Of a stretch of 64,000 nt of DNA, positions 1 through 64,000 are shown piece by piece. The stretch comes from Candidatus Poribacteria bacterium (GTDB lineage Bacteria > Poribacteria > WGA-4E > UBA9662). Location: the NCBI GenBank assembly GCA_036339735.1, contig JAYZAL010000087.1, forward strand, positions 11,820 to 75,819, written 5' to 3'. The translations under genes were made by a program, and so were the position numbers. The notes beneath the pieces were generated by a model. That model saw only the letters and a list, made by a program, of their open reading frames with translations, did not search any database and was not told the origin of the DNA. The stretch's first letter is position 1; the number at the start of each line of letters is the position of its first letter.

Positions 1-514
1 CTCCCACATATCTACTACCGTGAAAAATTTGTCCATCTAGGATAATGCCACCACCAACGCCAGTTCCCAACGTCAGGCAAATTATGTCTTTCATACCGAT
101 ACCAGCGCCTTGGCGTAATTCGCCATAAGCCATAGCATTACCATCATTTTCAATATGGATAGGTAAATGAGTTAATTGTGCCTCTAGATTTTTCTGGACC
201 AAATCAACTAACGGAATGTCATACCAACCATCAAAGTTAGGTGAGAAATGGACGATCCCACGATCCGGAATAATCAAACCAGGTGTTCCAATACCAATAC
301 CAACGAGATCCTCAGGAGATAGTTGGGGATTCGTTCGAATTAATTGGTGGATTGCCGAGGCTATGTTACCTGATACTATCGATGCGCCATCATTAGCTTG
401 ACTAGGCTTAGATAAGTTATCAATCACTTTCCCAGTACTAAGTACCAAACCTGCTTTAATTTCTGTTCCACCAAGATCAACTCCAATGCTGTATGATTTA
501 CTTGATTGACTCAA
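1..514 (-). CDS. ROK family sugar kinase (glucokinase-like), runs off the window edge
   Basis: Not in the ORF track. Minus strand GGAGG then TTG at 514 reads MSQSSKSYSIGVDLGGTEIKAG...GIGIGTPG...IENDGNAMAYGE...LTLGTGVGGGIILDG, the ROK motifs. Confidence 0.9.
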   Translation of the reverse strand, partial: MSQSSKSYSIGVDLGGTEIKAGLVLSTGKVIDNLSKPSQANDGASIVSGNIASAIHQLIRTNPQLSPEDLVGIGIGTPGLIIPDRGIVHFSPNFDGWYDIPLVDLVQKNLEAQLTHLPIHIENDGNAMAYGELRQGAGIGMKDIICLTLGTGVGGGIILDGQIFHGSRYVG

Positions 515-556
515 TTAACTTACCTCCACTGCAATTTAAAACCAGTAAAAAAGCTC

Positions 557-1306
557 TCAATTACTGGACCAGTTCACCAAGTGCCTTAAAATTTGAGATA
601 ATTCCTGACGACTAGAGACTCTATCGATTAAGCCATTATCAGGTAGCGAAATCATTTCTGTTTCCGTAGCTTTTTCAACAATTAAGATATCACCCATCGG
701 AAAATTGGGAGAGAATTCTTGTGAAATCAACCTATCTTGAAAACGCGGATCGGGTGATGTCAGGACAGTTAAACAGAGTAACCCTTTTAACTGTTTCTGT
801 TTAAGAACCAGAAGATTTAAATCAATTGCTGATAGGTTTTGTAGATCAGGCTCTTGGATATCTGGTAAAAACACGATAAAAGGGCATCGTTTTTCTGTTA
901 CAATTTCGAATGCTTGAAGGGCAGGGGCTACTGATTGAGGCAAACCAGACAGAACAACAACTTCTTCTGATCCTAACAGGCCAGTTGCGAGATAACATGG
1001 ATCATCATTTTGTTTGGTTGGTAAGTATTTATATTCTACTGAATTTAGTATTTGTTCAATTCGGTACTGGTTTGGCAAAGCATTATTACATTGGCAATAA
1101 GGACAAGTATAAAAATTTCTGATCAATGTCTTAGAAAATACTAATTCATTGCACTGATGACACTTTTCCCAAAGGCTAGACTCACTAGGGGATAATACTG
1201 AAACCGGCTCCGTTGTTTCGCTTGCCTTCATTGAATCAGATATACCACTGGATGGAATTGTCAGTATTTCTTCTTGGTCTGATTGCATTTTTAAATTACC
1301 TCTCAT
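557..1306 (-). CDS. Degenerate AccD-like protein (C4 zinc finger plus carboxyltransferase-like scaffold lacking catalytic Gly motifs)
   Basis: LWEKCHQC...CPYC zinc finger, then AccD-like segments TVLTSP, GDILIVE and GLIDRVSSRQEL; no GGSMG, SGGARMQEG or TTGGV. Confidence 0.65.
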   Translation of the reverse strand: MRGNLKMQSDQEEILTIPSSGISDSMKASETTEPVSVLSPSESSLWEKCHQCNELVFSKTLIRNFYTCPYCQCNNALPNQYRIEQILNSVEYKYLPTKQNDDPCYLATGLLGSEEVVVLSGLPQSVAPALQAFEIVTEKRCPFIVFLPDIQEPDLQNLSAIDLNLLVLKQKQLKGLLCLTVLTSPDPRFQDRLISQEFSPNFPMGDILIVEKATETEMISLPDNGLIDRVSSRQELSQILRHLVNWSSN

Positions 1307-1313
1307 TTGTTTC

Positions 1314-1718
1314 TTAACTGATACGCTTAACCATAGTAATACCAGTCCTCTCGTAGTTCACCTCATCCATATAGGCATTGATTAGTTGTAAACCACGCCC
1401 ACTAGACCGCCAAAGATCATTATTTTCTACATGTATCGGATACACGTCTTGACCACTATCTCGTATAACAATAGTTATTTTATCTACTGCGGCTCGAAAT
1501 TCAAAACGAATATGAGAATTAGAACTGGCTGTATTACCGTGTTTTACAGCATTTGTACCGGCTTCAATAACAGCTAAGTTAATTTGATGACGTATATGCT
1601 TATCTATTTTTAGCAGGTCTAACATTTCAGAGATCACGACATCGAGCAAATGAATACTCTCTAGACTCCTTGGCAGATCAAGTCGTACAGGGCACCCATT
1701 TATAAAAGAGTCTGACAT
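1314..1718 (-). CDS. RsbW/SpoIIAB-like anti-sigma factor Ser kinase (HATPase_c)
   Basis: LAVIEAGTNAVKHG N-box, IRDSG, SGRGLQLINAYMDEV. Confidence 0.85.
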   Translation of the reverse strand: MSDSFINGCPVRLDLPRSLESIHLLDVVISEMLDLLKIDKHIRHQINLAVIEAGTNAVKHGNTASSNSHIRFEFRAAVDKITIVIRDSGQDVYPIHVENNDLWRSSGRGLQLINAYMDEVNYERTGITMVKRIS

Positions 1719-1720
1719 AC

Positions 1721-3004
1721 CTAACTAGTTTCCAAGTCAAACGTTTGGTTCTCTATTACTTTAACTACAACCATAGCTAAATCATCTTTCAGTTGGGGAA
1801 ACGATTCGGGAGGAGAATCAGCATTCAGTCTATCTATTTTACCCGTTTTAATAAACTGATCTAAACTACTGGAAATTCGTTGACAAATTCCATCTGCTGA
1901 TAAATATCGACTTTGCAGTAAGACTTGCTGTAAACGTTCTTCACCATAAGGCTGACCATCCGGGCCTTCTGCCTCTACGATACCGTCAGTGTAAAACAAC
2001 AAGATATGCCCAGCCTTGAGTTCAATCAGCTCTTCATCAAAATTAGCAAATTCAAAACTGCCTAACAATAGCCCACCTACAGTCAATGTATGAACCTGTT
2101 CATCTACTACGTGAAGTGGATAACAGTGACCAGCATTAGCATACCTAAAAGTACGAGGTTGCTGGATATTTTCATCTGTAGTCGGATGAACATCTAGGAT
2201 ACCATAAACAATAGTTGCAAAAAGATCAGGGGCAGTATCCGTAGCAATCAGATCGTTTACTCGTTTTAATACATTTGCAGCAGGAGAAGTGTGCCGCGTG
2301 GCCTCCTCTCGGCCAACCAGACGCAACGCAGTACGAATCATTGCCATCAATAAAGCGGCTGGAATACCTTTGCCTCGAACATCAGCAATAACAAGCCCAA
2401 AACAATGATCATTCAACTGGATAAAATCGTAGAAATCACCTGATATTGACATAGAACTGTGAAGACACCCAGCGATATCAAAACCTGGTATCTGGGGCGG
2501 TTTTTTGGGTTCCAATCCTCTTTGGATAGCAGCCGCAGCCTGTAGATGGGATGCTAATTGCTCTACGGCATCCTCACTATACCAGTTCCCCATAGCAGAA
2601 ATTAAGGGGTTCATGTACTTGACAGGTAATGTTCGATTTAATACTGATTCAATCCGTAGAATCAACTCTTTGGTATCAAACGGTTTAGTAATATAATCTT
2701 CAGCTCCAGCAGTTAGACCTTTGATTTTTTCTTTGGCTTGAGCCATGGCTGTCAACATAATAACCGGGATATTTGCTACACTAGGTTTGTCTTTCAGAGA
2801 AGAGATGACAGCATATCCATCCATACCCGGCATCATCAAATCCAACAAAATCAAGTCAGGTTGATGAATATCAGCGTAGAGGAGACCATCCATCCCATTG
2901 CTAGCTTGAAACACTTCGTATCCTTCGGTTGTCAACAACATTTCCAACAAATCTAAAATGTCAATTTCGTCATCTATAACTAAAATTTTTGCTTTGTATG
3001 TCAT
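1721..3004 (-). CDS. Response regulator fused to SpoIIE/PP2C phosphatase (RsbU/RsbY-like)
   Basis: REC domain (ILVIDDE, LLDLMMP, YITKPF) plus SGDFYDF, IADVRGKG, YTDGIVEA, DDLAMVVV. Confidence 0.9.
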   Translation of the reverse strand: MTYKAKILVIDDEIDILDLLEMLLTTEGYEVFQASNGMDGLLYADIHQPDLILLDLMMPGMDGYAVISSLKDKPSVANIPVIMLTAMAQAKEKIKGLTAGAEDYITKPFDTKELILRIESVLNRTLPVKYMNPLISAMGNWYSEDAVEQLASHLQAAAAIQRGLEPKKPPQIPGFDIAGCLHSSMSISGDFYDFIQLNDHCFGLVIADVRGKGIPAALLMAMIRTALRLVGREEATRHTSPAANVLKRVNDLIATDTAPDLFATIVYGILDVHPTTDENIQQPRTFRYANAGHCYPLHVVDEQVHTLTVGGLLLGSFEFANFDEELIELKAGHILLFYTDGIVEAEGPDGQPYGEERLQQVLLQSRYLSADGICQRISSSLDQFIKTGKIDRLNADSPPESFPQLKDDLAMVVVKVIENQTFDLETS

Positions 3005-3010
3005 TACGTT

Positions 3011-5488
3011 TTACAAAGGTAAGGTAAACTGAAAATTACTACCTTGACCTCCTTCTCCATCATCCATCCACAATCTACCGTGGTGAGCAGAAATAATACT
3101 TTTTGCGATGGCTAGGCCCAGTCCAGTACCGCCCTGTTGTCGCGTATGAATACTGCTCTGTTGATAAAATTTATCGAATACTTTTTCTCTTTCATCCAGT
3201 GGAACACCAACCCCATTATCAATAACTTCAATATGCAGTGAGGGAAGATCATCACTTTTGACAGCCTTAATATTGGCGCGTACCTGAATTACGCCGCCAT
3301 CTGGTGTAAATTTGATAGCATTTCCAATTAAATTAGTTAGTACTTGGCCTAGCCTTGCTTCGTCTCCATAGATCGTAGGGAGCTGAATTTCATCATTTAA
3401 TATCAGCTGAATTGATTTTTCTTCGGCTTGTGGACGGAGATCAGCTACTCGATCTTTAATGATTTTCGTCATATTAACTGGCTGACGTTCAAATTCTGTT
3501 CGACCAGCCTCAATTCTGGAAACATCAAGTAAATCATTAATTAAATCTGCTAACCATTTTGATTGACGATGTACTCGTAATAAACTGTCTTTTTGTTTTG
3601 AGTTCAGATCTCCGGCTTTCCCGTCTAACACAAAAGATACAAAACCAATAATAGAAGTCAGAGGAGTTCTTAATTCGTGAGAAACTAAGGAGATGAAATC
3701 TGATTTCATCTGATCAATTTCCCTTTCTCGTGTCACATTCTCAAAAACGTATACCGAGCCTAGAATTTTTCCTTCCTCATCTAGATATGGAACTGTCACT
3801 ACCCTCAGTATAATCTGCCTTTCTTTTTCGTTAGCTTCTATCCGAATAACCTCATCCTCATTCTCTTTCTTATTTTTGTCTCTACCTAGCGTAATCTCAG
3901 TTGTCACAACATCGGTTATCGGGCTGTCAGAAGTTTGCCTCTTTTGTAAATGATGAGTTTGGTTCAAATTTTCCGTTGTAGTGCGTTTGGCTCCTTGCAA
4001 TAGTACCTCAATAAGATTTTTGTCTTTTATAATAGTCGCGAGGTCTTGTTTTAGAGCACTACTATGGATATTTAACAATCGCTCAGCCGTCGGGTTTATA
4101 TGCAAAACTCGATATTGACTATCAACTACAATCAGTCCTTCGGATAAACTGTTGACGATAGCTGTCATCTTTTGTTCTTCTTGCCTTAGGTTTTCAACTG
4201 CAGACTTGAGGTTACGCTCCATAGCATTAAATTCTTCAGCTAATAGACCCAATTCATTACCAGTTGTAACTGGAATTTCTTGGTCAAACTCACCTTGTCC
4301 AACTGCACGCACACCACTAACCACCTGCATAATAGGAGTCACAATCCGTTGTGATAATAGCCAGGCAATAGGAATGATTATGGCACAAGAAATCATCGTA
4401 AAATTAAGTATTCGCTGGGTTAAATCTGTAATGCCTTCGAAAGCTACCACCGCTGGTTGGGAAACCAAGACTGTCCATCTGCTGAAATTGGGTCTTGTTT
4501 TTCGGTTATGCCATCGCTGGTGCCAAATTCTGGTCCTCGCCCAACCATATACTTGGGCGAGTCCTCTGGTATTCGTCAGCTCTTGTGAATCTCTAGTTGA
4601 AGTGTTTGTCTTTTCGGCCCGCATGTGGTAGTCGTACCACTTCTCTTTTTTGTGTTCGCCTTGACTTGCTATGATGGCTGCCATGGCGGCATCACTTTGA
4701 TCGATTCGCTCACCGAACTCGTACTCACTTGAATTTGAAGCTACAATAACTCGACCATATTGGTCAATAATGACTGTTTGAAGAGCTGAAAGCTCGTCTC
4801 CCTGCCGGTAATTAGAATTTTTCACCAAGTCAGCTAGCTCCGGTAATACCAGCGTGGCCTTCAAAATTCCTATAACATTTTGCTGATTCCTATCGCGAAT
4901 AGGCAAAGCAATTGTCAATTGATATTGTTCCCTCTCAAGAACAATATCACCGATAACATCGTATCCTAAATTATTGTTGTAGGCTTTATCCCACCAGTCA
5001 TCCGAGACAGATGAATAGAGAATATCTTGGTTTGAGGATTGAATAATTTGCTTCGTTGCATTAGTGATAATAATCTGGCTATTGGGGCCAGCGTAACCCT
5101 CTAGCTGTTTTACGTCATCTCGTAGTAGATTATTCGATTCTAGTAGTTGAAGCTCAGTCGGTAGATTAGGCGAAAAGCTATCATTGCGATTACCATTTGA
5201 GAGTGCGACCTTGGTTTGAATTGTTTTAATGTATTTCTCGATAGTATCCAATCGCAGGGTGATACTTTGGTCAGCTTGATCTAATTTTCCTTGTGCAACC
5301 TGAACTAATCCTTTCCCGATGGTCTTTTCCAATGCTTGTTTACCATACGTGTATGCAATTACCGAGGCTACCAAAAGTGGAATTAGTGAAATTAGTAAAA
5401 ACTGTAGAACGAACTCACCTCGTAGACCTAGATTAGGCCAACGGACAGCAGCTAACTGACCAATATTTTTATTTTCCACATTAGTCAT
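3011..5488 (-). CDS. Membrane sensor histidine kinase (Cache-like periplasmic region, HAMP, PAS, HisKA, HATPase)
   Basis: Two TM segments, HAMP (NELGLLAEEFNAM), PAS, VSHELRTPLTSI, NLIGNAIKF, GGTGLGLAI. Confidence 0.92.
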   Translation of the reverse strand: MTNVENKNIGQLAAVRWPNLGLRGEFVLQFLLISLIPLLVASVIAYTYGKQALEKTIGKGLVQVAQGKLDQADQSITLRLDTIEKYIKTIQTKVALSNGNRNDSFSPNLPTELQLLESNNLLRDDVKQLEGYAGPNSQIIITNATKQIIQSSNQDILYSSVSDDWWDKAYNNNLGYDVIGDIVLEREQYQLTIALPIRDRNQQNVIGILKATLVLPELADLVKNSNYRQGDELSALQTVIIDQYGRVIVASNSSEYEFGERIDQSDAAMAAIIASQGEHKKEKWYDYHMRAEKTNTSTRDSQELTNTRGLAQVYGWARTRIWHQRWHNRKTRPNFSRWTVLVSQPAVVAFEGITDLTQRILNFTMISCAIIIPIAWLLSQRIVTPIMQVVSGVRAVGQGEFDQEIPVTTGNELGLLAEEFNAMERNLKSAVENLRQEEQKMTAIVNSLSEGLIVVDSQYRVLHINPTAERLLNIHSSALKQDLATIIKDKNLIEVLLQGAKRTTTENLNQTHHLQKRQTSDSPITDVVTTEITLGRDKNKKENEDEVIRIEANEKERQIILRVVTVPYLDEEGKILGSVYVFENVTREREIDQMKSDFISLVSHELRTPLTSIIGFVSFVLDGKAGDLNSKQKDSLLRVHRQSKWLADLINDLLDVSRIEAGRTEFERQPVNMTKIIKDRVADLRPQAEEKSIQLILNDEIQLPTIYGDEARLGQVLTNLIGNAIKFTPDGGVIQVRANIKAVKSDDLPSLHIEVIDNGVGVPLDEREKVFDKFYQQSSIHTRQQGGTGLGLAIAKSIISAHHGRLWMDDGEGGQGSNFQFTLPL

Positions 5489-5548
5489 TGGTCTTCATGG
5501 ATCAGATTTGGAGTTTCGTAAACAGCAATTGTTTGATTAAAGGTTAAC

Positions 5549-5884
5549 TCATATAGGCATTTCATTCTTAATTTCTAAGACTGTATCCAGGCGAGTAACC
5601 TGAAAGACATGGCGAACATTAGGCTGAGGATTCAATAGAACCAATTTCCCACCACTTGGTCTCAGCCTCTGAGCAATCAGCATAATTACACCCAGAGCAC
5701 TACTATCAAGCAGCGAAACTTCAGACAAATCAAGGGCAAAACCTTTGGGATTCAATTGGCTTAATTTTTCCATCTCTTTTTTGAGGTCTTCCGATTTTAA
5801 ACCGATTATTTTTCCCGTGAAATGAAGTGTTGGAGGTTCGCTATCCGAAATTCGGATTTCACTACGATTGTCAATTAGTGGCAT
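5549..5884 (-). CDS. STAS-domain anti-sigma factor antagonist (RsbV-like)
   Basis: LDLSEVSLLDSSALGV phospho-Ser motif; VRHVFQVTRLD. Confidence 0.88.
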   Translation of the reverse strand: MPLIDNRSEIRISDSEPPTLHFTGKIIGLKSEDLKKEMEKLSQLNPKGFALDLSEVSLLDSSALGVIMLIAQRLRPSGGKLVLLNPQPNVRHVFQVTRLDTVLEIKNEMPI

Positions 5885-5892
5885 GATAGTTA

Positions 5893-6558
5893 CTATTGTC
5901 CCCGCTTAATTGCTATTAGATTTTCTTCGTAGATGTCAACAACCTCAGCTCCAAGCTGAGATAAAACTGACTGGGCAGAATCAATCTCTTTCTCAACTAA
6001 TTTTGTCGGACCAGATTTGTAGGCATACCAAGTACCGTTAGGCTGTAACAATGGTAAGCAGTAAGTGGCAGAATCTGATATGTCAGCCACATAGCGAGTC
6101 ACTACGACATCCGCTGGAACATATGCTAGATATTTTTCCTGAGCAGCCAGTGTTTCAGCACGGTTGGCTAGAACTTCAAATTGGCCAAAACCATGTGGGG
6201 CAGTTTGTCGAAATTGAGCCAGAACAAACTGTAAAAAACTAGCTTTTTTACTAACCGATTCGACTAATAACAAATTGGTCGACGGCTGATATATTTTAAG
6301 CGGTAAACCAGGAAAACCTGCACCACTGCCAATATCGATTAACCTACAAGCAAGTGGTAATTCAATAAATTTTAGCAGTTTTAATGAATCCAAAAAATGC
6401 TTATGGATGATACCTAAGTCATCATCGATACTAGTCAAGTTAATATAGTTATTCCAAGTCTTAAGCTGCTCCAGATAAAAACTAAATTGGTCGATTTGCA
6501 GATCAGACAAGGGAAAACCGTTTTTTCGAAACTCAACTTCAATTGAGGTGGACTGCAC
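5893..6558 (-). CDS. rsmG: 16S rRNA m7G527 methyltransferase
   Basis: WNNYINLTSI, KHFLDSL, IDIGSGAGFPGLPL; follows mnmG. Confidence 0.93.
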   Translation of the reverse strand: MQSTSIEVEFRKNGFPLSDLQIDQFSFYLEQLKTWNNYINLTSIDDDLGIIHKHFLDSLKLLKFIELPLACRLIDIGSGAGFPGLPLKIYQPSTNLLLVESVSKKASFLQFVLAQFRQTAPHGFGQFEVLANRAETLAAQEKYLAYVPADVVVTRYVADISDSATYCLPLLQPNGTWYAYKSGPTKLVEKEIDSAQSVLSQLGAEVVDIYEENLIAIKRGQ

Positions 6559-6590
6559 AGTATTGGCACTTAAGAACCAATGCGCAAGGC

Positions 6591-8549
6591 CTAGGCCAAT
6601 AGGTTCTTACCCTCTTGCTTTTCATTATTAATTTCTTTCATCTCTCGGCTTTTTAGCCAAACCATCAAGATTGATATGTCAGCTGGCGTGACTCCGGGCA
6701 CGCGTGATGCATGCCCGATGGAAACGGGTCGAACTTGAGACAACTTCTTTCGTGCTTCAGTTTTCAGACCATGGACTGCATCAAAATTAAAATTGCTGGG
6801 AATAGGAAGTGTCTCCAGTCGTCTAAATTTTTCAATTTGTAGATCTTGTCTGGCTATATAGCCTGCATATTTAATCTGAATTTCGACTTGCTCTCTAATC
6901 GCACAACCCAAATCCTGATCTAAGTTTATGGTGGAAGAGACCCCAATTTCGGTAGCTAAATTGCTAATTTCCTGGTAAGTGATATGCGGACGTTTCAGTA
7001 GATCTGCTAATGTCGTAGCCGTCTTAATGTTAGGTAGCCCAACCTTTTCAAGTTTTTTTAACGTTTCTTCAGTAGGTTTAATTTGTGTTTGAGAAAGTAA
7101 TCTGAGTTCTGTCAATACAGCCTTCTTTTTTTTCACGAACCTTTTGTAATCACTTTCGCATACAGTTCCAATTTGGTAGCCTGTTTCGGTTAGTCTCCAG
7201 TCAGCATTATCTTCTCGTAATTGCAATCGATGTTCAGCCCGAGAAGTAAACATCCGGTAGGGCTCTCGGATATCTTTTGTGACTAAATCATCAATTAACA
7301 CACCAATATAAGCCGAAGCACGATCCAATACTAGCTGACTTTGGTTCTTCACTTTCAAAGAGGCGTTGATACCAGCCATCAGTCCTTGGGCCGCAGCCTC
7401 TTCGTACCCAGTTGTACCATTTAACTGCCCAGCAAAAAACAGGTTTCTAACTCTCTTGGTTTCTAAAGTTGGATAAAGTTGGGTAGCTGGCGCGAAATCG
7501 TATTCTACGGCATAGGCAAACCGCATAATTTCTGCTTTTTCCAGTCCTTGGATACTTCTCACCATTTCTACTTGAACATCTTCTGGTAGACTTGCTGAAA
7601 TACCGTTGAGATAAATTTCTTGTGTATCTCTTCCTTCGGGTTCAACGAAAATCCTATGCTCATTCTTTTCCTCGAACCGAACTACTTTATCTTCTATAGA
7701 GGGACAATAACGAGGTCCAATACCTTGAATACGTCCACTATACATCGCTGATCGCTCTAGATTATTTCGGATAATATTATGTGTTTTAGGGTTGGTGTAT
7801 GTAACGTAGCAAGGTAATTGAGATTGGCTAATCAAGTGATTAGAGAAAGAAAATGGCTTCGGGACTTCATCACCAGGCTGTACTTCCATTTTGCAAAAAT
7901 CAACTGTTTGTGCATTAACACGGGGTGGTGTCCCTGTTTTCAATCGTCCTACTTCAAAACCAAGATCTAGAAAACTTTCTGATAGCTTTTCAGCGGCAGA
8001 TTCTCCGGCTCGACCTGCGCTATAGGATACATCACCAATATGAATGGTACCTTTTAGAAAGGTACCAGTGGTCAAAATAACCGTTTGTGCCAAGTAAGCT
8101 GTTTGAGTATGTGATACAACACCTAAGCATTGGCCATTTTCGGTCAATAACTCTTCAACTAAACCTTCTTTCACATCTAGACAATCTTGATTCTCAAGTA
8201 CTTGCTTCATATAAAGCTGGTATGCCTTCTTATCAGCTTGAGCTCGACTAGAACGAACAGCTGGCCCTTTCTTCGTGTTTAATTGTCGAAATTGAATGCC
8301 TGTCTCATCAATGGCTTTAGCCATTTCACCACCTAACGCATCAATTTCTTTGACCAAATGTCCCTTTGCTAAACCACCAATAGCTGGGTTACACGACATT
8401 TTCCCAATCGTATCTAAGCTAATAGTCAACATAAGTGTCTGACACCCCATCCGAGCAGAAGCTAAAGCCGCTTCACAACCGGCATGCCCTGCCCCGACAA
8501 CCAACACGTCATAATTTTTGTAATAGTAATTCATTTCTTTTTGACTCAC
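6591..8549 (-). CDS. mnmG: tRNA uridine-5-carboxymethylaminomethyl(34) synthesis enzyme (GidA)
   Basis: VGAGHAGCEAA, SCNPAIGG, RLKTGTPPR, GPRYCPSIEDK, GQLNGTTGYEEAAAQG. Confidence 0.97.
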   Translation of the reverse strand: MSQKEMNYYYKNYDVLVVGAGHAGCEAALASARMGCQTLMLTISLDTIGKMSCNPAIGGLAKGHLVKEIDALGGEMAKAIDETGIQFRQLNTKKGPAVRSSRAQADKKAYQLYMKQVLENQDCLDVKEGLVEELLTENGQCLGVVSHTQTAYLAQTVILTTGTFLKGTIHIGDVSYSAGRAGESAAEKLSESFLDLGFEVGRLKTGTPPRVNAQTVDFCKMEVQPGDEVPKPFSFSNHLISQSQLPCYVTYTNPKTHNIIRNNLERSAMYSGRIQGIGPRYCPSIEDKVVRFEEKNEHRIFVEPEGRDTQEIYLNGISASLPEDVQVEMVRSIQGLEKAEIMRFAYAVEYDFAPATQLYPTLETKRVRNLFFAGQLNGTTGYEEAAAQGLMAGINASLKVKNQSQLVLDRASAYIGVLIDDLVTKDIREPYRMFTSRAEHRLQLREDNADWRLTETGYQIGTVCESDYKRFVKKKKAVLTELRLLSQTQIKPTEETLKKLEKVGLPNIKTATTLADLLKRPHITYQEISNLATEIGVSSTINLDQDLGCAIREQVEIQIKYAGYIARQDLQIEKFRRLETLPIPSNFNFDAVHGLKTEARKKLSQVRPVSIGHASRVPGVTPADISILMVWLKSREMKEINNEKQEGKNLLA

Positions 8550-8562
8550 TGGATAGAGATCA

Positions 8563-9267
8563 TCACCTCAGTTCTACTTTTGGGTCATAACCTTTATTGT
8601 AACTAGTTGAACGCTTAGGAATATAATGACAAATGAAGGATTTGCGAAATCTGTTCATAGAACGATTAGGTAGAGAGCCGTGAATCAACCTACCATGAAA
8701 AAATAGGGTATCGCCTTTTTCCATTTCAACCATTTTAGTCGAGTATTGAGGATTTGGTCTCACTGCTGTATGAGTAAATGAAAGTGCGGGGTCAGTTTCT
8801 TTCATTTCTAATACTGGCTCTAGATGCGAACCAGGACAGACCATCAACGCACCATTACCAGCATCAGTTTTTTCAAGGGCAACCCAAGCAGCAACACAAG
8901 AATAAGGTTGTGTTTGCAAATAAAAATCGTCTTGGTGTAAGGCTTGACCAAGTGCCTGCGGTGGTTTCCAATAAATCATAGTTTGCAAGCCAACTGCTGG
9001 TTCACCCAGTAGAATTTCCAATTGATCGACAATTCTCGGATGCCTCAAAACGTGCAGAGATAGCGGGTCTACCCGGTGCGGGTGCATCATACGAGGGTAA
9101 ACTTCTAGAGGGTCTTCGGCATCTGGTTTACTGTTGAAACATCCAACAATGCTTTCTTGTTGGTGGAGTTCATGAGCGCGTTCAACTATCTGATCACATT
9201 CATTTACTGATAACAAAGACTCGCAGACTACGAAACCATGAGCAAGGTATTGATTTTGTAAATTCAT
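8563..9267 (-). CDS. Phytanoyl-CoA dioxygenase (PhyH) family protein
   Basis: HQD motif, NGALMVCPGSH, GDTLFFHGRLIHGSLPNRS. Confidence 0.88.
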   Translation of the reverse strand: MNLQNQYLAHGFVVCESLLSVNECDQIVERAHELHQQESIVGCFNSKPDAEDPLEVYPRMMHPHRVDPLSLHVLRHPRIVDQLEILLGEPAVGLQTMIYWKPPQALGQALHQDDFYLQTQPYSCVAAWVALEKTDAGNGALMVCPGSHLEPVLEMKETDPALSFTHTAVRPNPQYSTKMVEMEKGDTLFFHGRLIHGSLPNRSMNRFRKSFICHYIPKRSTSYNKGYDPKVELR

Positions 9268-9619
9268 ATTATTTCTTCTCGCTACCCCCCCAAGTATACC
9301 ACATCTCTACAAGATTAATATGTTGCTACTTGTTGGTGGAACTTGAAAACAACAGGATTGTCTGTTATCTTCTGGGCAGTAATTTCAATCCCTTCTGACA
9401 TATATCTTAAAAAATTAATAACTTATCTCAAACCAAGATAAAAAGAGCAGTCATGAGAAACAAACCTGTCCTGTTTCCTAATTTATAATATAAAGGAACA
9501 GGATTTGAGAAATACAGAAAGAGGAAGTCAAATAAAAAGATTACTCATAAAACTTAAACGCCAATTGATTGTTCAGTAATCATAGCTTTTACTACTTTTG
9601 TGGCATAGGAGTTTTGATA

Positions 9620-10645
9620 ATGAAAGAAATATTAGGCCAAACGAACGTATTATCACTGCGTTGTGGCTCTGGGAGTACTAAAGGAATTGGTCAAGAAATT
9701 GGCAAATTTGCGGTAGTTACAATGGAGATTCCGTGGAACCTCACCAAGACAGTGATTGGAGGAACTCCTGAGCAAGTATTATTTGTGGACTCTGTAGATC
9801 AGTTGGTTTTGGACCAAAAACTACTAAGTCTACCAGAATGCGATACTATAATCGGGATTGGAGGTGGTCTAGCCGTGGATGCGGCCAAATATTTTTGCTG
9901 GAAGCGGAATCTGAGATTAGTGACCATCCCTACAGTACTTAGTGTGAATGCATTTGTAACTCCAGCAACTGGAATTAGAATTAACCGTGAAGTTAAGTAT
10001 GTTGGTATAACAAGCCCTGATCCTCTAATTATAGATTACGATATTCTTCGTACTGCACCACAGAGTTTGAATATTGCTGGAATTGGAGATTTACTTTCGA
10101 TTCATACTGCTAGCTTTGATTGGGAATATGCTGAAAGTAAGGGGAAATCCGAATATGTATTTTCTGAATTGGCAATCAAAGAAGCTAAATCAATACTAAT
10201 GGATATTTGTTCAATGGCTTCTGAAATAAGAGATGTTACAAACAAAAGCTTATTGGCAATCGTTGAAGGCTACATGAAATTGAACGCAATTTGTATACCT
10301 TTAGATCACTTTCGTGTAGAGGAGGGATCGGAACATTTTCTATTTTATGAATTGGAAGAACGATTAAGAAGGTCCTTCATTCACGGTCATATAATTGGCC
10401 TTGGCATATACCTAATGAGCCGGTTACAAGATAATCAGGCCGAGCATATTACCGAAATTCTAAATAGGACTAAGTTGGATTATCATCCTAGGGATCTAGG
10501 GATTAAGCGACAAGATTTGGTTGATTCCTTAAAAAACCTGAAATCCTTTGTCCGAAATAAACCACAACTTTGGTTCACAATTATAGATGGTTCAGAAATA
10601 TCGGATGAGTGGATAGATCATGTCTTATCAGACCTACGTTTCTAA
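9620..10645 (+). CDS. Glycerol-1-phosphate dehydrogenase-like (EgsA/AraM) metal-dependent polyol dehydrogenase
   Basis: GIGGGLAVDAAKY, IPTVLS, AGIGDLLS, GSEH, HGHIIGLG; ATG 9620 preferred to TTG 9569. Confidence 0.7.
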   Translation: MKEILGQTNVLSLRCGSGSTKGIGQEIGKFAVVTMEIPWNLTKTVIGGTPEQVLFVDSVDQLVLDQKLLSLPECDTIIGIGGGLAVDAAKYFCWKRNLRLVTIPTVLSVNAFVTPATGIRINREVKYVGITSPDPLIIDYDILRTAPQSLNIAGIGDLLSIHTASFDWEYAESKGKSEYVFSELAIKEAKSILMDICSMASEIRDVTNKSLLAIVEGYMKLNAICIPLDHFRVEEGSEHFLFYELEERLRRSFIHGHIIGLGIYLMSRLQDNQAEHITEILNRTKLDYHPRDLGIKRQDLVDSLKNLKSFVRNKPQLWFTIIDGSEISDEWIDHVLSDLRF

Positions 10646-11050
10646 TCATGGCTCAACTCATTGCTATTGTCTCTTAGATACAAGATACTGAAGTTGTGAC
10701 AATCACGAGGCAAGGAATCCAGTCAAATTTGAACTGATTCTAAGATAACCTTCTCTTAGAAACAAAGCTTTCTGGTTCCCTGATAAATGCATCATCTTTA
10801 CTTAATATAAATCCGCTATATTTGTAATTCAGTTTGATTTTTATAGAGATTGATTTAATGGAGAAACTCCGTTCGAGAGCAAAATATCAGATACGGCCGT
10901 TTTTCTCAACTCAGATACAAGATTACAAATGAAATCTATATGTTCCGTTCAATTTTGATTATCTAAAGATGAATTTGCATAACACATCCGTTTTGTATGT
11001 TCATAGAAAAACGCATTTAGCACAATACCTTTCACGAGGGGGTTAATGAA

Positions 11051-12379
11051 ATGAAGATTGCATTTAGGTTCTCGATTATTTATCTTTGCCTATTTATCTC
11101 ATTTATTTCTTATAGTCATGATCTACCTTGGCTAACAGCTCCCTACCTACAGAACGTGAAACCAAATGGAATCACTATCATGTGGGAAATTAGAGAAAAA
11201 AAAGACATTTACATTAATTACAGTACCGATCAGGCTTTAAAGAAATCAAAGCAGGCTAGATCAACTAATTCCAAGCACGATTCACACATATACAAGGTTG
11301 AGCTCATAAATTTGAAGCCGGGGACGACATACTATTACAGGTTGAGCCATGAGGATATGCATTCATATATAAGAACATTTCGAACAGCGCCTCTATCGCC
11401 TCAACCCTTTAGCTTTGGTGTTTGGTCTGATAGTCAAGGTCATAATCGAGGTGTATATAATATAGACATTCACGAACCAACAAAAAGTATGATGAAGCAC
11501 ATGGCTGATAGCGGTGTGGATATTGCGTTGACTGCAGGAGACCTTGCGGAAAATGGAGGGAACTATCAGGATGTCCGAAATTACTTTCTCGATCGTATAG
11601 CAAAATACCTTGGACAATCTGTTCCATTCTTCCCTGCCTGGGGAAATCATGAACCTAATCGGCAAGACATAATCAGAAAGTTTGCCGATACACCGGCAAA
11701 AAACCGTACTGGTATGGACCCGGGATGGGGCAGTTATTCCTTCGATTATGCTGGAGTTCATTTTATCTGTATAGATTTCAGTACAATGAAAGAGGATATA
11801 AAAACGTGGCTGGAGGATGATTTAAAATCCTCTTTATCAAACAATCCACGTTACACTTTTTTATTCATCCATATACCACCATACTGTGAGCTCTGGATCG
11901 ATGGAGATAAGTGGCTACGCTCACGTTTAGTGCCTTTATTAGAACAGTATGGAGTTGATGCTGTGTTCAGTGGACATACACATGAGTACGAACGTGGTTA
12001 CAAGGAGCACGTCCACTACATCATAACTGGTGGTGGTAGTTGGTTAGATTGGGAAGAGCCGATTGTAAAAGACTGGGAACACATGTTTGTTGGTGGAGCA
12101 AAAAACTTGGCGGAATTTCGCCACGGTCTCATTAACGAATATGTACGAGTAGATGTTGAAATGGATGAGTGGATCGGTTCTATGCATGCATTTCAACCAA
12201 ATGGAGACTACATAGGTGTACGTGATCGCTTTGGATCTATGCTGAAAGATGCTAATGGTGATGGATTATTAACGGGACCAGAACGTATTATGCCATCAAA
12301 CTACTTGACGGGTATGCCTTCAGATGCTAGGAAAATTGGTGTTAACGATCCAACGAAAAAAAAGAAAAATGCAGAATAA
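11051..12379 (+). CDS. Secreted purple acid phosphatase-like metallophosphoesterase with N-terminal FN3-like domain
   Basis: Signal peptide, PYLQ, LKPGTTYYYR, WSDSQ, AGDL, GNHE, SGHTHEYER. Confidence 0.85.
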   Translation: MKIAFRFSIIYLCLFISFISYSHDLPWLTAPYLQNVKPNGITIMWEIREKKDIYINYSTDQALKKSKQARSTNSKHDSHIYKVELINLKPGTTYYYRLSHEDMHSYIRTFRTAPLSPQPFSFGVWSDSQGHNRGVYNIDIHEPTKSMMKHMADSGVDIALTAGDLAENGGNYQDVRNYFLDRIAKYLGQSVPFFPAWGNHEPNRQDIIRKFADTPAKNRTGMDPGWGSYSFDYAGVHFICIDFSTMKEDIKTWLEDDLKSSLSNNPRYTFLFIHIPPYCELWIDGDKWLRSRLVPLLEQYGVDAVFSGHTHEYERGYKEHVHYIITGGGSWLDWEEPIVKDWEHMFVGGAKNLAEFRHGLINEYVRVDVEMDEWIGSMHAFQPNGDYIGVRDRFGSMLKDANGDGLLTGPERIMPSNYLTGMPSDARKIGVNDPTKKKKNAE

Positions 12380-12875
12380 TAGAAGTATAGTTGCCCAAGA
12401 ATTTTACGTCATATTCTTTTACTATGCATTCCAGAAAGTATCCAGATTTTGTTTGAAGAAAGTAGAGAGCCTTTAGGAGTAAGATGAGTACGTATATAGA
12501 AAAAACTTCTGTCAAACAGAGAAAGCTTCTCCATTTAAGTGAATAAGGTCTGAATTGATAGTACACGACTCAACTAATTTTGTACTTGACATACTACTCA
12601 CGAACTTAACATCGAACTCAAAACTCATCTTGTTGATGGACAGTCCTACTTCGTTTAATTTAAGTTGGGTTACGATGTAGACTATGATGTTCAATTGAGT
12701 GGTAGAGGTTTTGTTACTTATTTCAAGATCATCTAATCTTAACCTTTCAAATTCTGGGAAGTGGAGTCTTTGAGATGATAGATACTCAGCATTCTTCTCT
12801 GATACAAGATAAAGTAAGTGAAAAATTGCATGTAGATGAAGATAAAATCATGCATATGGAACTGAGTTGTCACCA

Positions 12876-12901
12876 ATTAGCTTTGATAAATCAAAGCTAA
12901 T
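12876..12901. promoter_or_regulatory. Perfect 12-bp inverted repeat, candidate operator upstream of moeB
   Basis: ATTAGCTTTGAT-AA-ATCAAAGCTAAT. Confidence 0.45.
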
Positions 12902-12998
12902 CTTTCAAAGATTGTTTACGTATAGAAGCTCAAAACAGATCATTAATCAATCGAAATAGGACCGTAGAAAAGCGCTAACTGGATACTATGAGCCAGGC

Positions 12999-13027
12999 TT
13001 GAAGGGTGAACGGAGGTATGATATAAT
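12999..13027 (+). promoter_or_regulatory. Sigma70-type promoter of the moeB-alr unit
   Basis: TTGAAG-N17-TATAAT with extended TG at 13019-13020; supports ATG 13059 as the start. Confidence 0.6.
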
Positions 13028-13058
13028 TCTCTCGCTTGAACTCGGTGTAAAAACAGCT

Positions 13059-14237
13059 ATGAAATCTTCCAGAGACCTAATCGCTTCTGCAAAACAAGAG
13101 ATACCCGAAGCTTCCGTTTCAGAAGTGAAACAGAAAATTGACGGTGGTGATGATTTTGTTTTGCTTGACATTCGTGACAATGATGAATATCGAGCAGGCT
13201 ATATTCCTTCAGCTGTCTACATAAGCCGTGGCATGTTAGAGCTAGAAATAGAGGATTACGTTCCTGATCGAAACCAAGAAATTGTCTTGTATTGTGCCGG
13301 TGGAGTTCGTTCATTATTAGCGGCTCAAACGCTCAAATCATTGGGGTATACACGGTTAATCTCTATGTCTGGTGGCTTCAGAGACTGGCTTAGTAGTGGT
13401 AATGCAGTTGACAAGCCTGTTGCTATGACGACGGAGCAAATGGAACGTTATAGTAGACACTTCATGCTTCGTGAGATTGGTGAAGCTGGACAGGCCAAAT
13501 TATTGGACTCGCGTGTGTTACTGATTGGGGCTGGTGGATTAGGTTCGCCAGCGGGGGTATATCTGGCCGCAGCTGGTGTGGGAACTTTGGGTATTGTTGA
13601 TTCTGATACGGTAGACCTTAGTAATCTGCAACGCCAGATCCTGCACTATACCGCTGATGTCAGTAAACTGAAAGTTGATTCGGCTATTGAAACCATTCAG
13701 GCGATGAATCCGGATGTGAACGTAATTCGACATGCGTTTCGTTTGGATGAGTCTAATGTGATGGATATTTTCAATGATTATGAAGTAATAGTTGATGGAA
13801 CAGATAACTTTGCGACCCGATATTTAGTTAATGATGCAGCGGTTTTGGCCAAAAAACCAGTGGTTCACGGTAGTATTTTCCAATTCGAAGGGCAGCTAAC
13901 AGTTTTTGACACTAACCAAGGACCTTGTTACCGTTGCTTATTTCCTTCACCTCCACCACCAGGCTTAGTACCTGGCTGAAACGAAGCTGGTGTACTGGGC
14001 GTGCTCCCAGGAACGATTGGTGTTCTGATGGCAACAGAAGCAATGAAGCTACTACTAGACGGTGGAAATCCCTTAGTTGGCCGCCTCATGACTTACGACT
14101 CAATGTCGATGAAGTTTCAAGAATTCAAGGTAAGTCGTGACCAAGATTGTGTAATTTGCGGTACTACTCCACAGCTAACGCAACTTCTACCGGACTATGA
14201 GACTTACGCGGACACTGGCCAACTATCCATTCCTTGA
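13059..14237 (+). CDS. moeB: Rhodanese-MoeB/ThiF adenylyltransferase fusion, probable selenoprotein (TGA 13977-13979 read as Sec307)
   Basis: Rhodanese YCAGGVRS; ERYSRH, GAGGLGSP, DLSNLQRQ, GPCYRC; PPPPGLVPG*NEAGVLGVLPG continues in frame into track ORF 14001..14237, which carries the second CxxC (CVIC). Confidence 0.88.
13995..14010 (+). promoter_or_regulatory. Candidate bacterial SECIS hairpin of moeB
   Basis: CTGGG-CGTGCT-CCCAG at +16..+31 after the TGA, GU in the loop. Confidence 0.6.
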
Positions 14238-14264
14238 TCAAAAAACTGGGACTTAGAACCTAAG

Positions 14265-15377
14265 ATGACATGGGCCGAAGTCGATCTGACATTGGTTCGA
14301 CAGAATGCCTTAGCTATTAAGTCATATGTCGATGATCGAAAGCTGATAGCTGTCATCAAGTCAGATGCTTACGGTCACGGATTAGTTCCGGTAGCTCGAG
14401 CATTAAGGCCGGTTGCAGACATCTTAGCAGTCGCGACTGTTAACGAAGCAGTCGAGTTACGTAATAACCAGATTGAAGCCCCGATTATGATTTTGTACAG
14501 TAGCTTGCCACAGGATGTGTCAGCTATTATCGAACATGATCTGCAGCCGACTGTATCTGACCCTGAATTTTGCAAAAATTTATTTCAATTGGCCGTTGAA
14601 AAGCGTCAGATCGTTCGTACCCATGTTAATATTGACACCGGTATGAACCGAGATGGTGTCTGGCATCAGAAAGCAACTTCTTTTATTGATTGGTTATCGT
14701 CTTTACCGCAGATTGAAGTAGCGAGTATCTTCACTCATTTTGCCACTACTGACGTTAACAAATCGTCCCGGATGCACAAACAGCTGGACCGCTTTAAGAT
14801 TGTGGTGTCTGAATTACGCCAACAGAATATTCTTCCTCCGACAGTACATGTGGCTAGTACCGCAGCACTATTATCGCCTTTTTCGACTGTTGAAACCGAT
14901 TTCAATGCAGTTCGAGTTGGTCTTGGGCTTTATGGAGTTTTACCCGTAATGACGAAACAGATGCCATTTCCATTGTCCCCAGCTCTAACTTGGAAGGCCT
15001 CTGTTATTTCAGTTCGGAATGTTAAGGCTGGTGAATCAGTGAGCTACGGAAGTGATTACAAAGCTAATATCGATCAAAAGCTTGCTACATTAAGGGTTGG
15101 TTATGGAGATGGCTACCCAAGACAATTATCAAACAATGGACAGATTATGATCAAAAATAAACTTTATCCGATTGTTGGTCAGGTTTGTATGGACGTCACT
15201 ATCTGTTCTTTGGATTCGTATAACACGGTTTCAGTAGGAGATACTGCTATTTTAATTGGTCAGGGGATGGAGACTAACTTGCCAGTTAATCAGCTTGCTA
15301 ATCATGCAGGCACTATTTCCTATGAGATTTTGTCTCAGATTAACAAGCGAGTACCACGACTATATAACACCAGTTGA
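14265..15377 (+). CDS. alr: Alanine racemase
   Basis: AVIKSDAYGHG (PLP Lys), DTGMNRDG, VSYG, GYGDGYPR, GQVCMD, GTISYEIL. Confidence 0.95.
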   Translation: MTWAEVDLTLVRQNALAIKSYVDDRKLIAVIKSDAYGHGLVPVARALRPVADILAVATVNEAVELRNNQIEAPIMILYSSLPQDVSAIIEHDLQPTVSDPEFCKNLFQLAVEKRQIVRTHVNIDTGMNRDGVWHQKATSFIDWLSSLPQIEVASIFTHFATTDVNKSSRMHKQLDRFKIVVSELRQQNILPPTVHVASTAALLSPFSTVETDFNAVRVGLGLYGVLPVMTKQMPFPLSPALTWKASVISVRNVKAGESVSYGSDYKANIDQKLATLRVGYGDGYPRQLSNNGQIMIKNKLYPIVGQVCMDVTICSLDSYNTVSVGDTAILIGQGMETNLPVNQLANHAGTISYEILSQINKRVPRLYNTS

Positions 15378-15520
15378 AACAATCAAGTCTATGAAAAACA
15401 ATCTTGATTCATCTAGTTTACTGGCTGTTAGGCGACTTTTTACTTTAGTTGGTTGGTCTATGTAGGCATGACTAGTTTTATCGCTTCGTTTCGTGTAACT
15501 AAAGCCAATATTTGTGTCTA

Positions 15521-16522
15521 ATGATGAGAAAACTAGTTGAGCTGATATTTGTCTGGGTGTGGCCCGTTTTTTGTTTTTGGACCCCATTATTTGCCACCGA
15601 GCTGGATAACCTGATTAATTGTCTGGAGTCAGTACCATCAGCAGAGACCAGTGTTTATCAGTTGCGGGACAATCAGGGCCGATCGATGGACTGCCTGAAA
15701 GTTTGGCCAATGAATCATGGTGAATATCTGGCTATTTATCACTCTTTCAAAGAAGGGGTCTTTAGTGTTCGGTTGGCCAAGTCTAAAAACCTACTCGATT
15801 GGCAATTTCTGGTCTTCCTGGATGAGCACGCATCGCAACCCAACATTTGGCAATCAGCAAATGGATCCTTCATTGCCGCTTATGAAAAAGATGCTCCTAA
15901 TTCTTGCTGGATCAGACTGCGATTTTATCCAGATTTTGCGCATCTGATCCAGGCTGAGTTTTCAGCGGAATATGATATTGAACGTACTTTGGCCCCGACA
16001 GCAGAGGGAACACCTAGTTTTGAATCAGTTACGTTGATTGATAACCAAATTGACCAATCGGAAATTCACCTGAGATTTCACTATTATAAACGAGCTGAAG
16101 TTGATCGACTTGCAGAAGGCCGACTAACTAATTTTCGCCAATGGGAATCGAAACCACTCGATCAAATTAATCGCCAGATTAGAAAACAGGGGTCGAGTGG
16201 AAATTTCGGCGATCGAGATAAATTTAATTGGAAAGGGAAACTTTACTATCTACAGGAAGTACAAAAAACAGCAGGTGATTGGACTTCTTGGCAAATTTTT
16301 TTGTGTGATTCAGGTGGAATGCCCAGTAGAAAATTATCTATACAAAGTCATCATGGGTCGGTTTCTTATTCTAACCCAAATATAAGTTGGGTTAGCAACG
16401 TAGAAGGTGAAAACAAATTAGTTGTTACACTTTTTTTGCCTTCTGAAGGGAATTCACCGAAGGAATCCGGTCAACTGTTATATGTGCTAGACCCATCCAA
16501 GTGCTCTAAAGCAACCCCTTAA
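15521..16522 (+). CDS. Hypothetical secreted protein, possibly a beta-propeller hydrolase
   Basis: Long ORF with signal-like N-terminus and an Asp-box-like LAKSKNLLDW segment; family not recognised. Confidence 0.55.
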   Translation: MMRKLVELIFVWVWPVFCFWTPLFATELDNLINCLESVPSAETSVYQLRDNQGRSMDCLKVWPMNHGEYLAIYHSFKEGVFSVRLAKSKNLLDWQFLVFLDEHASQPNIWQSANGSFIAAYEKDAPNSCWIRLRFYPDFAHLIQAEFSAEYDIERTLAPTAEGTPSFESVTLIDNQIDQSEIHLRFHYYKRAEVDRLAEGRLTNFRQWESKPLDQINRQIRKQGSSGNFGDRDKFNWKGKLYYLQEVQKTAGDWTSWQIFLCDSGGMPSRKLSIQSHHGSVSYSNPNISWVSNVEGENKLVVTLFLPSEGNSPKESGQLLYVLDPSKCSKATP

Positions 16523-17297
16523 CCATCCCCCCATCAACTTGGATTGTGGCACCAGTTATATAGCTAGCTCGAACAGAAGCTAAAAAGACAACTAAGTTAG
16601 CAAACTCCTCTGGGTCGCCGATTCGGCCAAGTGGTATTTCTTCAGTCATATTTTGAATAGCTTCATCAAAACTAATATTACCTTCTTTAGCTCTGATCGT
16701 AGCCAGTTGCTGAATTCGATCAGTGAAGATAATGCCTGGGCAAACATTGTTGACCAGTATATTGTCACCTGCCAACTCTGTAGCTAGCGTTTTAGCAAAA
16801 CCGATCACGCCTGCTCGGGCTGTATTGGACAGCATTAACCCACCAATAGGTTGTTTGACTGAGACTGAGGTAAGGTTGATAATGCGCCCTCCACCTCTAC
16901 TTCGCATACTTGGGACAACTGCTCGAGTCATGTTGATCGTACTCATTAAGTTGAGATCAATGGCGGATTGGTAATCAGCTGAATCAAGATCGTCAAATCC
17001 ACCGGCTTTAGGTCCGCCAGAGTTGTTAATCAAAATATCTATTCCACCAAAACGTTCTACTGCAATTTCAACTAGATTATCGACTTCCTTTGGATTGCTA
17101 ACGTCAGCTACCACTGACATTACTTCGCCACCAGTCTCATTTTGTATAACTTGTCTGGTTTGAATTAGATCTTCTTCATGCCTGGCGCAAATAACAACAA
17201 AAGATCCTTCTCTGGATAAACCGAGTGAGATCGCTTTTCCAAGCCCCTTGCTAGAAGCGCAAACGATCGCAACTTTTTCTGACAAACCTAAATCCAT
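16506..17297 (-). CDS. SDR family oxidoreductase
   Basis: CASSKGLG, DILINNSGGP, SNTARAG, VNNVCPG, YITGATIQVDGG. Confidence 0.92.
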   Translation of the reverse strand: MDLGLSEKVAIVCASSKGLGKAISLGLSREGSFVVICARHEEDLIQTRQVIQNETGGEVMSVVADVSNPKEVDNLVEIAVERFGGIDILINNSGGPKAGGFDDLDSADYQSAIDLNLMSTINMTRAVVPSMRSRGGGRIINLTSVSVKQPIGGLMLSNTARAGVIGFAKTLATELAGDNILVNNVCPGIIFTDRIQQLATIRAKEGNISFDEAIQNMTEEIPLGRIGDPEEFANLVVFLASVRASYITGATIQVDGGMVKGLL

Positions 17298-17411
17298 CCT
17301 ATGACTCCTTCCGATTATTAATTGTTAAACTGACGAGTAAATTATTTAAGGCCTTTCCAAATCGAAACAGTAGAAAAATAAACTCTTATTTTCTGACTAT
17401 TGAATTTTAGC

Positions 17412-18377
17412 TTAAAACCATTGAGCTTTGTTGACTAAGTTTCGTAATGGCTCACCGGCAGCAAAACGACGCGCATTATCAAGTAATAATTCAAATTGAC
17501 GGCTTGGTACATCTACAGCATCCTTAACTGCGATATGTGGTGTTAGAATGACATTGGGTAAATTCCAAAGCCGGTGGTCAGCGGGGAATGGTTCTACCTC
17601 GTAAACATCCAAAGCCGCACCAGCTATGTGACTATTCTCAATAGCTTGAGTCAAATCTTCTATTTGAGTGGTTGCTCCTCGCCCAATATTAACAAAGTAG
17701 GCTGTAGGTTTCATTTTTTTAAACCTGCTCAGATTCCACATACCTTCTGTTTGGGGTGTATGCGGGACAGTGACAATCACAAAATCGGCTAACGGAATGA
17801 GTTGATCAAGAGATTCAGGTTGGTGTTTTTCAATTTTTTCTACTTGGTACTCCCAGCGGATGTCAACACCTAGAGTTCGCATGCCAAAAGCCTCACAAAG
17901 TCTCGCAGTTTCTTGGCCAATTCCACCAACCCCAACAATCAAGGCTGTGGCATTTTTTAGATCGATGTATGGAGTTTTACGAGCATTCTGGTCCCAATAC
18001 TTGTTTCTTTGAGCCTCTATATAAGAAGGTAAACCGCGCGCGAGTGCCAAAATATACATCAGGATATGTTGGCCAATATGGTCATTATATACGCCCCTAG
18101 GGTTACATATTTGGACTGGGTGAGCAATTAATTCTGGGTAGTAAGATCCTGCAGGAGGTCCAGCGGCAGGGCTCTGAATCCAGCGCAATTTTTTTGCTCT
18201 CGGAAGGAGATCAGGCGTTACCCAACCAAATACGGCATCAGCTGTAGCTAGTTCGGCTTGAGCTAACTGCATCGTGTCTGGCATGACGATATTGTAAATT
18301 GGTAACTGTTGGCGAATTTCCTTTGCCCATTCATGCAGCGTCTGAGTACAGGGGGGCATCATCAAAAGCTTAATCAT
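17412..18377 (-). CDS. D-2-hydroxyacid dehydrogenase
   Basis: GVGGIG, VNIGRG, AALDVYEVEP, LTPHIA. Confidence 0.92.
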   Translation of the reverse strand: MIKLLMMPPCTQTLHEWAKEIRQQLPIYNIVMPDTMQLAQAELATADAVFGWVTPDLLPRAKKLRWIQSPAAGPPAGSYYPELIAHPVQICNPRGVYNDHIGQHILMYILALARGLPSYIEAQRNKYWDQNARKTPYIDLKNATALIVGVGGIGQETARLCEAFGMRTLGVDIRWEYQVEKIEKHQPESLDQLIPLADFVIVTVPHTPQTEGMWNLSRFKKMKPTAYFVNIGRGATTQIEDLTQAIENSHIAGAALDVYEVEPFPADHRLWNLPNVILTPHIAVKDAVDVPSRQFELLLDNARRFAAGEPLRNLVNKAQWF

Positions 18378-19310
18378 TTTCTTAATTCCTTTGAAGACCT
18401 AAGTAATTACTAGCTACACTTTATAAATAACTGATTAACCATTTTATGTCTGTGAACAGATCAGCCAATTGAAAGAAATACCCTACTTCCATTGATCAAG
18501 AAACACAATCATCGATTTTAATTATCCCAGTGGTAAACAAACTAGGAACGGGACTAAACTCGACGATTTAAATGAGATTTTCAAACATATAGTAAGAACA
18601 GTGTGGGAGGTCAAGACTGAGTGCTTGGAACGATGAAGGTTAAACCTTATACCCACCAATAATTGAAAACCTTACCGAGGCACAAAAACTCGTTTGTTCC
18701 TTCATCCGCGGAAACAAATAATTTTCAGGCCTGACTTATTTGTTTCTGATTAATATTGAATCTAGGCAAGGGCATTTATCATTTCGCTATTCTACATTAT
18801 TTCTAAAGAAAGTTCTAGACAGCCTCTCGCAGATTATATGTTTGATTAGCCAGTGTTCACGTAAGTAGATTCGAACTTCGCCAATATCCAGTACTATGTA
18901 ATATCAAGGCCCATCATATTAGTGTGGCGGAAACAATCTACAAATATGCACATCAAGCATAATAATAACCGTAAAAATTGATTATTCAATAGCTGAGAAA
19001 TACAATCAGCAAACTAGTCTTTTTTCTTTCTGTATCTGTATTCATTTTGAATTAACTTTACCTTACTGACCCAGGCTATTGAAACATCTATTTGAATACG
19101 AGTCATTCGAAATAATTATAAGATGCTCACCCTTTAATCATGATAGTGCCAACAATTACAGCAACCATGATTATGCCCATGCGAAAAAAATGTAGCAATT
19201 TAGCTACTCCACTGACCTGTACTTTATAAATTCTAGAACTATTTTAAATTTTAGCTAATAATTTCATTGATTAACCGATATAAACTTAAGATTAAACCTA
19301 GTGAGAAGAT

Positions 19311-19327
19311 TTGGCATTACTTATGCT
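19311..19327 (+). promoter_or_regulatory. Sigma54 (-24/-12) promoter
   Basis: TTGGCATTACTTATGCT: GG at 19313-19314, N10, GC at 19325-19326, upstream of a nitrogen-acquisition operon. Confidence 0.7.
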
Positions 19328-19383
19328 AGTGTGGTATCAAAGATCGGAAGGTAGTGTTAAACGGCAGACTTAATGGTGTGGCT

Positions 19384-19465
19384 TCTCAAAGGCGAGAGTC
19401 ATATCTAGGCTACTAGATCAGAATTCTCTTAAGCCATTATTTGGTTTGAACGGGCAAAGGCGTCC
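19384..19465 (+). ncRNA. ANTAR-binding two-hairpin leader RNA
   Basis: P1 TCTC-AAAGGC-GAGA (19384-19397) and P2 GGGC-AAAGGC-GTCC (19452-19465): identical 6-nt loops with A1 and G4, closed by C-G. Confidence 0.8.
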
Positions 19466-19513
19466 ATTATTATGAGCACCAGCTGTGCTTGTAGGTGGGC
19501 GCCTTTTTTGTTT
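19456..19513 (+). terminator. Intrinsic terminator overlapping ANTAR hairpin P2 (attenuator)
   Basis: AAAGGCGTCCATT pairs with GGTGGGCGCCTTT, inner stem TATGAGCAC/GTGCTTGTA, then a TTTTTTGTTT tract. Confidence 0.8.
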
Positions 19514-19533
19514 ACAGGTTTCAAGGGTGCATT

Positions 19534-20193
19534 TTGGAAAAATTAGCAAACAACTATCAGAGCGTTTTAGTTGCTGATAGTAACGAAAAACGAAGACATG
19601 TTTTGTTGGAGTCTCTGGAGGTTAGTCGTTACAGAGTAATCTCTAACCTATTTCTTCCGGAAGATCTGTTCGCTCATGTAGAGTCGATAAAGCCAGATAT
19701 CATATTCATTGGGTCAGATTTCCCTGATCAGGAAGTAATGGATTTCATAAGTTCGGTTACTCAACATCGGCCGTGTCCAATTGTTCTGTTTGCACAAGAT
19801 GATGATCCTAGAACAATTCAGGTTGCAACTCAAGTTGGTGTATCTGCCTACGTGAGTGGCGATCTGAGCACCAAAAACGTCCAGACTATTACTGAAGCTG
19901 CAATTGCCCGGTTTTGTCAACTACAGAATCTGAAAAGTGAGTTAGAAAAAGTTCAAACAAACCTTTCTGAACGGAAAGTTATTGAGCAGGCAAAAGGTTT
20001 TCTTATAAATCAGAAAGGGTATAGCGAAAAAGAAGCTCACAGGGCATTGCAGAAAATTGCGATGAATAAAATGAGACGTTTAGCTGAAGTAGCTCGAGAT
20101 GTGGTTTCTTCTTACAAAAGTAAAGGTCTAAAAAAAAACAACCACAAAATTGAGGGGCTAAATTCTGGGCAACGGATAATTACGTGTATTTGA
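19534..20193 (+). CDS. ANTAR-domain antiterminator with receiver-like domain (NasT/AmiR-like)
   Basis: LSERKVIEQAKGFL...SEKEAHRALQKIAMN ANTAR motif. TTG 19534 has an AAGGG RBS; the track start 19495 lies inside the terminator. Confidence 0.88.
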   Translation: MEKLANNYQSVLVADSNEKRRHVLLESLEVSRYRVISNLFLPEDLFAHVESIKPDIIFIGSDFPDQEVMDFISSVTQHRPCPIVLFAQDDDPRTIQVATQVGVSAYVSGDLSTKNVQTITEAAIARFCQLQNLKSELEKVQTNLSERKVIEQAKGFLINQKGYSEKEAHRALQKIAMNKMRRLAEVARDVVSSYKSKGLKKNNHKIEGLNSGQRIITCI

Positions 20194-20369
20194 ATAGCTT
20201 TGGGGAACATTTGAACCCCTAACCAATTTACATTAAGAAACGAATAGATTCGTCTGTTGATTATTCAATCATGGTGTTGAGATTAAGTTTTTCTATTTAA
20301 TAATTTAACACTTGTTACGCCAATCCTTTTGGCTGACATATTTTTTTTTAACTATAGGAGGCGGTTTTT

Positions 20370-21632
20370 ATGCTGTTATTAAATAAAGTTAAAATCTACG
20401 TTCTATTACTATTTGTTATGTTGTCTGCCAGCACCTTAGTACGAGTTCAGGCCTATGCAGCCAGCCACCCACCAACCTCTGAGGTCAATACTACCGGACT
20501 AGCAGTTACTAATGACACGGTGACTGTGGGACAACTTCATTCGATTACCGGAACAATGGCAATAAGTGAGACTGGATCAGTCGAAGCTGAGCGTCTAGCT
20601 ATATCGCAGATTAATGCAATGGGTGGAGTCCTTGGGCGAAAAATTGAGATCATCCAAGAAGATGGTGCATCGGATTGGCCAACCTTCGCAGAAAAGTCAA
20701 AAAAGTTAATTATCAAGGATAAAGTCGCGTGTGTTTTTGGGTGTTGGACCTCTGCTTCCCGAAAAGCGGTGCTTCCCATATTCGAGAAAGAAAATAACAT
20801 GCTTTACTACCCAACTTTCTACGAAGGTTTAGAAGCTTCCAAAAACGTTGTTTATACTGGTCAGGAAGCGGTTCAGCAGATTCTTTGGGGACTTGATTGG
20901 GCTTACGAAAATTTGGGCGCGCGTACTTTTTACCTAATTGGCTCTGACTACATATGGCCGCGCACCTCAAACAAGATTGCTCGTAACCATATCGAACGGT
21001 TTTTAAAGAAAAAAGATCCCAAGTGTAAGGTTGTAGGTGAAGACTACTATCCCCTTGGTCATACTAATTTCCGTTCTTTAATCAATAAAGTTAAATTAAA
21101 GAAACCTGATTTGATCTACAGTATAGTCGTGGGTGGAAGTAACGTCGCATGGTACAAGCAACTTAAAGCAGCTGGAATAACTTCCAAAAAATATAATTTG
21201 CTTACTATTTCGACGACTGAGGATGAATTGCTAGGTATCGGAGGTGAAAATGCTGAAGGTTTCTATGCTTGCATGAAGTATTTTCAATCTCAGGAAAATC
21301 CCAATAATCAGGCCTTCGTAAAAGCATTTAAGGAAATGTGGGGCGACGATTCTGTAATCGGAGACGTTACTCAGGCAGCATATCTTGGACCTTGGATTTG
21401 GAAAGCTGCAGTTGAAAAAGCAGGAAGCTTTGACATAGACAAAGTGCATGCTGCTCACCCCGGCATTGAATTGCCAGACGCTCCGGAAGGATATGTACGT
21501 GTACATGAAACTAACCAACATCTGTATAGTCGAGCAAAAATTGGAAAGATCAGAAAAGATGGTCAGTTTGATGTAATGGCGATTTCCGAAGACTTAATTG
21601 AGCCCGACCCATTCCCAGAGGGATACCAGTAA
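20370..21632 (+). CDS. urtA: Urea/short-chain amide ABC transporter substrate-binding protein
   Basis: VGQLHSITGTMAISE, EDGASDWPTFAEK, FGCWTSASRKAV, YPTFYEG, GSDYIWPR; AGGAGG RBS. Confidence 0.92.
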   Translation: MLLLNKVKIYVLLLFVMLSASTLVRVQAYAASHPPTSEVNTTGLAVTNDTVTVGQLHSITGTMAISETGSVEAERLAISQINAMGGVLGRKIEIIQEDGASDWPTFAEKSKKLIIKDKVACVFGCWTSASRKAVLPIFEKENNMLYYPTFYEGLEASKNVVYTGQEAVQQILWGLDWAYENLGARTFYLIGSDYIWPRTSNKIARNHIERFLKKKDPKCKVVGEDYYPLGHTNFRSLINKVKLKKPDLIYSIVVGGSNVAWYKQLKAAGITSKKYNLLTISTTEDELLGIGGENAEGFYACMKYFQSQENPNNQAFVKAFKEMWGDDSVIGDVTQAAYLGPWIWKAAVEKAGSFDIDKVHAAHPGIELPDAPEGYVRVHETNQHLYSRAKIGKIRKDGQFDVMAISEDLIEPDPFPEGYQ

Positions 21633-21660
21633 ACAATCGGTTAATCTATTGTTTTGATAG

Positions 21661-21711
21661 TATTCGTGGGGTTTACTGCTCAATGTGCTAGTGTGGTGGA
21701 TCCCATGAATA
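21661..21711 (+). other. Long G-U-rich intercistronic hairpin after urtA
   Basis: TATTCGTGGGGTTTACTGC pairs with GTGGTGGATCCCATGAATA through several G-U pairs on the plus strand. Confidence 0.55.
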
Positions 21712-21759
21712 ACATCAAAGTGTTTGGGGATGGTTTAGCAATAGATAAAGGAATATTAA

Positions 21760-22683
21760 ATGGGTGATTATACAGCAGCAGAAATTTACGCGATTGTGGC
21801 CATGCAAGGGTTTAGCGGAGTTAGCCTGCTTTGCATTTATGTTCTCATGGGCCTTGGCCTCTATATAATTTTTGGTCAAATGGGTGTTATCAACATGGCT
21901 CATGCCGAATTCTTGGTTCTTGGCTCATATACCATGTGTCTATTTTCCGAGTTTGTGACAAAGAATGTTCCTTTTTTAACCACCTACTATGTCATCCTGG
22001 CAATTCCGTTATCCTTCATCATCGCTTTTGGTGTTGGATATTTGGTTGAATGGATCTTGATCAGTCGTCTTTATCAAAGACCTCTTGACACCTTACTTGC
22101 AACATGGGGATTAAGCCTGATAATGCAACAGTCTTTCAGGACTTTTATTGGTGCACGTGAGAGAAGCGCGGATTTGCCAGAATGGCTTCTGGGGTCATGG
22201 GCCGTTACCGATATGATCGAAATTCCGATCAGTGGGCTCGTTCTACTTTTTCTCACTGTTCTACTAACCGTTGGTTTAATTGCCTACACGCAAAGGTCGC
22301 GTATGGGGCTGCGGATGAGAGCCACAACACAAAATCGTCAAATGACTAGTGCCTTGGGAATCAATACTAAGATGACTGATCGTGTTACTTTTGGGATTGC
22401 TTGTGGGATTTCTGGGATTGCTGGAGCTTTTTTTACAACCATAGCTTCCACCTCTCCGTCAGCCGGAACTAACTATATTGTTGATTCGTTTTTGGTTCTA
22501 GTTGTAGGTGGATTGGGCAGTTTGTTGGGACTCTTCATATCTGGAGGTTTCCTTGCGTTGCTTTCATCGATCTTGGAATTTTTCATGACTGGTTCAATTG
22601 CCAAGGTCTGGCTCTACATCATTATATTTGCTGTTTTGATGAAATTCACCCGTGGTCTTTTTTCGGAAAGAATTCGCTCATAA
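21760..22683 (+). CDS. urtB: Urea/amide ABC transporter permease
   Basis: IFGQMGVINMAHAEF, RPLDTLLATWGLSL, YIVDSFLVLVVGG. Confidence 0.92.
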   Translation: MGDYTAAEIYAIVAMQGFSGVSLLCIYVLMGLGLYIIFGQMGVINMAHAEFLVLGSYTMCLFSEFVTKNVPFLTTYYVILAIPLSFIIAFGVGYLVEWILISRLYQRPLDTLLATWGLSLIMQQSFRTFIGARERSADLPEWLLGSWAVTDMIEIPISGLVLLFLTVLLTVGLIAYTQRSRMGLRMRATTQNRQMTSALGINTKMTDRVTFGIACGISGIAGAFFTTIASTSPSAGTNYIVDSFLVLVVGGLGSLLGLFISGGFLALLSSILEFFMTGSIAKVWLYIIIFAVLMKFTRGLFSERIRS

Positions 22684-22716
22684 ACCAATATTATTATTCT
22701 CCATTATTAGTCAATT

Positions 22717-23868
22717 ATGAATCTTTACGATCGACTTTTTAAAAACAAAGAAGGTTTAGCGGCCTTCATCATCTTGGCCATTATACTACTGGTTATTCTT
22801 CCAGTTTCACTTAATGTTTTTCGACTGAATCTGACTGGTAAATACTTGTGTTACGCTTTCGTAGCAATTGGTCTTGTAATGTGCTGGGGCAATTCTGGCA
22901 TTCTCAGCCTTGGTCAGGGGTTATTCTTCGGAATTGGTGGATATTGTATGGCCATGTTTCTAAAACTTGAAGCCTCTGACCCAGAAAGCACCTCCATTCA
23001 AACTACGCCGGGAATTCCAGACTTCATGGATTGGAACCAGGTTACCGAATTACCTTGGTTTTGGTACCCGTTCAAGAACTTAGCCTTAACTCTGTCTCTG
23101 ATCTTGATTCTACCTGTACTAATGGCTTTTATATTGAGTTTCTTTTACTTCAAGGGGCGTGTTACAAATGTGGTTTTTGCCATTCTTACTCAGTCAATGG
23201 TCGCCTGCCTTTGGTATTTCATCGTAGGCAACCAAGGTTACTTTGGAGGAATCAATGGTATTACTGACTTGAAAACTCTCCTAGGCTGGGATATACGACC
23301 TGAATCAGCACAGAAAAGCCTATATTACGTCTGCGCAATTTTACTTCTTTTTTGTATTCTTGCCAGTAGATATATTTTGTCGACTCGTCTGGGACGTGTA
23401 TTAGTTGCTCAACGTGATAAGGAAATGCGTGTTCGTTTCACGGGATATAACATTACGTCTTTCCGTATTTTCGTTTTCTGCTTTGCCGCCCTGCTTAGTT
23501 CAATTGGAGGTGCATTGTTCACCCTGCAGGTTGGATTCATGTCTCCTAATTTGATTGGTATCCAGCCATCTATCGACATGGTCATTTTTACAGCTGTTGG
23601 TGGACGAGAGAGCCTTCTTGGTGCAGTCTATGGCGCTTTAGCAGTTAATGCTGCTAAAACTGCTTTCTCGGAAGCCTATCCCGGGTGGTGGCTGTTTTTA
23701 TATGGTTCTACATTCATCGTTATTGTTCTCTTTTTACCTAGGGGTTTAGCTGGACTATATGAAAGTAATATTAGAGGATGGATCTCTAAGTTGAGAAAAA
23801 GAACTGAACCCGAATCCACACCTGTTATTAGTCAACTAGAAGAGGAGGGATCGAATGCGATCGAGTGA
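22717..23868 (+). CDS. urtC: Urea/amide ABC transporter permease
   Basis: GKYLCYAFVAIG, GILSLGQG, PDFMDWN, AVGGRESLLGAVYG. Confidence 0.92.
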   Translation: MNLYDRLFKNKEGLAAFIILAIILLVILPVSLNVFRLNLTGKYLCYAFVAIGLVMCWGNSGILSLGQGLFFGIGGYCMAMFLKLEASDPESTSIQTTPGIPDFMDWNQVTELPWFWYPFKNLALTLSLILILPVLMAFILSFFYFKGRVTNVVFAILTQSMVACLWYFIVGNQGYFGGINGITDLKTLLGWDIRPESAQKSLYYVCAILLLFCILASRYILSTRLGRVLVAQRDKEMRVRFTGYNITSFRIFVFCFAALLSSIGGALFTLQVGFMSPNLIGIQPSIDMVIFTAVGGRESLLGAVYGALAVNAAKTAFSEAYPGWWLFLYGSTFIVIVLFLPRGLAGLYESNIRGWISKLRKRTEPESTPVISQLEEEGSNAIE

Positions 23869-24628
23869 CACCGATTATGTACTGGCCATAGAGAATTTGA
23901 CAGTTAGTTTCGATGGCTTTAAAGCCGTCGACGATCTTACTCTCTATATTGACCAGGGAGAATTAAGAGTAATTATCGGACCTAATGGGGCTGGAAAAAC
24001 TACGGTTTTAGATCTAATCAGCGGTAAGACTTCTGCAACCTCCGGAAGTATCCGCTACAACCCGTATGCACAAAAAAAGGGTAGAAACATAGAGCTTACC
24101 GAAATGCGTGAACATGAAATCGTTCGTGCCGGAATCGGGAGAAAGTTTCAAACACCATCGATCTACGAGAGTCTGACGGTATTTGAGAATCTTGAAATTT
24201 CTTACCCCCGTGGACGAACAGTGTTGGGCTCATTGACCTTTCAAAGATCAGAGGAAGTAATGGATCGTATTCGTGAAGTGGCTGAAGCGATATTTCTGAT
24301 TGAGATGCTAGATTCTCAAGCTGAGCTTTTAAGCCATGGACAGAAGCAGTGGCTAGAGATAGGTATGCTGTTGGTACAAAGTCCAGATTTAATAATGCTA
24401 GATGAGCCAGTTGCTGGGATGAGTGCCAAAGAACGTGATGCAACAGCCGAGCTGCTGCGCGAGGTTTCTAAGGAACACTCGGTGCTGATTATCGAACATG
24501 ATATGGATTTTGTGGCCAAGATAGCAGATCAGGTGACCGTGCTTCACTTGGGACAAATTATCATGGAAGGGACAATGGAAGAAATTCAAAACGATTCAGT
24601 CGTACAAGAAGTCTACCTTGGACATTAA
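23855..24628 (+). CDS. urtD: Urea/amide ABC transporter ATP-binding protein
   Basis: VSFDGFKA, GPNGAGKT, GRKFQTP, LSHGQKQWLEIGM. Confidence 0.93.
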   Translation: MRSSDTDYVLAIENLTVSFDGFKAVDDLTLYIDQGELRVIIGPNGAGKTTVLDLISGKTSATSGSIRYNPYAQKKGRNIELTEMREHEIVRAGIGRKFQTPSIYESLTVFENLEISYPRGRTVLGSLTFQRSEEVMDRIREVAEAIFLIEMLDSQAELLSHGQKQWLEIGMLLVQSPDLIMLDEPVAGMSAKERDATAELLREVSKEHSVLIIEHDMDFVAKIADQVTVLHLGQIIMEGTMEEIQNDSVVQEVYLGH

Positions 24629-24665
24629 TAATTAGATAATTAACCAAAACTAAGAGTAATTAATT

Positions 24666-25358
24666 ATGTTCCACATAAAAAATCTTAAAGTCGGTTATGG
24701 TGAGAGCACGGTAATCAGCGGATTGGACTTGGATCTTGGTGAAGGAGAGATTCTAGCCATAATGGGTCGCAACGGAATGGGTAAGACCACATTGTTCAAA
24801 TCCGTCATCGGTATTTTAGATTGTGGCAATGGCTCTAGTATCAAAATCGGCGAGCAAGAATTGGCAGAGGCCCCTAGTTTCATGCGGGTTCGTCGGGGGT
24901 TAGCCTATGTCCCACAAGGTAGGATGATTTTTCCAAGTATGACTGTGAAGGAAAATATTGAAATAGGAATGGATACCACGGATCTAAATGAGGTTCCTGA
25001 TTATATTTATGAGCTGTTTCCAGTGTTGGACGAAATGGGGAAACGTAAAGGCGGAAATTTATCAGGTGGCCAGCAACAGCAATTAGCAATTGCTCGGGCT
25101 TTAGTCACAGAACCAAAAGTATTACTTTTGGATGAGCCAACCGAGGGAATTCAACCATCAATAATCAAGGAAATGGCCCAAAAACTTAAAGTGATCAGAG
25201 ACATGCATGGTATTTCTATTATCGTAGCAGAACAAGTTCTGTCTTTTACTTTGGATGCTTGTGATCGTTTTTTAGTTATGGAAGGTGGATCAATTGTTCA
25301 TTCTAGTGATCGAAAGGAGGTGGACGCGGAAAAAATTAAAAGTTTCCTTTCCGTATGA
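24666..25358 (+). CDS. urtE: Urea/amide ABC transporter ATP-binding protein
   Basis: GRNGMGKTT, YVPQGR, LSGGQQQQLAIARAL, DEPTEGIQPSII. Confidence 0.93.
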   Translation: MFHIKNLKVGYGESTVISGLDLDLGEGEILAIMGRNGMGKTTLFKSVIGILDCGNGSSIKIGEQELAEAPSFMRVRRGLAYVPQGRMIFPSMTVKENIEIGMDTTDLNEVPDYIYELFPVLDEMGKRKGGNLSGGQQQQLAIARALVTEPKVLLLDEPTEGIQPSIIKEMAQKLKVIRDMHGISIIVAEQVLSFTLDACDRFLVMEGGSIVHSSDRKEVDAEKIKSFLSV

Positions 25359-25644
25359 TTAACAGGTTTAAGATTCATCATTTAAATGAGTTTATTAGGC
25401 AAAAAAACAAAAACTAGATTTTGTCAAATAGCTCACCTACGGATATAGTGGTCGAATTTTGGCTGATAACACGGAAGTTCAGCCGGAATCTTTGTTGAAG
25501 GGAACTTCGGGTTTTACTCCGGTATGTTTGAAACAGTAGAAAAAGACAGTGTTCAGAGAAGGTAGTATGTTTTCATTGATACGATTTTGAATCAAAATAA
25601 ACCACAGCGTAAGTTTAGTTTTTTTATATTTATAGGATTTTAAT

Positions 25645-26895
25645 ATGGCCGAAACTAATAAGCCTACTTCACTTATTCGAGTTGATTTAAACCAGAGTCC
25701 TTACGAGAATGAGAATGTCCATAATCGATGGCATCCTGACATTCCAATGGTAGCGACCGTTAAGCCAGGTGATGATTTCGTGGTTGAGTGTTATGATTGG
25801 ACTGGAGGGCAAATCAAGAATGACGACTCAGCTGAAGATGTCCGTGATGTAGATCTTGGGCAAGTCCACTTTTTATCTGGACCCATAGAGATAGAGGGGG
25901 CTGAACCTGGTGATTTACTACAGGTTGACATCTTGGATATTGGTGCATTTTATGAGTCTAGCTGGGGATTTAACGGTTTCTTCAGCAAAAAAAATGGCGG
26001 TGGATTTTTAACCGAGCATTTCCCTGAAGCACAGAAATCTATTTGGGACTTTAATGGTATGTTCACCAAATCTCGACATATACCCGGTGTCGAGTTTGCA
26101 GGTTGTTTGCATCCTGGACTGATTGGTTGTCTACCAGACAGAAAAATGCTAGACATGTGGAACACTCGTGAAAAGGAATTATACGATACAGATCCTGATC
26201 GTGTTCCTGAACTAGCAACATTACCGCAAGCACGCGTAGCACATATGGGACGTATGCCGGCAGATGAAGCCAAGATTGCGGCAGCTGAGGCGGCAAGGAC
26301 AGTTCCTCCAAGGGAGCACGGTGGTAACTGTGACATCAAAGATTTATCTCGTGGCTCGACGGTTTACTTTCCGGTCTATCAAAATGGTGCTGGCCTCTCT
26401 ATGGGCGACATACATTTTAGTCAAGGTGATGGTGAGATCACATTCTGTGGTGCCATTGAAATGGCCGGTTGGCTCCATCTGCGTGTGAACTTAATTAAAG
26501 ATGGAATGGAAAAGTACAGTGTTAAAAATCCGATTTTTAAACCCAGCCCAATAGTACCTAAGTATGATGATTACCTGATTTTTGAGGGTATTTCTGTTGA
26601 TGAAGATGGGAGGCAGCATTATTTGGATGTTCATATCGCATATCGTCAAGCTTGTTTAAATGCGATTAGCTACTTGACCAAGTTTGGCTACAGCGAGGCT
26701 CAGGCCTATGCTATTTTGGGTTGTGCACCTGTTCAGGGACATATCAGTGGTGTAGTTGATATCCCTAATGCATGTGCAACACTCTGGCTGCCTACTGATG
26801 TATTTGATTTTGACGTTCAAATCAATCCAAATGGACCAGAGAAGCATGTCGACTCCTCCTTAATTGATGTCCCTCTTGCACCAGACCTTGAGTAA
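25645..26895 (+). CDS. fmdA: Formamidase (acetamidase/formamidase family)
   Basis: HNRWHPDIP, DWTGGQI, PPREHGGNCDIK, GDIHFSQGDGEITFCGAIEM, GVVDIPNAC. Confidence 0.95.
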   Translation: MAETNKPTSLIRVDLNQSPYENENVHNRWHPDIPMVATVKPGDDFVVECYDWTGGQIKNDDSAEDVRDVDLGQVHFLSGPIEIEGAEPGDLLQVDILDIGAFYESSWGFNGFFSKKNGGGFLTEHFPEAQKSIWDFNGMFTKSRHIPGVEFAGCLHPGLIGCLPDRKMLDMWNTREKELYDTDPDRVPELATLPQARVAHMGRMPADEAKIAAAEAARTVPPREHGGNCDIKDLSRGSTVYFPVYQNGAGLSMGDIHFSQGDGEITFCGAIEMAGWLHLRVNLIKDGMEKYSVKNPIFKPSPIVPKYDDYLIFEGISVDEDGRQHYLDVHIAYRQACLNAISYLTKFGYSEAQAYAILGCAPVQGHISGVVDIPNACATLWLPTDVFDFDVQINPNGPEKHVDSSLIDVPLAPDLE

Positions 26896-26923
26896 CCAAA
26901 ATAAAGTTAATTAGGAGCAATTT

Positions 26924-27268
26924 ATGCCACTCTATGAATATAAATGCAGAGAACATGGAATCTTCTCAGAATTAGCTACTTTAGCTGATAGTGCACACCC
27001 CACAGATTGCCCCCAATGTGGGGCAACCTCTCCTCGGATACTGACCTTGTCGCCTCGTGTAGTTTTAGCTCTCAAGGAAGGTGTGAGTATTAAGGCAATA
27101 GAACGTAATGAGAAGGCTCAAAATGAACCAGAGGTTTCCACCGTGGATAGGCGACAAAACGACGATAAACATATCATTGGTAAAAGTATAGGCAAGTCTA
27201 AAGTTATATATACTGCTGACGGAAAGAAAATGTTTCCCTCTATGAGGCCTTGGATGATAAGTCACTAG
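26924..27268 (+). CDS. fmdB: FmdB family zinc-ribbon protein
   Basis: MPLYEYKCREHG...CPQCG...RPWMISH directly after fmdA; AGGAG RBS. Confidence 0.88.
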   Translation: MPLYEYKCREHGIFSELATLADSAHPTDCPQCGATSPRILTLSPRVVLALKEGVSIKAIERNEKAQNEPEVSTVDRRQNDDKHIIGKSIGKSKVIYTADGKKMFPSMRPWMISH

Positions 27269-27721
27269 ATTTAGCTTTTACTCTCATCTATTGAAATTGA
27301 TTTGCTAACAGCCAACGTGCAAAATATTGGACCTAAAAGCATATTTAGCATTTATAGGCTGAGAATCTAGAATCGTTGTGACTAAACAAAAATCTCGGGC
27401 CAAAAAAGTAAAAAGTAAACAGCGTTATCACTCTGAACATATCTGTCTACTTTTAATGCATCTCTTAGCTGTCCTGACAATTGACAGATAATATTCATAT
27501 AAGGTTTGCTAGGTGATGTTGTCGTATTTGTAATGTACTAGAGTTTCGCGTAAAACGCATAATCGTTTTAAGTCTATATTTGTTTAGGATTTAGGCTAAT
27601 CCCAAGTAATACGAAAAACAAGTAAACTTCAGTTGTATTGAAAGTGATCTGTTTGATGATTATTGCGTTCCTTTATTTTTTATTAATTATACATTAGTCC
27701 TGACAAAATGGTGGACGATGC

Positions 27722-27750
27722 TTGACAGGAGTGTTATGTTATATCATAAT
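27722..27750 (+). promoter_or_regulatory. Sigma70 promoter of zur1 overlapped by a Zur box
   Basis: TTGACA-N17-CATAAT with TGTTATGTTATATCATAAT at 27732-27750. Confidence 0.75.
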
Positions 27751-27795
27751 GAATGTGTTGGTTGTTAACAACAAACACCCAAAAGGCATTTTCAT

Positions 27796-28296
27796 ATGAA
27801 TAAGCAGCAAATAGATCGTGTGATCGATAAAGCAAAGTACCTTTGCGAACGTTCGGGGACACGTTTGACAGAGAAGCGCAGAAGCGTTTTAGAACTTTTA
27901 CTGGTTTCCAATATACCTTTATCGGCCTATGAAATTACTGATGCTTATAATCAGATCGATGAAAAACCCATTCTGGCAATGTCAGTATATCGCATTTTAG
28001 AATTTCTCGAGTCAGAGAACTTGGTGCACAAACTAAGTTCAACCAATAAATACGTCGCTTGTTCCCATATCACTTGTGGGGAGGTGCACGGAATCCCACA
28101 ATTTTTAATTTGCGGTGAATGCCAAATCACTAGAGAAATCGCGTGTGGTGGATGTAAGGATGAGAAAGAAATATCAATTTCCAAAAGCGTGATTGATGAG
28201 CTAGGTAAACTGGTTGGTAAAGCGGGTTACACGCTTATAAATTCACAATTGGAGTTACGGGTCCTCTGTAATAACTGCTCGGTGAGTAAGGCTTAA
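27796..28296 (+). CDS. zur: Fur-family zinc uptake regulator, copy 1
   Basis: RLTEKRRSVLELL, SAYE, VYRILEFL, YVACSH, FLICGEC, LCNNC; Zur box upstream. Confidence 0.85.
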   Translation: MNKQQIDRVIDKAKYLCERSGTRLTEKRRSVLELLLVSNIPLSAYEITDAYNQIDEKPILAMSVYRILEFLESENLVHKLSSTNKYVACSHITCGEVHGIPQFLICGECQITREIACGGCKDEKEISISKSVIDELGKLVGKAGYTLINSQLELRVLCNNCSVSKA

Positions 28297-28298
28297 CC

Positions 28299-28355
28299 CT
28301 GTCGAATTACTTTTGTCAATCACCTGAATCCATCACCAAAAGAGAATTTACATCA
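28299..28355 (+). pseudogene. Relic of the hisI 5-prime end
   Basis: Aligns codon for codon with hisI from 30145 (MLNRFYKSLESITTGEFIS vs LSNYFCQSPESITKREFTS), same 2-nt gap after the zur stop, ATG changed to CTG. Confidence 0.6.
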
Positions 28356-28679
28356 TCCACCTGGCATCGAATGATGTTGGAGGAGTCTGAATACTTTTCA
28401 AGGTGTAAAAAGTTACTTTTCGCGGTGGGGGTATTTCATCATCTTGGCTTCTCTAGCACGTGTTTATACACGATTGGCAGCCCAAGCTGAAAATATCAAC
28501 TAACATCAAGCCAGACCCTTGCAACGGTCTTAATCGGCTAACAAGATTATTATTGAAATTGGCCAACTCTCTTGTGTGACAGATTTAAGACCTATTTAGC
28601 CAAAATCTAAAGTCGAAAAGGACTTTGGTTGAATTATGTGGGCTGGTTAACAGGGCAGATTTGGGTCTCTAATATCAAT

Positions 28680-28714
28680 CAAAGCGGGGAAGTTTAATCA
28701 ACTTCCCCGCTTTG
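28680..28714 (-). terminator. Terminator-like hairpin downstream of the His/Asp mini-lipoprotein
   Basis: Perfect 15-bp stem CAAAGCGGGGAAGTT-TAATC-AACTTCCCCGCTTTG just past the stop; short U-tracts on both strands. Confidence 0.7.
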
Positions 28715-28737
28715 GTTCGATCCACCCAAGAACTTAT

Positions 28738-28947
28738 TTATTTTGTTCCATCGTCATGATCATCATCTTGGTCATGATCGTCGTGATCATCATCGTCGTG
28801 ATCATCATCGTGGTCATGATCGTCGTGATCGTCGTGATCGTCATCGTCTGTATCACAGGCAGTGATTAAGAACATCGAACTAAACAGCAATATAAAGAGC
28901 ATCAGCCCAATAAAAACTGGCTTAAATCTGAGACTAGCCAACGTCAT
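28738..28947 (-). CDS. Small His/Asp-rich lipoprotein, putative zinc-binding
   Basis: AGGAGG 9 nt before ATG 28947, signal peptide with ITAC lipobox, mature CDTDDDDHDDHDDHDH...DGTK; Zur box upstream and hairpin downstream. Confidence 0.8.
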   Translation of the reverse strand: MTLASLRFKPVFIGLMLFILLFSSMFLITACDTDDDDHDDHDDHDHDDDHDDDDHDDHDQDDDHDDGTK

Positions 28948-28961
28948 TGTTATAAACCTCC

Positions 28962-29031
28962 TTGACAAAGGATTTGGTAATCAATAAAATATGTTATGTT
29001 ATAACATAACATATTGGGCGGGTTTTTACAA
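28962..29031. promoter_or_regulatory. Overlapping opposite-strand sigma70 promoters with a perfect palindromic Zur box
   Basis: 28-bp palindrome AATATGTTATGTTA-TAACATAACATATT (28988-29015); plus strand TTGACA-N17-TAAAAT (28962-28990); minus strand TTGTAA-N17-TATGTT (29031-29003). Confidence 0.8.
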
Positions 29032-29162
29032 CCCCCACCCAAACAGGTACTCTCAGATGGACAACCAGCAATCAGATCGAATTTGTTTTAACACATCACC
29101 ATCGGCTTACAGAAAAGCTCGAATTAAGTCTTGGAATCCGTTTCCGAAGCTAAGGAGCTAGT

Positions 29163-29600
29163 ATGACCGAAATTACACCTACGTCATCTTCTTTAGTAGA
29201 TGATGCTCAGACAGCTCGGCCCTCTGTACTTCACGTATGCACATCTTGTAGAACACCCGGCTCACCACGTGAGCCAGAAGAGAATCGAGCAGGTTTTAAA
29301 CTATATCAAGAACTTTCCACGGTTTTTCGAGACAGTACGTTGGGACACCATGTGAAGGTTCAGCCTACCGTCTGCCTCAACGTGTGCTCACGCCACTGTG
29401 GGATCGCGCTCTCTTCCCCTGGTGCCTGGAGTTATATCTTCGGAGACCAAAACCCAAGTGAGAGTACAAGTGATATCGTAGAGTGTTTGTCGATCTACAT
29501 CGGCACCGAAGATGGAGTCATGCGACGAGAGAAGCGTCCTAAGTCTCTTCGAACAAGTATATTGGGGCGTGTGCCACCCCAAGGTGGAATTACTGAGTGA
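29163..29600 (+). CDS. DUF1636-like Cys-rich thioredoxin-fold metal-binding protein
   Basis: LHVCTSCR, VCLNVCSRHC, WSYIFGD, GRVPP; AAGGAG RBS. Confidence 0.75.
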   Translation: MTEITPTSSSLVDDAQTARPSVLHVCTSCRTPGSPREPEENRAGFKLYQELSTVFRDSTLGHHVKVQPTVCLNVCSRHCGIALSSPGAWSYIFGDQNPSESTSDIVECLSIYIGTEDGVMRREKRPKSLRTSILGRVPPQGGITE

Positions 29601-29638
29601 GCAATTCATTTTTGAGTGATGACAGCAAACGTTTTCAT

Positions 29639-30142
29639 ATGAATAGAAAGCAACTCAATCACGTTCTCGATAGAGTAAAAGAGATTTGTACCCGTTCTGG
29701 CTGGCGTCTGACCGAAAAGCGCAGAGGTGTTTTAGAACTTTTGCTAATGTCCGATGTTCCTTTGTCGGCCTACGAAATCACTGATGCTTACAATCAGATC
29801 GCCAAAAAATCGATCACAGCCATGACCGTATACCGGATTGTGGGATTTCTCGAGTCAGAAAATTTGGTACACAAACTTAATTCAACCAATAATAAATACG
29901 TTGCCTGTTCCCATATTGCTTGTAGACAAGCGCACGAAATCCCACAATTTTTAATTTGTGGTGAATGCCAAACTACCAAAGAAATCGCATGTGGTGGATG
30001 CCCAGATGAGAAAGAAATATCAATTTCCAAAAATGTGATTGATGAGCTAAGCAAACTGGCCAGTAGGGCAGGTTACAGGCTTATAAATTCGCAATTGGAA
30101 CTGCGGGTTCTCTGCAATAACTGCTCGGTGAGTAAAGCTTAG
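29639..30142 (+). CDS. zur: Fur-family zinc uptake regulator, copy 2
   Basis: Close paralog of 27796..28296; ATG 29639 shares the TTTTCATATGAATA context with copy 1 (GTG 29597 is the alternative start). Confidence 0.85.
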   Translation: MNRKQLNHVLDRVKEICTRSGWRLTEKRRGVLELLLMSDVPLSAYEITDAYNQIAKKSITAMTVYRIVGFLESENLVHKLNSTNNKYVACSHIACRQAHEIPQFLICGECQTTKEIACGGCPDEKEISISKNVIDELSKLASRAGYRLINSQLELRVLCNNCSVSKA

Positions 30143-30144
30143 CT

Positions 30145-30582
30145 ATGTTGAATCGTTTTTATAAATCGCTTGAATCTATTACTACAGGGGAATTCATTTC
30201 GCTTGACGAATGCGTTAAACACTTGACTTTTAATAACCAAGGTTTAATCCCTGTAGTGACACAGTGTTACCATAGTAAAGATGTACTAATGCAAGCTTGG
30301 ATGAACCGAGCGGCAATTGAAAAAACGTTGACCTCTGGACTGATGACCTACTGGTCTCGTAGTCGTCAAGAGTTCTGGGTGAAAGGCGAAACCAGTGGTC
30401 ATACTCAACAGTTGGTGGATATGCGCTTTGATTGCGATGGAGACACCATCCTATGTCAGGTTAAGCAGATGGGCTCAGCTTGTCATACTGATCGCCCCAA
30501 CTGTTTTTACTTGCAGGTCGATACCGATAATCAAGTGGTAAAATTGCATAAAGCAGATCAAGACAAGAGTGATCAATCATGA
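30145..30582 (+). CDS. hisI: Phosphoribosyl-AMP cyclohydrolase, copy in the Zur-controlled operon
   Basis: GLIPVVTQ, YWSRSRQEFWVKGETSGH, DCDGD, ACHTDRPNCF. Confidence 0.93.
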   Translation: MLNRFYKSLESITTGEFISLDECVKHLTFNNQGLIPVVTQCYHSKDVLMQAWMNRAAIEKTLTSGLMTYWSRSRQEFWVKGETSGHTQQLVDMRFDCDGDTILCQVKQMGSACHTDRPNCFYLQVDTDNQVVKLHKADQDKSDQS

Positions 30583-30707
30583 TTAAAATCAAAATGATCC
30601 GTGTCAAACCCCTTCTGTATTGGAGTGTCTGGAGTCGTATGGGGTTGGCACTGTTTCTAAGCCTGATTATGTGGGCATTGGTATTAGGAATTATCCGTTC
30701 ATCATGA
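30579..30707 (+). CDS. Small 42-aa single-pass membrane protein (below the ORF-track cutoff)
   Basis: MIKIKMIRVKPLLYWSVWSRMGLALFLSLIMWALVLGIIRSS; ATGA overlaps with both the hisI stop and the ABC ATPase start. Confidence 0.72.
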   Translation: MIKIKMIRVKPLLYWSVWSRMGLALFLSLIMWALVLGIIRSS

Positions 30708-31447
30708 GTATTCAACTTAATAACCTTACGCTTACCTATGGGCGACATCCAGCAGTACATCATGTGACAGCGTCTATCGCCCAAGGAGATTGGCTAGCCA
30801 TTGTAGGACCCAATGGTGCAGGGAAATCGACTCTGCTGAATGCTATGGCTGGGCTAACTACAGTTCATCAGGGTGGAGTTGAAGGTAGCATTGAAGGTTT
30901 ATGTCCAAATGCGGTGGCCTATCTACCACAGCAAACACAGTTAGATAAAAGTTTCCCCATCAACGTGTTTGAGCTAGTAGTAACAGGCTTATGGGCTGAA
31001 CTTGGTTTTTCAAAGTCCGTGACTAGGAAACAATATGATCAATGTGCAGATGCGATAGCAGCGGTAGGCTTACAAGGTTTCGAAGACCGCATGATCAATA
31101 CACTTTCCGGTGGGCAATTACAACGCAGCCTGTTTGCACGAGTCCTTCTACAAGACCAATCAGTGATCTTATTGGATGAGCCTTTTAACGCAATTGATTC
31201 AAAAACCTTAGCTGATCTGACTGACGTAATACAGCAATGGCATCAAAATAAGCGAACCGTAATCATGGTGACGCATGACCTTGAATATGTGCAACAAAAC
31301 TGCCCCAAAACCATGTTGCTAGCACGAGAGTGCATTGGGTACGGCTTAACCGAAGATGTTCTTACCCGAAAAAATTTAAAGCGGGCAAGACAAATTTCTG
31401 AAGCATTTGATGACCATGCTGAATTATGTGTACAAGGTATAGCATGA
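30704..31447 (+). CDS. znuC: Zinc ABC transporter ATP-binding protein (ZnuC/AztA-like)
   Basis: GPNGAGKST, AYLPQQ, LSGGQLQR, LLDEPF, VTHD; ATG 30704 preferred. Confidence 0.85.
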   Translation: MSIQLNNLTLTYGRHPAVHHVTASIAQGDWLAIVGPNGAGKSTLLNAMAGLTTVHQGGVEGSIEGLCPNAVAYLPQQTQLDKSFPINVFELVVTGLWAELGFSKSVTRKQYDQCADAIAAVGLQGFEDRMINTLSGGQLQRSLFARVLLQDQSVILLDEPFNAIDSKTLADLTDVIQQWHQNKRTVIMVTHDLEYVQQNCPKTMLLARECIGYGLTEDVLTRKNLKRARQISEAFDDHAELCVQGIA

Positions 31448-31448
31448 T

Positions 31449-32315
31449 ATGAATGCACTATTAATTGGCCCCTTCAGTGATTATGTTTTTATGCAACGTG
31501 CGTTAGTCGGTAGTCTTGCCGTTTGTCTGGGTTCTGTACCTGTGGGAATATTTATGACATTACGACAAATGAGCTTAACAGGTGATGCTATGGCTCACGC
31601 CATACTGCCGGGGGCAGCCATAGCCTATTTGCTGTCAGGTTTATCTTTGGTGGCGCTTACCTTGGGGGGGCTGGTAGCGGGGCTCGTAGTAGCAGCACTG
31701 GCAGGTTGGGTTGCACGCAGTACTCACCTTAAGGAGGACACTAGTCTCGCGGCCTTTTATTTAGTCTCTCTAGCCTTAGGTGTTTTAGTGATTTCACTCA
31801 AGCACAGTAACGTGGACTTGTTTCATGTACTCTTTGGTAATATTTTAGCCCTCGATAACGCAGCATTATGGTTGTTAGCTAGTATAGCTACGATCAGTAT
31901 GGTGTTTATGGCTTTTTTATATCGCTCTTTGGTAATTGAATGTGTCGACCCTTCGTTTTTGCGTCGTTCCAGCAAGGCGAGCTCAATCGCCCATTACGGT
32001 TTTTTATTTTTAATGGTAATTAATTTAGTAGGAGGCTTTCATGCCCTAGGCACATTGATGGCAATTGGTATCATGATTTTACCCGCAGCAGCGGCCCGAT
32101 TTTGGGCGAAAACATTGGATGGCATTCTCACGACCTCTATACTAATGAGCTTTGCAGGTTGTTATGCTGGTCTATTACTCTCTTTCTACTTTGATTTACC
32201 TGCGGGCCCGGCCATTGTACTTTCATTGGGTATGGTTTACATGACCTCGATATTTATTGGTTTCAATGGTGGATTGCTTGAAAAATACTATTCGGGCAGC
32301 CACCTTACGGGATAA
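31449..32315 (+). CDS. znuB: Zinc ABC transporter permease (ZnuB/AztB-like)
   Basis: FMQRAL, GDAMAHAILPG, HVLFGNIL, LPAAAAR, PAGPAIVL. Confidence 0.87.
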   Translation: MNALLIGPFSDYVFMQRALVGSLAVCLGSVPVGIFMTLRQMSLTGDAMAHAILPGAAIAYLLSGLSLVALTLGGLVAGLVVAALAGWVARSTHLKEDTSLAAFYLVSLALGVLVISLKHSNVDLFHVLFGNILALDNAALWLLASIATISMVFMAFLYRSLVIECVDPSFLRRSSKASSIAHYGFLFLMVINLVGGFHALGTLMAIGIMILPAAAARFWAKTLDGILTTSILMSFAGCYAGLLLSFYFDLPAGPAIVLSLGMVYMTSIFIGFNGGLLEKYYSGSHLTG

Positions 32316-32319
32316 CACT

Positions 32320-33207
32320 ATGTATCAGATAAAAAGATTTTTAAAATCAATGTTTCTATGCCTATTTTTTTTGGCAAATGTCGTCAGCGCTGGCGACTCA
32401 AGTATTCGTGTTGTCACCAGCTTTTCTATTTTGGAAAACTTAGTCAACGAGTTAGGTGGTCAATACGTCAGTGTGATAAATCTAGTTAGTCGAAATAGCG
32501 ACGCGCATATGTATCAACCCAAACCCTCCGATGCCGTTTCTATTGCAAAGGCTGACTTGGTCGTCTTCAACGGACTGGGGTTCGAAGGCTGGATTCCACG
32601 TCTAATAAAAAATAGTGGCTACAAAAATAAACAAATTATTGCGAGTGAGGGCGTTGATGCCATTAAGAATGGTAAGGAGATTGACCCACATGCCTGGCAG
32701 AGTTTTCACAACATTCGTCTGTATGTCCAAAATATTACTCAGGCGTTGATAGAGCTTAGGCCACAGCATGTAAAAGCCTTAACCAAACGTCAGCAGAAAT
32801 ATCTAGGCTCGATAAGCAATTTAGAAAAGCGTCTCAAAAAACAGTTTGCAAGTATTCCCTCGAATAAACGTATTGTCGTGACTAGTCATGATGCATTTGG
32901 TTATTTAGGACGTGAGTTTAATATTCGGTTTCTAGCACCACTTGGGCTAAGTATAGAAGTCGAAGCTTCAGCTGAGGATGTGGCCGCCATTATCGATCAG
33001 ATACGTGAGCAAAATGTCAAAGCACTCTTTGTAGAAAATATCAATAATCCGCGCTTGTTAGAGCTGATTTCTGCCGAGACGAATGTTGCCATCGGTGGTC
33101 GTCTCTATTCGGACGCATTAAGTGAAATCAAAGGTCCAGCAGACACATATTTAAAAATGATGCGACATAATATCGAGTCGTTAATCAATAGATTAAATAC
33201 CCATTAA
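32320..33207 (+). CDS. znuA: Zinc ABC transporter substrate-binding protein (cluster A-I)
   Basis: DAHMYQP, NGLGFEGW, DPHAW, SHDAFGY, LYSDAL; no His-rich loop. Confidence 0.85.
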   Translation: MYQIKRFLKSMFLCLFFLANVVSAGDSSIRVVTSFSILENLVNELGGQYVSVINLVSRNSDAHMYQPKPSDAVSIAKADLVVFNGLGFEGWIPRLIKNSGYKNKQIIASEGVDAIKNGKEIDPHAWQSFHNIRLYVQNITQALIELRPQHVKALTKRQQKYLGSISNLEKRLKKQFASIPSNKRIVVTSHDAFGYLGREFNIRFLAPLGLSIEVEASAEDVAAIIDQIREQNVKALFVENINNPRLLELISAETNVAIGGRLYSDALSEIKGPADTYLKMMRHNIESLINRLNTH

Positions 33208-33238
33208 ATTTAGGGGTGAATAAAGTTAAGGAGTCAAG

Positions 33239-34681
33239 ATGAGCCAAAAAGTAAAAAGAAAACAACGAAAAGATAAAAAGAAAAGCCAAGCCCGTAACCG
33301 ATCGAAAGCAAATGTGGTCGAATCAAAACCATCAGTTCTTAATAAGATTCCCGTTACTGTACTGACAGGTTTTCTTGGTAGTGGTAAAACTACACTACTT
33401 AATCGCATTTTATCGGAAGAGCATGGCCTACGCATCGCCGTAATCGAAAATGAATTTGGTGAAATTGGGATTGACCAAGACTTAGTGATTAATGCTGATG
33501 AAGAGATTCTCGAAATGAACAATGGTTGCATTTGTTGTACAGTCCGTGGGGATTTAATTCGCATCTTGGGCGAATTAGCCAAGCGTAAAGACAAATTTGA
33601 CCGTGTGATTTTAGAAACGACAGGCATGGCTGACCCTGGTCCCGTAGCTCAAACATTCTTTGTAGATCAAGATATTATTGATCAATATGAACTCGATGGC
33701 ATTATCACCCTAGTGGATTCCAAGCATGTCAACGCCCACTTGGATGATGGTACTGATGAAGTTATGTCTCAGCTGGCTTTCGCCGATCGTATTATACTTA
33801 ATAAAGCGGATCTGGTAACTGAAGGCCGACTCTCCAGTTTAAAGACGCGCTTGCAGGAAATGAATCAAATGGCAGGGTTTTATTCAGCTACCATGGCCGA
33901 TGCTCCCATTGCTGAACTGCTGGATATTGGCGGTTTTAATCTTTCACGTGCCGTGGAGATGAAACCCAATTTCTTGGAGCCCGAATACCCCTTCGAGTGG
34001 GGTGGTATTTGGCAGTTGCCAGCAGGCCACTATCGTTTCCAGTTAGCCAACGGCCCGGACCCGGATATGACTTTTCTGATGTCTGAAGTTGAAGATGCCT
34101 CTGAATCAGCGGTCTTGGAGTTAGCAGAAGAGGTATTTGTCGAATTCTCAAGAACGCCAGCGCAGTTGTCACACGGACAGTCAATAGCTGAAGTTGCTAA
34201 GTGTTACAGGCTCCAACTGGTAGGCCAAGAACTCTATGAATTTCATCTCGAAACGGAAGACGCTAAGGATGTAGCGATTTTTTCTCAGCACACTCCGGAA
34301 GAGTTCGATATGAAATTGGTCAACCAGGATAATGCCGAATATAGTCCGGTCGCTGAACACTTTTTTAATGCCGAACATGAGCATGATGATGCTGTCTCAT
34401 CTGTTTCAGTTGAATTACCTGGATTATTTGACATAGAAAAAATCAACGGCTGGCTTGGTATGTTTCTCCAAGAAAAAGGCGTTGATATTTATCGCATGAA
34501 AGGTATAGTAGGATTAAAAGGCGAAAAACGTAAAATTGTGTTTCAAGGGGTTCATATGATTTTTGGTAGTGAGCCAGGAAAACCCTGGGGTGCTGAGGAA
34601 CCGGTAAACCGAATGATTTTTATTGGCAAAGATCTAGATGAAGAATATATACATGGTTCATTGCAAGCTTGTTTAAACTAA
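33239..34681 (+). CDS. COG0523 (CobW/YjiA family) metallochaperone GTPase with an internal insertion
   Basis: [33 protein letters not shown]-terminal RMKG...FQGVH. Confidence 0.92.
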
Positions 34682-34708
34682 GCAAAACGGTACAAGGCGA
34701 ATTTCTGT

Positions 34709-35146
34709 ATGAAAAATATAAAAAATATATTCCGCAACCTTGAAAAAAAACTGGAACAGTCAAAATGGTTTGGAGATGACTGGGAAATATATAATCGTGG
34801 CGTTTACTTACAACTCTACAAAGTGAATTGGTACAACGAGAATCAAGGTGGAATACATTTTGAAACCTATATTGAAGCGCCTCAGATTAAACAAAAATCA
34901 TTTCCAGTCTGTATGCATGCAGAAGAGGATTGTCCATCTCAACCAGTATTTATTCAAAAAATTCTGGATATGGAGGGCGATCGAATAAAAAGTTGGAAGG
35001 GATATCAAGCCAGCGGTAAGGGGTACGTTATTTGTCAGCGAACACTGTCGCTTAATTTGAAAAACCTAGAACAACGGCTTTTTGAAGAGTTTAACCGGCT
35101 TCGGCAGCTTGAAGCTTCCGTTGAAAAGGTACTACTCTCGATTTAA
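34709..35146 (+). CDS. Hypothetical protein
   Basis: 145-aa ORF in operon position; no family recognised. Confidence 0.6.
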   Translation: MKNIKNIFRNLEKKLEQSKWFGDDWEIYNRGVYLQLYKVNWYNENQGGIHFETYIEAPQIKQKSFPVCMHAEEDCPSQPVFIQKILDMEGDRIKSWKGYQASGKGYVICQRTLSLNLKNLEQRLFEEFNRLRQLEASVEKVLLSI

Positions 35147-35191
35147 TCACAAGTTTATTTGATTCAGAGGAATGAATGTGAGGTTAAAACT

Positions 35192-35380
35192 ATGAAACGA
35201 AATCAAAGTCCTTGCATAGATATGTGTATTTTCTCAGGACCTAAGGGATGGTGCTTGGGCTGTGGTCGTACTCGGAAAGAATGTCAGAAGTGGAAGAAAA
35301 TGAAGCCCTATGCTAAAATTACTCTTCAGAAGGAACTCAAAAAGAGGATGTCTCAAATAGAGGCTAAGCAAATCCGATAA
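35192..35380 (+). CDS. DUF1289-like small Cys-rich protein
   Basis: SPCIDMC...WCLGCGRTRKECQKW; GAGG RBS before ATG 35192. Confidence 0.78.
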   Translation: MKRNQSPCIDMCIFSGPKGWCLGCGRTRKECQKWKKMKPYAKITLQKELKKRMSQIEAKQIR

Positions 35381-35578
35381 AAAAGTTTAACCAAATTTGT
35401 TGCTGAAACCTCTGGAAGATTTTGGTTAGTCTGCTTAACCGTAAGGGGATATCAAAATAGTCAAGGACTCGGCTGAACTTGTAACGATTATTTCTGTTTG
35501 TCTTGGAAACTTGCGGATGTAGATTGGGTTTCTATTGATTCATCTTCTAATTTGGAGCAGGAATAGGAGGATTTTTCT

Positions 35579-35806
35579 ATGCCCGTGTACGATTTCGAAT
35601 GTATTGATTGTGAAATCATGTTTGAAGAAAAGCTATCCATTACCGAATCTGATAAAACTGTAAGCTGCCCCTTTTGCCAGAATCAAAATACGAAGAAGCG
35701 ACTTAGTATACCGATGATTTTCAAAAAACAGGCTAGCTCTCCAAGTCCTAGTCCTAACCAAGCTGCAGCATCAAGAAGACACTTCTCAGGCTGTCCTTGT
35801 TGTTAG
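35579..35806 (+). CDS. FmdB-type zinc-ribbon protein with C-terminal CPCC
   Basis: MPVYDFECIDC...CPFC...HFSGCPCC; AGGAGG RBS. Confidence 0.82.
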   Translation: MPVYDFECIDCEIMFEEKLSITESDKTVSCPFCQNQNTKKRLSIPMIFKKQASSPSPSPNQAAASRRHFSGCPCC

Positions 35807-35837
35807 TCATTATTTTTCATTTTCAGTGGTGAATCAC

Positions 35838-36872
35838 ATGAATCATATTACAGAATCCCCAATCCCAATTACTATTCTCAGTGGTTTTCTAGGAGCTGGC
35901 AAAACCTCACTACTCAACCATATTCTACATGGCAATCACGGATTAAAAGTTGGGGTGTTAGTGAACGATTTCGGTGAAATTAATATCGATGCCGAACTAG
36001 TAGCTGGTGCTTCTGACAACTCAGTCAGTTTATCTAATGGTTGTGTCTGTTGTTCGATTCGGGATGACTTGGTTGAATCAACACTCCAACTGCTAGATAG
36101 CTCTGATTGCCCCGAATACTTGATATTGGAGACTAGTGGAGTCGCTGATCCAGTAGCTGTAACCAGAACTTTTTTGGAAAGCGAACTAGAATCTAGGATT
36201 GAGATTGATAGTATCCTGACAGTAGTCGACGCCGATAATGTCGATCAATTGGATGGTGAGTACCAAGATTTAGCCCAAAATCAGGTTGGTATAGCTGACA
36301 TCGTGATCTTGAATAAGATTGACTTAGCTGACCAAGCGAAATTGGATCAGATAAAAACTTGGATCCAAGAACTGGTGCCGAGTGCTCGGGTAATCGATAC
36401 GACTCACGGCCAAGTTCCTCTGGAGCTCATTCTGGGGATTGGTCAATTCAAGATTGAAAGGCTTGCCAACCGTTCAGAATCTGATATTCATGTTCATAGC
36501 GCAGACGATGATCACGACCACCATCATGATCACGACCACCATCATGATCACGACCACCATCATCATGACCACACATTGGTTTTTAGTACTTGGAGCTATA
36601 GTTCGGATATGCCCCATTCTTACAAGGCTTTACGTCAAGCAGTGGAAAGTCTGCCTAGAACTATCTATCGAGCTAAAGGGATCGTCTTTTTAGATGAATC
36701 ACCCGACCGACGGGGCGTGTTTCAATTGGTTGGACAGCGAACCCGTGTTTCTGTAAGTGACGAGTGGGGAGAACAAACTCCTTATACTCATATCGTAGTT
36801 ATTGGTAGTGACGATGGGATTGATGCCGATGAGTTGAATCAACGATTTACGGCTTGTCAGGTTAAGAGCTAA
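35838..36872 (+). CDS. COG0523 GTPase with His-rich insert
   Basis: SGFLGAGKT, NDFGE, GCVCC, ETSGVADP, NKID, poly-His/Asp tract, RAKG; start 35826-35838 uncertain. Confidence 0.92.
   Translation: MNHITESPIPITILSGFLGAGKTSLLNHILHGNHGLKVGVLVNDFGEINIDAELVAGASDNSVSLSNGCVCCSIRDDLVESTLQLLDSSDCPEYLILETSGVADPVAVTRTFLESELESRIEIDSILTVVDADNVDQLDGEYQDLAQNQVGIADIVILNKIDLADQAKLDQIKTWIQELVPSARVIDTTHGQVPLELILGIGQFKIERLANRSESDIHVHSADDDHDHHHDHDHHHDHDHHHHDHTLVFSTWSYSSDMPHSYKALRQAVESLPRTIYRAKGIVFLDESPDRRGVFQLVGQRTRVSVSDEWGEQTPYTHIVVIGSDDGIDADELNQRFTACQVKS
36510..36563 (+). repeat. 18-bp tandem repeat x3 encoding the His tract
   Basis: (GATCACGACCACCATCAT)x3. Confidence 0.85.
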
Positions 36873-37274
36873 AAGACAGTCCATGGAGAAACGTAACTTT
36901 CCGTATTAGATTAGGTTAATCAGTATTGGTATCAGGTTGCAAAGAAACTGACCATCGTAAAAAATAAGAAATTAAATACCTGACACCGAATAATGCCAAG
37001 TTATGTATGGATGAGGTGGTAAAGCAGAAGTAGCATTTGAGGATAGGTCGGACTTCATTCCCAAAGCGTTAAATATTGGGAGTTGCCTGTGGTCCGTGTA
37101 TTTTGTAAAAAAGTATTATAGGCAAAGGAATGGAATAAGTGCTCGCTATATCATCCGAAGAGAAACAAGCTTCTGTTTAGGTAGATATTAAAGCCAAGTC
37201 AATCGATATGGATATCTGTAAAAGCTATGCGAACTGGAGTAAAAAGACCTCGCTAGAAATGTAGTACGGGATAA

Positions 37275-37526
37275 TCATTCATGCTGATTGGCTACCCCGA
37301 TGTTCGCAATAGTTTGACTAATGATAGTATCGAGATTCTGTTGGTTTCGATTGGCACTTTGAAAGGCTATCACCAGTGCGTTAATTAAATCGAACTCCAT
37401 CGTTTTTAACTGTTGGCTTAATTGTTGTTCCAAAAAGGTAATATCTTTCTTGTCGAGCGCAGTTGATAGTCGCTTTTCAACTTTCTCGATCGGTATGCGA
37501 ATGTCAGCTTGAATTTTCCGACTCAC
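37275..37526 (-). CDS. Hypothetical protein
   Basis: 83-aa helical-looking ORF with GAGG RBS before GTG. Confidence 0.5.
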   Translation of the reverse strand: MSRKIQADIRIPIEKVEKRLSTALDKKDITFLEQQLSQQLKTMEFDLINALVIAFQSANRNQQNLDTIISQTIANIGVANQHE

Positions 37527-37714
37527 CTTTTGTACCTCTGCATATTTTTAAATTCGATTTTTGTCAACTCACTACTAGCTTATTATCGGATGATTTAGAT
37601 TTAAAGTTTAGTTTTTCGATCAGAAGATGAATCCCAATGTTTTATATGTTATTTCTAATGGTTGATCTGTTAAACTGTGGCGTTTAGAAAATATACGAAG
37701 TAGGGTTATACTGT

Positions 37715-38440
37715 ATGAAATTCGGATTTAAACAAGGTACCAGTATTTGCTGGATATTAATGATTGTTACTTCTGTAGAGTTGGTCATAGCTAGCCAGAT
37801 TTTAGCAAACAAAGACAACGAATCTTCAATCAAATTACCAACAAATGCTCCATGTGCTGTATGTTCTACAGGTGAAAATACGGAGACATATCCTGTTCAT
37901 TCGTGGAGTAAATATCAGGGTGAAGTTTTCTACTTTCGTACCGTGGACTGTAAAAAAGAGTTCGACAGAGATCCTTTAGCTATTATTTTAGGTCCAACTC
38001 CACGCCCGTTACCTGATTTCGTGGCACAAAACTTGAAAGGAAAAATCGTTGATCTTAAGTCCAAAAAATACAAAAAAAAACTTATGTTAATTGATTTTTG
38101 GGCTACTTGGTGTTTACCTTGCTTAGAGAGTATACCGGAATTAAATCAAATTCAAAAAAAATACAAAAAGAAACTGACAATCTTGGGAATTTCACTAGAT
38201 ACAGGTCAACAGGCTGAAGGAAAAGTAAAAAAAGTTATAAGAGAGAAAAAAGCTTCGTATCCTATTTGGCTGGCTAATTCACAATCATCAGCATTTGAAG
38301 CCTTTAATTTGAAGAGCGTACCGACAATGTTTTTAGTTAACCGAAAACAGCAAATCGTAGCACAGTGGATGGGTAAAGTTAACCATGAAACAATTGAAAA
38401 AGCGATTGAGATAGCGGTTAGCGCCACTGAAGAAAAATAG
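37715..38440 (+). CDS. Secreted YHS/TRASH-like domain fused to TlpA-family thiol-disulfide oxidoreductase
   Basis: PCAVC...YQGEVFYFRTVDCKKEFDRDP, then IDFWATWCLPC. Confidence 0.82.
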   Translation: MKFGFKQGTSICWILMIVTSVELVIASQILANKDNESSIKLPTNAPCAVCSTGENTETYPVHSWSKYQGEVFYFRTVDCKKEFDRDPLAIILGPTPRPLPDFVAQNLKGKIVDLKSKKYKKKLMLIDFWATWCLPCLESIPELNQIQKKYKKKLTILGISLDTGQQAEGKVKKVIREKKASYPIWLANSQSSAFEAFNLKSVPTMFLVNRKQQIVAQWMGKVNHETIEKAIEIAVSATEEK

Positions 38441-38454
38441 GTTTACATAGTTAT

Positions 38455-39792
38455 TTGTTAATAACAGCTCTTTTCAACCTATGTTTAGTAATCGGCCTAG
38501 CTATTTGTTTAGCGAAATTATGTAAGCGAATCAATCTACCACCGTTATTAGGGTTCTTGTTAACTGGCATTATAGTAGGCCAATATACACGGTCAATAAT
38601 TGACCCGATGCTGCCTGATTGGTTGACCAGCTGGGTCTCCCTCCCCACATATATTTTTGAACCAATTGGTATTACTCAATGGCCATTTTCTAATTTTAAA
38701 CTATTCTCATTGAGCTATGCTGCTGTCGTACGAAAAATAGCCTTGATTATCATCTTGACTCGAGCCGGTTTAGGCATTGATCGTCGAGCTCTTATCCGCA
38801 TAGGCCATCCGGCTCTACGGATGAGCATCCTACCTGGTCTACTAGAAGCTACTTTGGTAGCTTATATATCTTCACACTTTTTTCGCTTGCCACTAATGGA
38901 GGGATTGATATTTGGTTGGGTAATCTCAGCAGTTTCTCCTGCTGTAATTGTTCCACAGATGTTGAGACTAAAGGATCAAGGTTATGGTCAAATCAAACAA
39001 ATTCCTACACTAATTTTAGCTAGTGCCACTGTCGATGATGTAATCGCTATTACTATGTTCGATATCAGCATCAATCTCAATATGGATGGGTTGACAAGTA
39101 CGGCATTTCTACTTTTGAGCATCCCAATTAAAATCATACTTGGATTGTTTGTAGGTTGTGGGTTAGGCTACATTTTGAGCCTAGCTTTAGCTCGACAGCA
39201 CAGCCGTTTAGTCTGTGTGATTATGTTTTTTGTTGGAGTTGTAGCTTTACACCTTCTTGAATTAGAAGCTAATTGGCCAATTTCTAGTCTTATTGGGATA
39301 ATGGCTTCAGGATTTACTGTCTTGTTGCTGACACCATATTTAGCTCAGCAATTATCTTCTGCATTCAATCAGTCGTGGAAGGTTGCGGAAACAGCTTTAT
39401 TTGTATTGATAGGAGCTGAAGTAGATTTGGCATTAGTTGGTTCCGCAGGAGTCTCAGGATTAGCTATCATAAGTATTGGCCTGATTGCTCGTAGTTTGGG
39501 TGTGTCTCTATCTTTAATCGGCTCTGAACTCAATTGGAAAGAACGTATTTTTTGTCAAATTTCCTTCTTACCAAAAGCGACTGTTCAAGCTGCTATTGGT
39601 GGTACCGCGATAACATTAGTAGAAAACAATACTCTGAATTTGAATAACGGCGTTGAAACAGGTCAGTTAATTTTGGCACTTTCAGTTTTTAGTATTGTAG
39701 TAACAGCTCCACTGGGAGCAACCGCGATTCAACACCTAGCTCCTCGCCTTTTATACCGTCGACAGAACTATTCCGCTACCACTTTGGAATAG
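38455..39792 (+). CDS. Cation:proton antiporter (NHA/SLC9B-like)
   Basis: RKIALIIILTRAGL, AVSPAVIVP, SATVDDV, LPKATVQAAIG, TAPLG. Confidence 0.88.
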   Translation: MLITALFNLCLVIGLAICLAKLCKRINLPPLLGFLLTGIIVGQYTRSIIDPMLPDWLTSWVSLPTYIFEPIGITQWPFSNFKLFSLSYAAVVRKIALIIILTRAGLGIDRRALIRIGHPALRMSILPGLLEATLVAYISSHFFRLPLMEGLIFGWVISAVSPAVIVPQMLRLKDQGYGQIKQIPTLILASATVDDVIAITMFDISINLNMDGLTSTAFLLLSIPIKIILGLFVGCGLGYILSLALARQHSRLVCVIMFFVGVVALHLLELEANWPISSLIGIMASGFTVLLLTPYLAQQLSSAFNQSWKVAETALFVLIGAEVDLALVGSAGVSGLAIISIGLIARSLGVSLSLIGSELNWKERIFCQISFLPKATVQAAIGGTAITLVENNTLNLNNGVETGQLILALSVFSIVVTAPLGATAIQHLAPRLLYRRQNYSATTLE

Positions 39793-40510
39793 CACCCAGC
39801 AATAGTTTTTGTTCATCGGTTCCTTCATTTTGCAACTTTGTCATACGAGGGCCACTAAAAGATTCTCTTGACTTCATCCAGGCATTTTGATAGCACATCA
39901 AACAAACGCGGCGACGACGATCAGACTTGTTGGCAGCTCCTCTGTGATAAAGCCATCCATCGAACAGTATAGCTTGTCCTGGTTGAGCCATGATATGCTT
40001 TTCATCTGGAAATTTGGGGTAACCCTCTGGTGGGCGGAATAATGCTCGTTGACTACCAGGCAGAATTACGATTGGTCCATTTTCGCAAGTAATTTCATCC
40101 AAATAGTAGCCACAGTTGATTTGGCCAGGCAAACTCCCGTAGGGTGTGCCATCAGGGTCAAGTGGCCAGGGGCCGTCTCGATGCCAGTTTTGGTCGCTTT
40201 CACCGGGCTCAGTCACTCGAGAAGTTGCGCTGTGCAACTGTACACAGTTACCTAAAATAGCTTTGATTCTTTTTAGTACTGGTGGATTATCCAAGAGGAA
40301 AAGGAATCGATCGTCTTGTTCCAGTAATTCACCGATAAATTGAGTCGAAACGAGTTCCTGCAACTCGTCCAAGGTTTGACGGAGAATATCAACCTGCTGT
40401 TCAGTGATTGCTGACTCAATAACTAGGTAACCCCATTTTTGAAAAAAATTAACTTCAGCTTGGAGTTCCGGAGATAGACTAGGATTTAGTATTGTGGGGA
40501 CAATTGACAT
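39776..40510 (-). CDS. Phytanoyl-CoA dioxygenase (PhyH) family protein
   Basis: FFQKWGYLVIE, WHRD, NGPIVILPGSQ, YHRGAANKSDRRR. Confidence 0.88.
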   Translation of the reverse strand: MSIVPTILNPSLSPELQAEVNFFQKWGYLVIESAITEQQVDILRQTLDELQELVSTQFIGELLEQDDRFLFLLDNPPVLKRIKAILGNCVQLHSATSRVTEPGESDQNWHRDGPWPLDPDGTPYGSLPGQINCGYYLDEITCENGPIVILPGSQRALFRPPEGYPKFPDEKHIMAQPGQAILFDGWLYHRGAANKSDRRRRVCLMCYQNAWMKSRESFSGPRMTKLQNEGTDEQKLLLGAIPKW

Positions 40511-40600
40511 ATTACCTGCATTTGCTTGTATTTGGTTTAGTCTTCAAAGAAACCATCCACATTCAACTTAAAAAGTTTCTTTTGATAATTTAGGGGCATC

Positions 40601-43600
40601 CTAACGAATTACCATAATTTGGCCAACCTTCTGTACTCCTTCACCTTCAATATGGTAGATGTATAATCCACTAATTACTTCAGCTCCTGCATCGTTTAGC
40701 CCATCCCAGACAGCCCTTCCAGTCGTACTTTCAAGTTTAGTTCGTACTCGTTCGCCATCTAGAGTATAGAGATTGACAGTAGCATTTTCAGTCAATTTGA
40801 GAAAGGTAACTTGCTGATTGATTGACTGAGACGGTACAAATGGATTAGGGTAAACAACAACCTGGTCCAAGTTAGTAGGCAAACGTAAGTGGGCGATTCG
40901 GAAAACAGTTAGTTGACTAATATTAGCTGTAACTGTCTGGTTTTCAATATCGATTGTCTGTTTCCCCGGCACAAGATCCCATAAGGTTAGTTTACCATAG
41001 GGATTGAGACGAAAAATGCGTAGGTTAGGTACGACACTAGCCGGAATACTCTCAGCAGAAAAACCAATGGTCAACTTGGCTGATTTAGATAATCGTTCAA
41101 CTTGACCATCAATTTGTCTGATAGTTGGTTTTAGTTCATCGTCGTGAGTTGGCTCAATATTGGCAGTTCCTAGATAGAAATTAGCTTCTTCGATTTGGAT
41201 ACTTAAAAGCGAGTTGGTTGGTTCTAGGATGTCCACGGTTGTGATTTCTGATCCAATTACGGCCGGAGGTAAAACAAGCTTAGTTTTTGGGGCAAAACCC
41301 GCTTGGATGGTTGTTTCTATTTGTGGGTATACATAATTAGAAACGGCTCGTACAGGTCCAGCTATCGAACTTACTCCCAATTTTGATTGATTACCCCCTT
41401 CATCAACGGCAACTACCGCAGCATAGACAGTCAAACCTGATTGGGGAATTGTGACCTTTTGACTAGGTTTCAACGATTTAGGCAATTGACTGAATTTGTC
41501 AGCACGAACCTTAATTGGTTCAACAAGCGGAGTTGCGCCAGAATTCATAAAATTGATATCGTCAATTGTAGGTTGTTGCTCTGAAAGAAGAATCAAGTAA
41601 TGATCAATTTCGTCTTGAACATTACTTTCTGGGAATTCCCAGCTGACGGTAACAGCCATTCCACTATCGCTTGGTGTGTCGCTGACCTGTACTCCTATAA
41701 CTGGTGGTGGTGCGATTTGGTCTATAGCCTGAACTGGACCAGCCAGTGAGCTATCCACTACAGATGATCGGTTTCCGTTTTCATCAATAGCTACCACAGA
41801 TACATAGTAATTAACCCGATTTTTTGGCACATCAACCGTAACCTGATAGATATTAGGGTCGACAATAGTCCCAGCCAAATTAGGTGCCAGTTCCTCAGCT
41901 AATCCTGGTTGAGTTTGCTGAAGAACAGGTCGGCTAGTATACCGATAAATGTGATAGGCTTGAAAGTCGCTCTTATATTCGGAGTTAACTTCATTTCCCA
42001 TGGACTCTTGGGGTAACGGCTGCCACTGTACAAGAATAGTCTTCCCATTATCATCAGGCCTATCTTTGGCTTGTACCCCAACGACAGCTGGTGGAGCTAA
42101 ATTGTCGATGGCCTGAACCGGGCCAAAAGTTGACTCCTTGAGCTGTGAAGTTGAAACTTCTGATTCATTCCCGGCAATGTCTACAGCTGTTACCGCAATG
42201 TAGTAATCAAAACTGTTTCGGGGTGCACTGATCCGGGTTAGGTTTTGTTTCAAATCTAGTAAGGGGGTAGGTATAGGAATCAAGCCAAGGGTAGAACGAA
42301 TCGGAGCTGTTTCTCGGTACACTTGGTAACGCGAAAAGTCTGATTCTTCAGCAACATTCCAAGAAACTTCGATTACGTTACCTTGATCTTTTGGTACATC
42401 TATCGCCCTGACATCCGTGACTATTCGGGGTGGTACCGCATCAATAGTGACTGGTTGAGATGATTGAATAGTCTGCGTATTTCCGCCAGAATCAACTAGA
42501 TGACCAATCACAACAGCTGCACGAATTTCGATATTTAGATCATTTTCAACAGAATATTGGCCGGTATATACTCCATCGTGGGCTTTTTGATCTTTTCCAG
42601 AACCATCGTCAACCATGATGTTACCCTTTAACTGGCCAACATCGAAACTAGCGGAACAACTTAATTCGCCTTTTAAATAGACGATTAACTGATCACCCAT
42701 GATCAATGCTTTCGTAGCATTGTGTTGGATATACTCAATTTCTGGTGGTTTAGTGTCTATAGTAATAGGTCGGTCTGCGAATCGATTATCGGTGTTACCT
42801 GCCCGATCTGTCAAGAAACCATTCATAGTTGTAGTCTCAGATACGAAGTCAGCTTCAGTAATTAGACATATAGCTGTATAAACGCCATCATTAGATTGAA
42901 TATCTCCATGTGTTCCATCGTCGTAGAGATCAAATTTGCGTTCACCAACTAAACAGGAAGCCTGACAATCAGTTTCACCTACTAGCGTAACAATCAGTTG
43001 GTCCCCAGGTAAAAGAGTTGAAGAAGTTGGTACTTCTTGACCTAACCTCTGGATTCGGTAGCTAAGACTATCGATATTTGGTGATCGAGTATCAACTACC
43101 AAAGGGATAAGAGACTGCAGTTGAGCCGTATTACCCGCCAGATCAGAGAGTACCCCTATCACTTGCGTGTTTTGTGTGTCTGTTTGTATAGTACTTGATT
43201 CAATTGTGTAGTGGCCGATATAGGTATGTGCCTGATCTTTTGAGTCGGCCGAATCGCTTATTTCCTTCATTATTCCTTGCGCTAAAATGGAACCATTACT
43301 TTTCTGTCGAATCTGAAATTTGGCATGATTCCCACCTGAACCAATCAGTCGGATCTCCACAGTTTGTCGCAGACCAATAGGTTGGCTTAGCCCTCCAACT
43401 GTAACCGCGTCATGTTCTACAGAAATAATGGTTGGTGGAACCGTATCGATGTTGATAGGTTCATTTATAGTCAGTTGCCCACGAAAATTTAAAAATTGCT
43501 GATCGTTTATAGGCTGCTGGCTCATCATTTCTATCACCAACTGGCCTTGGGGTAAATGGAGATACTGAGGAATCTCCATTCTACCGATGAACAGACCTTC

Positions 43601-46600
43601 ACCCTGATCGACTAGGGGGTGAGCAATTGGTGATGAGATGGATGGAGCTGTGATTTTGAAGTTAGCTGTTGTTAATTGCTCAGCTGATTGTGGCACTAAT
43701 TGAAGTCGAACGACCAAATTAGTTTTTTCACCAGATGGACCACCTAATATACGATTTTCGGCATTGTGAGAAACTGACTGGATAAACATCGGCAGTAGAT
43801 TATATCTATCTACACCATGATTTGATGGTAGCATTTCTACTTTCATCCAAACCTGATTACCGTAGGTACGAGTAGCCTCACCAACTTGGATGGGCCTCGC
43901 TTTCCCATCCAAGTTGGTGAGGCTTAGCGATACCGAATTGTTAACTTCTTCTGGTTTTGCAATACAGAGCCAACCATTAGTTTGAGAAAGATTAAAACGA
44001 TACCAATCGCGTTCATCCGAATGTAAACCTAAGATCATCTGATCCAAATCTGGGATTAGTGTTGCTAAATTCATCGTATTATTCGGTTCTTTTTCAGTAA
44101 ATCGAACGTTTTTTCCAGACTCTACTAAAATTTGGTAATTAGACAAATGATCCATGTTGGACGATTCTTCTAGAATTGGCGATACGATCAGAGTATACGA
44201 CCCTTCAGATAAATTAATCCACTGTTGGTCTTTAGGGAATTGTAGTAAGCCAATTTGGTTGTTTTGTTGATTTGCGAAACGATTTTCGGCTGAGTTAGGT
44301 CCAGCAAAAATCTTTAGATTTAGTTTCGAATTATCTGGTTCGATTAGTGAACTTAGAGAAAACCGAACAGGCCCCACCAAGTTGAGCATATACTTTTCAC
44401 CAACAAAAGTTTGTCCAAATAAAGCAAGAGTTCCCTCATTATTAGAAAGTAATGGTTGGTTGGTCTGAACTGAACTAGTAAATTCCTGAGTAATTGCATT
44501 GGCATGCCACCGGGACGTTGACAAAGATAATTGGTAATCAGAATTTGGGCTTTCATTTTCAGCTCTAATTCGTAGAAAAAGAGACTGATCTTTAGTTTTT
44601 GCAAACAAATGAACCTTTTGTTGGTTTTCAGGTCGGGATCTGACTTGAGCCAGTAGCTGCATATCCGTAGAAAATAAATCCAGTTGCGTCTCACCTGTAC
44701 CCATTGGACGATGAAAGTACAGATCAAAATTGTGATCTGATATGTCTGTTGCTTGTGTTGATAAAACGAGGCAAAACCAATCTAAATCGTTTGCTGAATG
44801 ATTGCCCCCTTGAACCATGGCTTGTTGGGTTAAATTGTTAGCGTGATTGACTGTGTCGTTGGGCTCAATTTCGGATATCAAAGTCGGTCGAACTAAGAAA
44901 GTATGTTGGCGAACAGACTGTAGACCGGGTACTAATACTCCATCAGTTTTGATTGAGAACGTATGCTGACCTGGGGACAAGTTATGTACAGTCAATTGGT
45001 AACTAGTTATAGGTTGGTAAGGATTTTGGTCTAAACGATAGTAGATAGTTGGTGTTGGTTGATCGGGTTGAATTGACCAGTTGGGCATAAAGCGAAAAGT
45101 TGCACTGTTTTGCCTTAGAACACCTAATGGTGAAGAAACCAAAGAAATTACATGGTTATCCTGTGCAGGAGAAGTATAGCTAACCATGTTGTTTATCGAC
45201 TGCACTGGCCCAGCAACTGACTCTTTTTCTAGGAGTGATTGGTTCCCAGACTGATCTAACACAGTCACAGCATAAAAATTAGGCCTTGTATCACCCGATG
45301 TTTGCACTTCTACACTACTCAAGTTTAAGTTAGTAACAACCAAGGTTACCGGCAACCCACTTAGATCAGTGATAGGGAACGACGAATGGTAAACCCGATA
45401 GGCTAAAAAATCAGTAATCTGAGTAGGTTCCCAATCTAGGGTAATCAAGCCACCATTATCGAAGGGTGTATCCTCCGCAGAAATGATGGTGATTGCGGGT
45501 GGGATTCGGTTATCCACAGCCCGTCCAGTAGTTGTTACAATATTGGACTCATTACCCGCTAAATCCACAACGGTCACACCAATATGATAATCCACATCAG
45601 TCTTTTCTAATTTTACGAGGACGGAATTTTTTATTTCAGCAGAAGCAGAAATAGAATTGTGATTAATTGAAAAAGCAAACAAGTCGACGGGAATACGACC
45701 ACCGAAAGACTGAATAGGTACTTGGCTGAGGTAAATCTTATATTTATCTGTACTGGCACGTTGATTTTGGGTTAGTCTAGGCCAAGAGACTACGACCCAA
45801 CTGCCGTTATCATCAGGTATGTCAACAGCTTCTAAGGCAGAAACCGGTAATGGTGCAATAGTATCTGCAGCAATGGGTTGAGTCGATGTTAGGGTAGATG
45901 GAAAGCCTGATAGTGGCTGAACTAAGTAGGCGGTCACAAGACCTGATTGAAAATTGTCACCAGTTTGGATCTTCAGTTGGTAAGTATGCTGAGAAGAGTA
46001 CTTACGGATAAACCGGTTGCGATCAACTAGTATTTGGTTGGTATATGGATCTACAATAGCCAGATTGATTTTATTTTCGGTTGGTATATCAACAACTATG
46101 GTCACCATATCAGCAATCTTCAATGTTGTTAAGGCATCATGCTTGATTGTACCGGTATTTTTTGTTCTGGTGTTTTTAGGCGTAAATAAGGGGTAAACAT
46201 TTTTACTGGACTTGTTTCCAGCCGAGTCAATCAGTGTAACTATCAATTCAACTGGCTGTAAGGACCGCCAGATTTCGGGTTCTGGGATCCTTATACTTCC
46301 TTCATAGATACTGAACTGTTTAGTTAAATCATTAGAACTTCGCTCGTCCATCTGAATCATAACGGTCTCTGATTGTGCCAAGTCGTTTATTTTCTGAAGC
46401 GTAATAAATGCTCTGTTGTTTGATTCTCCAGTCAGGCTAACCTCTAACTCTTCTCCCGTTATAATTTGGCGAAGCGAACCGTCGGGGCGAACGGCGCTGT
46501 GTTTAGCTGTCAATATCTGAGGTGGTATGACATCAATTGATAAATGACCATCGGGGTAGGGGTCAGATACAATCAGTCTTCCTGTTTCACCTTTAGTATT

Positions 46601-49600
46601 TATTAATTCAATTACTACACGAACATCAGTAGTAGGTTGACCAAAATTTCCGATAGAGAAGGTCGTTTGATACTCGAATGATGGTTGATTGTAACCAGAA
46701 GACGTTACAACAGTGGATAAGTTGTCCGTAAGGACCAAGCTCGACGATTTGACCTGTGCAACCTCTATTTGGCGTGGCATTTGAGAATAAGTTTGAACCT
46801 TCAAGTGTATCTCGTCGCCCATTTTCAATTGTCGGTTGGTACTACTATTTTGACTGATGTTAACAGTTACGGACTTAACTAAAAAAGTAGACAATGTGTA
46901 ATTAATTTCAGCCTGAGAATTAACCTCAATTAGGTAAGAATCTTCACTCAAATTATAACTTTGTATGTAAGTCGTTTGTTCACCAGTATTTCTTATTGCT
47001 GATGTGTCTGCCTCAATAAGATTATCAGCGTTATTTCTTAGGCTAATAATAGCCGATTGTTTTTTCGGCAAATTAGCACCAGCCACTAATTCGATTGCTA
47101 GCTGACCATCTTGTGGTACCTTTAGTTTGTAGTAGTCGATTTCGTCGTTTCCGTTTATGTCACCGATAAAGCCATGGATTAATCGATTGATCGGTAGAGG
47201 CGTAGCATTGGAAAATGTTTGATTAGGTTCACTTTCTAATAAAATTTCGTCCGAAATTATAGTGATGTCTGGCTGATTATTGATAGAACTGACGGCGGGA
47301 AATTGAACAGGGTTTTGGTTACCCGAATCATCTACAGTTGCCACTGTGAAATAAAAAGGAACCTGATTTCTTTCGGTTTCGACGACAGTTTCAACGCTCG
47401 TTTCCGATTGATTAGATACAACAGCTTTTTCCAAAATGAGTTGACCAATGTTAGCAGGACTCGATGAACGATAAATGTTATAGTGAGAAAACCCGCCAAG
47501 GGGTGGTGTCCAAGCCAAACGAATCTTTTTCCCCTCGTCACCGGCAATGTCTTGAGATGAAGGATTAGTAATTGGGATCGGTAAAACACCATCAATACGA
47601 ATTGGTTGATCTGCATTCTTTCTTACAGTTGTACCATTAGATTTTTCTACGGTGGCAACAAGTTTTCCAACTTCGACTCTATCTCCCACCTTGACGGTTA
47701 AGGTGAATGAATAATTTTTGTCTCCATTATCTAAGGGTTCGGTTTTTTTATCAGATATGAACCGCTCACTCGAAATTAGTATTTTGTTACTATCTTTTTC
47801 CTGGATTTGTAATTTGGGTTTCGATTGACTAATTACACTAATGTACAATTTTTGCCCGACAATGAGTGTATCTTTTCCACTGTGACTAAGGCCGGCTATC
47901 GGGGCGTTTGTGGTGTCAATATGAATTTTCTGCGATAGTGGAAAGAAAATTGGATGTGGGGTCGATAATCGGATGAAAATTTCAGCTTGGTTTGCCTGCA
48001 AACCTTCCGGCAGGTATTCGGCTGGACCGGCATTTGACCATCTTTCTGTTATAAGTGGAATATTATAGCTAGCTTGTTGGAAGGGAGGTGTGATCCCGTC
48101 TACAATTACGGGTTCGACTATCACATTTAGTTGATCGCCAATTGTCAGTTGGTTCTCCGCTTTGCTATAATTGATTTGGTACTCGGCTTTCTGTAGAAGT
48201 GTTGCCAATAGCTGATACGAGCTGAGTATTTCTGATGTAGCAGAAATACTAACCTGATAGACACCCTTCCGTAAATCATAAATGAAAAATCTTCGATTAG
48301 CTGAGAAGTAGTCGACGCCTTCGTCCCTTGGCAAAAGAGGGTGGGTAGTCGTACCAAAACGTTGTATTGAAATGTCAACGGGTGTCTCATTTTCTGTCTG
48401 AGATATATAGTTGACAACCAAAATACCGTCGGTCGGTAAGACTACACGGTAGCGGTCGTTATCTTGGGAACTGTTCAAAGCTCCGAAGACTGTACTACTT
48501 GGTAACGTTCCAACCAATGGAAGTGTTCCACTCAGCTCGTTTGATTCAAACTCCCAATTGTTGGTCAAACTAAATTGGCTTGCTAGGCTGTAACTGGTAT
48601 TAGCTATTCCTTCACATAGAATGAAGTAAGAGCCAACATCCAAACCCAAGCTGAATTTACCTTCACTACTGTTAGCTCTGGCTATGGTTGTGTCAAATTG
48701 TTTAAGCTCAATATCTATATCACTGTTACTACTTGACCAGTGCAGGTCAATCAGGCCACTTTCAACAACTTCAAGTCGATAAATATCAATTTCTTGGTTT
48801 GTTAAATTGCCATGGACTTGCCAGCCAAAAGGTAGGACATCGGCTTGTAACAGGCTGTCATTGGGTTCACGTTCACTGAGTGGAGATCGATAAACATTGA
48901 ATTTTCGAATAACTTTCTGCTCTTGATCGCCACTTAGTAAAGCTAATTGGTGCTGGCCCACTGTTAATCCAGTGAGTGTGAGTTCATTAGCTGTGGTTGG
49001 TTGCAAACGCCCACCATCGAGCTGATAGTAAGTAAAAGTTTGTTCAGCTGAGAACCAGCGAAAAGTTAAGTTATCCTGCCGAATCGGGCCAAGTGCAGTT
49101 GTAATCCATTCGATTTCGTTGATGGTTTCTGGTTGCTTAGCCAAGTTTGAATGGGACTGGGTTGGTTCAGATATAGACTGTGGAATAACATGTGATTCAT
49201 TGCCAGCGAAGTCAACAGCAGTAACGAAAAAATAGTGGTCTAACATGTCATCAATCGTCGGCATTTCAACTGATGTGACATAGGGATGTGGAACTTTTAT
49301 GGATAGATGTTCCGGCTTTTTTTTACCCGTTTCCGGTGGGGTTATTGAGCGGTGAACTTGATAATATGAGAAATCATCAGCTCGACTCGGTTGAGTCCAA
49401 GATATGGTAACACTACCACCAAAGTCATCAATAGTATCAACGGCTGAGACTATAGCTACCGGTGATGGAGGTAAATTATCAAACGCAATTGTTGGCTTAG
49501 ACAAAGACCCCAAATCAATTTCAGATTCATTCCCGACTTGGGTGACAGCTGTCACCGCTATGTAATAGGGTATACCATTTTGATCAACTTGGATAGTTTT

Positions 49601-52294
49601 TTGGCTTAATTCAGGTTCTAAGTTGTAAATAAAGGGTTGATCTGTCACACGGATCGGTCGATCATTCAGGTATATGTTGTACCCAACTATTTTTGGATCA
49701 GTAGATGCCTTCCATTCCACTCGTAATTGATACCCATCGTCTTCGGCAATATCTGTTACCTTTTTTATTACGATTGGTTTAGGGCGGATTCCATCTAGAG
49801 TAACTTTATCAGGCAAAGTAATCTGGACCAACGGCTGATTTGATGGTTCATAAAATACATGGACAGCCACATCGGATAAGTCGTCAGTTGCTTTTACCGT
49901 GTAAGTGCCCCGAAGTAATCCATTTTGATTTCTCAATGGATATCGATCTATTTGGTGCCCCAATTGGAAGTAGCCACTACCGATAGCTTGTAGGTTTTGG
50001 TCCGTCTGGTAAAGTTTCATAGTTACCACCAAAGTTTGCCCGAACCTTAATGGCTGGTCAGCATTATGTTGAACTAACTCTATCTTGGGAGCATTACCAA
50101 TGATGATTACTTTTTGCGGGTGTTCTCGAACAAACGTATTGCCTGCGGTGTCAATGCTACGAGCTATGACGATACCATCCATCACTTGATGTGTTTTTAG
50201 TACCGATAGTATTCCAATTTTGGACTGTCCAGAACTCAATTCCTGTTTTTGTAATGGAAATCTCAGTTGAACTTGGCCAGTTTCAGCTGATTGGATTTCA
50301 ATAAAAACCTGATCTGTAGGGTCAAAGTCACCGATTACTTGAACTGTCAAACGATCACCGGCTGATAGCACGCCGGAACCGTTGTGCTGAATACTCTCGA
50401 TATATGGTGCTACAGTATCAATCTGGATTGGTCGTGGCAGGTCGACTACGACAGCTAAACCTATTTGAGGTTTCCAAGTCACTCGAACAAATGCCGAGGT
50501 GACGTCTTCACCTAGTTGTGGTGTGTAAGTTCCAATATAGGTATTATCGCTTAGCATCATAGACCTTTTGGCTAAACGTTCTGGGAATACTGAAGGTGAA
50601 AATTCCCCTATTAGTTCAAATTGGGGGGGGGTGAGAGCTGTAATCTGTCCGGTTGGTAAGTCCATCAATACAGTTAAGGTTTCACCTAAGGCTAATTCTC
50701 CTTCAGCACTGTGAGATATGGATTTGATTAGATTAGTAGTCAACTGGTAACTAGCAGTTCCAGAAGGGAAAAAAGGGGAAACTCGAATGAAATACTTACT
50801 GTTTGAGACTGGAACTGAAAGCTGTCTTGTCTCGTCAGTAATAGACGAAACAGAATAGAATTGATTTTGTCCAAGCACTTGCTGAACAGAGTCATACACT
50901 TCAACTTGGATCCAGCCAGCTTTTAGTGTTGTTTGTAAGTCGACAACTAGAAACGACTGTTTTGTTCTGCTTGGAATAATACTCTGGCTAAGATCTACCC
51001 GAAACCAATCCACATCATTCTGGCTATCCCAGTGGGTACCTGAAAGTGGATTACCTAACGTAAGCTGTGTCGCCTGCTGTGAGTTTACAAAGGGTGATAC
51101 ATTATTAGGCTCAATCTCAATGTCCATGTTGGGATCAAGCTCAGCTAAAGAAACATTTACGAAATAAGGAGAATCAACTGTGTCACTACTGAGTGTAATA
51201 TTGCTGTTGTCGACGACTAGAAAATATTCACCAGGTACTAAGGGAAATAAAAGTTCTGGGCTCGGATTTTCAGTAACATTGACCGTAATCTGGCCTACTT
51301 TTCGGTTGTTAATATCATCAGTAATTAGTGGGGATCGGTAAATATCAATAGTGGTGGGACCTACCACAAGCGGGCGGATTATGCTTAATGTCAGGCTTTG
51401 ATTTTTGTTGACGTATAACCGAAACCAATCTTGGTCTCCTTCGTGGTTTTTGTCACCAATAATGGTCAACGGGTTATCAATCGTAGGATTTATCCGATTC
51501 GCTCTTATATAGGAATCATTATTCTCTGCATCCCAAGCGAAATCAGTACCAAGTTCGTTTGCTGAAACAGTCAAAAAGTACGATCGATGGTTAGCATCGA
51601 CGGATTCAGGAACTACTTTCAGATAATATCGGGTTTCACCTGTTAATCTCCTTCGATTTAGACCAACTGTACCAACAACGAATTGACTATTGATATCACT
51701 GATTCGCGCGGTGTGAACCAAGTTTTCTTCTGATACCTGTTCTTGATAGATCAGTAAGTTCGTAGCTCCAGTTCCACCTTCTCGATTAAGTGTGAAGGTT
51801 AATAGACCATTTTGAGTAGTCAGAGAGTATTGGAACCAATCAACATCATTTTTGTCTAAACTTACACCTCGGATAGTTCGGTTGAATAAAACTGGGTTAG
51901 CTTCGGTTTGTCGATTGTTGAACTCCAGCTCTGCTTGAAAATCCAACTGCACTCTGAAACTTCTAACAACTGGAGTTGGGTCCTTTTTACCATCTACAGT
52001 AATCGCTGAGACTGATAGGTTGTAAGTATCATCGGTCAAATCCCTAAATGTTACATGGTTACTTTGAGTAAAATTACTCTGGCCATTCAGTGTGTAGTCA
52101 AAACCTAAAATCTGCTGGCTGGGTGCTGTCCCCATCCACCAAAAGGTTGGGTTCTGATAACCAATATCACCGTCAGGGCCACTAATAATCTCAGTTTCAA
52201 CAGCTAAATCTGAATGTGCTAGATTTGTGACAAGAAATGAGATCAATAGTGAGAATACTACACCGACTAAGGTTTGGGCTTGTTTCAAGTTCAT
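40601..52294 (-). CDS. Giant (3897 aa) secreted repetitive protein with FN3-like, PPC-like and Ig-like modules and a C-terminal YPNP/FlgD-Ig-like domain
   Basis: Signal peptide; eight DxxxDxG...W FN3-like repeats; several ExEPN/DxDWF modules; two DDG...DGVYT motifs; ends VVVYPNPF...WDGLND...SGLYIY...IMVIR. Confidence 0.85.
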   Translation of the reverse strand: MNLKQAQTLVGVVFSLLISFLVTNLAHSDLAVETEIISGPDGDIGYQNPTFWWMGTAPSQQILGFDYTLNGQSNFTQSNHVTFRDLTDDTYNLSVSAITVDGKKDPTPVVRSFRVQLDFQAELEFNNRQTEANPVLFNRTIRGVSLDKNDVDWFQYSLTTQNGLLTFTLNREGGTGATNLLIYQEQVSEENLVHTARISDINSQFVVGTVGLNRRRLTGETRYYLKVVPESVDANHRSYFLTVSANELGTDFAWDAENNDSYIRANRINPTIDNPLTIIGDKNHEGDQDWFRLYVNKNQSLTLSIIRPLVVGPTTIDIYRSPLITDDINNRKVGQITVNVTENPSPELLFPLVPGEYFLVVDNSNITLSSDTVDSPYFVNVSLAELDPNMDIEIEPNNVSPFVNSQQATQLTLGNPLSGTHWDSQNDVDWFRVDLSQSIIPSRTKQSFLVVDLQTTLKAGWIQVEVYDSVQQVLGQNQFYSVSSITDETRQLSVPVSNSKYFIRVSPFFPSGTASYQLTTNLIKSISHSAEGELALGETLTVLMDLPTGQITALTPPQFELIGEFSPSVFPERLAKRSMMLSDNTYIGTYTPQLGEDVTSAFVRVTWKPQIGLAVVVDLPRPIQIDTVAPYIESIQHNGSGVLSAGDRLTVQVIGDFDPTDQVFIEIQSAETGQVQLRFPLQKQELSSGQSKIGILSVLKTHQVMDGIVIARSIDTAGNTFVREHPQKVIIIGNAPKIELVQHNADQPLRFGQTLVVTMKLYQTDQNLQAIGSGYFQLGHQIDRYPLRNQNGLLRGTYTVKATDDLSDVAVHVFYEPSNQPLVQITLPDKVTLDGIRPKPIVIKKVTDIAEDDGYQLRVEWKASTDPKIVGYNIYLNDRPIRVTDQPFIYNLEPELSQKTIQVDQNGIPYYIAVTAVTQVGNESEIDLGSLSKPTIAFDNLPPSPVAIVSAVDTIDDFGGSVTISWTQPSRADDFSYYQVHRSITPPETGKKKPEHLSIKVPHPYVTSVEMPTIDDMLDHYFFVTAVDFAGNESHVIPQSISEPTQSHSNLAKQPETINEIEWITTALGPIRQDNLTFRWFSAEQTFTYYQLDGGRLQPTTANELTLTGLTVGQHQLALLSGDQEQKVIRKFNVYRSPLSEREPNDSLLQADVLPFGWQVHGNLTNQEIDIYRLEVVESGLIDLHWSSSNSDIDIELKQFDTTIARANSSEGKFSLGLDVGSYFILCEGIANTSYSLASQFSLTNNWEFESNELSGTLPLVGTLPSSTVFGALNSSQDNDRYRVVLPTDGILVVNYISQTENETPVDISIQRFGTTTHPLLPRDEGVDYFSANRRFFIYDLRKGVYQVSISATSEILSSYQLLATLLQKAEYQINYSKAENQLTIGDQLNVIVEPVIVDGITPPFQQASYNIPLITERWSNAGPAEYLPEGLQANQAEIFIRLSTPHPIFFPLSQKIHIDTTNAPIAGLSHSGKDTLIVGQKLYISVISQSKPKLQIQEKDSNKILISSERFISDKKTEPLDNGDKNYSFTLTVKVGDRVEVGKLVATVEKSNGTTVRKNADQPIRIDGVLPIPITNPSSQDIAGDEGKKIRLAWTPPLGGFSHYNIYRSSSPANIGQLILEKAVVSNQSETSVETVVETERNQVPFYFTVATVDDSGNQNPVQFPAVSSINNQPDITIISDEILLESEPNQTFSNATPLPINRLIHGFIGDINGNDEIDYYKLKVPQDGQLAIELVAGANLPKKQSAIISLRNNADNLIEADTSAIRNTGEQTTYIQSYNLSEDSYLIEVNSQAEINYTLSTFLVKSVTVNISQNSSTNRQLKMGDEIHLKVQTYSQMPRQIEVAQVKSSSLVLTDNLSTVVTSSGYNQPSFEYQTTFSIGNFGQPTTDVRVVIELINTKGETGRLIVSDPYPDGHLSIDVIPPQILTAKHSAVRPDGSLRQIITGEELEVSLTGESNNRAFITLQKINDLAQSETVMIQMDERSSNDLTKQFSIYEGSIRIPEPEIWRSLQPVELIVTLIDSAGNKSSKNVYPLFTPKNTRTKNTGTIKHDALTTLKIADMVTIVVDIPTENKINLAIVDPYTNQILVDRNRFIRKYSSQHTYQLKIQTGDNFQSGLVTAYLVQPLSGFPSTLTSTQPIAADTIAPLPVSALEAVDIPDDNGSWVVVSWPRLTQNQRASTDKYKIYLSQVPIQSFGGRIPVDLFAFSINHNSISASAEIKNSVLVKLEKTDVDYHIGVTVVDLAGNESNIVTTTGRAVDNRIPPAITIISAEDTPFDNGGLITLDWEPTQITDFLAYRVYHSSFPITDLSGLPVTLVVTNLNLSSVEVQTSGDTRPNFYAVTVLDQSGNQSLLEKESVAGPVQSINNMVSYTSPAQDNHVISLVSSPLGVLRQNSATFRFMPNWSIQPDQPTPTIYYRLDQNPYQPITSYQLTVHNLSPGQHTFSIKTDGVLVPGLQSVRQHTFLVRPTLISEIEPNDTVNHANNLTQQAMVQGGNHSANDLDWFCLVLSTQATDISDHNFDLYFHRPMGTGETQLDLFSTDMQLLAQVRSRPENQQKVHLFAKTKDQSLFLRIRAENESPNSDYQLSLSTSRWHANAITQEFTSSVQTNQPLLSNNEGTLALFGQTFVGEKYMLNLVGPVRFSLSSLIEPDNSKLNLKIFAGPNSAENRFANQQNNQIGLLQFPKDQQWINLSEGSYTLIVSPILEESSNMDHLSNYQILVESGKNVRFTEKEPNNTMNLATLIPDLDQMILGLHSDERDWYRFNLSQTNGWLCIAKPEEVNNSVSLSLTNLDGKARPIQVGEATRTYGNQVWMKVEMLPSNHGVDRYNLLPMFIQSVSHNAENRILGGPSGEKTNLVVRLQLVPQSAEQLTTANFKITAPSISSPIAHPLVDQGEGLFIGRMEIPQYLHLPQGQLVIEMMSQQPINDQQFLNFRGQLTINEPINIDTVPPTIISVEHDAVTVGGLSQPIGLRQTVEIRLIGSGGNHAKFQIRQKSNGSILAQGIMKEISDSADSKDQAHTYIGHYTIESSTIQTDTQNTQVIGVLSDLAGNTAQLQSLIPLVVDTRSPNIDSLSYRIQRLGQEVPTSSTLLPGDQLIVTLVGETDCQASCLVGERKFDLYDDGTHGDIQSNDGVYTAICLITEADFVSETTTMNGFLTDRAGNTDNRFADRPITIDTKPPEIEYIQHNATKALIMGDQLIVYLKGELSCSASFDVGQLKGNIMVDDGSGKDQKAHDGVYTGQYSVENDLNIEIRAAVVIGHLVDSGGNTQTIQSSQPVTIDAVPPRIVTDVRAIDVPKDQGNVIEVSWNVAEESDFSRYQVYRETAPIRSTLGLIPIPTPLLDLKQNLTRISAPRNSFDYYIAVTAVDIAGNESEVSTSQLKESTFGPVQAIDNLAPPAVVGVQAKDRPDDNGKTILVQWQPLPQESMGNEVNSEYKSDFQAYHIYRYTSRPVLQQTQPGLAEELAPNLAGTIVDPNIYQVTVDVPKNRVNYYVSVVAIDENGNRSSVVDSSLAGPVQAIDQIAPPPVIGVQVSDTPSDSGMAVTVSWEFPESNVQDEIDHYLILLSEQQPTIDDINFMNSGATPLVEPIKVRADKFSQLPKSLKPSQKVTIPQSGLTVYAAVVAVDEGGNQSKLGVSSIAGPVRAVSNYVYPQIETTIQAGFAPKTKLVLPPAVIGSEITTVDILEPTNSLLSIQIEEANFYLGTANIEPTHDDELKPTIRQIDGQVERLSKSAKLTIGFSAESIPASVVPNLRIFRLNPYGKLTLWDLVPGKQTIDIENQTVTANISQLTVFRIAHLRLPTNLDQVVVYPNPFVPSQSINQQVTFLKLTENATVNLYTLDGERVRTKLESTTGRAVWDGLNDAGAEVISGLYIYHIEGEGVQKVGQIMVIR

Positions 52295-52622
52295 GGATCA
52301 AATCAGGTATTGAAATCGGCCTAATTGTAGCCAACCTCTTGCTGGATGTCAATCGAAGACAAGTAACACACTGCTTATCTTCAACATCCAATAATAATTC
52401 CATCCTGATTGGCTGGAGTAAGAATTTAAGCACAACCAATTCACTATAGATTCTAAAGTGAAAAAGCAGAACAAATCTTTTGACCATCAATTGATCTTGG
52501 GAAAAATTTTAGTCAAAGATCAATCGAATTTGTATAATGAATCTTGCTCTCTGGTAATACCGGTCCTTGAAATACACCACCAAATAAAATTTTCATTCTG
52601 TTTTATGGAAAAATTGCAAAAT

Positions 52623-55121
52623 CTAATGTGGTACTCCCAGGTCATGCATTCTTTGGTGTAAGACTCGGATTGCTTCCTGAAACGGACGTTCTAGAAATTC
52701 TAGATGGTCTTCTTCACCATGATGATGTGTGGTTTGGCGTGGGTCATAGTGACGGACCGTATTCCGAATGTAGGAAAGGCTACCTTCGGCTAGAGTAATC
52801 ATGTAGTTAGCAGTTTCTAAATCGAACATCCACCATTCACCACCAACGGCAATATAAATCGGTGAGGTGTGAGCAATGATACCTCGGCTCCAGCCATCGT
52901 AATGTGGGATAGCTTGTGGATAGTTGGGGCCACCACAACGAGCAATAATCCAGGAATGTCGGTCACAGTTGATGCTGCAGTTTAGGGTTAGCGATTTCTG
53001 GCCATTTAAGTCTTCAATACGATCAATGACTTCTCCATTCCTGACAATTTCTAGACTATGGACAGGGAAAATTGATTGGCAACTAGCTGAAATTTCAATT
53101 GTTCCACCATTTCCCTTCAAGTTGATAGTTGAACCAATAGGTTCCCCATTAACCGACAGTCGAATTATCGGTCCCCCACTAAGAAAAGTATTACCGGCTT
53201 TCAGATATTTACACCAATTATGATAATTAAACTCCTCTTCTTCGGGGATATAGACATAGGTTCGATACAAACCTACAGGTACATCGCTGCTCATTTTGTC
53301 GGTTCCACCGACTAGGGGCAATTTGTAACCGCAGTTAAGGTAGCGGTAATATTCAATGTGTCCGTATTCAGCGTTGGTCAAGTATTCAACTGCATCGACC
53401 CGATTAGTAGCAATCAAAGTTGATGGCTCCCCATTAGGATTGGGTATATGCGGCAAGATGACTGTTCCACCTTGTGCATGGCAAGCATCGGCCCAGTGGG
53501 ACAATGTAGTTTCCAAGTTACCTGCATGTTCTGCTTCGTTAGACCCACCTGAGCACCACGGGTTGACAGCTTCTTTTAAGCCTAGCAAAGTCAAATGTCC
53601 CAAGACGTGCTGTCGATTTTCTTGGGTGGCGTAGACTATGCTTTTACCATTATGGGCGATCGATGGTTTGCCGATAAACTCTTCGGTATTGGTAAACAAA
53701 TGACCCCATTGGGATAATAAAAGGTTAACAACATCCAAATCTTCTCCTTGAGCTTCAGTATGGGCTCCTTGAGTAGACAAAAAATGTACATGAGTATCTC
53801 CAGAAAAATAACGTTCTGCCTTCATATCACACCAGCGAGTAAGCCGTAATTCTAATTCCCTCTGGTTAGGTTTAATATCAACCTTAGTTCTGAGTGGCTG
53901 ATACTCAAACCCTCTGGCCACGTCGACGATTACCTCGCCTCTAGGTAGCCAGCCTTGACATTTACCATCGATATAGGCATAGGTCAATTGCCCTAGCCGT
54001 ACATCTCCACCAACGTCGATGTGCCAAGTACCCATGTCTGAATTCACGTGTCCATGATGCCCGTGAGGAGCATAGGGTACACCATTAATTGATCGGAAAT
54101 GAACTCGGCATGGAATAGGTTGATTAGTTTGGTCATCAATTACTGTGGTGTGTACCCAGTTGCGACCACCATCAATAATTTTAACCTGAAGTTGTTTGTT
54201 AGGTTGTATTGACTCCTGTTGTTCTAATTGTCCCCATTTGACTTGTCCCAGTTCTTGACCATGATTTTTGATTTTGACTGTCGCTGAAGGAGTAGCCGAA
54301 ATTTCGACATAGCTTGGGCTTGATTGTAAGTTTCGTGGCTCTCCCCAGCCCTTCTGGTAACTGTTCAGATCTTGATCGATTGAGCGATTGGGTAGAGGAT
54401 ACGGATAGGTAACTAGACCACGGTCAACCTCAACTTCTAACCCAAATGGTTTCTCAGCTTCATTGTTTTCGGATAAGGTAATCATGACCTCACGACGTCC
54501 TTGACGAGCAATTGGATCCTCGTTCAGAAACCCAAGGGTAATTCCAGCTATGAGGAACTCACGGTCAAAAGGTGTTATCTCCATAGCACTTACCAAGTCT
54601 TGTGGCCGTGGGTTTTTCCAGATCCACAAAGTATAGTCTCTAGGATTACCCGCATTGGTTTCTGTCTGTCGATTACCTGCGTTACCCCAGTGGCCTCGAT
54701 ATCGGTCAAATAGGCTGTCTTCTTGGTCGGGGTAGGAGTTGAAGTTATTTTGCCCCCAAGCTGTTGGTATTGCGGAAATCTCGAACCGTTCACGAATTGG
54801 CACTTCGACTGAATTTCCATTTCGATAGTGGAAAACATAATTGGCGATTTGCCGACCAACTTGGTCCCCTGTCATCAATTTCGAGTCTAGCAAACGATGT
54901 GCGACTATAAGTCGATGAATGATGACATCACTAAGCATAATAGAGATGGGTTGAGTCGCTGGTTTAAAAGTAATAAAGCAATTTTGTTGATTATCCCCAA
55001 TGTGAAAAGGTAATCCATGATAACACTGGGCACCCAATGCTGGCTCTGATGGTACTCCTTTGAGCTTGTCAGTACCAGAATTGTAATACAGGTTCAAATC
55101 CATCGGTTGATAGTCTGTCAT
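52623..55121 (-). CDS. CehA/McbA-family PHP-like metallohydrolase
   Basis: ARGFEY, FSGDTHVH, QENRQHVLGH, LNCGYKLPLVGGTD, AHTSPIY. Confidence 0.78.
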   Translation of the reverse strand: MTDYQPMDLNLYYNSGTDKLKGVPSEPALGAQCYHGLPFHIGDNQQNCFITFKPATQPISIMLSDVIIHRLIVAHRLLDSKLMTGDQVGRQIANYVFHYRNGNSVEVPIRERFEISAIPTAWGQNNFNSYPDQEDSLFDRYRGHWGNAGNRQTETNAGNPRDYTLWIWKNPRPQDLVSAMEITPFDREFLIAGITLGFLNEDPIARQGRREVMITLSENNEAEKPFGLEVEVDRGLVTYPYPLPNRSIDQDLNSYQKGWGEPRNLQSSPSYVEISATPSATVKIKNHGQELGQVKWGQLEQQESIQPNKQLQVKIIDGGRNWVHTTVIDDQTNQPIPCRVHFRSINGVPYAPHGHHGHVNSDMGTWHIDVGGDVRLGQLTYAYIDGKCQGWLPRGEVIVDVARGFEYQPLRTKVDIKPNQRELELRLTRWCDMKAERYFSGDTHVHFLSTQGAHTEAQGEDLDVVNLLLSQWGHLFTNTEEFIGKPSIAHNGKSIVYATQENRQHVLGHLTLLGLKEAVNPWCSGGSNEAEHAGNLETTLSHWADACHAQGGTVILPHIPNPNGEPSTLIATNRVDAVEYLTNAEYGHIEYYRYLNCGYKLPLVGGTDKMSSDVPVGLYRTYVYIPEEEEFNYHNWCKYLKAGNTFLSGGPIIRLSVNGEPIGSTINLKGNGGTIEISASCQSIFPVHSLEIVRNGEVIDRIEDLNGQKSLTLNCSINCDRHSWIIARCGGPNYPQAIPHYDGWSRGIIAHTSPIYIAVGGEWWMFDLETANYMITLAEGSLSYIRNTVRHYDPRQTTHHHGEEDHLEFLERPFQEAIRVLHQRMHDLGVPH

Positions 55122-55290
55122 CAAGCTTTTCCTAAATCGTTTTTTTTACTTAGGTTTTCATTAAGATAGCAAAATTAACCTATACGTACAACGATTTTCA
55201 GTTTTTTCCGGTGCCTATTTTTTTGAACACTAGTGGCTTTTGCTAAAATTGATTTACCAAAGGGGATAGATGTACAGCTTAACTGCCTCG

Positions 55291-55314
55291 TGTTAGTGTT
55301 AGTGTTAGTGTTAG
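55291..55314. repeat. Hexanucleotide microsatellite (TGTTAG)x4
   Basis: Read directly in the divergent intergenic region. Confidence 0.85.
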
Positions 55315-55657
55315 CGCGAAATGGACGCTGCATTGGTTGTTAATTTAAATAATCGATTGACCAAAAACGGCAAGTTATCATAGACTGGGTGGTCCAAAAT
55401 TTAAAAAGCGAATAGAAAACATCACGATCTCATGAGATCTAAATTCGTACTTTTTACCAATTGGTCGTTGGTCTGATGGTTTCTCAGCCGAATTAATTAA
55501 CTGTTTTGAATGTTTATTCCCAGAAAATTATCTACTTCCTATTAGAATATATGGGGAAAATTATTACCAAAACCTATGCACTATTTATTTTTATTTAGCA
55601 GGTTAGTAAAAACCTAATGCACGCTAAAATATAAGGGGATCGCGGTAGAACTTCACC

Positions 55658-56740
55658 GTGAAAAATTTTATGAGTCAAGAATTTCGAGTTGGGATCGTCG
55701 GTGCCGGTCGTGGGTCTTCGTATTTCTCACCATTTGCAGCCATAGCGGAAACAAAGGTGACAGCTATATGTGATATTAGCCCTAAAAATCTTGATCGGGT
55801 AGGCGATAATTATGGTATTGATTACCGATTCACTAATTATGAAGATTTATTGGAAGAGGTGGATATAGTCGTTTTGGCTACACCTGAAAATTTGCATGTT
55901 CCGCAATCGGTACAAGCTCTTAATGCGGGGAAACATGTGATTAGTGAAGTCACAGCGGCCGTTTCCTTGGATGAATGTCAGACCTTGGTTGATGCTGTCA
56001 ACAATAGCTCAGGTAAGTATATGATGGCCGAAAACTTGTGTTACCAAAAATCGAATCTACTAATTCGTAACATGGTTGAACAAGGTATATTTGGCGAAAT
56101 TTATTTTGGTGAAGGCGAATACGTACACGATGTCAAGTTTCTACATCATAACGACGAGGGGAATCCAACTTGGCGATTTCACTGGCAAGTTGGAATCAAC
56201 CGTTGTAACTATGCTACTCACAGCCTAGGACCAGTATTAGACTGGTTTGGTGAACGGGTGAAAAGTGTGAGTTGTTTAGGAACAGGTGTTCACACCGACC
56301 CGGAACACGCAATGGAAGATACCGTCTTGATGTTATGTAAGACCGAGAGTGACTGTTTAATTAAGATTCGTATTGATATGTTATCTACTCGGCCAGCTAA
56401 CAGTTTTTTCAGCCTTCAAGGAACCAAAGCCTGTTATGAAGGCACACGTGGATTCGGAGATCGACCAAAAATTTCTATTCAAGGTGCGGATTGGCAACCC
56501 TTATCTGATTTTGAAGCTGACTTTCTACCCGAATGTTGGTTAAATCCTTCGGCTGAAGCTCAAGTCGCTGGTGTGACTGCGGAGTACTTTGAACTACGCG
56601 ACTTTATCGACGCTTTATTAAATGGAACCGAGCCACCACTGAATGTCTATCGTGCTCTAGATTATACGGTACCAGGGTTGATTTCAGAAGAGTCAATTGC
56701 TAATGGAGGCCAACCAGTATTAGTTCCCGATTACCGGTAA
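55658..56740 (+). CDS. Gfo/Idh/MocA family oxidoreductase
   Basis: VGIVGAG, LATPENLH, GKHVISEV, MMAEN, GEGEYVH, YATHSLGP. Confidence 0.9.
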   Translation: MKNFMSQEFRVGIVGAGRGSSYFSPFAAIAETKVTAICDISPKNLDRVGDNYGIDYRFTNYEDLLEEVDIVVLATPENLHVPQSVQALNAGKHVISEVTAAVSLDECQTLVDAVNNSSGKYMMAENLCYQKSNLLIRNMVEQGIFGEIYFGEGEYVHDVKFLHHNDEGNPTWRFHWQVGINRCNYATHSLGPVLDWFGERVKSVSCLGTGVHTDPEHAMEDTVLMLCKTESDCLIKIRIDMLSTRPANSFFSLQGTKACYEGTRGFGDRPKISIQGADWQPLSDFEADFLPECWLNPSAEAQVAGVTAEYFELRDFIDALLNGTEPPLNVYRALDYTVPGLISEESIANGGQPVLVPDYR

Positions 56741-56746
56741 TCTAGC

Positions 56747-58354
56747 TTATTTCGCCATGGCTAATGTTTCTGAGATTGAATACGTTTGACCTTGAAATTG
56801 AACATCTGCACGACAGACATATATGCCAGTTGCGACTTTATTGCCATAGGCTACTCGGCCATTCCACCAGCCAAACCCAACCTGTGGGTAGGTATTATCT
56901 ACAACTCCCTCTAGTAAGCGAATAATTCGCCCATTACTGGCAAGAACTGTGTATCGAATGTTATCGATAGGCTGATTAGCAATTGTCTGGAAGGTGATCT
57001 GGTTATGACCAGCTAGAACTGGATTGGGATAAATTTTGATTTCCTCAAGTAGAAAAGCTGGACTAAAATCGACCACTTTTTCTACCGCCATGACACCAAA
57101 CTGGTTTGCTATGGCTACTTGTAAATGATTAGGTCCTGGTGATAGATGAACTTGAGCCGAAAAACTGGACTGTAAAAGGTCTGGTGTTAACCAGTCAGCA
57201 GGAGTCTGTATTCGATTTAAATTAGCTATAACATTGCCGGGTGAGATGATGATTTGTACAGGAAATGGGGTTCTCACTTGGCCTGAGATTGTGACAGGAT
57301 TGATTTTGGTCTGTACTATCGGGTTGAAGGTAATATGGAACCCTTCAACTGGTCTAGGGAATTCACCAGATTCCAGATTTTTGCTAACTAAGGAGTGACT
57401 CAATAAGCTATCAATGGTAACTAATGTCAATTGTGTTGTTTTTTCAATTAATCGAATATTGAGCTTGTCGACAGTATCCTGTTGGGTATGAAAAAAAGGA
57501 TTAGCATCATATCCTTTGCTGTCTCTCCAAGGAGTCGTACTCTCAATCAAAGTGACAGCTGGATAGCCTGCGGCCCAAAAGGGTTGATGGTCGCTATCTA
57601 CAAACATCGGATCAACAACTATATCTAGCAGAAAACCTAAATCGTACCACTGGTTGCTAATCTGAAAGGCTTTGGATAACCAATGAGATGACTGATCCAC
57701 AGCGATTTGAAGTAAATTAGTCTTCCAGTTATAACCAATCATATCTAAATTAATGACGGCTGCAATCGACTCACCTTTTTTAACTGCCTGACGGGCGTGG
57801 TATCTGCTACCAATCAAACCGATTTCCTCGCCATCGAAAGCTACAAATCTCAGATGGTGTTCGTACTCATAAACAGATAAAATTCGAGCGATTTCTAGCA
57901 TACTACTGATACCACTTGCATTATCGTTAGCGCCCGGTGCTTTGGACAGTAAAGGGTGCCAGTCAGAAGACAGGTTGGCCTTGGAATCGTAATGAGCAGA
58001 AATAATGAAAATACGATTACCGGAAGAATTAGAATCAGATCGGGCTGGCAGATCGGCAACTATATTCTTCAGACCACTGAAATTCTCTTCTCGGACATGT
58101 AAACGTGGTGATTGACGAAAGGTGTTGGCAATGATTTTAGCAGCGTTGTCAGCAGCTGGTCGATGATAAGAACTACGAGTGTAGTAGGGGATCCCAGTTT
58201 TTAGATCAATGTTTTCCTGCAGAGCGATGATCAGTGTCCGAATTTGGTCGAATTGAACCTGAGGAAGAAGCCTATCACCTCTTCCTGCCAATATAGGAAG
58301 GACAATAATGAAAAACAGGGACACAGAGGCGACCCATCGATGGAACCGACCCAA
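56747..58354 (-). CDS. Secreted M28 family peptidase with C-terminal YPNP domain
   Basis: SAHYDS, GANDNASG, DGEEIGLIGS, NLDMIG, SDHQPF, FHTQQDT; C-terminal IKIYPNPV...WNGR...GIYV. Confidence 0.88.
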   Translation of the reverse strand: MGRFHRWVASVSLFFIIVLPILAGRGDRLLPQVQFDQIRTLIIALQENIDLKTGIPYYTRSSYHRPAADNAAKIIANTFRQSPRLHVREENFSGLKNIVADLPARSDSNSSGNRIFIISAHYDSKANLSSDWHPLLSKAPGANDNASGISSMLEIARILSVYEYEHHLRFVAFDGEEIGLIGSRYHARQAVKKGESIAAVINLDMIGYNWKTNLLQIAVDQSSHWLSKAFQISNQWYDLGFLLDIVVDPMFVDSDHQPFWAAGYPAVTLIESTTPWRDSKGYDANPFFHTQQDTVDKLNIRLIEKTTQLTLVTIDSLLSHSLVSKNLESGEFPRPVEGFHITFNPIVQTKINPVTISGQVRTPFPVQIIISPGNVIANLNRIQTPADWLTPDLLQSSFSAQVHLSPGPNHLQVAIANQFGVMAVEKVVDFSPAFLLEEIKIYPNPVLAGHNQITFQTIANQPIDNIRYTVLASNGRIIRLLEGVVDNTYPQVGFGWWNGRVAYGNKVATGIYVCRADVQFQGQTYSISETLAMAK

Positions 58355-58438
58355 ATTAGACCTCTAAGGCTTCGATTTAATCTATCACAGCAGAATTAGG
58401 AATGTCAATTTGGTATCATCTGTTGTTTAGCCTTTTAT

Positions 58439-58467
58439 TTGCTTTGCCAAATGCTGTCTTATATAAT
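58439..58467 (+). promoter_or_regulatory. Sigma70-type promoter of the redox lipoprotein operon
   Basis: TTGCTT-N17-TATAAT about 50 bp before ATG 58518. Confidence 0.5.
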
Positions 58468-58517
58468 TTAAGAGCTATTGCACTTATTACTATTAAGACA
58501 CAGAAAACAGGAACCAC

Positions 58518-59612
58518 ATGACCAGAAAAAGACGTTCATTCTCAGTTGTTGTGATGATCTTAGTTTGTTCTCTGATTCTGCACTTTGGTTGTGGCGAGTC
58601 AGTAGACGAAACATCAGACGTTACTGCTGATGACCAAACCCAACCGATGGGTAGTATCAAGGGTAACATTCAACCATCTGGAATAGAAGCCAAACTAGAG
58701 CTGATAAAAAACGGCCAAATAGTAAGATCAAGCGATACTGACAAAGCCGGCCAGTTTGTCTTTGCCGACTTAGAGTTTGGAACCTACCAGATTAGAGTCA
58801 TCAGTGATGGTTATCAAACAGAGGAAAAAGTGGTTCCAGCTGAGTTACAGCAAACTGAACTCGTCATGGAACTGAAATTGAAACCACTACCGGCTCAGTT
58901 GAGTGGTATTGTCATTGACTCAGAAGGTGAATTCATTTCAGGAGCGACAGTAACACTTGGTGGTCAGACTCAAACAACTAACGACTTGGGTGTCTTCCGG
59001 TTCGATAAACTAGAAGCTGGTACCGAACTAGAAATAACTGTTGTTGCCGAATCAATGCTACCGAGAACCGTCGAAGTTGGCCCCATTGCTAGAGGTGAAT
59101 CGAGCAAAATTCAGGTGGAACTAGAACCAGAAGTGATCGAAGAAGATGATGGCGCTGAAGTTGGGGATATGGCCCCCATATTTTCTCTGCTAGACACAAG
59201 TAATCAGAAAGTGTCACTATCAGATTATGCTGGGAAAAAGAACATCTTGCTAACCTTTAGTCGGGGTAAGTTGTGACCGGTTTGTGCACCGCAACTGGTT
59301 CAGTTGCTAAAACCCAACTACAAGCAAATTGCTAATTTAGACACTGAAGTGATTGCCATAAGTCCTTGGTCAGTAGCAGAAAATAAGGCCTTCAGGCAAC
59401 AACATAAACTGCCATTCCCCTACCTGGCTGATCTTGGAGCTGACGTTATCCGTCAATACGACGTGTTGGACTTTCAGCCATTGCCAAAAGTATCTTTCTT
59501 TCTGATAGATAAAGCTGGGAAAATTCATTGGAGATCCACTCATAGTGGTGGCGACCCAAATGACCTACCCCAGATTGATGAACTGCTAGAGGGTCTCAAA
59601 AAAATACAATAA
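58518..59612 (+). CDS. Lipoprotein with two carboxypeptidase-regulatory-like domains and an AhpC/TSA (Prx-like) domain, probable selenoprotein (TGA 59274-59276 read as Sec253, UPVC)
   Basis: HFGC lipobox; VGDMAPIFSL...LLTFSRGKL*PVCAPQL continues in frame into 59304..59612 (VIAISP, LPFPYLAD, FLIDKAGKI). Confidence 0.88.
59291..59307 (+). promoter_or_regulatory. Candidate bacterial SECIS hairpin
   Basis: GCAACTG-GTT-CAGTTGC, perfect 7-bp stem at +15..+31 after the TGA. Confidence 0.7.
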
Positions 59613-59622
59613 TGAGTGACTG

Positions 59623-60171
59623 ATGTTTAGAACAATCACTGTTTTTTTCAGTTTTTGTACTCTCGTGAGCCTGGCAATCGCTTTGGTAACTAGTTGCGGA
59701 GATGTGTCCGATGATCCGGCAGATCAAACCTCCGAGCAAGAAGTAGTATCCACCGAATGGGCCAAGAGTGCCCCTGATTTTAAATTATTGAGTACTCAAC
59801 TAGAGCAAGTTACCTTGTCTAGCTTTAAAGGTAAAGTCGTACTACTCGACTTTTGGGCAACTTGGTGTCAACCCTGTCAAGTGGAAATGCCGATATTTGA
59901 ACAGCTACACCACCAATATGAAAACAAAGGATTCAGTGTAGTTGGTATTTCAGTTGATCGAGAAAAATTGACGGTAGTAGAGCCGTTTGTTGAAAATCTA
60001 GGTATTGGTTATCCGATCTTGTTTGCTGATGAAAAGGTCTTTCGAGAGTACGCTATCATGGCCTTGCCAACCGCAGTCCTGATCGATCGGCAAGGCAAAA
60101 TCCGCCATCGTTTTGAAGGCGCTACTGGTAGTAAAGAAAGCTATGTCGAGTTGATAGAAAAATGGCTCTAA
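59623..60171 (+). CDS. TlpA/ResA-family thiol-disulfide oxidoreductase lipoprotein
   Basis: VTSC lipobox, APDFKL, LDFWATWCQPC, LPTAVLIDRQG. Confidence 0.9.
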   Translation: MFRTITVFFSFCTLVSLAIALVTSCGDVSDDPADQTSEQEVVSTEWAKSAPDFKLLSTQLEQVTLSSFKGKVVLLDFWATWCQPCQVEMPIFEQLHHQYENKGFSVVGISVDREKLTVVEPFVENLGIGYPILFADEKVFREYAIMALPTAVLIDRQGKIRHRFEGATGSKESYVELIEKWL

Positions 60172-60410
60172 CCCGGCTTGGACTTACGGCGTGCTTACTA
60201 CTTCTGGTATCGTGTCTACTAAGCGGCTGTTTATGGCAAATTATTGATCAGTCTGAATTGCAAATAAACTTTACTTCTGAGCCACCAATTTTGTCGTCTT
60301 CACCGACATGGGCAGAATTTGAGCAACTGCAAAACGATAGTACTGAATCAGATTTTTCTTCTAGCAAGGCCAGTAGTGTTTGTGCGAATGGTATTTGTAC
60401 GATCTATTAG
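60162..60410 (+). CDS. Small lipoprotein with C-terminal CANGIC Cys pair
   Basis: LSGC lipobox, Ser/acidic linker, ends VCANGICTIY; overlaps both neighbours. Confidence 0.65.
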   Translation: MALTRLGLTACLLLLVSCLLSGCLWQIIDQSELQINFTSEPPILSSSPTWAEFEQLQNDSTESDFSSSKASSVCANGICTIY

Positions 60411-61560
60411 TTCTATCAGTTCCCTTGGTCGTGTCGTACGAAGCTCAATACAACTCATCGTCTTACTATGTATTTGCCGGCCCAGTCATGGTGAGCTGAC
60501 TTATCGGATTCAAGATAGTCTAGGCTATGATGATCATATAGAGTTTGGCCTTAGCGTGGATCCTGATACCAGCCCGTTGGCTGGGCGCCAAGATTCTCAA
60601 TTGTCGGGCTTCCTGAACCAACTACAATCTGAAGCCAAATGGGTTTACCAACCAGTCAAGGTTTTGAAATCCGAACTAAATCTGAGCGGACAACGCTATC
60701 ATTACTTAGAAATAGAACAAAGCTCGTCGGATCAAAAAAATGAAGCCGGTTTAACCGCCTTCAATGGCTATGCATATCAGCTTTCAGGCCGGACTAACTA
60801 TCAGTTTTCAAACCGTTTACCATCCCTAAGGCTGGGCTATCAGTTGCAACGCCAAAACCGAGTAGATGCAGCATACAATCAACGTTGGCAGGGTGTAGAA
60901 CTGAGTTGGGGACGGATTGTAAGTTATCGCTATAAAAGCAATTGGTTCGATGATGAAACTACTAAAAGAAAAGACTTTCAGTTAGTTGGTTCACAAATGC
61001 ACCAGCTAGAATGTGGGCTGAAATTAAACCTTTGGTTTAAAAAACCAGCACAACTCACCTATCTCTTGACACTGCGACACTACCAGTCCAACTTGAGCGA
61101 TCTGATTTGGTTCGCAACGGGTTTGAGCCAAGTTGATAGGCGCTTCGATCGCTTACATCAGTTAACGTGGCGCCAGCCTTGGCAACTAAACGATCGTTTG
61201 ATCCTTCAGACGGAAGCGCTTTACCAGAGAAATCAAGGCAACTTATCGTTCTATCACTTTTCTGCTGGCCAAACCAATTTGCTAGCTTTCTACCTTTGGC
61301 AACCGGGAAGATCGATTCAGTTAACCACTGGAGGCCGATGGTTAACTCAGACTGGTAGAAAGGTCGAGAATGAGGAAGGTATTCGCAGAGACTTTCAATG
61401 GCAAATTGAAGCAGAATTGCGCTGGCGATTGAGCCAGAAATTCTCACTGATAGCAGACTACCGTTGGTTACAAAACCAAACGAACGAAACTGCTCAACGC
61501 CTGTCGTTTCTGAATTACGTCCATAATCAATTGCAGTTAGCAATTGTACTGACCAACTGA
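60388..61560 (+). CDS. Putative outer-membrane beta-barrel protein
   Basis: Signal-like N-terminus from ATG 60388; many alternating aromatic/polar strands (QDSLGYDD, LRLGYQLQR, LIADYRW, HNQLQLAIV). Confidence 0.55.
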   Translation: MVFVRSISSISSLGRVVRSSIQLIVLLCICRPSHGELTYRIQDSLGYDDHIEFGLSVDPDTSPLAGRQDSQLSGFLNQLQSEAKWVYQPVKVLKSELNLSGQRYHYLEIEQSSSDQKNEAGLTAFNGYAYQLSGRTNYQFSNRLPSLRLGYQLQRQNRVDAAYNQRWQGVELSWGRIVSYRYKSNWFDDETTKRKDFQLVGSQMHQLECGLKLNLWFKKPAQLTYLLTLRHYQSNLSDLIWFATGLSQVDRRFDRLHQLTWRQPWQLNDRLILQTEALYQRNQGNLSFYHFSAGQTNLLAFYLWQPGRSIQLTTGGRWLTQTGRKVENEEGIRRDFQWQIEAELRWRLSQKFSLIADYRWLQNQTNETAQRLSFLNYVHNQLQLAIVLTN

Positions 61561-61588
61561 TATGATAGCAATACAATTATTGTTTTAG

Positions 61589-61999
61589 ATGGTTAAGCAA
61601 ATCGACCTTACTTTGCCGCCGTTTCGACGAGGTTTCCACCTCATCACGTCCGAGATTATTGACGCAATTGGTAAATTACCTGCGGCTGGCTTGATGAACA
61701 TATTTCTTCAACATACCTCAGCAGGAATTACGATCAACGAAAATGCGGATCCCACAGTTCGCCAGGACTTTGAAAGCAGTTTCAATTACCTGATTGCAGA
61801 AAATGAACCATTTTATGTTCACACCTACGAGGGGCCCGATGACATGCCTGCTCACATTAAATCGGCTTTGGTTGGCTGTTCTGTGACCATTCCAATTACG
61901 TCTCACCGGCTCAATTTGGGCGTGTGGCAAGGCATATACCTCTGTGAATTTCGAAATCAGGCCAGTGGTCGGCACCTGATAATAACTATTTACAGTTAG
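61589..61999 (+). CDS. yjbQ: YjbQ/UPF0047 family protein
   Basis: RGFHLIT, HTSAGITINENADP, DDMPAHIK, LGVWQGIYLCEFR. Confidence 0.92.
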   Translation: MVKQIDLTLPPFRRGFHLITSEIIDAIGKLPAAGLMNIFLQHTSAGITINENADPTVRQDFESSFNYLIAENEPFYVHTYEGPDDMPAHIKSALVGCSVTIPITSHRLNLGVWQGIYLCEFRNQASGRHLIITIYS

Positions 62000-62012
62000 A
62001 TCATGAGGACGC

Positions 62013-62072
62013 TATTTTAGAAGTAAAATTACTTCTAAAATATTGGTCGGCGAACCACAGGTGTGTTATAAT
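62013..62072 (+). promoter_or_regulatory. 14-bp inverted repeat next to an extended -10 promoter for moaA
   Basis: TATTTTAGAAGTAA-AA-TTACTTCTAAAATA (62013-62042); TGtTATAAT at 62064-62072. Confidence 0.5.
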
Positions 62073-62105
62073 TATGGGCCTGAAAGACAGATCTGGACGG
62101 AGTGA

Positions 62106-63098
62106 ATGTCTCAGCTAGTTGATCAGTACCACCGAATAGCCACGAATCTTAGGGTTTCAGTGACTGACGTCTGCAATTTGCGTTGCCTCTACTGTATGCC
62201 GGAAGAGATGGATTTTGCTGAGACTGACCAGATCATGACTTTTGAGGAAATCATCCGGTTAGTCAGCATCTCGGTAGGTCTAGGTGTTGACAAAGTCCGC
62301 CTAACTGGTGGGGAACCACTGGTGCGTCGCGGTTTGGCTAGCCTAATTGAACAGTTATTTGCAGTTCCTGGCCTGTCCGACATTAGCCTGACAACCAACG
62401 GTGTTAGTCTGGAACGCCAAGCTCAAACACTTTACGATGCCGGATTAAGACGAATCAATGTCAGCTTAGACGCACTTAGCGAAAGCAAATTCGCCGAGAT
62501 AACTCGACGTAGTTTGCTGGACAAGGTACTAGCCGGTCTGGAGAAAGCCCGACACATAGGATTTGATCCCATCAAGATCAATGCGGTTCCGATGCGAGGT
62601 TTTTCTGAAGATGAAGTACTAGAGTTGGTAAGTTTTGCGCGAAACAATAGCTATGAAATGAGATTCATCGAATTTATGCCACTGGACGCAGACAATATTT
62701 GGGCCAAAGACATATTCGTACCTAACTCAGAGTTGAAGGAGCGAATTAACCAAACATTCCCACTGAAAATTGAGAATGGAAATGGGCGGAGTTTACACCA
62801 GACAGCACAGAATTACCACTTCCAAGACGGAAAAGGAAAAGTTGGTTTCATCTCTTCAGTCTCTGAACCTTTTTGTGGCGATTGTAATCGAGTACGGTTG
62901 ACAGCAGACGGTAAGTTTAGGAATTGCCTATTTGCACTAGAAGAAAAAGATATCCTCACCCCACTTCGTAACGGAGCCACCGATCAACATATCGAAAAAA
63001 TGATGAAAGAATCCGTGGCGAGTAAGGCCATTGGACATATGATTAACTCAAACCAATACACCAAACCAGATCGTAATATGTCAATGATCGGCGGTTGA
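62106..63098 (+). CDS. moaA: GTP 3',8-cyclase (molybdenum cofactor biosynthesis)
   Basis: LRVSVTDVCNLRCLYCMP, LTGGEP, RFIEFMP, FCGDCNRVRLTADG, ends MIGG. Confidence 0.96.
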   Translation: MSQLVDQYHRIATNLRVSVTDVCNLRCLYCMPEEMDFAETDQIMTFEEIIRLVSISVGLGVDKVRLTGGEPLVRRGLASLIEQLFAVPGLSDISLTTNGVSLERQAQTLYDAGLRRINVSLDALSESKFAEITRRSLLDKVLAGLEKARHIGFDPIKINAVPMRGFSEDEVLELVSFARNNSYEMRFIEFMPLDADNIWAKDIFVPNSELKERINQTFPLKIENGNGRSLHQTAQNYHFQDGKGKVGFISSVSEPFCGDCNRVRLTADGKFRNCLFALEEKDILTPLRNGATDQHIEKMMKESVASKAIGHMINSNQYTKPDRNMSMIGG

Positions 63099-63154
63099 TC
63101 CCTATCAACTAGCTTCAAAAATAGAATAACAACGAAAAAGTTAGAAGGAAACTA

Positions 63155-63967
63155 ATGCAACATCAACTCGTCATCGACGATCTACATGCCCGCGTTGATG
63201 GGCAAGAGATTTTGAAAGGACTGAGCCTAACCATTCGCCCGGGTGAAATCCACGCTATGATGGGCCCAAATGGCTCAGGAAAAAGCACTTTAGCCAACAC
63301 CCTGATGGGACACCCAAGTTATGAAATAACAAGTGGGACAGTCACCTTTAGTGGCCAAGATTTGGCGGAACTGGAAGCAAATGAGCGTGCAAAACTAGGT
63401 CTGTTTTTAGCATTTCAGTACCCAACAGCTATCCCTGGTGTCACGATGGCTAATTTTCTGCGTTTAGCCGTCAGCTCGGTTCGTGACGATGGCACCTCAG
63501 AGTCTGCTACTACACCTCTCATTCCGATGCGAGACTTTCGCCGAGAGCTAAAAGAGAAAATGAAGAAATTGGGTATTGACGAGTCTTTTGCCCGCAGATA
63601 TCTGAATGATGGTTTTTCAGGGGGTGAAAAAAAACGGGCAGAAATTTTGCAACTGGCAATGCTGGAACCCAAAATAGCGATCCTAGATGAAACCGATTCA
63701 GGATTGGATATTGATGCAGTCCGAATAGTTGGTGATAGCGTTAATCAGTTGATCGGACCAGATTTAGGTGTTTTAGTCATCACTCATTATCCACGTCTTC
63801 TGAACCACATCAAACCTGACCATGTACACATCATTCTGAATGGGAGGGTGGTGGAGTCTGGTGGTTGGGAGCTAGCGGAGTACCTAGAAGCAGAGGGATA
63901 CGACGCTATCCGCGAAAAACATCAATCTGCCAATGCAGAAGACTTGGCCTCAAATGGTCAACAATAG
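63155..63967 (+). CDS. sufC: Fe-S cluster assembly ATPase
   Basis: MGPNGSGKST, FLAFQYP, GFSGGEKKR, LDETDSGLDIDA, ITHYPRLL. Confidence 0.95.
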   Translation: MQHQLVIDDLHARVDGQEILKGLSLTIRPGEIHAMMGPNGSGKSTLANTLMGHPSYEITSGTVTFSGQDLAELEANERAKLGLFLAFQYPTAIPGVTMANFLRLAVSSVRDDGTSESATTPLIPMRDFRRELKEKMKKLGIDESFARRYLNDGFSGGEKKRAEILQLAMLEPKIAILDETDSGLDIDAVRIVGDSVNQLIGPDLGVLVITHYPRLLNHIKPDHVHIILNGRVVESGGWELAEYLEAEGYDAIREKHQSANAEDLASNGQQ

Positions 63968-63983
63968 TAAGGAGTAATTTACA

Positions 63984-64000
63984 GTGTCAATTAACAAAGC
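63984..64000 (+). CDS. Start of the next gene, sufB expected from gene order, truncated
   Basis: AAGGAG RBS then GTG TCA ATT AAC AAA; identity is from context only. Confidence 0.35.

Follow-up and report, generated by a model that had tools for sequence, protein, structure and literature searches.

Introduction

A selenoprotein family named 'Molybdopterin biosynthesis MoeB protein' was described from the Sargasso Sea by Zhang, Fomenko and Gladyshev in 2005 (PMC1088965) and was found again in the GOS data (PMC2398784). The family is also listed in the reviews PMC9312934 and PMC13188914, with MBT7809913.1 as its representative record. A reading of the DNA studied here that was made from the sequence alone had pointed to predicted Sec forms of MoeB from marine metagenomes, and such forms are indeed documented in PMC1088965 and its supplement. 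In the passages that our literature searches returned, Poribacteria are not named as a host of this family.

Among Cys-containing enzymes, Uba4/MOCS3 of eukaryotes and MoeZR/MoeBR of mycobacteria are fusions of MoeB and rhodanese modules, which carry out the adenylation and thiocarboxylation of Urm1, MOCS2A, MoaD or CysO. As described in PMC7527816 and PMC6007339, Urm1 becomes linked as a thioester to the Cys in the loop of Uba4 (C202 in Chaetomium, C225 in yeast), and this thioester is then attacked by the persulfide on the rhodanese Cys. E. coli MoeB (1JW9/1JWA/1JWB) and ThiF (1ZFN, 1ZUD) share their adenylation fold and paired zinc CxxC motifs with the Poribacteria protein described below and lack a rhodanese domain.

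Here we describe a Poribacteria gene that encodes the same two catalytic modules as Uba4/MOCS3 and MoeZR/MoeBR. However, the latter have the reversed order, in that their rhodanese-like domain is C-terminal (described in PMC3227635), and contain Cys, not Sec. The domain order of the Poribacteria gene is that of the NCBIfam family NF006444 (PRK08762, 'molybdopterin-synthase adenylyltransferase MoeB'), which is likewise Cys-containing. In the Sargasso MoeB selenoproteins, U was found at the same loop position in 11/11 sequences of the supplement, in the context ...LVPS-u-[AS]V[AS]GVLGVLPG (compared by eye). Compared by eye only, the nucleotides after their TGA are nearly those of the Poribacteria gene (for example ...CCTGGGCGTGCTCCCGGG...), and both CxxC motifs are present, as in the Poribacteria gene. 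In contrast, the rhodanese domain is C-terminal (MoeBR order) in those Sargasso sequences whose length allows a judgement, whereas it is N-terminal in the Poribacteria gene, and the motif uNEAGV of the latter has 0 occurrences in the supplement sequences. The protein is thus not new in kind, since a MoeB selenoprotein with Sec at the same site was reported in 2005. What is new is the N-terminal-rhodanese subfamily (NF006444 type), its conservation across the sampled Poribacteria and its widespread mis-annotation as a protein of 306 aa.

Results

One reading frame with a single internal TGA encodes a rhodanese-MoeB fusion

The window, which is the whole 64-kb stretch of Candidatus Poribacteria DNA that was analysed, contains the gene with the following features:

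13059..14237, + strand: complete gene of a rhodanese-MoeB fusion, 392 codons and a stop, with a single internal TGA
13116..13394, + strand: rhodanese domain, residues 20-112 (Pfam PF00581, E 2.4e-19)
13293..13295, + strand: TGT, Cys79 in the six-residue loop CAGGVR read from the sequence, presumed persulfide carrier
13449..14150, + strand: E1-like adenylation domain of ThiF/MoeB type, residues 131-364, which extends across the TGA (Pfam PF00899, E 2e-82)
13926..13937, + strand: first CxxC (C290, C293), zinc site, counted against C172/C175 of E. coli MoeB
13977..13979, + strand: TGA within the frame (codon 307), proposed to encode selenocysteine in the crossover loop (from the alignment and orthologues)
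13995..14010, + strand: proposed bacterial SECIS hairpin (from folding and codon invariance)
14148..14159, + strand: second CxxC (C364, C367), zinc site, 3′ of the TGA, opposite the C-terminal CxxC in the alignment with E. coli MoeB
14235..14237, + strand: true stop codon, likewise TGA, without a matching hairpin context

The sequence-only reading had placed the peptide PPPPGLVPG-TGA-NEAGVLGVLPG, which surrounds codon 307, in a single frame, and this frame runs from the ATG at 13059 to the stop at 14235-14237 with one internal TGA. ATG 13059 matches the N-termini (MKSS/MRSS) of all relatives. In the list of open reading frames the gene is split in two, 12999..13979 and 14001..14237; the TTG at 12999, with which the first of these begins, is backed by no relative. 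It had also been anticipated that pipelines would call the gene as broken, and the predicted truncated proteins of 306 aa do occur in public sets; one of the names given to them is 'molybdopterin biosynthesis protein MoeB [Candidatus Poribacteria bacterium]'.

The match to PF00899 (276.4 bits, compared to a cut-off of 28.1) extends over profile positions 1-236 of 238 and is unbroken across the TGA. The NCBIfam model NF006444 'MoeB' was matched with 534.7 bits, above its equivalog cut-off of 449, over residues 5-383 (profile positions 4-382 of 387). When compared to proteins in the PDB, the sequence matched Uba4 (6yub, 1.4e-56), E. coli MoeB (1jw9, 9.2e-56) and ThiF (1zfn, 1.5e-50). At the level of sequence, these matches to solved structures are decisive for the predicted fold and site. 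In the alignment with chain 1jw9_B, the Gly-rich nucleotide loop GAGGLG stands opposite GLGGLG of E. coli MoeB, and both CxxC pairs, C290/C293 and C364/C367, align with those of this chain. The part downstream of the TGA does therefore supply the second CxxC, as had been stated earlier; this second pair is absent from the orthologues L004-L006. Alignment A1 shows no variation at C79, G82, R84 or S85 of the rhodanese domain. A persulfide-bearing, catalytic role of Cys79 is presumed from what is described for the family (PMC3227635).

The TGA aligns with the crossover-loop cysteine of homologues

As proposed in the sequence-only reading, the TGA takes the position at which MoeB-family proteins have Cys. 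Codon 307 aligns with Cys187 of E. coli MoeB (counted in the 1jw9_B alignment) and, in the match to chain 6yub_A, with the Cys in the crossover loop of Uba4. Going by the alignment, we equate the latter with C202, which PMC7527816 describes as the residue that forms the thioester. Among the best 120 homologues, 108 are full-length and all of these have Cys at the site, the closest being 55-61% identical. The other 12 are exactly 306 aa long and end just before it, and in the protein database the 306-aa proteins make up 12 clusters. TGC was found at the site in six plasmid homologues. The plasmid-borne members of NF006444 are 45-51% identical to the Poribacteria protein and have TGC/Cys at the loop site without a hairpin; several of them adjoin genes for MoaD/ThiS, YcaO, TfuA, a methyltransferase and LanM, whereas the Poribacteria gene has no such neighbours. 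With Cys in these 108 homologues, 12 truncated proteins and TGA in 11/11 orthologues, the pairing of Cys and TGA holds.

C187 of E. coli MoeB is dispensable. The catalytic role of the loop Cys is disputed among relatives and is argued both ways, which we count against the Sec reading: substitution of C225 and C397 of yeast Uba4 by Ser, singly or together, reduces, and does not abolish, function, and the corresponding Cys of MOCS3 is unnecessary for adenylation or thiocarboxylation of human URM1 in vitro, as reported in PMC5349211.

The TGA and the frame downstream of it are conserved across the sampled Poribacteria

The orthologue set consists of the window and L001-L011, which are all the full-length loci among 15 returned by a locus scan. 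L012-L015 turned out to be stand-alone rhodanese genes or other rhodanese fusions and are outside all counts. A TGA is present at codon 307 in 12/12 sequences (the window and the 11 Poribacteria loci, 64-96% identity). The 11 assemblies that share it with the window include one 93%-identical collinear contig, and four chromosome-level records carry the TGA (OZ242326.1, OZ242351.1, OZ240245.1 and OZ245030.1).

Codons 308-312 encode N or S, followed by E-A-G-V in 11/12 sequences. At codons 309-312 (E-A-G-V), the variation is synonymous only, with 2, 4, 3 and 3 codon variants, respectively. Since these codons are conserved as amino acids through synonymous changes only, they are translated in this frame. 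For codons 308-362, dN/dS was 0.075-0.157 where computable, similar to the part upstream; the frame downstream of the TGA is under purifying selection. In the window, TGA ends 10/38 family-supported ORFs, and the orthologues in L002-L011 terminate in TAA or TAG, so that TGA does not serve here as a sense codon in general.

An alanine racemase gene lies 3′ of the gene in the window and in L003-L005, and the downstream frame of L001 reads likewise. Otherwise, the neighbours are unrelated in the six loci scanned (L003, L004, L005, L007, L008 and L010).

A candidate SECIS hairpin follows the TGA

The hairpin that had been noticed 3′ of the TGA is found at 13995-14010 (CUGGG-CGUGCU-CCCAG), and the support for it is comparative, not energetic. 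The stem of 5 bp is formed by 13995-13999 and 14006-14010 and encloses a loop of 6 nt (CGUGCU, 14000-14005). The hairpin begins 15 nt after the UGA, the distance from UGA to loop is 20 nt and the folding energy is −7.5 kcal/mol. According to the legend of Fig. 2 in PMC13188914, a bacterial SECIS has a loop of 3-9 nt, a stem of 4-16 bp, a G within the first two loop bases, a distance of 16-37 nt from UGA to loop and a minimum free energy of at most −7.5 kcal/mol. The MoeB hairpin lies within these constraints, with G as the second loop base, followed by U, and with its energy exactly at the limit. Compared to shuffled sequences, the folding energy of the MoeB hairpin was not unusual (z 0.79 and 0.01), and the z-scores of 0.79, 0.01 and −0.99 single out neither this hairpin nor that of a second UGA-containing gene (see below).

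Of 174 codon columns that are invariant in amino acid and degenerate, 5 are also codon-invariant in the 12 sequences, and 4 of these 5 are the consecutive codons 313-316 (permutation p = 2.45e-5). These are the hairpin codons, which show no change, whereas synonymous sites elsewhere are saturated. The genes of the window itself seldom use them (CTG 0.135, GGC 0.183, GTG 0.155 and CTC 0.066). The single change in the hairpin, A to G in L005, retains the pair as U-G. Because the hairpin is invariant, no compensatory double changes were detected in it by RNAalifold. A second RNAalifold helix, in alignment columns 41-58, has wobble changes only and is not relied on. None of the six Cys-form homologues with TGC can form the hairpin; in these controls the peptide GVLGVLPG is exact in 4/6 and variant in 2/6, and other codons are used. 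A search of Rfam, with the whole window at the gathering threshold and with E up to 10 around both TGAs, returned no SECIS or other relevant family; the matches found, to lncRNA and miRNA models only, were due to chance.

Sec machinery and a second gene with an in-frame TGA

In the 64-kb window and in the 10-kb flanks of the 11 loci, selA, selB, selD and the gene for tRNA-Sec were not found. The NCBIfam scan of 45 window ORFs returned no SelA, SelB or SelD, and ARAGORN returned no tRNA-Sec in the window or in L001-L011. Sec-containing hydrogenase variants from Poribacteria are described in PMC13582414, and PMC5649159 describes SelA and SelB COGs in the majority of sponge-symbiont bins.

The window contains a second gene with an in-frame TGA, 58518..59612, which is Prx-like and has a UxxC redox motif. 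Its match to AhpC-TSA runs across the TGA (E 1.5e-25) and it has a hairpin of its own (−8.8 kcal/mol). Relatives of this gene are truncated at the same site or have W there. The TGA-interrupted frames 37188-37526, 37463-37687, 35147-35371, 12473-12694 and 12301-12534 lie in gene-free parts of the window, have no family match and were dropped.

Discussion

We consider it very probable that 13059..14237 is one functional gene and that its UGA 307 is recoded as selenocysteine. The domains, the pairing of Cys and Sec, and the conservation of the TGA and the hairpin support the earlier proposal of a 392-aa enzyme with Sec307 and a Cys rhodanese.

An improbable alternative is that UGA 307 is read by an ordinary near-cognate tRNA (Trp, Cys or Arg), with the hairpin only stimulating this readthrough, which would give a full-length protein free of selenium. 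It would agree with the failure to find Sec machinery in the window and the locus flanks, and with P0123, a relative of the second UGA-containing gene, which carries W at its TGA; as P0123 is translated with W, a pipeline can read that TGA as W. However, the site is that of the presumed catalytic nucleophile, and every one of the 108 full-length proteins in the set of 120 best homologues has Cys there. Trp or Arg would not preserve function, and yet the TGA was retained across 64-96% identity. Moreover, the hairpin conforms to the SECIS model, down to the G in its loop, a UGA with a hairpin recurs at the UxxC motif of the second gene in the same window, and Sec use is reported for Poribacteria in PMC13582414.

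We give still less credence to a split or decaying gene, in which a 306-residue fragment would be followed by a peptide of 78 residues starting from the GTG at 14001, or by an untranslated tail. Gene callers give exactly this picture, as in the 12 clusters of 306-aa proteins, and the invariant GTG of codon 315 could be a start codon. Nevertheless, codons 308-312, which lie between the TGA and the GTG, are conserved as amino acids, the dN/dS downstream is 0.075-0.157 and the Pfam ThiF profile continues over the TGA (positions 1-236 of 238). In addition, 12 lineages have always TGA and never TAA or TAG at the codon of the catalytic Cys, a pattern that decay would not be expected to produce. That TGC or TGT was misread as TGA through an error of assembly or sequencing, for which only the one-base distance between the codons speaks, is already refuted, since 11 independent assemblies other than that of the window have TGA at codon 307, four of them chromosome-level.

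When UGA 307 is read as selenocysteine, the recoding signal would be the small SECIS hairpin inside the coding sequence, 15 nt downstream, and decoding would probably be by SelB and tRNA-Sec. The adenylation domain is predicted to adenylate the C-terminal glycine of a ubiquitin-fold sulfur carrier, presumably of the MoaD/ThiS/CysO type, and Cys79 of the rhodanese domain would bear the persulfide. Residue 307 in the mobile crossover loop would act as a nucleophile. It may either accept the acyl group to give a selenoester, analogous to the thioester of Uba4, or resolve an acyl-disulfide through reductive cleavage, and the carrier would then be released as a thiocarboxylate. A selenolate at this position would make the redox or acyl-transfer step faster and more easily reversed.

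No gene for a MoaD/ThiS-type carrier adjoins the rhodanese-MoeB gene in the window or in the six scanned loci. The pathway may therefore be that of molybdopterin, cysteine, thiamin, thio-RNA or thioamide. A search of the window and L001-L011 for small ORFs of the MoaD/ThiS type ending in Gly-Gly gave two matches, both of low complexity and not credible. In the window, moaA (62106-63098) is 48 kb from the gene. The name MoeB does not fix the pathway, since no MoaD/MoaE gene adjoins the rhodanese-MoeB gene and Cys-form relatives occur in YcaO/TfuA or CysO-type clusters.

With the Poribacteria gene, a known selenoprotein family gains a phylum, which includes sponge symbionts, and a second domain architecture. 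The annotated fragment of 306 residues lacks the presumed catalytic loop residue, part of the dimer/carrier interface and half of the zinc site, and pathway reconstructions for Poribacteria and other marine bacteria would count it as broken. A lineage that bears the cost of inserting Sec at this very position speaks for a chemical role of the residue in rhodanese-fused enzymes. In addition, the proposed SECIS, which is very small and does not vary in sequence, lends itself to study.

Only tentatively do we suggest that Sec replaced Cys repeatedly and independently at the crossover-loop codon of rhodanese-linked MoeB, and that a 'latent SECIS' is the reason for this. The codons of L-G-V-L-P-G (CUN GGN GUN CUN CCN GGN) are nearly self-complementary, and three to four synonymous choices could turn them into a SECIS at the right distance. 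If this is true, the fixation of Sec across the sampled Poribacteria would be a natural experiment, and it would show that, when bacteria activate sulfur carriers, the loop residue is a nucleophile whose redox or acyl-transfer step limits the rate. The latent-SECIS reading is supported by the single Sec clade of Poribacteria, by the changes on the tree and by the nearly identical hairpin in Sec forms with a C-terminal rhodanese domain. A single clade (SH-aLRT 99) unites the 12 Sec sequences and lies within a set of 58 Cys forms. When 144 MoeB cores were placed on a tree, which was of low resolution, the label 'Sec or ends at the site' required 13 changes, at least 4 of which are forced by well-supported branches, with the roughly 60 short proteins ending at the site being known from protein sequence alone, so that their stop may not be TGA.

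The rhodanese-MoeB gene contains one in-frame UGA

The rhodanese-MoeB gene of the window is a genuine, conserved gene with an internal UGA, and its product is most likely a selenoprotein. The sequence around the UGA reads PPPPGLVPG-TGA-NEAGVLGVLPG in one frame, exactly as the sequence-only reading gave it. The gene has the following features:

13059..14237, forward strand: rhodanese-MoeB gene, frame open save for one internal TGA
13293-13295, forward strand: active-site Cys79 of the rhodanese domain
13977-13979, forward strand: in-frame TGA, codon 307
13995-14010, forward strand: hairpin CUGGG-CGUGCU-CCCAG, 15 nt past the UGA
14235-14237, forward strand: terminal stop TGA

As anticipated, standard-code gene finding splits the gene into two pieces, 12999..13979 and 14001..14237, the first with a TTG start that none of the relatives backs. 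In the read-through product (P0001), Pfam places a rhodanese domain at residues 20-112 (E 2.4e-19) and a ThiF domain at residues 131-364 (E 2e-82). The ThiF match spans profile positions 1-236 of 238 and thus crosses the TGA without a break. P0001 scores 534.7 bits (curated cut-off 449; 379 of 387 profile positions) against NCBIfam NF006444 'molybdopterin-synthase adenylyltransferase MoeB', a family with an N-terminal rhodanese domain. The rhodanese carries a Cys, as had been proposed: Cys79 in the loop CAGGVR is invariant among close relatives.

The best matches among solved structures were Uba4 (6yub, 1.4e-56), E. coli MoeB (1jw9, 9.2e-56) and ThiF (1zfn, 1.5e-50). In the alignment with chain 1jw9_B, counted by hand, position 307 corresponds to MoeB Cys187, the conserved loop Cys at which the TGA had been placed. 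By the same count C290/C293 match C172/C175 and C364/C367 match C244/C247, the latter being the expected second zinc-binding CxxC downstream of the TGA. Position 307 is also the crossover-loop Cys in the Uba4 alignment. Excerpts of two papers describe an active-site Cys of Uba4, C202 in PMC7527816 and C225 of the yeast protein in PMC6007339, as forming the thioester with Urm1; we equate C202 with this loop residue.

The TGA is conserved in Poribacteria and pairs with Cys

We scored 8000 candidates in a protein homologue search and analysed the best 120. Cys is found at the site in all 108 full-length proteins among them (99 by pattern, eight by a looser pattern and P0066 by eye). The remaining 12, several of them labelled Candidatus Poribacteria, share 71-100% identity with the query and have a length of exactly 306 residues. 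Each ends in ...PPPPG[LM]VP[GS], one residue ahead of the TGA site.

A genome scan with alignment of close relatives gave 15 loci, of which four were set aside because their rhodanese domain stands alone or is part of another fusion. The other 11 are full-length Poribacteria orthologues (64-96% identity), and codon 307 is TGA in 11/11, as in the window. The TGA is therefore not unique to this assembly, but shared with 11 further ones. In the orthologues, the frame continues past it with [NS]EAGVLGVLPG and a conserved C-terminal portion. Ten of the 11 end in TAA or TAG, so TGA has not simply become a sense codon there; of the 38 window ORFs with family matches, 10 are terminated by TGA. One orthologue locus, L001, is collinear with the window across 21 kb at 91.5-93.7% nucleotide identity, which makes the source of the window closely related to that Poribacteria assembly.

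The sequence beyond the TGA is translated and contains a SECIS-like hairpin

Pairwise comparison of the window with each orthologue over codons 308-362 gave a nonsynonymous divergence of 0.016-0.22 against a synonymous one of 0.18-0.86. The resulting dN/dS (0.075-0.157 where computable) is much like that of the upstream part. Under a split-gene model, translation would re-initiate at codon 315, the GTG at 14001. Codons 309-312 (E, A, G, V), which lie between the TGA and this presumptive start, have 2, 4, 3 and 3 codon variants, all synonymous. This rules out both re-initiation and gene decay.

The hairpin noticed after the TGA is present and is kept at synonymous sites across the 12 Sec forms (the window and its 11 orthologues). 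Among 174 amino-acid-invariant degenerate columns in codons 1-365, only five are codon-invariant, and four of these are the consecutive codons 313-316 (CTG GGC GTG CTC), which supply the 5′ stem, the loop and the beginning of the 3′ stem. A run of at least four among five randomly placed invariant columns has p = 2.45e-5. These codons account for 13.5%, 18.3%, 15.5% and 6.6%, respectively, of their own amino acid's codons in window genes and are not favoured in this genome of 40% G+C. The sole stem change, CCA to CCG in L005, turns a U-A pair into U-G. As controls we used six Cys-form homologues from plasmids, four with exact GVLGVLPG and two with a variant. All six have TGC at the site and different codons for L-G-V-L-P, and the hairpin is impossible in each.

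The hairpin fits the bSECIS model in the Fig. 2 legend of PMC13188914: loop 6 nt, stem 5 bp, UGA-to-loop distance 20 nt, and G as second loop base followed by U. Its energy, -7.5 kcal/mol, is exactly at the limit given there. Counting against the hairpin, this energy is ordinary compared with shuffled sequences, double compensatory changes do not occur among the 12 sequences, and an Rfam search gave no family matching it. The conserved UGA, Cys pairing, downstream selection and hairpin all support the proposal of a probable selenoenzyme.

The gene is a new architecture in a known selenoprotein family

MoeB selenoproteins have, as the sequence-only reading had it, been predicted from marine metagenomes: 11 Sargasso Sea sequences are reported in PMC1088965. 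The window gene belongs to this family, known since 2005. Excerpts from later work list 19 Sec sequences against 2,262 Cys homologues in GOS data (PMC2398784) and, in two reviews, the family with one representative accession. In supplementary file 1 of PMC1088965, U occupies the same loop position in 11/11 entries (...LVPS-u-[AS]V[AS]GVLGVLPG). The nucleotides past the TGA are, by eye, nearly identical (GTG in 11/11, GGC in 10/11, CTC in 9/10 visible), with the third stem pair mismatched in four entries. However, entries that are long enough have a C-terminal rhodanese domain, the MoeBR arrangement in the excerpted PMC3227635, and the Poribacterial motif occurs in none, so the window gene represents a different subfamily with opposite domain order. 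The predicted Sec site is nevertheless of the same kind in both. In a limited literature set on Poribacteria and selenocysteine or selenoproteins, we found no description of the rhodanese-MoeB gene. New here are the second domain architecture for the family and its phylum-wide occurrence in sampled Poribacteria.

Two further variations were seen. The Cys-form homologues of 500-519 aa include P0006, P0009 and P0030, and P0006 has rhodanese domains on both sides of MoeB. In three orthologues (L004, L005 and L006; codons about 360-372, locus about 11080-11120) the second zinc CxxC is lost, with NRS..W..GQPHP instead of ..DC.IC; these three keep the first CxxC as well as the TGA. This recalls the MoeZ-type loss of CxxC motifs described in the consulted part of PMC3227635.

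In a tree of 70 full-length sequences (12 Sec forms, every second of the 108 Cys forms, i.e. 54, and four plasmid forms; the 12 truncated proteins, L020 and L021 omitted), the Sec forms group in a single clade within the Cys forms, with an SH-aLRT support of 99. We also searched public proteins shorter than 216 residues and took the best 120 (P0126-P0245). About half end one residue ahead of the crossover-loop Cys: 67 MoeB-first proteins by a loose pattern, two of which visibly end earlier. By a stricter pattern with at least 140 core residues, 60 end at the site, 36 have the loop Cys, 16 end elsewhere and eight were skipped. On a weakly resolved FastTree of 144 MoeB cores (170 columns), the label 'Sec or ends at the site' requires 13 changes, at least four of them forced by well-supported branches. 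The short proteins are known from protein sequence alone; on this basis, truncated Sec-MoeB predictions appear very common in metagenome protein catalogues, and repeated Cys/Sec exchange at the codon 307 site is suggested. Rhodanese-MoeB is a clear case of systematic mis-annotation. By our inference, L-G-V-L-P-G has a nearly self-complementary codon skeleton, and few synonymous choices would then give a SECIS at the right distance.

A second UGA-containing gene and probable selenocysteine use

Neither selA, selB, selC nor selD was found within the window or the 10-kb flanks of the loci. Scanning the window for TGA-interrupted frames gave a second strong candidate:

58518..59612, forward strand: candidate selenoprotein gene, 364 codons
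59274-59276, forward strand: its in-frame TGA
59291-59307, forward strand: hairpin, 7 bp, loop GUU, 21 nt UGA-to-loop, -8.8 kcal/mol

The product looks secreted or lipoprotein-like; it combines CarboxypepD_reg domains with an AhpC/TSA (Prx-like) domain at the C-terminus. The Pfam AhpC-TSA match (residues 215-338, E 1.5e-25) crosses the TGA, which lies in the motif GKL-U-PVC. Aligned with the archaeal peroxiredoxin chain 2ywn_A, U falls on Thr and C256 on Cys, which we take to be its TxxC motif with the peroxidatic Cys. Of three database relatives, two stop just ahead of the site and one (P0123) has W there, most likely from TGA read under another code. Gene callers cut the product at 252 aa (P0124). 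According to excerpts of two papers, Poribacteria are one of the phyla in which [NiFe] hydrogenase variants contain Sec (PMC13582414), and most sponge-symbiont bins have the COGs for SelA and SelB (PMC5649159). Together with the second gene, they lend indirect support to Sec use in this organism.

Proposed mechanism and pathway

With the frame, two domains, nucleotide-binding and zinc motifs, Cys/Sec pairing and conserved UGA with hairpin established, a mechanism may be proposed by analogy with the family (excerpts of PMC7527816, PMC5349211 and PMC3227635). The MoeB domain would adenylate the C-terminal Gly of a MoaD/ThiS/CysO-like carrier, and Cys79 would bear a persulfide. Residue 307, in the flexible crossover loop, might then take the acyl group like the Uba4 Cys, followed by persulfide attack, or might reductively resolve an acyl-disulfide, as proposed for MOCS3. 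Finally, the carrier thiocarboxylate would be let go. A selenolate should serve better than a thiolate in either role.

No GG-ending small ORF, MoaD, MoaE, ThiS or CysM was found nearby in the window or in six neighbour-scanned loci, and moaA lies 48 kb from the gene. An Aliarcobacter Cys-form relative neighbours cysteine synthase, an M67 peptidase and MoaD/ThiS, and plasmid Cys-form relatives occur in clusters with MoaD/ThiS, YcaO, TfuA, methyltransferase and LanM. The absent carrier neighbours and these varied clusters mean that the family name 'MoeB' leaves the function unfixed. Cys forms annotated 'MoeB' in Mycetohabitans pBRH01 (L016), Rhizobium (L018), Sinorhizobium pSymA (L019) and Paraburkholderia (L021) lie with MoaD/ThiS, YcaO-like and TfuA-like proteins, SAM methyltransferase, Nif11-type RiPP precursors and LanM, a context pointing to peptide thioamidation, not molybdopterin, as the use of the supplied sulfur.

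Other features of the window

20370-27268, forward strand: urea ABC transporter urtABCDE, then formamidase FmdA and an FmdB-type zinc-ribbon protein
27796-36872, forward strand: zinc-limitation island with two Zur/Fur-like regulators, an AztABC-type zinc ABC transporter and two CobW/ZigA-like GTPases
40601-52294, reverse strand: giant ORF of 3,897 codons

One of the CobW/ZigA-like GTPases in the zinc island has a long His/Asp-rich stretch.

Follow-up and report, generated by a model that had tools for sequence, protein, structure and literature searches.

A candidate envelope thiol/selenol redox module around a lipoprotein-barrel gene pair in Candidatus Poribacteria

Four tightly packed genes, g1 to g4, on the plus strand of a member of Candidatus Poribacteria may bear on the question of how redox chemistry gets to the outer membrane in the absence of haem and flavin. 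Bacterial envelope reductive pathways are known mainly from proteobacteria. The genes occupy positions 58518-61560 of the window, i.e. the whole 64,000-nucleotide stretch of DNA analyzed here, and the source organism carries selA, selB and selD. As outlined in Table 1, all four ORFs were confirmed with the close spacing described in the initial annotation, and the three lipoboxes and the motifs UPVC, CQPC and terminal CANGIC, which it had assigned to g1, g2 and g3, were found in place. The lipobox-like HFGC, VTSC and LSGC are each preceded by a basic, hydrophobic N-terminus, as judged by eye. We consider the chances about even that these genes form a lineage-specific envelope thiol/selenol redox module of Candidatus Poribacteria, which would be built around the lipoprotein-barrel pair g3-g4.

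Table 1 Features of the four-gene cluster, with positions counted from the first nucleotide of the window.
Feature	Position	Strand	Description
g1	58518-59612	+	ORF; in-frame TGA (U253) giving LUPVC; 364-aa selenoprotein lipoprotein, signal peptide with lipobox Cys25
Two Ig-like CarboxypepD_reg-type domains of g1	~58668-58877, ~58896-59123	+	Pfam, CarboxypepD_reg 68.1 bits
AhpC/TSA domain of g1, with U253-P-V-C256	59160-59531	+	Pfam, AhpC-TSA 89.9 bits; Redoxin 68.3
In-frame TGA, Sec codon of g1	59274-59276	+	Conserved among orthologues
bSECIS-like hairpin GCAACUG-GUU-CAGUUGC	59291-59307	+	7-bp stem, begins 15 nt past UGA, G-containing triloop
g2	59623-60171	+	ORF; 10-bp gap after g1; 182-aa TlpA/ResA-like thiol-disulfide oxidoreductase lipoprotein, lipobox VTSC (Cys25)
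g2 active site W-C82-Q-P-C85	59866-59877	+	Sequence motif
g3	60162-60410	+	ORF; 10-nt overlap with g2; 82-aa mini-lipoprotein, lipobox LSGC (Cys23), conserved QSELQIN, acidic EFEQLQ stretch; C-terminal end SVCANGICTIY
g3 Cys pair, C-terminal S-V-C74-A-N-G-I-C79-T-I-Y	60381-60398	+	Sequence motif
g4	60388-61560	+	ORF; 23-nt overlap with g3; 390-aa predicted outer-membrane beta-barrel, ~35-residue signal peptide (...SHG/ELTY), 16 predicted strands

The single promoter proposed in the initial annotation was not borne out: the promoter and terminator scan detected no plus-strand sigma-70 site in the 163-bp gap upstream of g1 (58355-58517), and its counts were overall at the level of shuffled sequence. 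Contigs from RNA libraries (four metatranscriptome libraries from four studies) cover the cluster, start at 58514-58544 and span every gene junction, which for assembled contigs is no proof of a single transcript; holes in this cover, which prove nothing, concern parts of g4 in some sets and the upstream stretch 58300-58513 in three of the four. One contig of 1099 nt spans 58520-59618 and contains the TGA of g1 unchanged. The TGA, the Cys pair of g3 and the gene set are kept in relatives down to ~27-35% protein identity, so that the observation is more than chance.

The reading frame of g1 stays open only with the TGA read as Sec, and its Pfam domain extends across this codon. Within the 41 loci scanned, 35 g1 active sites were obtained, all of them with TGA at the aligned site and none with a Cys codon; the remaining six loci were without a cluster-type g1 active site in the stretch examined (a truncated remnant in genome G045, and G012 and G016-G019). 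At one locus (L065) the orthologue was missed by tblastn and detected by the pattern scan. The hairpin downstream of the TGA was recovered by RNAalifold on 15 sequences. On 30 distinct sequences 95.7% of the cells pair and four of the seven base pairs changed on both sides, a degree of pairing or covariation matched by none of 500 shuffles, with pairing in slid controls at 14-47%. At the codon level, several compensatory changes are synonymous on both sides, for example CAA...TTG to CAG...CTG. The single-sequence fold after the TGA gave a different stem and is not distinctive (z -0.57), leaving the comparative fold alone as informative. The distances of the hairpin presumably fit the usual bSECIS constraints. 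Furthermore, selA (579 bits), selB (362 bits) and selD (359 bits) of the genome score over their cut-offs, and tRNA-Sec was found above cut-off (75-80 bits) in five of five complete relatives and not in the window's own, 92%-complete assembly. Taking TGA conservation, covarying hairpin, selA/selB/selD and the tRNA-Sec of the relatives together, Sec recoding of g1 is well supported at the level of sequence.

The g1 product had been annotated as a Sec-Prx lipoprotein. Sec and the AhpC/TSA fold stand, but the active site is a thioredoxin-like UxxC with Sec at the Thr of the peroxiredoxin motif PxxxTxxC. The solved structures nearest to g1 are those of BCP/PrxQ proteins, in which Thr stands opposite U and the peroxidatic Cys opposite C; in the alignment with 2ywn, LTFSRGKL-U-PVC stands against LAFYPAAFTQVC, with Sec at the Thr position and Pro absent. 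An assignment as PrxQ/BCP peroxiredoxin was rejected: the fold matches AhpC/TSA, but PxxxTxxC is missing, with the Cys as the one residue to find a counterpart, the peroxidatic Cys. The lipobox HFGC is atypical at -3; orthologues carry ILSC, VSGC, INGC or GLGC at that place. A predicted selenoprotein family listed in Table 1 of PMC13188914 as ‘Prx-like thiol:disulfide oxidoreductase’ (PF00578; UxxC or UxxU) shares with g1 the AhpC/TSA fold and UxxC with Sec first in a thioredoxin-like motif. Unlike the family as tabulated there, g1 is predicted to carry a lipid anchor and two N-terminal CarboxypepD_reg domains, its gene is part of a conserved envelope cluster, and its orthologues here are Sec forms without exception (35/35).

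For g2 the Pfam families AhpC-TSA (99.1 bits), Redoxin (89.7) and Thioredoxin_8 (57.8) were matched over their cut-offs, and the NCBIfam models ResA (117.6 bits, cut-off 170) and TlpA (87.6 bits, cut-off 230) under their curated ones. In 16 of 20 loci an orthologue lies inside the cluster, with identities of 38-51% overall and of 42-51% for 13 of these; all three loci of family f2 have one there too. Judged by the presence of TlpA within the cluster in families f1, f2, f3 and f5, g2 appears to be coupled to the other genes; in family f4 a cluster-type TlpA is missing from the 6 kb around g3, and the closest TlpA-like proteins of five f4 genomes reach only 33-40% identity.

The mini-lipoprotein g3 matches no Pfam or NCBIfam family, the protein atlas returned no usable match, and among its 126 database relatives all named ones are hypothetical proteins of Candidatus Poribacteria. 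The Cys pair was present in 120 of 120 relatives checked and the full tail C..G.C..[YFW] in 119 of them, which disposes of the reservation in the initial annotation that the mini-ORF or its Cys pair might be unconserved. Exactly three Cys were counted in the mature part in 114 of 117 cases. With a Gly-rich turn between the two Cys (C-A-G-G-V-C), a disulfide of the pair might be purely structural.

A further reservation, namely that the last gene might not encode a barrel, does not apply either: AlphaFold2 models g4 as a closed 16-strand barrel (pLDDT 84.2, pTM 0.78) from a 35-row alignment, which it needs, a 4-row alignment giving pLDDT 28. g4 has a signal-like N-terminus and no conserved Cys; most of its relatives terminate in Y or F and the window's copy in ...VLTN. 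The long loops hold conserved motifs, e.g. DDHIEFGLSVDP and FDDExTKRKDFQLVGS. No Pfam family was matched by g4, with OMP_b-brl weakly matched by 10 of 35 members, and the protein atlas returned barrel-like unnamed clusters only. Foldseek found generic porins (OccAB1, OpdQ, OmpF) and the PelB barrel at TM-scores of 0.40-0.53 and 7-12% identity.

Structure prediction of g4 together with g3, which had been suggested as a check, gave an ipSAE of 0.57 versus 0.01 for the best control and was rated as weak support. Of 157 solved complexes 116 reached this mark, as did two of 215 mismatched pairs; a score of at most 0.60 was seen in only 18 of the 157 solved complexes and in both of the passing mismatches. 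The runs agreed in at least 51% of contacts with a partner pLDDT of at least 52; the score is in the range rated weak, and the output gave no contacts. That g3 is threaded through or plugged into g4, with a C-terminal disulfide hairpin that TlpA and the selenoprotein cycle from the periplasmic side and that is active on the outer face, seems to us distinctly unlikely. If true, electrons would cross the outer membrane through a thiol/selenol conduit, comparable to the MtrAB porin-cytochrome wire but made of protein alone. The same complex score would also suit a different role, in which g4 is a translocon or insertion partner displaying g3 on the surface in a Slam-like manner, with G-x-C-x-I-Y as docking strand and TlpA managing a transit disulfide only. 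The conserved one-to-one pairing of lipoprotein and barrel genes points in this direction, as does the g3 tail with its terminal aromatic residue and Gly at -5, which we take to resemble the C-terminal signal of outer-membrane proteins. One of 35 barrels weakly matches Slam (PF04575, DUF560; E 0.0065), but this lone match is at chance level and g4 is without an N-terminal periplasmic domain, its barrel beginning at residue 36. Slam was rejected as an identity for g4 itself, and we give the translocon role a small probability.

Across the order, 154 of 159 genomes encode g3 and 153 encode g4. Neither gene is present in G001 (95% complete), G051 (a closed genome) or G140 (84% complete), and the five genomes with only one of them are all 73-86% complete; related genomes are not independent samples. 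g3 and g4 are neighbours in two families and lie apart in another two: a comparison of coordinates by eye gave a g3-g4 distance of at most 3.2 kb in 7 of 7 genomes of f1 and 26 of 29 of f3, while in f2 and f4, to which the majority of the order's genomes belong, g4 is distant from the rest and adjoins thiG. Judging by joint occurrence, joint absence and proximity, g3 and g4 appear to be coupled. In a second order they are adjacent too, in at least one genome and at a barrel identity of 27%. Co-occurrence thus spans two orders of the phylum, and the caveat that the genes might not co-occur elsewhere does not hold. A locus search with a 3-row barrel alignment recovered only two loci. The barrel gene follows thiS-thiG in f2 and f4 and precedes yjbQ in the window, and a link to thiamine genes was considered.

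G051, G001 and G140 contain domain-only Sec paralogues and no full-length cluster-type g1, which is present in G052, a sister species of G051. The absence of cluster-type g1 from the same three genomes as g3 and g4 suggests that g1 is coupled to them. It also argues against a reading as two unrelated neighbouring units, in which g1 and g2 would form a periplasmic reductive or antioxidant pathway and g3 and g4 a porin-lipoprotein pair with a structural disulfide. Such a division would fit the separate barrel gene in f2 and f4, the porin-like Foldseek neighbours of g4, the conserved charged residues at its predicted strand ends (R252, D254, R324, R333, D335), which would suit a solute channel, and the C-x-G-G-x-C of g3, which resembles a disulfide-stapled turn. 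However, TlpA lies directly upstream of g3 in two orders at ~27% barrel identity, and a DUF362 gene is flanked by g1 and g3 in three families. We regard two independent units as rather unlikely; were the genes mere neighbours, the analysis would still yield two newly defined families and a selenoprotein whose annotation is well supported.

The DUF362 gene just mentioned encodes a protein with a TAT signal and lies directly upstream of g3, with g1 on its other side, in f2, f3 and f4, the three families other than the window's. This protein appears, from gene order, to be a fifth recurrent partner beyond the four genes of the initial annotation. In the window's family the gene is on a separate contig beside dapB. 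It is kept in G001 and G051 despite the loss of g3 and g4, and DUF362 would therefore be independent of these two. Among solved structures, phmmer found nothing that matches the DUF362 protein of this genome. According to PMC11770544, DUF362 and the nickel-pincer enzyme LarA belong to one Pfam clan. This kinship and the position of g3 right after the DUF362 gene would accord with metal or chalcogen handling, in which the barrel admits a metal or a Se/S compound and the g3 tail carries it to DUF362 or g1 as a thiolate complex, persulfide or selenosulfide, TlpA keeping the carrier reduced. The conserved His, Asp and Glu residues in the g4 loops (H50, E52, D58, D188, D189, H205) would fit as well. 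Against it, g3 and g4 match no known metal-binding family, the conserved cluster is without a metal transporter or regulator, and DUF362 persists after g3/g4 loss and is encoded apart in the window's family. The chances of this chemistry are slim.

For the thiol/selenol redox module, we infer the electron-transfer steps, the localisation and the g3-g4 contact as follows. DsbD, whose gene is present on a contig other than the window's, would bring reducing power into the periplasm and hand it to the TlpA-like lipoprotein g2. g2 would maintain two clients in the reduced state, the C-terminal Cys pair of g3 and g1, the latter as a thioredoxin-type ‘Prx-like’ UxxC oxidoreductase that two Ig-like domains may space off the membrane. 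g3 would be the dedicated partner of the 16-strand barrel g4, docked at or inside it, and the module would therefore act at the outer membrane, either passing reducing equivalents to an acceptor there or reporting the redox state. In the sister families, the TAT-exported DUF362 protein would be a likely further partner or final acceptor.

Two unannotated protein families are defined by this analysis, a lipoprotein of 80 aa whose C-terminal Cys pair is invariant and a 16-strand barrel. Few genomes of one poribacterial order lack them, and they appear to be gained and lost together. Their predicted companions are a reductant of the TlpA type, an oxidoreductase with obligate Sec and a DUF362 enzyme exported via TAT. 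For an uncultured phylum from the sea and from sponges this is a small, defined set of parts testable in E. coli, and it offers a functional lead for DUF362 and for the DUF3570/DUF4266 clusters of analogous layout.

The recurring TlpA/DUF4266/DUF3570 cluster, which the initial annotation took as established, is indeed in print as a DUF3570/DUF4266/thioredoxin-like cluster (PMC8238504; bioRxiv 10.1101/2023.06.07.544157). DUF3570 (PF12094) is described in PMC8238504 as a flavinylated ApbE substrate with two conserved [S/T]GA[S/T] flavinylation motifs. The suggested HMM comparison turned out negative: in hmmscan up to an E of 10, PF14086 (DUF4266) was matched by 0 of 21 mini-lipoproteins and PF12094 by 0 of 35 barrels. 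A PF12094 search over 61 genomes gave no match either, with controls silent everywhere, and is uninformative alone. Not one [S/T]GA[S/T] occurs in the 35 barrel sequences, and no ApbE domain was found among the 41 window ORFs scanned, the genome's sole ApbE match lying on contig C5. Of the proposed analogous system the resemblance in layout stands, but HMMs, motif and the missing ApbE rule against membership, and the cluster is, as far as its sequences indicate, an analogue of the DUF3570/DUF4266 system by layout and not a member. It is accordingly highly improbable that it represents a diverged member of the published flavinylation system, even with ApbE and DsbD encoded elsewhere in the genome. 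Titles and abstract openings on DUF4266/DUF3570, DUF362 and Poribacteria selenoproteins contain no pointer to the cluster; the supplementary tables of PMC8238504 could list related clusters.

Compared with the DsbD/thioredoxin-like/DUF4266/DUF3570/ApbE clusters as outlined by Meheust et al. (2021, eLife, PMC8238504), DsbD is presumably the electron source in both. Unlike them, the poribacterial cluster is without DUF match, flavinylation motif and in-cluster ApbE, and the tail of g3, a lipoprotein, reads C-x4-C-x2-Y and not the C-terminal CXC of DUF4266. Beyond the components outlined there, it has a selenoprotein oxidoreductase and, in the sister families, the TAT-signal DUF362 protein.

In Caulobacter, the ScsB-TlpA-PprX envelope peroxide reduction pathway leads from a DsbD-type protein via TlpA to a periplasmic Prx, and PrxL is described as Prx-like but devoid of peroxidase activity (Cho et al. 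2012, mBio, PMC3322552). Both systems would place a periplasmic TlpA-type reductant and an exported AhpC/TSA-family protein downstream of a DsbD-type transporter. In contrast to the pathway as given in that paper, g1 has Sec in UxxC, two Ig-like domains and a predicted lipid anchor and is without the peroxiredoxin Pro/Thr, and a lipoprotein-barrel pair belongs to the poribacterial cluster and not to the Caulobacter pathway.

PelBC and Mtr chains are among the Foldseek matches of g4. Lipoproteins or other small partners are paired with barrels in LptE/LptD, RcsF/OmpA, PelC/PelB, Slam with its surface lipoproteins, and the porin-cytochrome conduit MtrA/MtrB. Like these partners, g3 is small and encoded beside what is probably its dedicated barrel. 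Unlike them, the pair has no sequence relation to any of these systems, the TM-scores of 0.4-0.5 for g4 being those of any porin, and g3 is far smaller than the known barrels' partners, with a single Cys pair as its sole conserved chemistry.

Positions 58518–61560 are filled by four ORFs, all on the + strand, which encode a UxxC selenoprotein lipoprotein (g1), a TlpA/ResA-like lipoprotein (g2), a mini-lipoprotein (g3) and a predicted outer-membrane beta-barrel (g4). The N-termini of g1, g2 and g3 are basic and hydrophobic and end in HFGC, VTSC and LSGC, respectively, and the motifs listed in the initial annotation, UPVC, CQPC and the terminal CANGIC(-TIY), were all recovered in the ORF translations. 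By Pfam, g1 combines an AhpC/TSA domain (89.9 bits) with a pair of Ig-like domains of the CarboxypepD_reg type, and g2 matches AhpC/TSA, Redoxin and Thioredoxin_8; the NCBIfam families nearest to g2 were ResA and TlpA, with scores under their cut-offs; for g3 and g4 neither a Pfam nor an NCBIfam family was matched. Several lines, among them source names and the atlas cluster, assign the genome to Candidatus Poribacteria, and the stretch is present in seawater and marine metagenome runs. RNA-library contigs from four studies all start at 58514–58544, no more than 30 nt from where g1 begins (58518), and upstream of these starts cover was zero in three of the four studies, faintly suggesting that the mRNA has a very short leader or is leaderless. 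In its C-terminal region, the upstream M28 peptidase showed weak matches to the C-terminal portions of two T9SS proteins, PorU (E 1.6e-7) and PorZ (E 1.8e-5).

Coordinates of the gene cluster and of associated features (window positions unless a fetched locus, L, is named)
Feature	Position	Strand	Remarks
g1	58518-59612	+	364 aa; open only with readthrough of TGA 59274-59276
g2	59623-60171	+	starts 10 bp past g1
g3	60162-60410	+	10-nt overlap with g2
g4	60388-61560	+	23-nt overlap with g3
Hairpin in g1	59291-59307		7 bp, G-containing triloop; begins 15 nt past UGA
M28 peptidase	56750-58354	-	upstream neighbour, divergently transcribed from cluster
yjbQ, moaA, sufC			downstream neighbours
Thiamine-gene neighbourhoods	L027:360-1127; L028:91-1360; L022:449-1234; window 61589-61999		
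DUF362 genes, related genomes	L060:2600-3766; L042:364-1476	+	
DUF362 gene, own genome	L077:3027-4106	-	
Second cluster copy, G041	L053:2454-5191		
selD, own genome	L017 (G000:C70:27515-28441)		
Giant ORF	40604-52294	-	3897 aa; faint fibronectin-III match only
ORF adjoining giant ORF	52626-55124	-	833 aa; no Pfam match
Cluster resembling a zinc-economy cluster	27796-36869	+	two FUR-family regulators, DUF1636, phosphoribosyl-AMP cyclohydrolase, ZnuC/ZnuB/ZnuA-type ABC transporter genes, two CobW-family GTPases
Second TlpA-like thioredoxin-fold protein	37715-38437	+	241 aa, 29% identity to g2; adjoined by Na+/H+ exchanger gene

The active site of g1 was contained in 35 of the 41 related loci scanned, and all 35 carried TGA and none a Cys codon; one locus (G045) held g1 only as a truncated remnant, and no cluster-type g1 was found in the fetched stretch of five others (G012, G016–G019). 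RNAalifold recovered the hairpin following the UGA, whose pairing is retained in 95.7% of cells (30 distinct sequences), with both-sided changes in four of the seven pairs, partly via paired synonymous codon changes. None of 500 shuffles reached the observed values and slid controls paired to 14–47%. The TGA is unaltered in a 1099-nt RNA-library contig that spans the complete g1 gene. The own assembly (92% complete) contains selA, selB and selD; the single in-frame TGA of selD makes its selenophosphate synthetase a selenoprotein in its own right. A tRNA-Sec was not found in this assembly, the best Rfam matches being Ser and Leu tRNAs; it was present in all five complete genomes of the order (75–80 bits).

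In the alignment to solved BCP/PrxQ proteins, the Sec of g1 falls on a conserved Thr and the Cys after it on the peroxidatic one, so that g1 is of a thioredoxin-like UxxC type and not a canonical peroxiredoxin. The selenocysteine of the 'Sec-Prx' proposed initially is corroborated by the invariant TGA and the covarying hairpin, and its peroxiredoxin part calls for refinement. The UxxC arrangement assigns g1 to the predicted selenoprotein family 'Prx-like thiol:disulfide oxidoreductase', listed in Table 1 of PMC13188914. With the Sec-containing selD and four Sec-containing AhpC/TSA paralogues in one related genome (G052), UxxC selenoproteins seem to be abundant in the lineage. Two to three tandem CarboxypepD_reg-AhpC/TSA paralogues lie upstream of DUF362 in one genus (g17) of family f4 (L078–L080, L082).

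When 5.8 billion proteins were searched with a profile, 126 relatives of g3 were returned, none of which carries a Pfam domain and every named one of which is a poribacterial hypothetical protein. The mini-ORF and its Cys pair, on whose conservation the initial annotation made its proposal depend, are conserved: the pair is found in all 120 retrieved relatives and the full ending C-x-x-G-x-C-x-x-[YFW] in 119. Exactly three Cys, the lipid Cys and the pair, remain in 114 of 117 mature relatives.

For g4, AlphaFold2 predicted a signal helix and 16 strands (residues 36–389; pLDDT 84.2, pTM 0.78), in line with the barrel proposed before; the alignment comprised 35 rows from across the order and more distant representatives, close homologues alone giving a useless model. 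Foldseek retrieved generic porins only (TM 0.40–0.53, identity 7–12%), and OMP_b-brl was weakly matched by 10 of the 35 family members. The best-conserved residues (H50, E52, D58, D188, D189, D196, H205, R252, D254, R333 and D335) lie in long loops, on what is presumably the outer or lumenal side. Metal or chalcogen handling, which the conserved His, Asp and Glu of these loops would suit, is a less likely alternative reading of the cluster.

Prediction of the g3–g4 complex (one job, read out as scores) yielded an ipSAE score of 0.57 versus 0.01 for the best control. In the benchmark of the method, which grades this result as weak support, 116 of 157 solved complexes and 2 of 215 mismatches attain the mark, and scores up to 0.60 comprise only 18 of those 157 together with both passing mismatches. 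At least 51% of the contacts agreed between runs, with a partner pLDDT of at least 52. Together with the co-occurrence of both genes the score makes a partnership likely, albeit a predicted one without bearing on a placement of the tail in the lumen; a display or translocon pair is a less likely alternative.

Of the 159 genomes of the order, 153 carry the barrel and 154 the mini-lipoprotein. Both recur, as TlpA-TlpA-mini-barrel or mini-barrel, in another order of this class (GC ~60%, barrel identity 27%); the co-occurrence elsewhere that the initial annotation asked for was thus seen across two orders. Five genomes, 73–86% complete, contain only one of the two; both are absent from G001, G140 and the closed genome G051, which also lack full-length cluster-type g1 and retain shorter Sec paralogues. 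Searches of three further families (four genomes) turned up neither gene. The gene order is g1-TlpA-mini-barrel in the window's family (f1), with DUF362 on another contig beside dapB, TlpA-g1-DUF362-mini-barrel in f3, TlpA-g1-DUF362-mini in f2 and g1-DUF362-mini in f4, where no cluster-type TlpA is nearby. Coordinates compared by eye placed mini-lipoprotein and barrel within 3.2 kb in 7/7 genomes of f1 and 26/29 of f3, and in 0/10 of f2 and 0/31 genomes of f4 checked with both on one contig. That g1/g2 and g3/g4 are two independent units is a less likely alternative reading.

The DUF362 gene, encoding a TAT-signal protein of ~360–400 aa, directly precedes the mini-lipoprotein gene in f2, f3 and f4. 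It is retained in G001 and G051 (near-complete) despite the loss of mini-lipoprotein and barrel, and was not found in G140 (84% complete). A solved relative of DUF362 was not found by sequence; the otherwise uncharacterised DUF362 belongs to the same Pfam clan as LarA (PMC11770544).

Thiamine genes recur near the barrel gene: it follows thiG (f2) or thiS-thiG (f4), at times with a toxin-antitoxin-like pair between, and in the window precedes yjbQ, named secondary thiamine-phosphate synthase by NCBIfam. In G041 the entire cluster is present a second time, again with yjbQ-moaA-sufC after it. The mini-lipoprotein of this copy has lost its lipobox Cys (SGY), and its barrel is broken into three or more frame pieces, owing either to decay of a duplicate or to an assembly error (MAG 80% complete).

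The four-gene finding is real and conserved, and g3 and g4 represent unannotated families that seem confined to this phylum. A putative envelope thiol/selenol redox module centred on the lipoprotein-barrel pair is the likeliest reading, which we would put at about an even chance.

A cluster of DUF3570, DUF4266, thioredoxin-like and ApbE genes, often with DsbD, is described in PMC8238504 and in a preprint by Haft (bioRxiv 10.1101/2023.06.07.544157), so that the TlpA/DUF4266/DUF3570 cluster cited initially as established is indeed in print. According to PMC8238504, the flavin is attached to DUF3570 at two [S/T]GA[S/T] motifs and DUF4266 carries a C-terminal CXC. The poribacterial cluster shares the layout described there, but every defining feature tested fails: DUF4266 was matched by 0/21 mini-lipoproteins and DUF3570 by 0/35 barrels, and no barrel family member contains an [S/T]GA[S/T] motif. 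The barrel family also lacks a conserved Cys. By these scans the analogy proposed initially is one of layout, and a diverged flavinylation system is very unlikely; genes for DsbD and ApbE are located elsewhere in the own genome. The g1/g2 pair of AhpC/TSA and TlpA proteins, for its part, resembles the Caulobacter ScsB-TlpA-PprX pathway with its inactive Prx-like protein, as described in PMC3322552.
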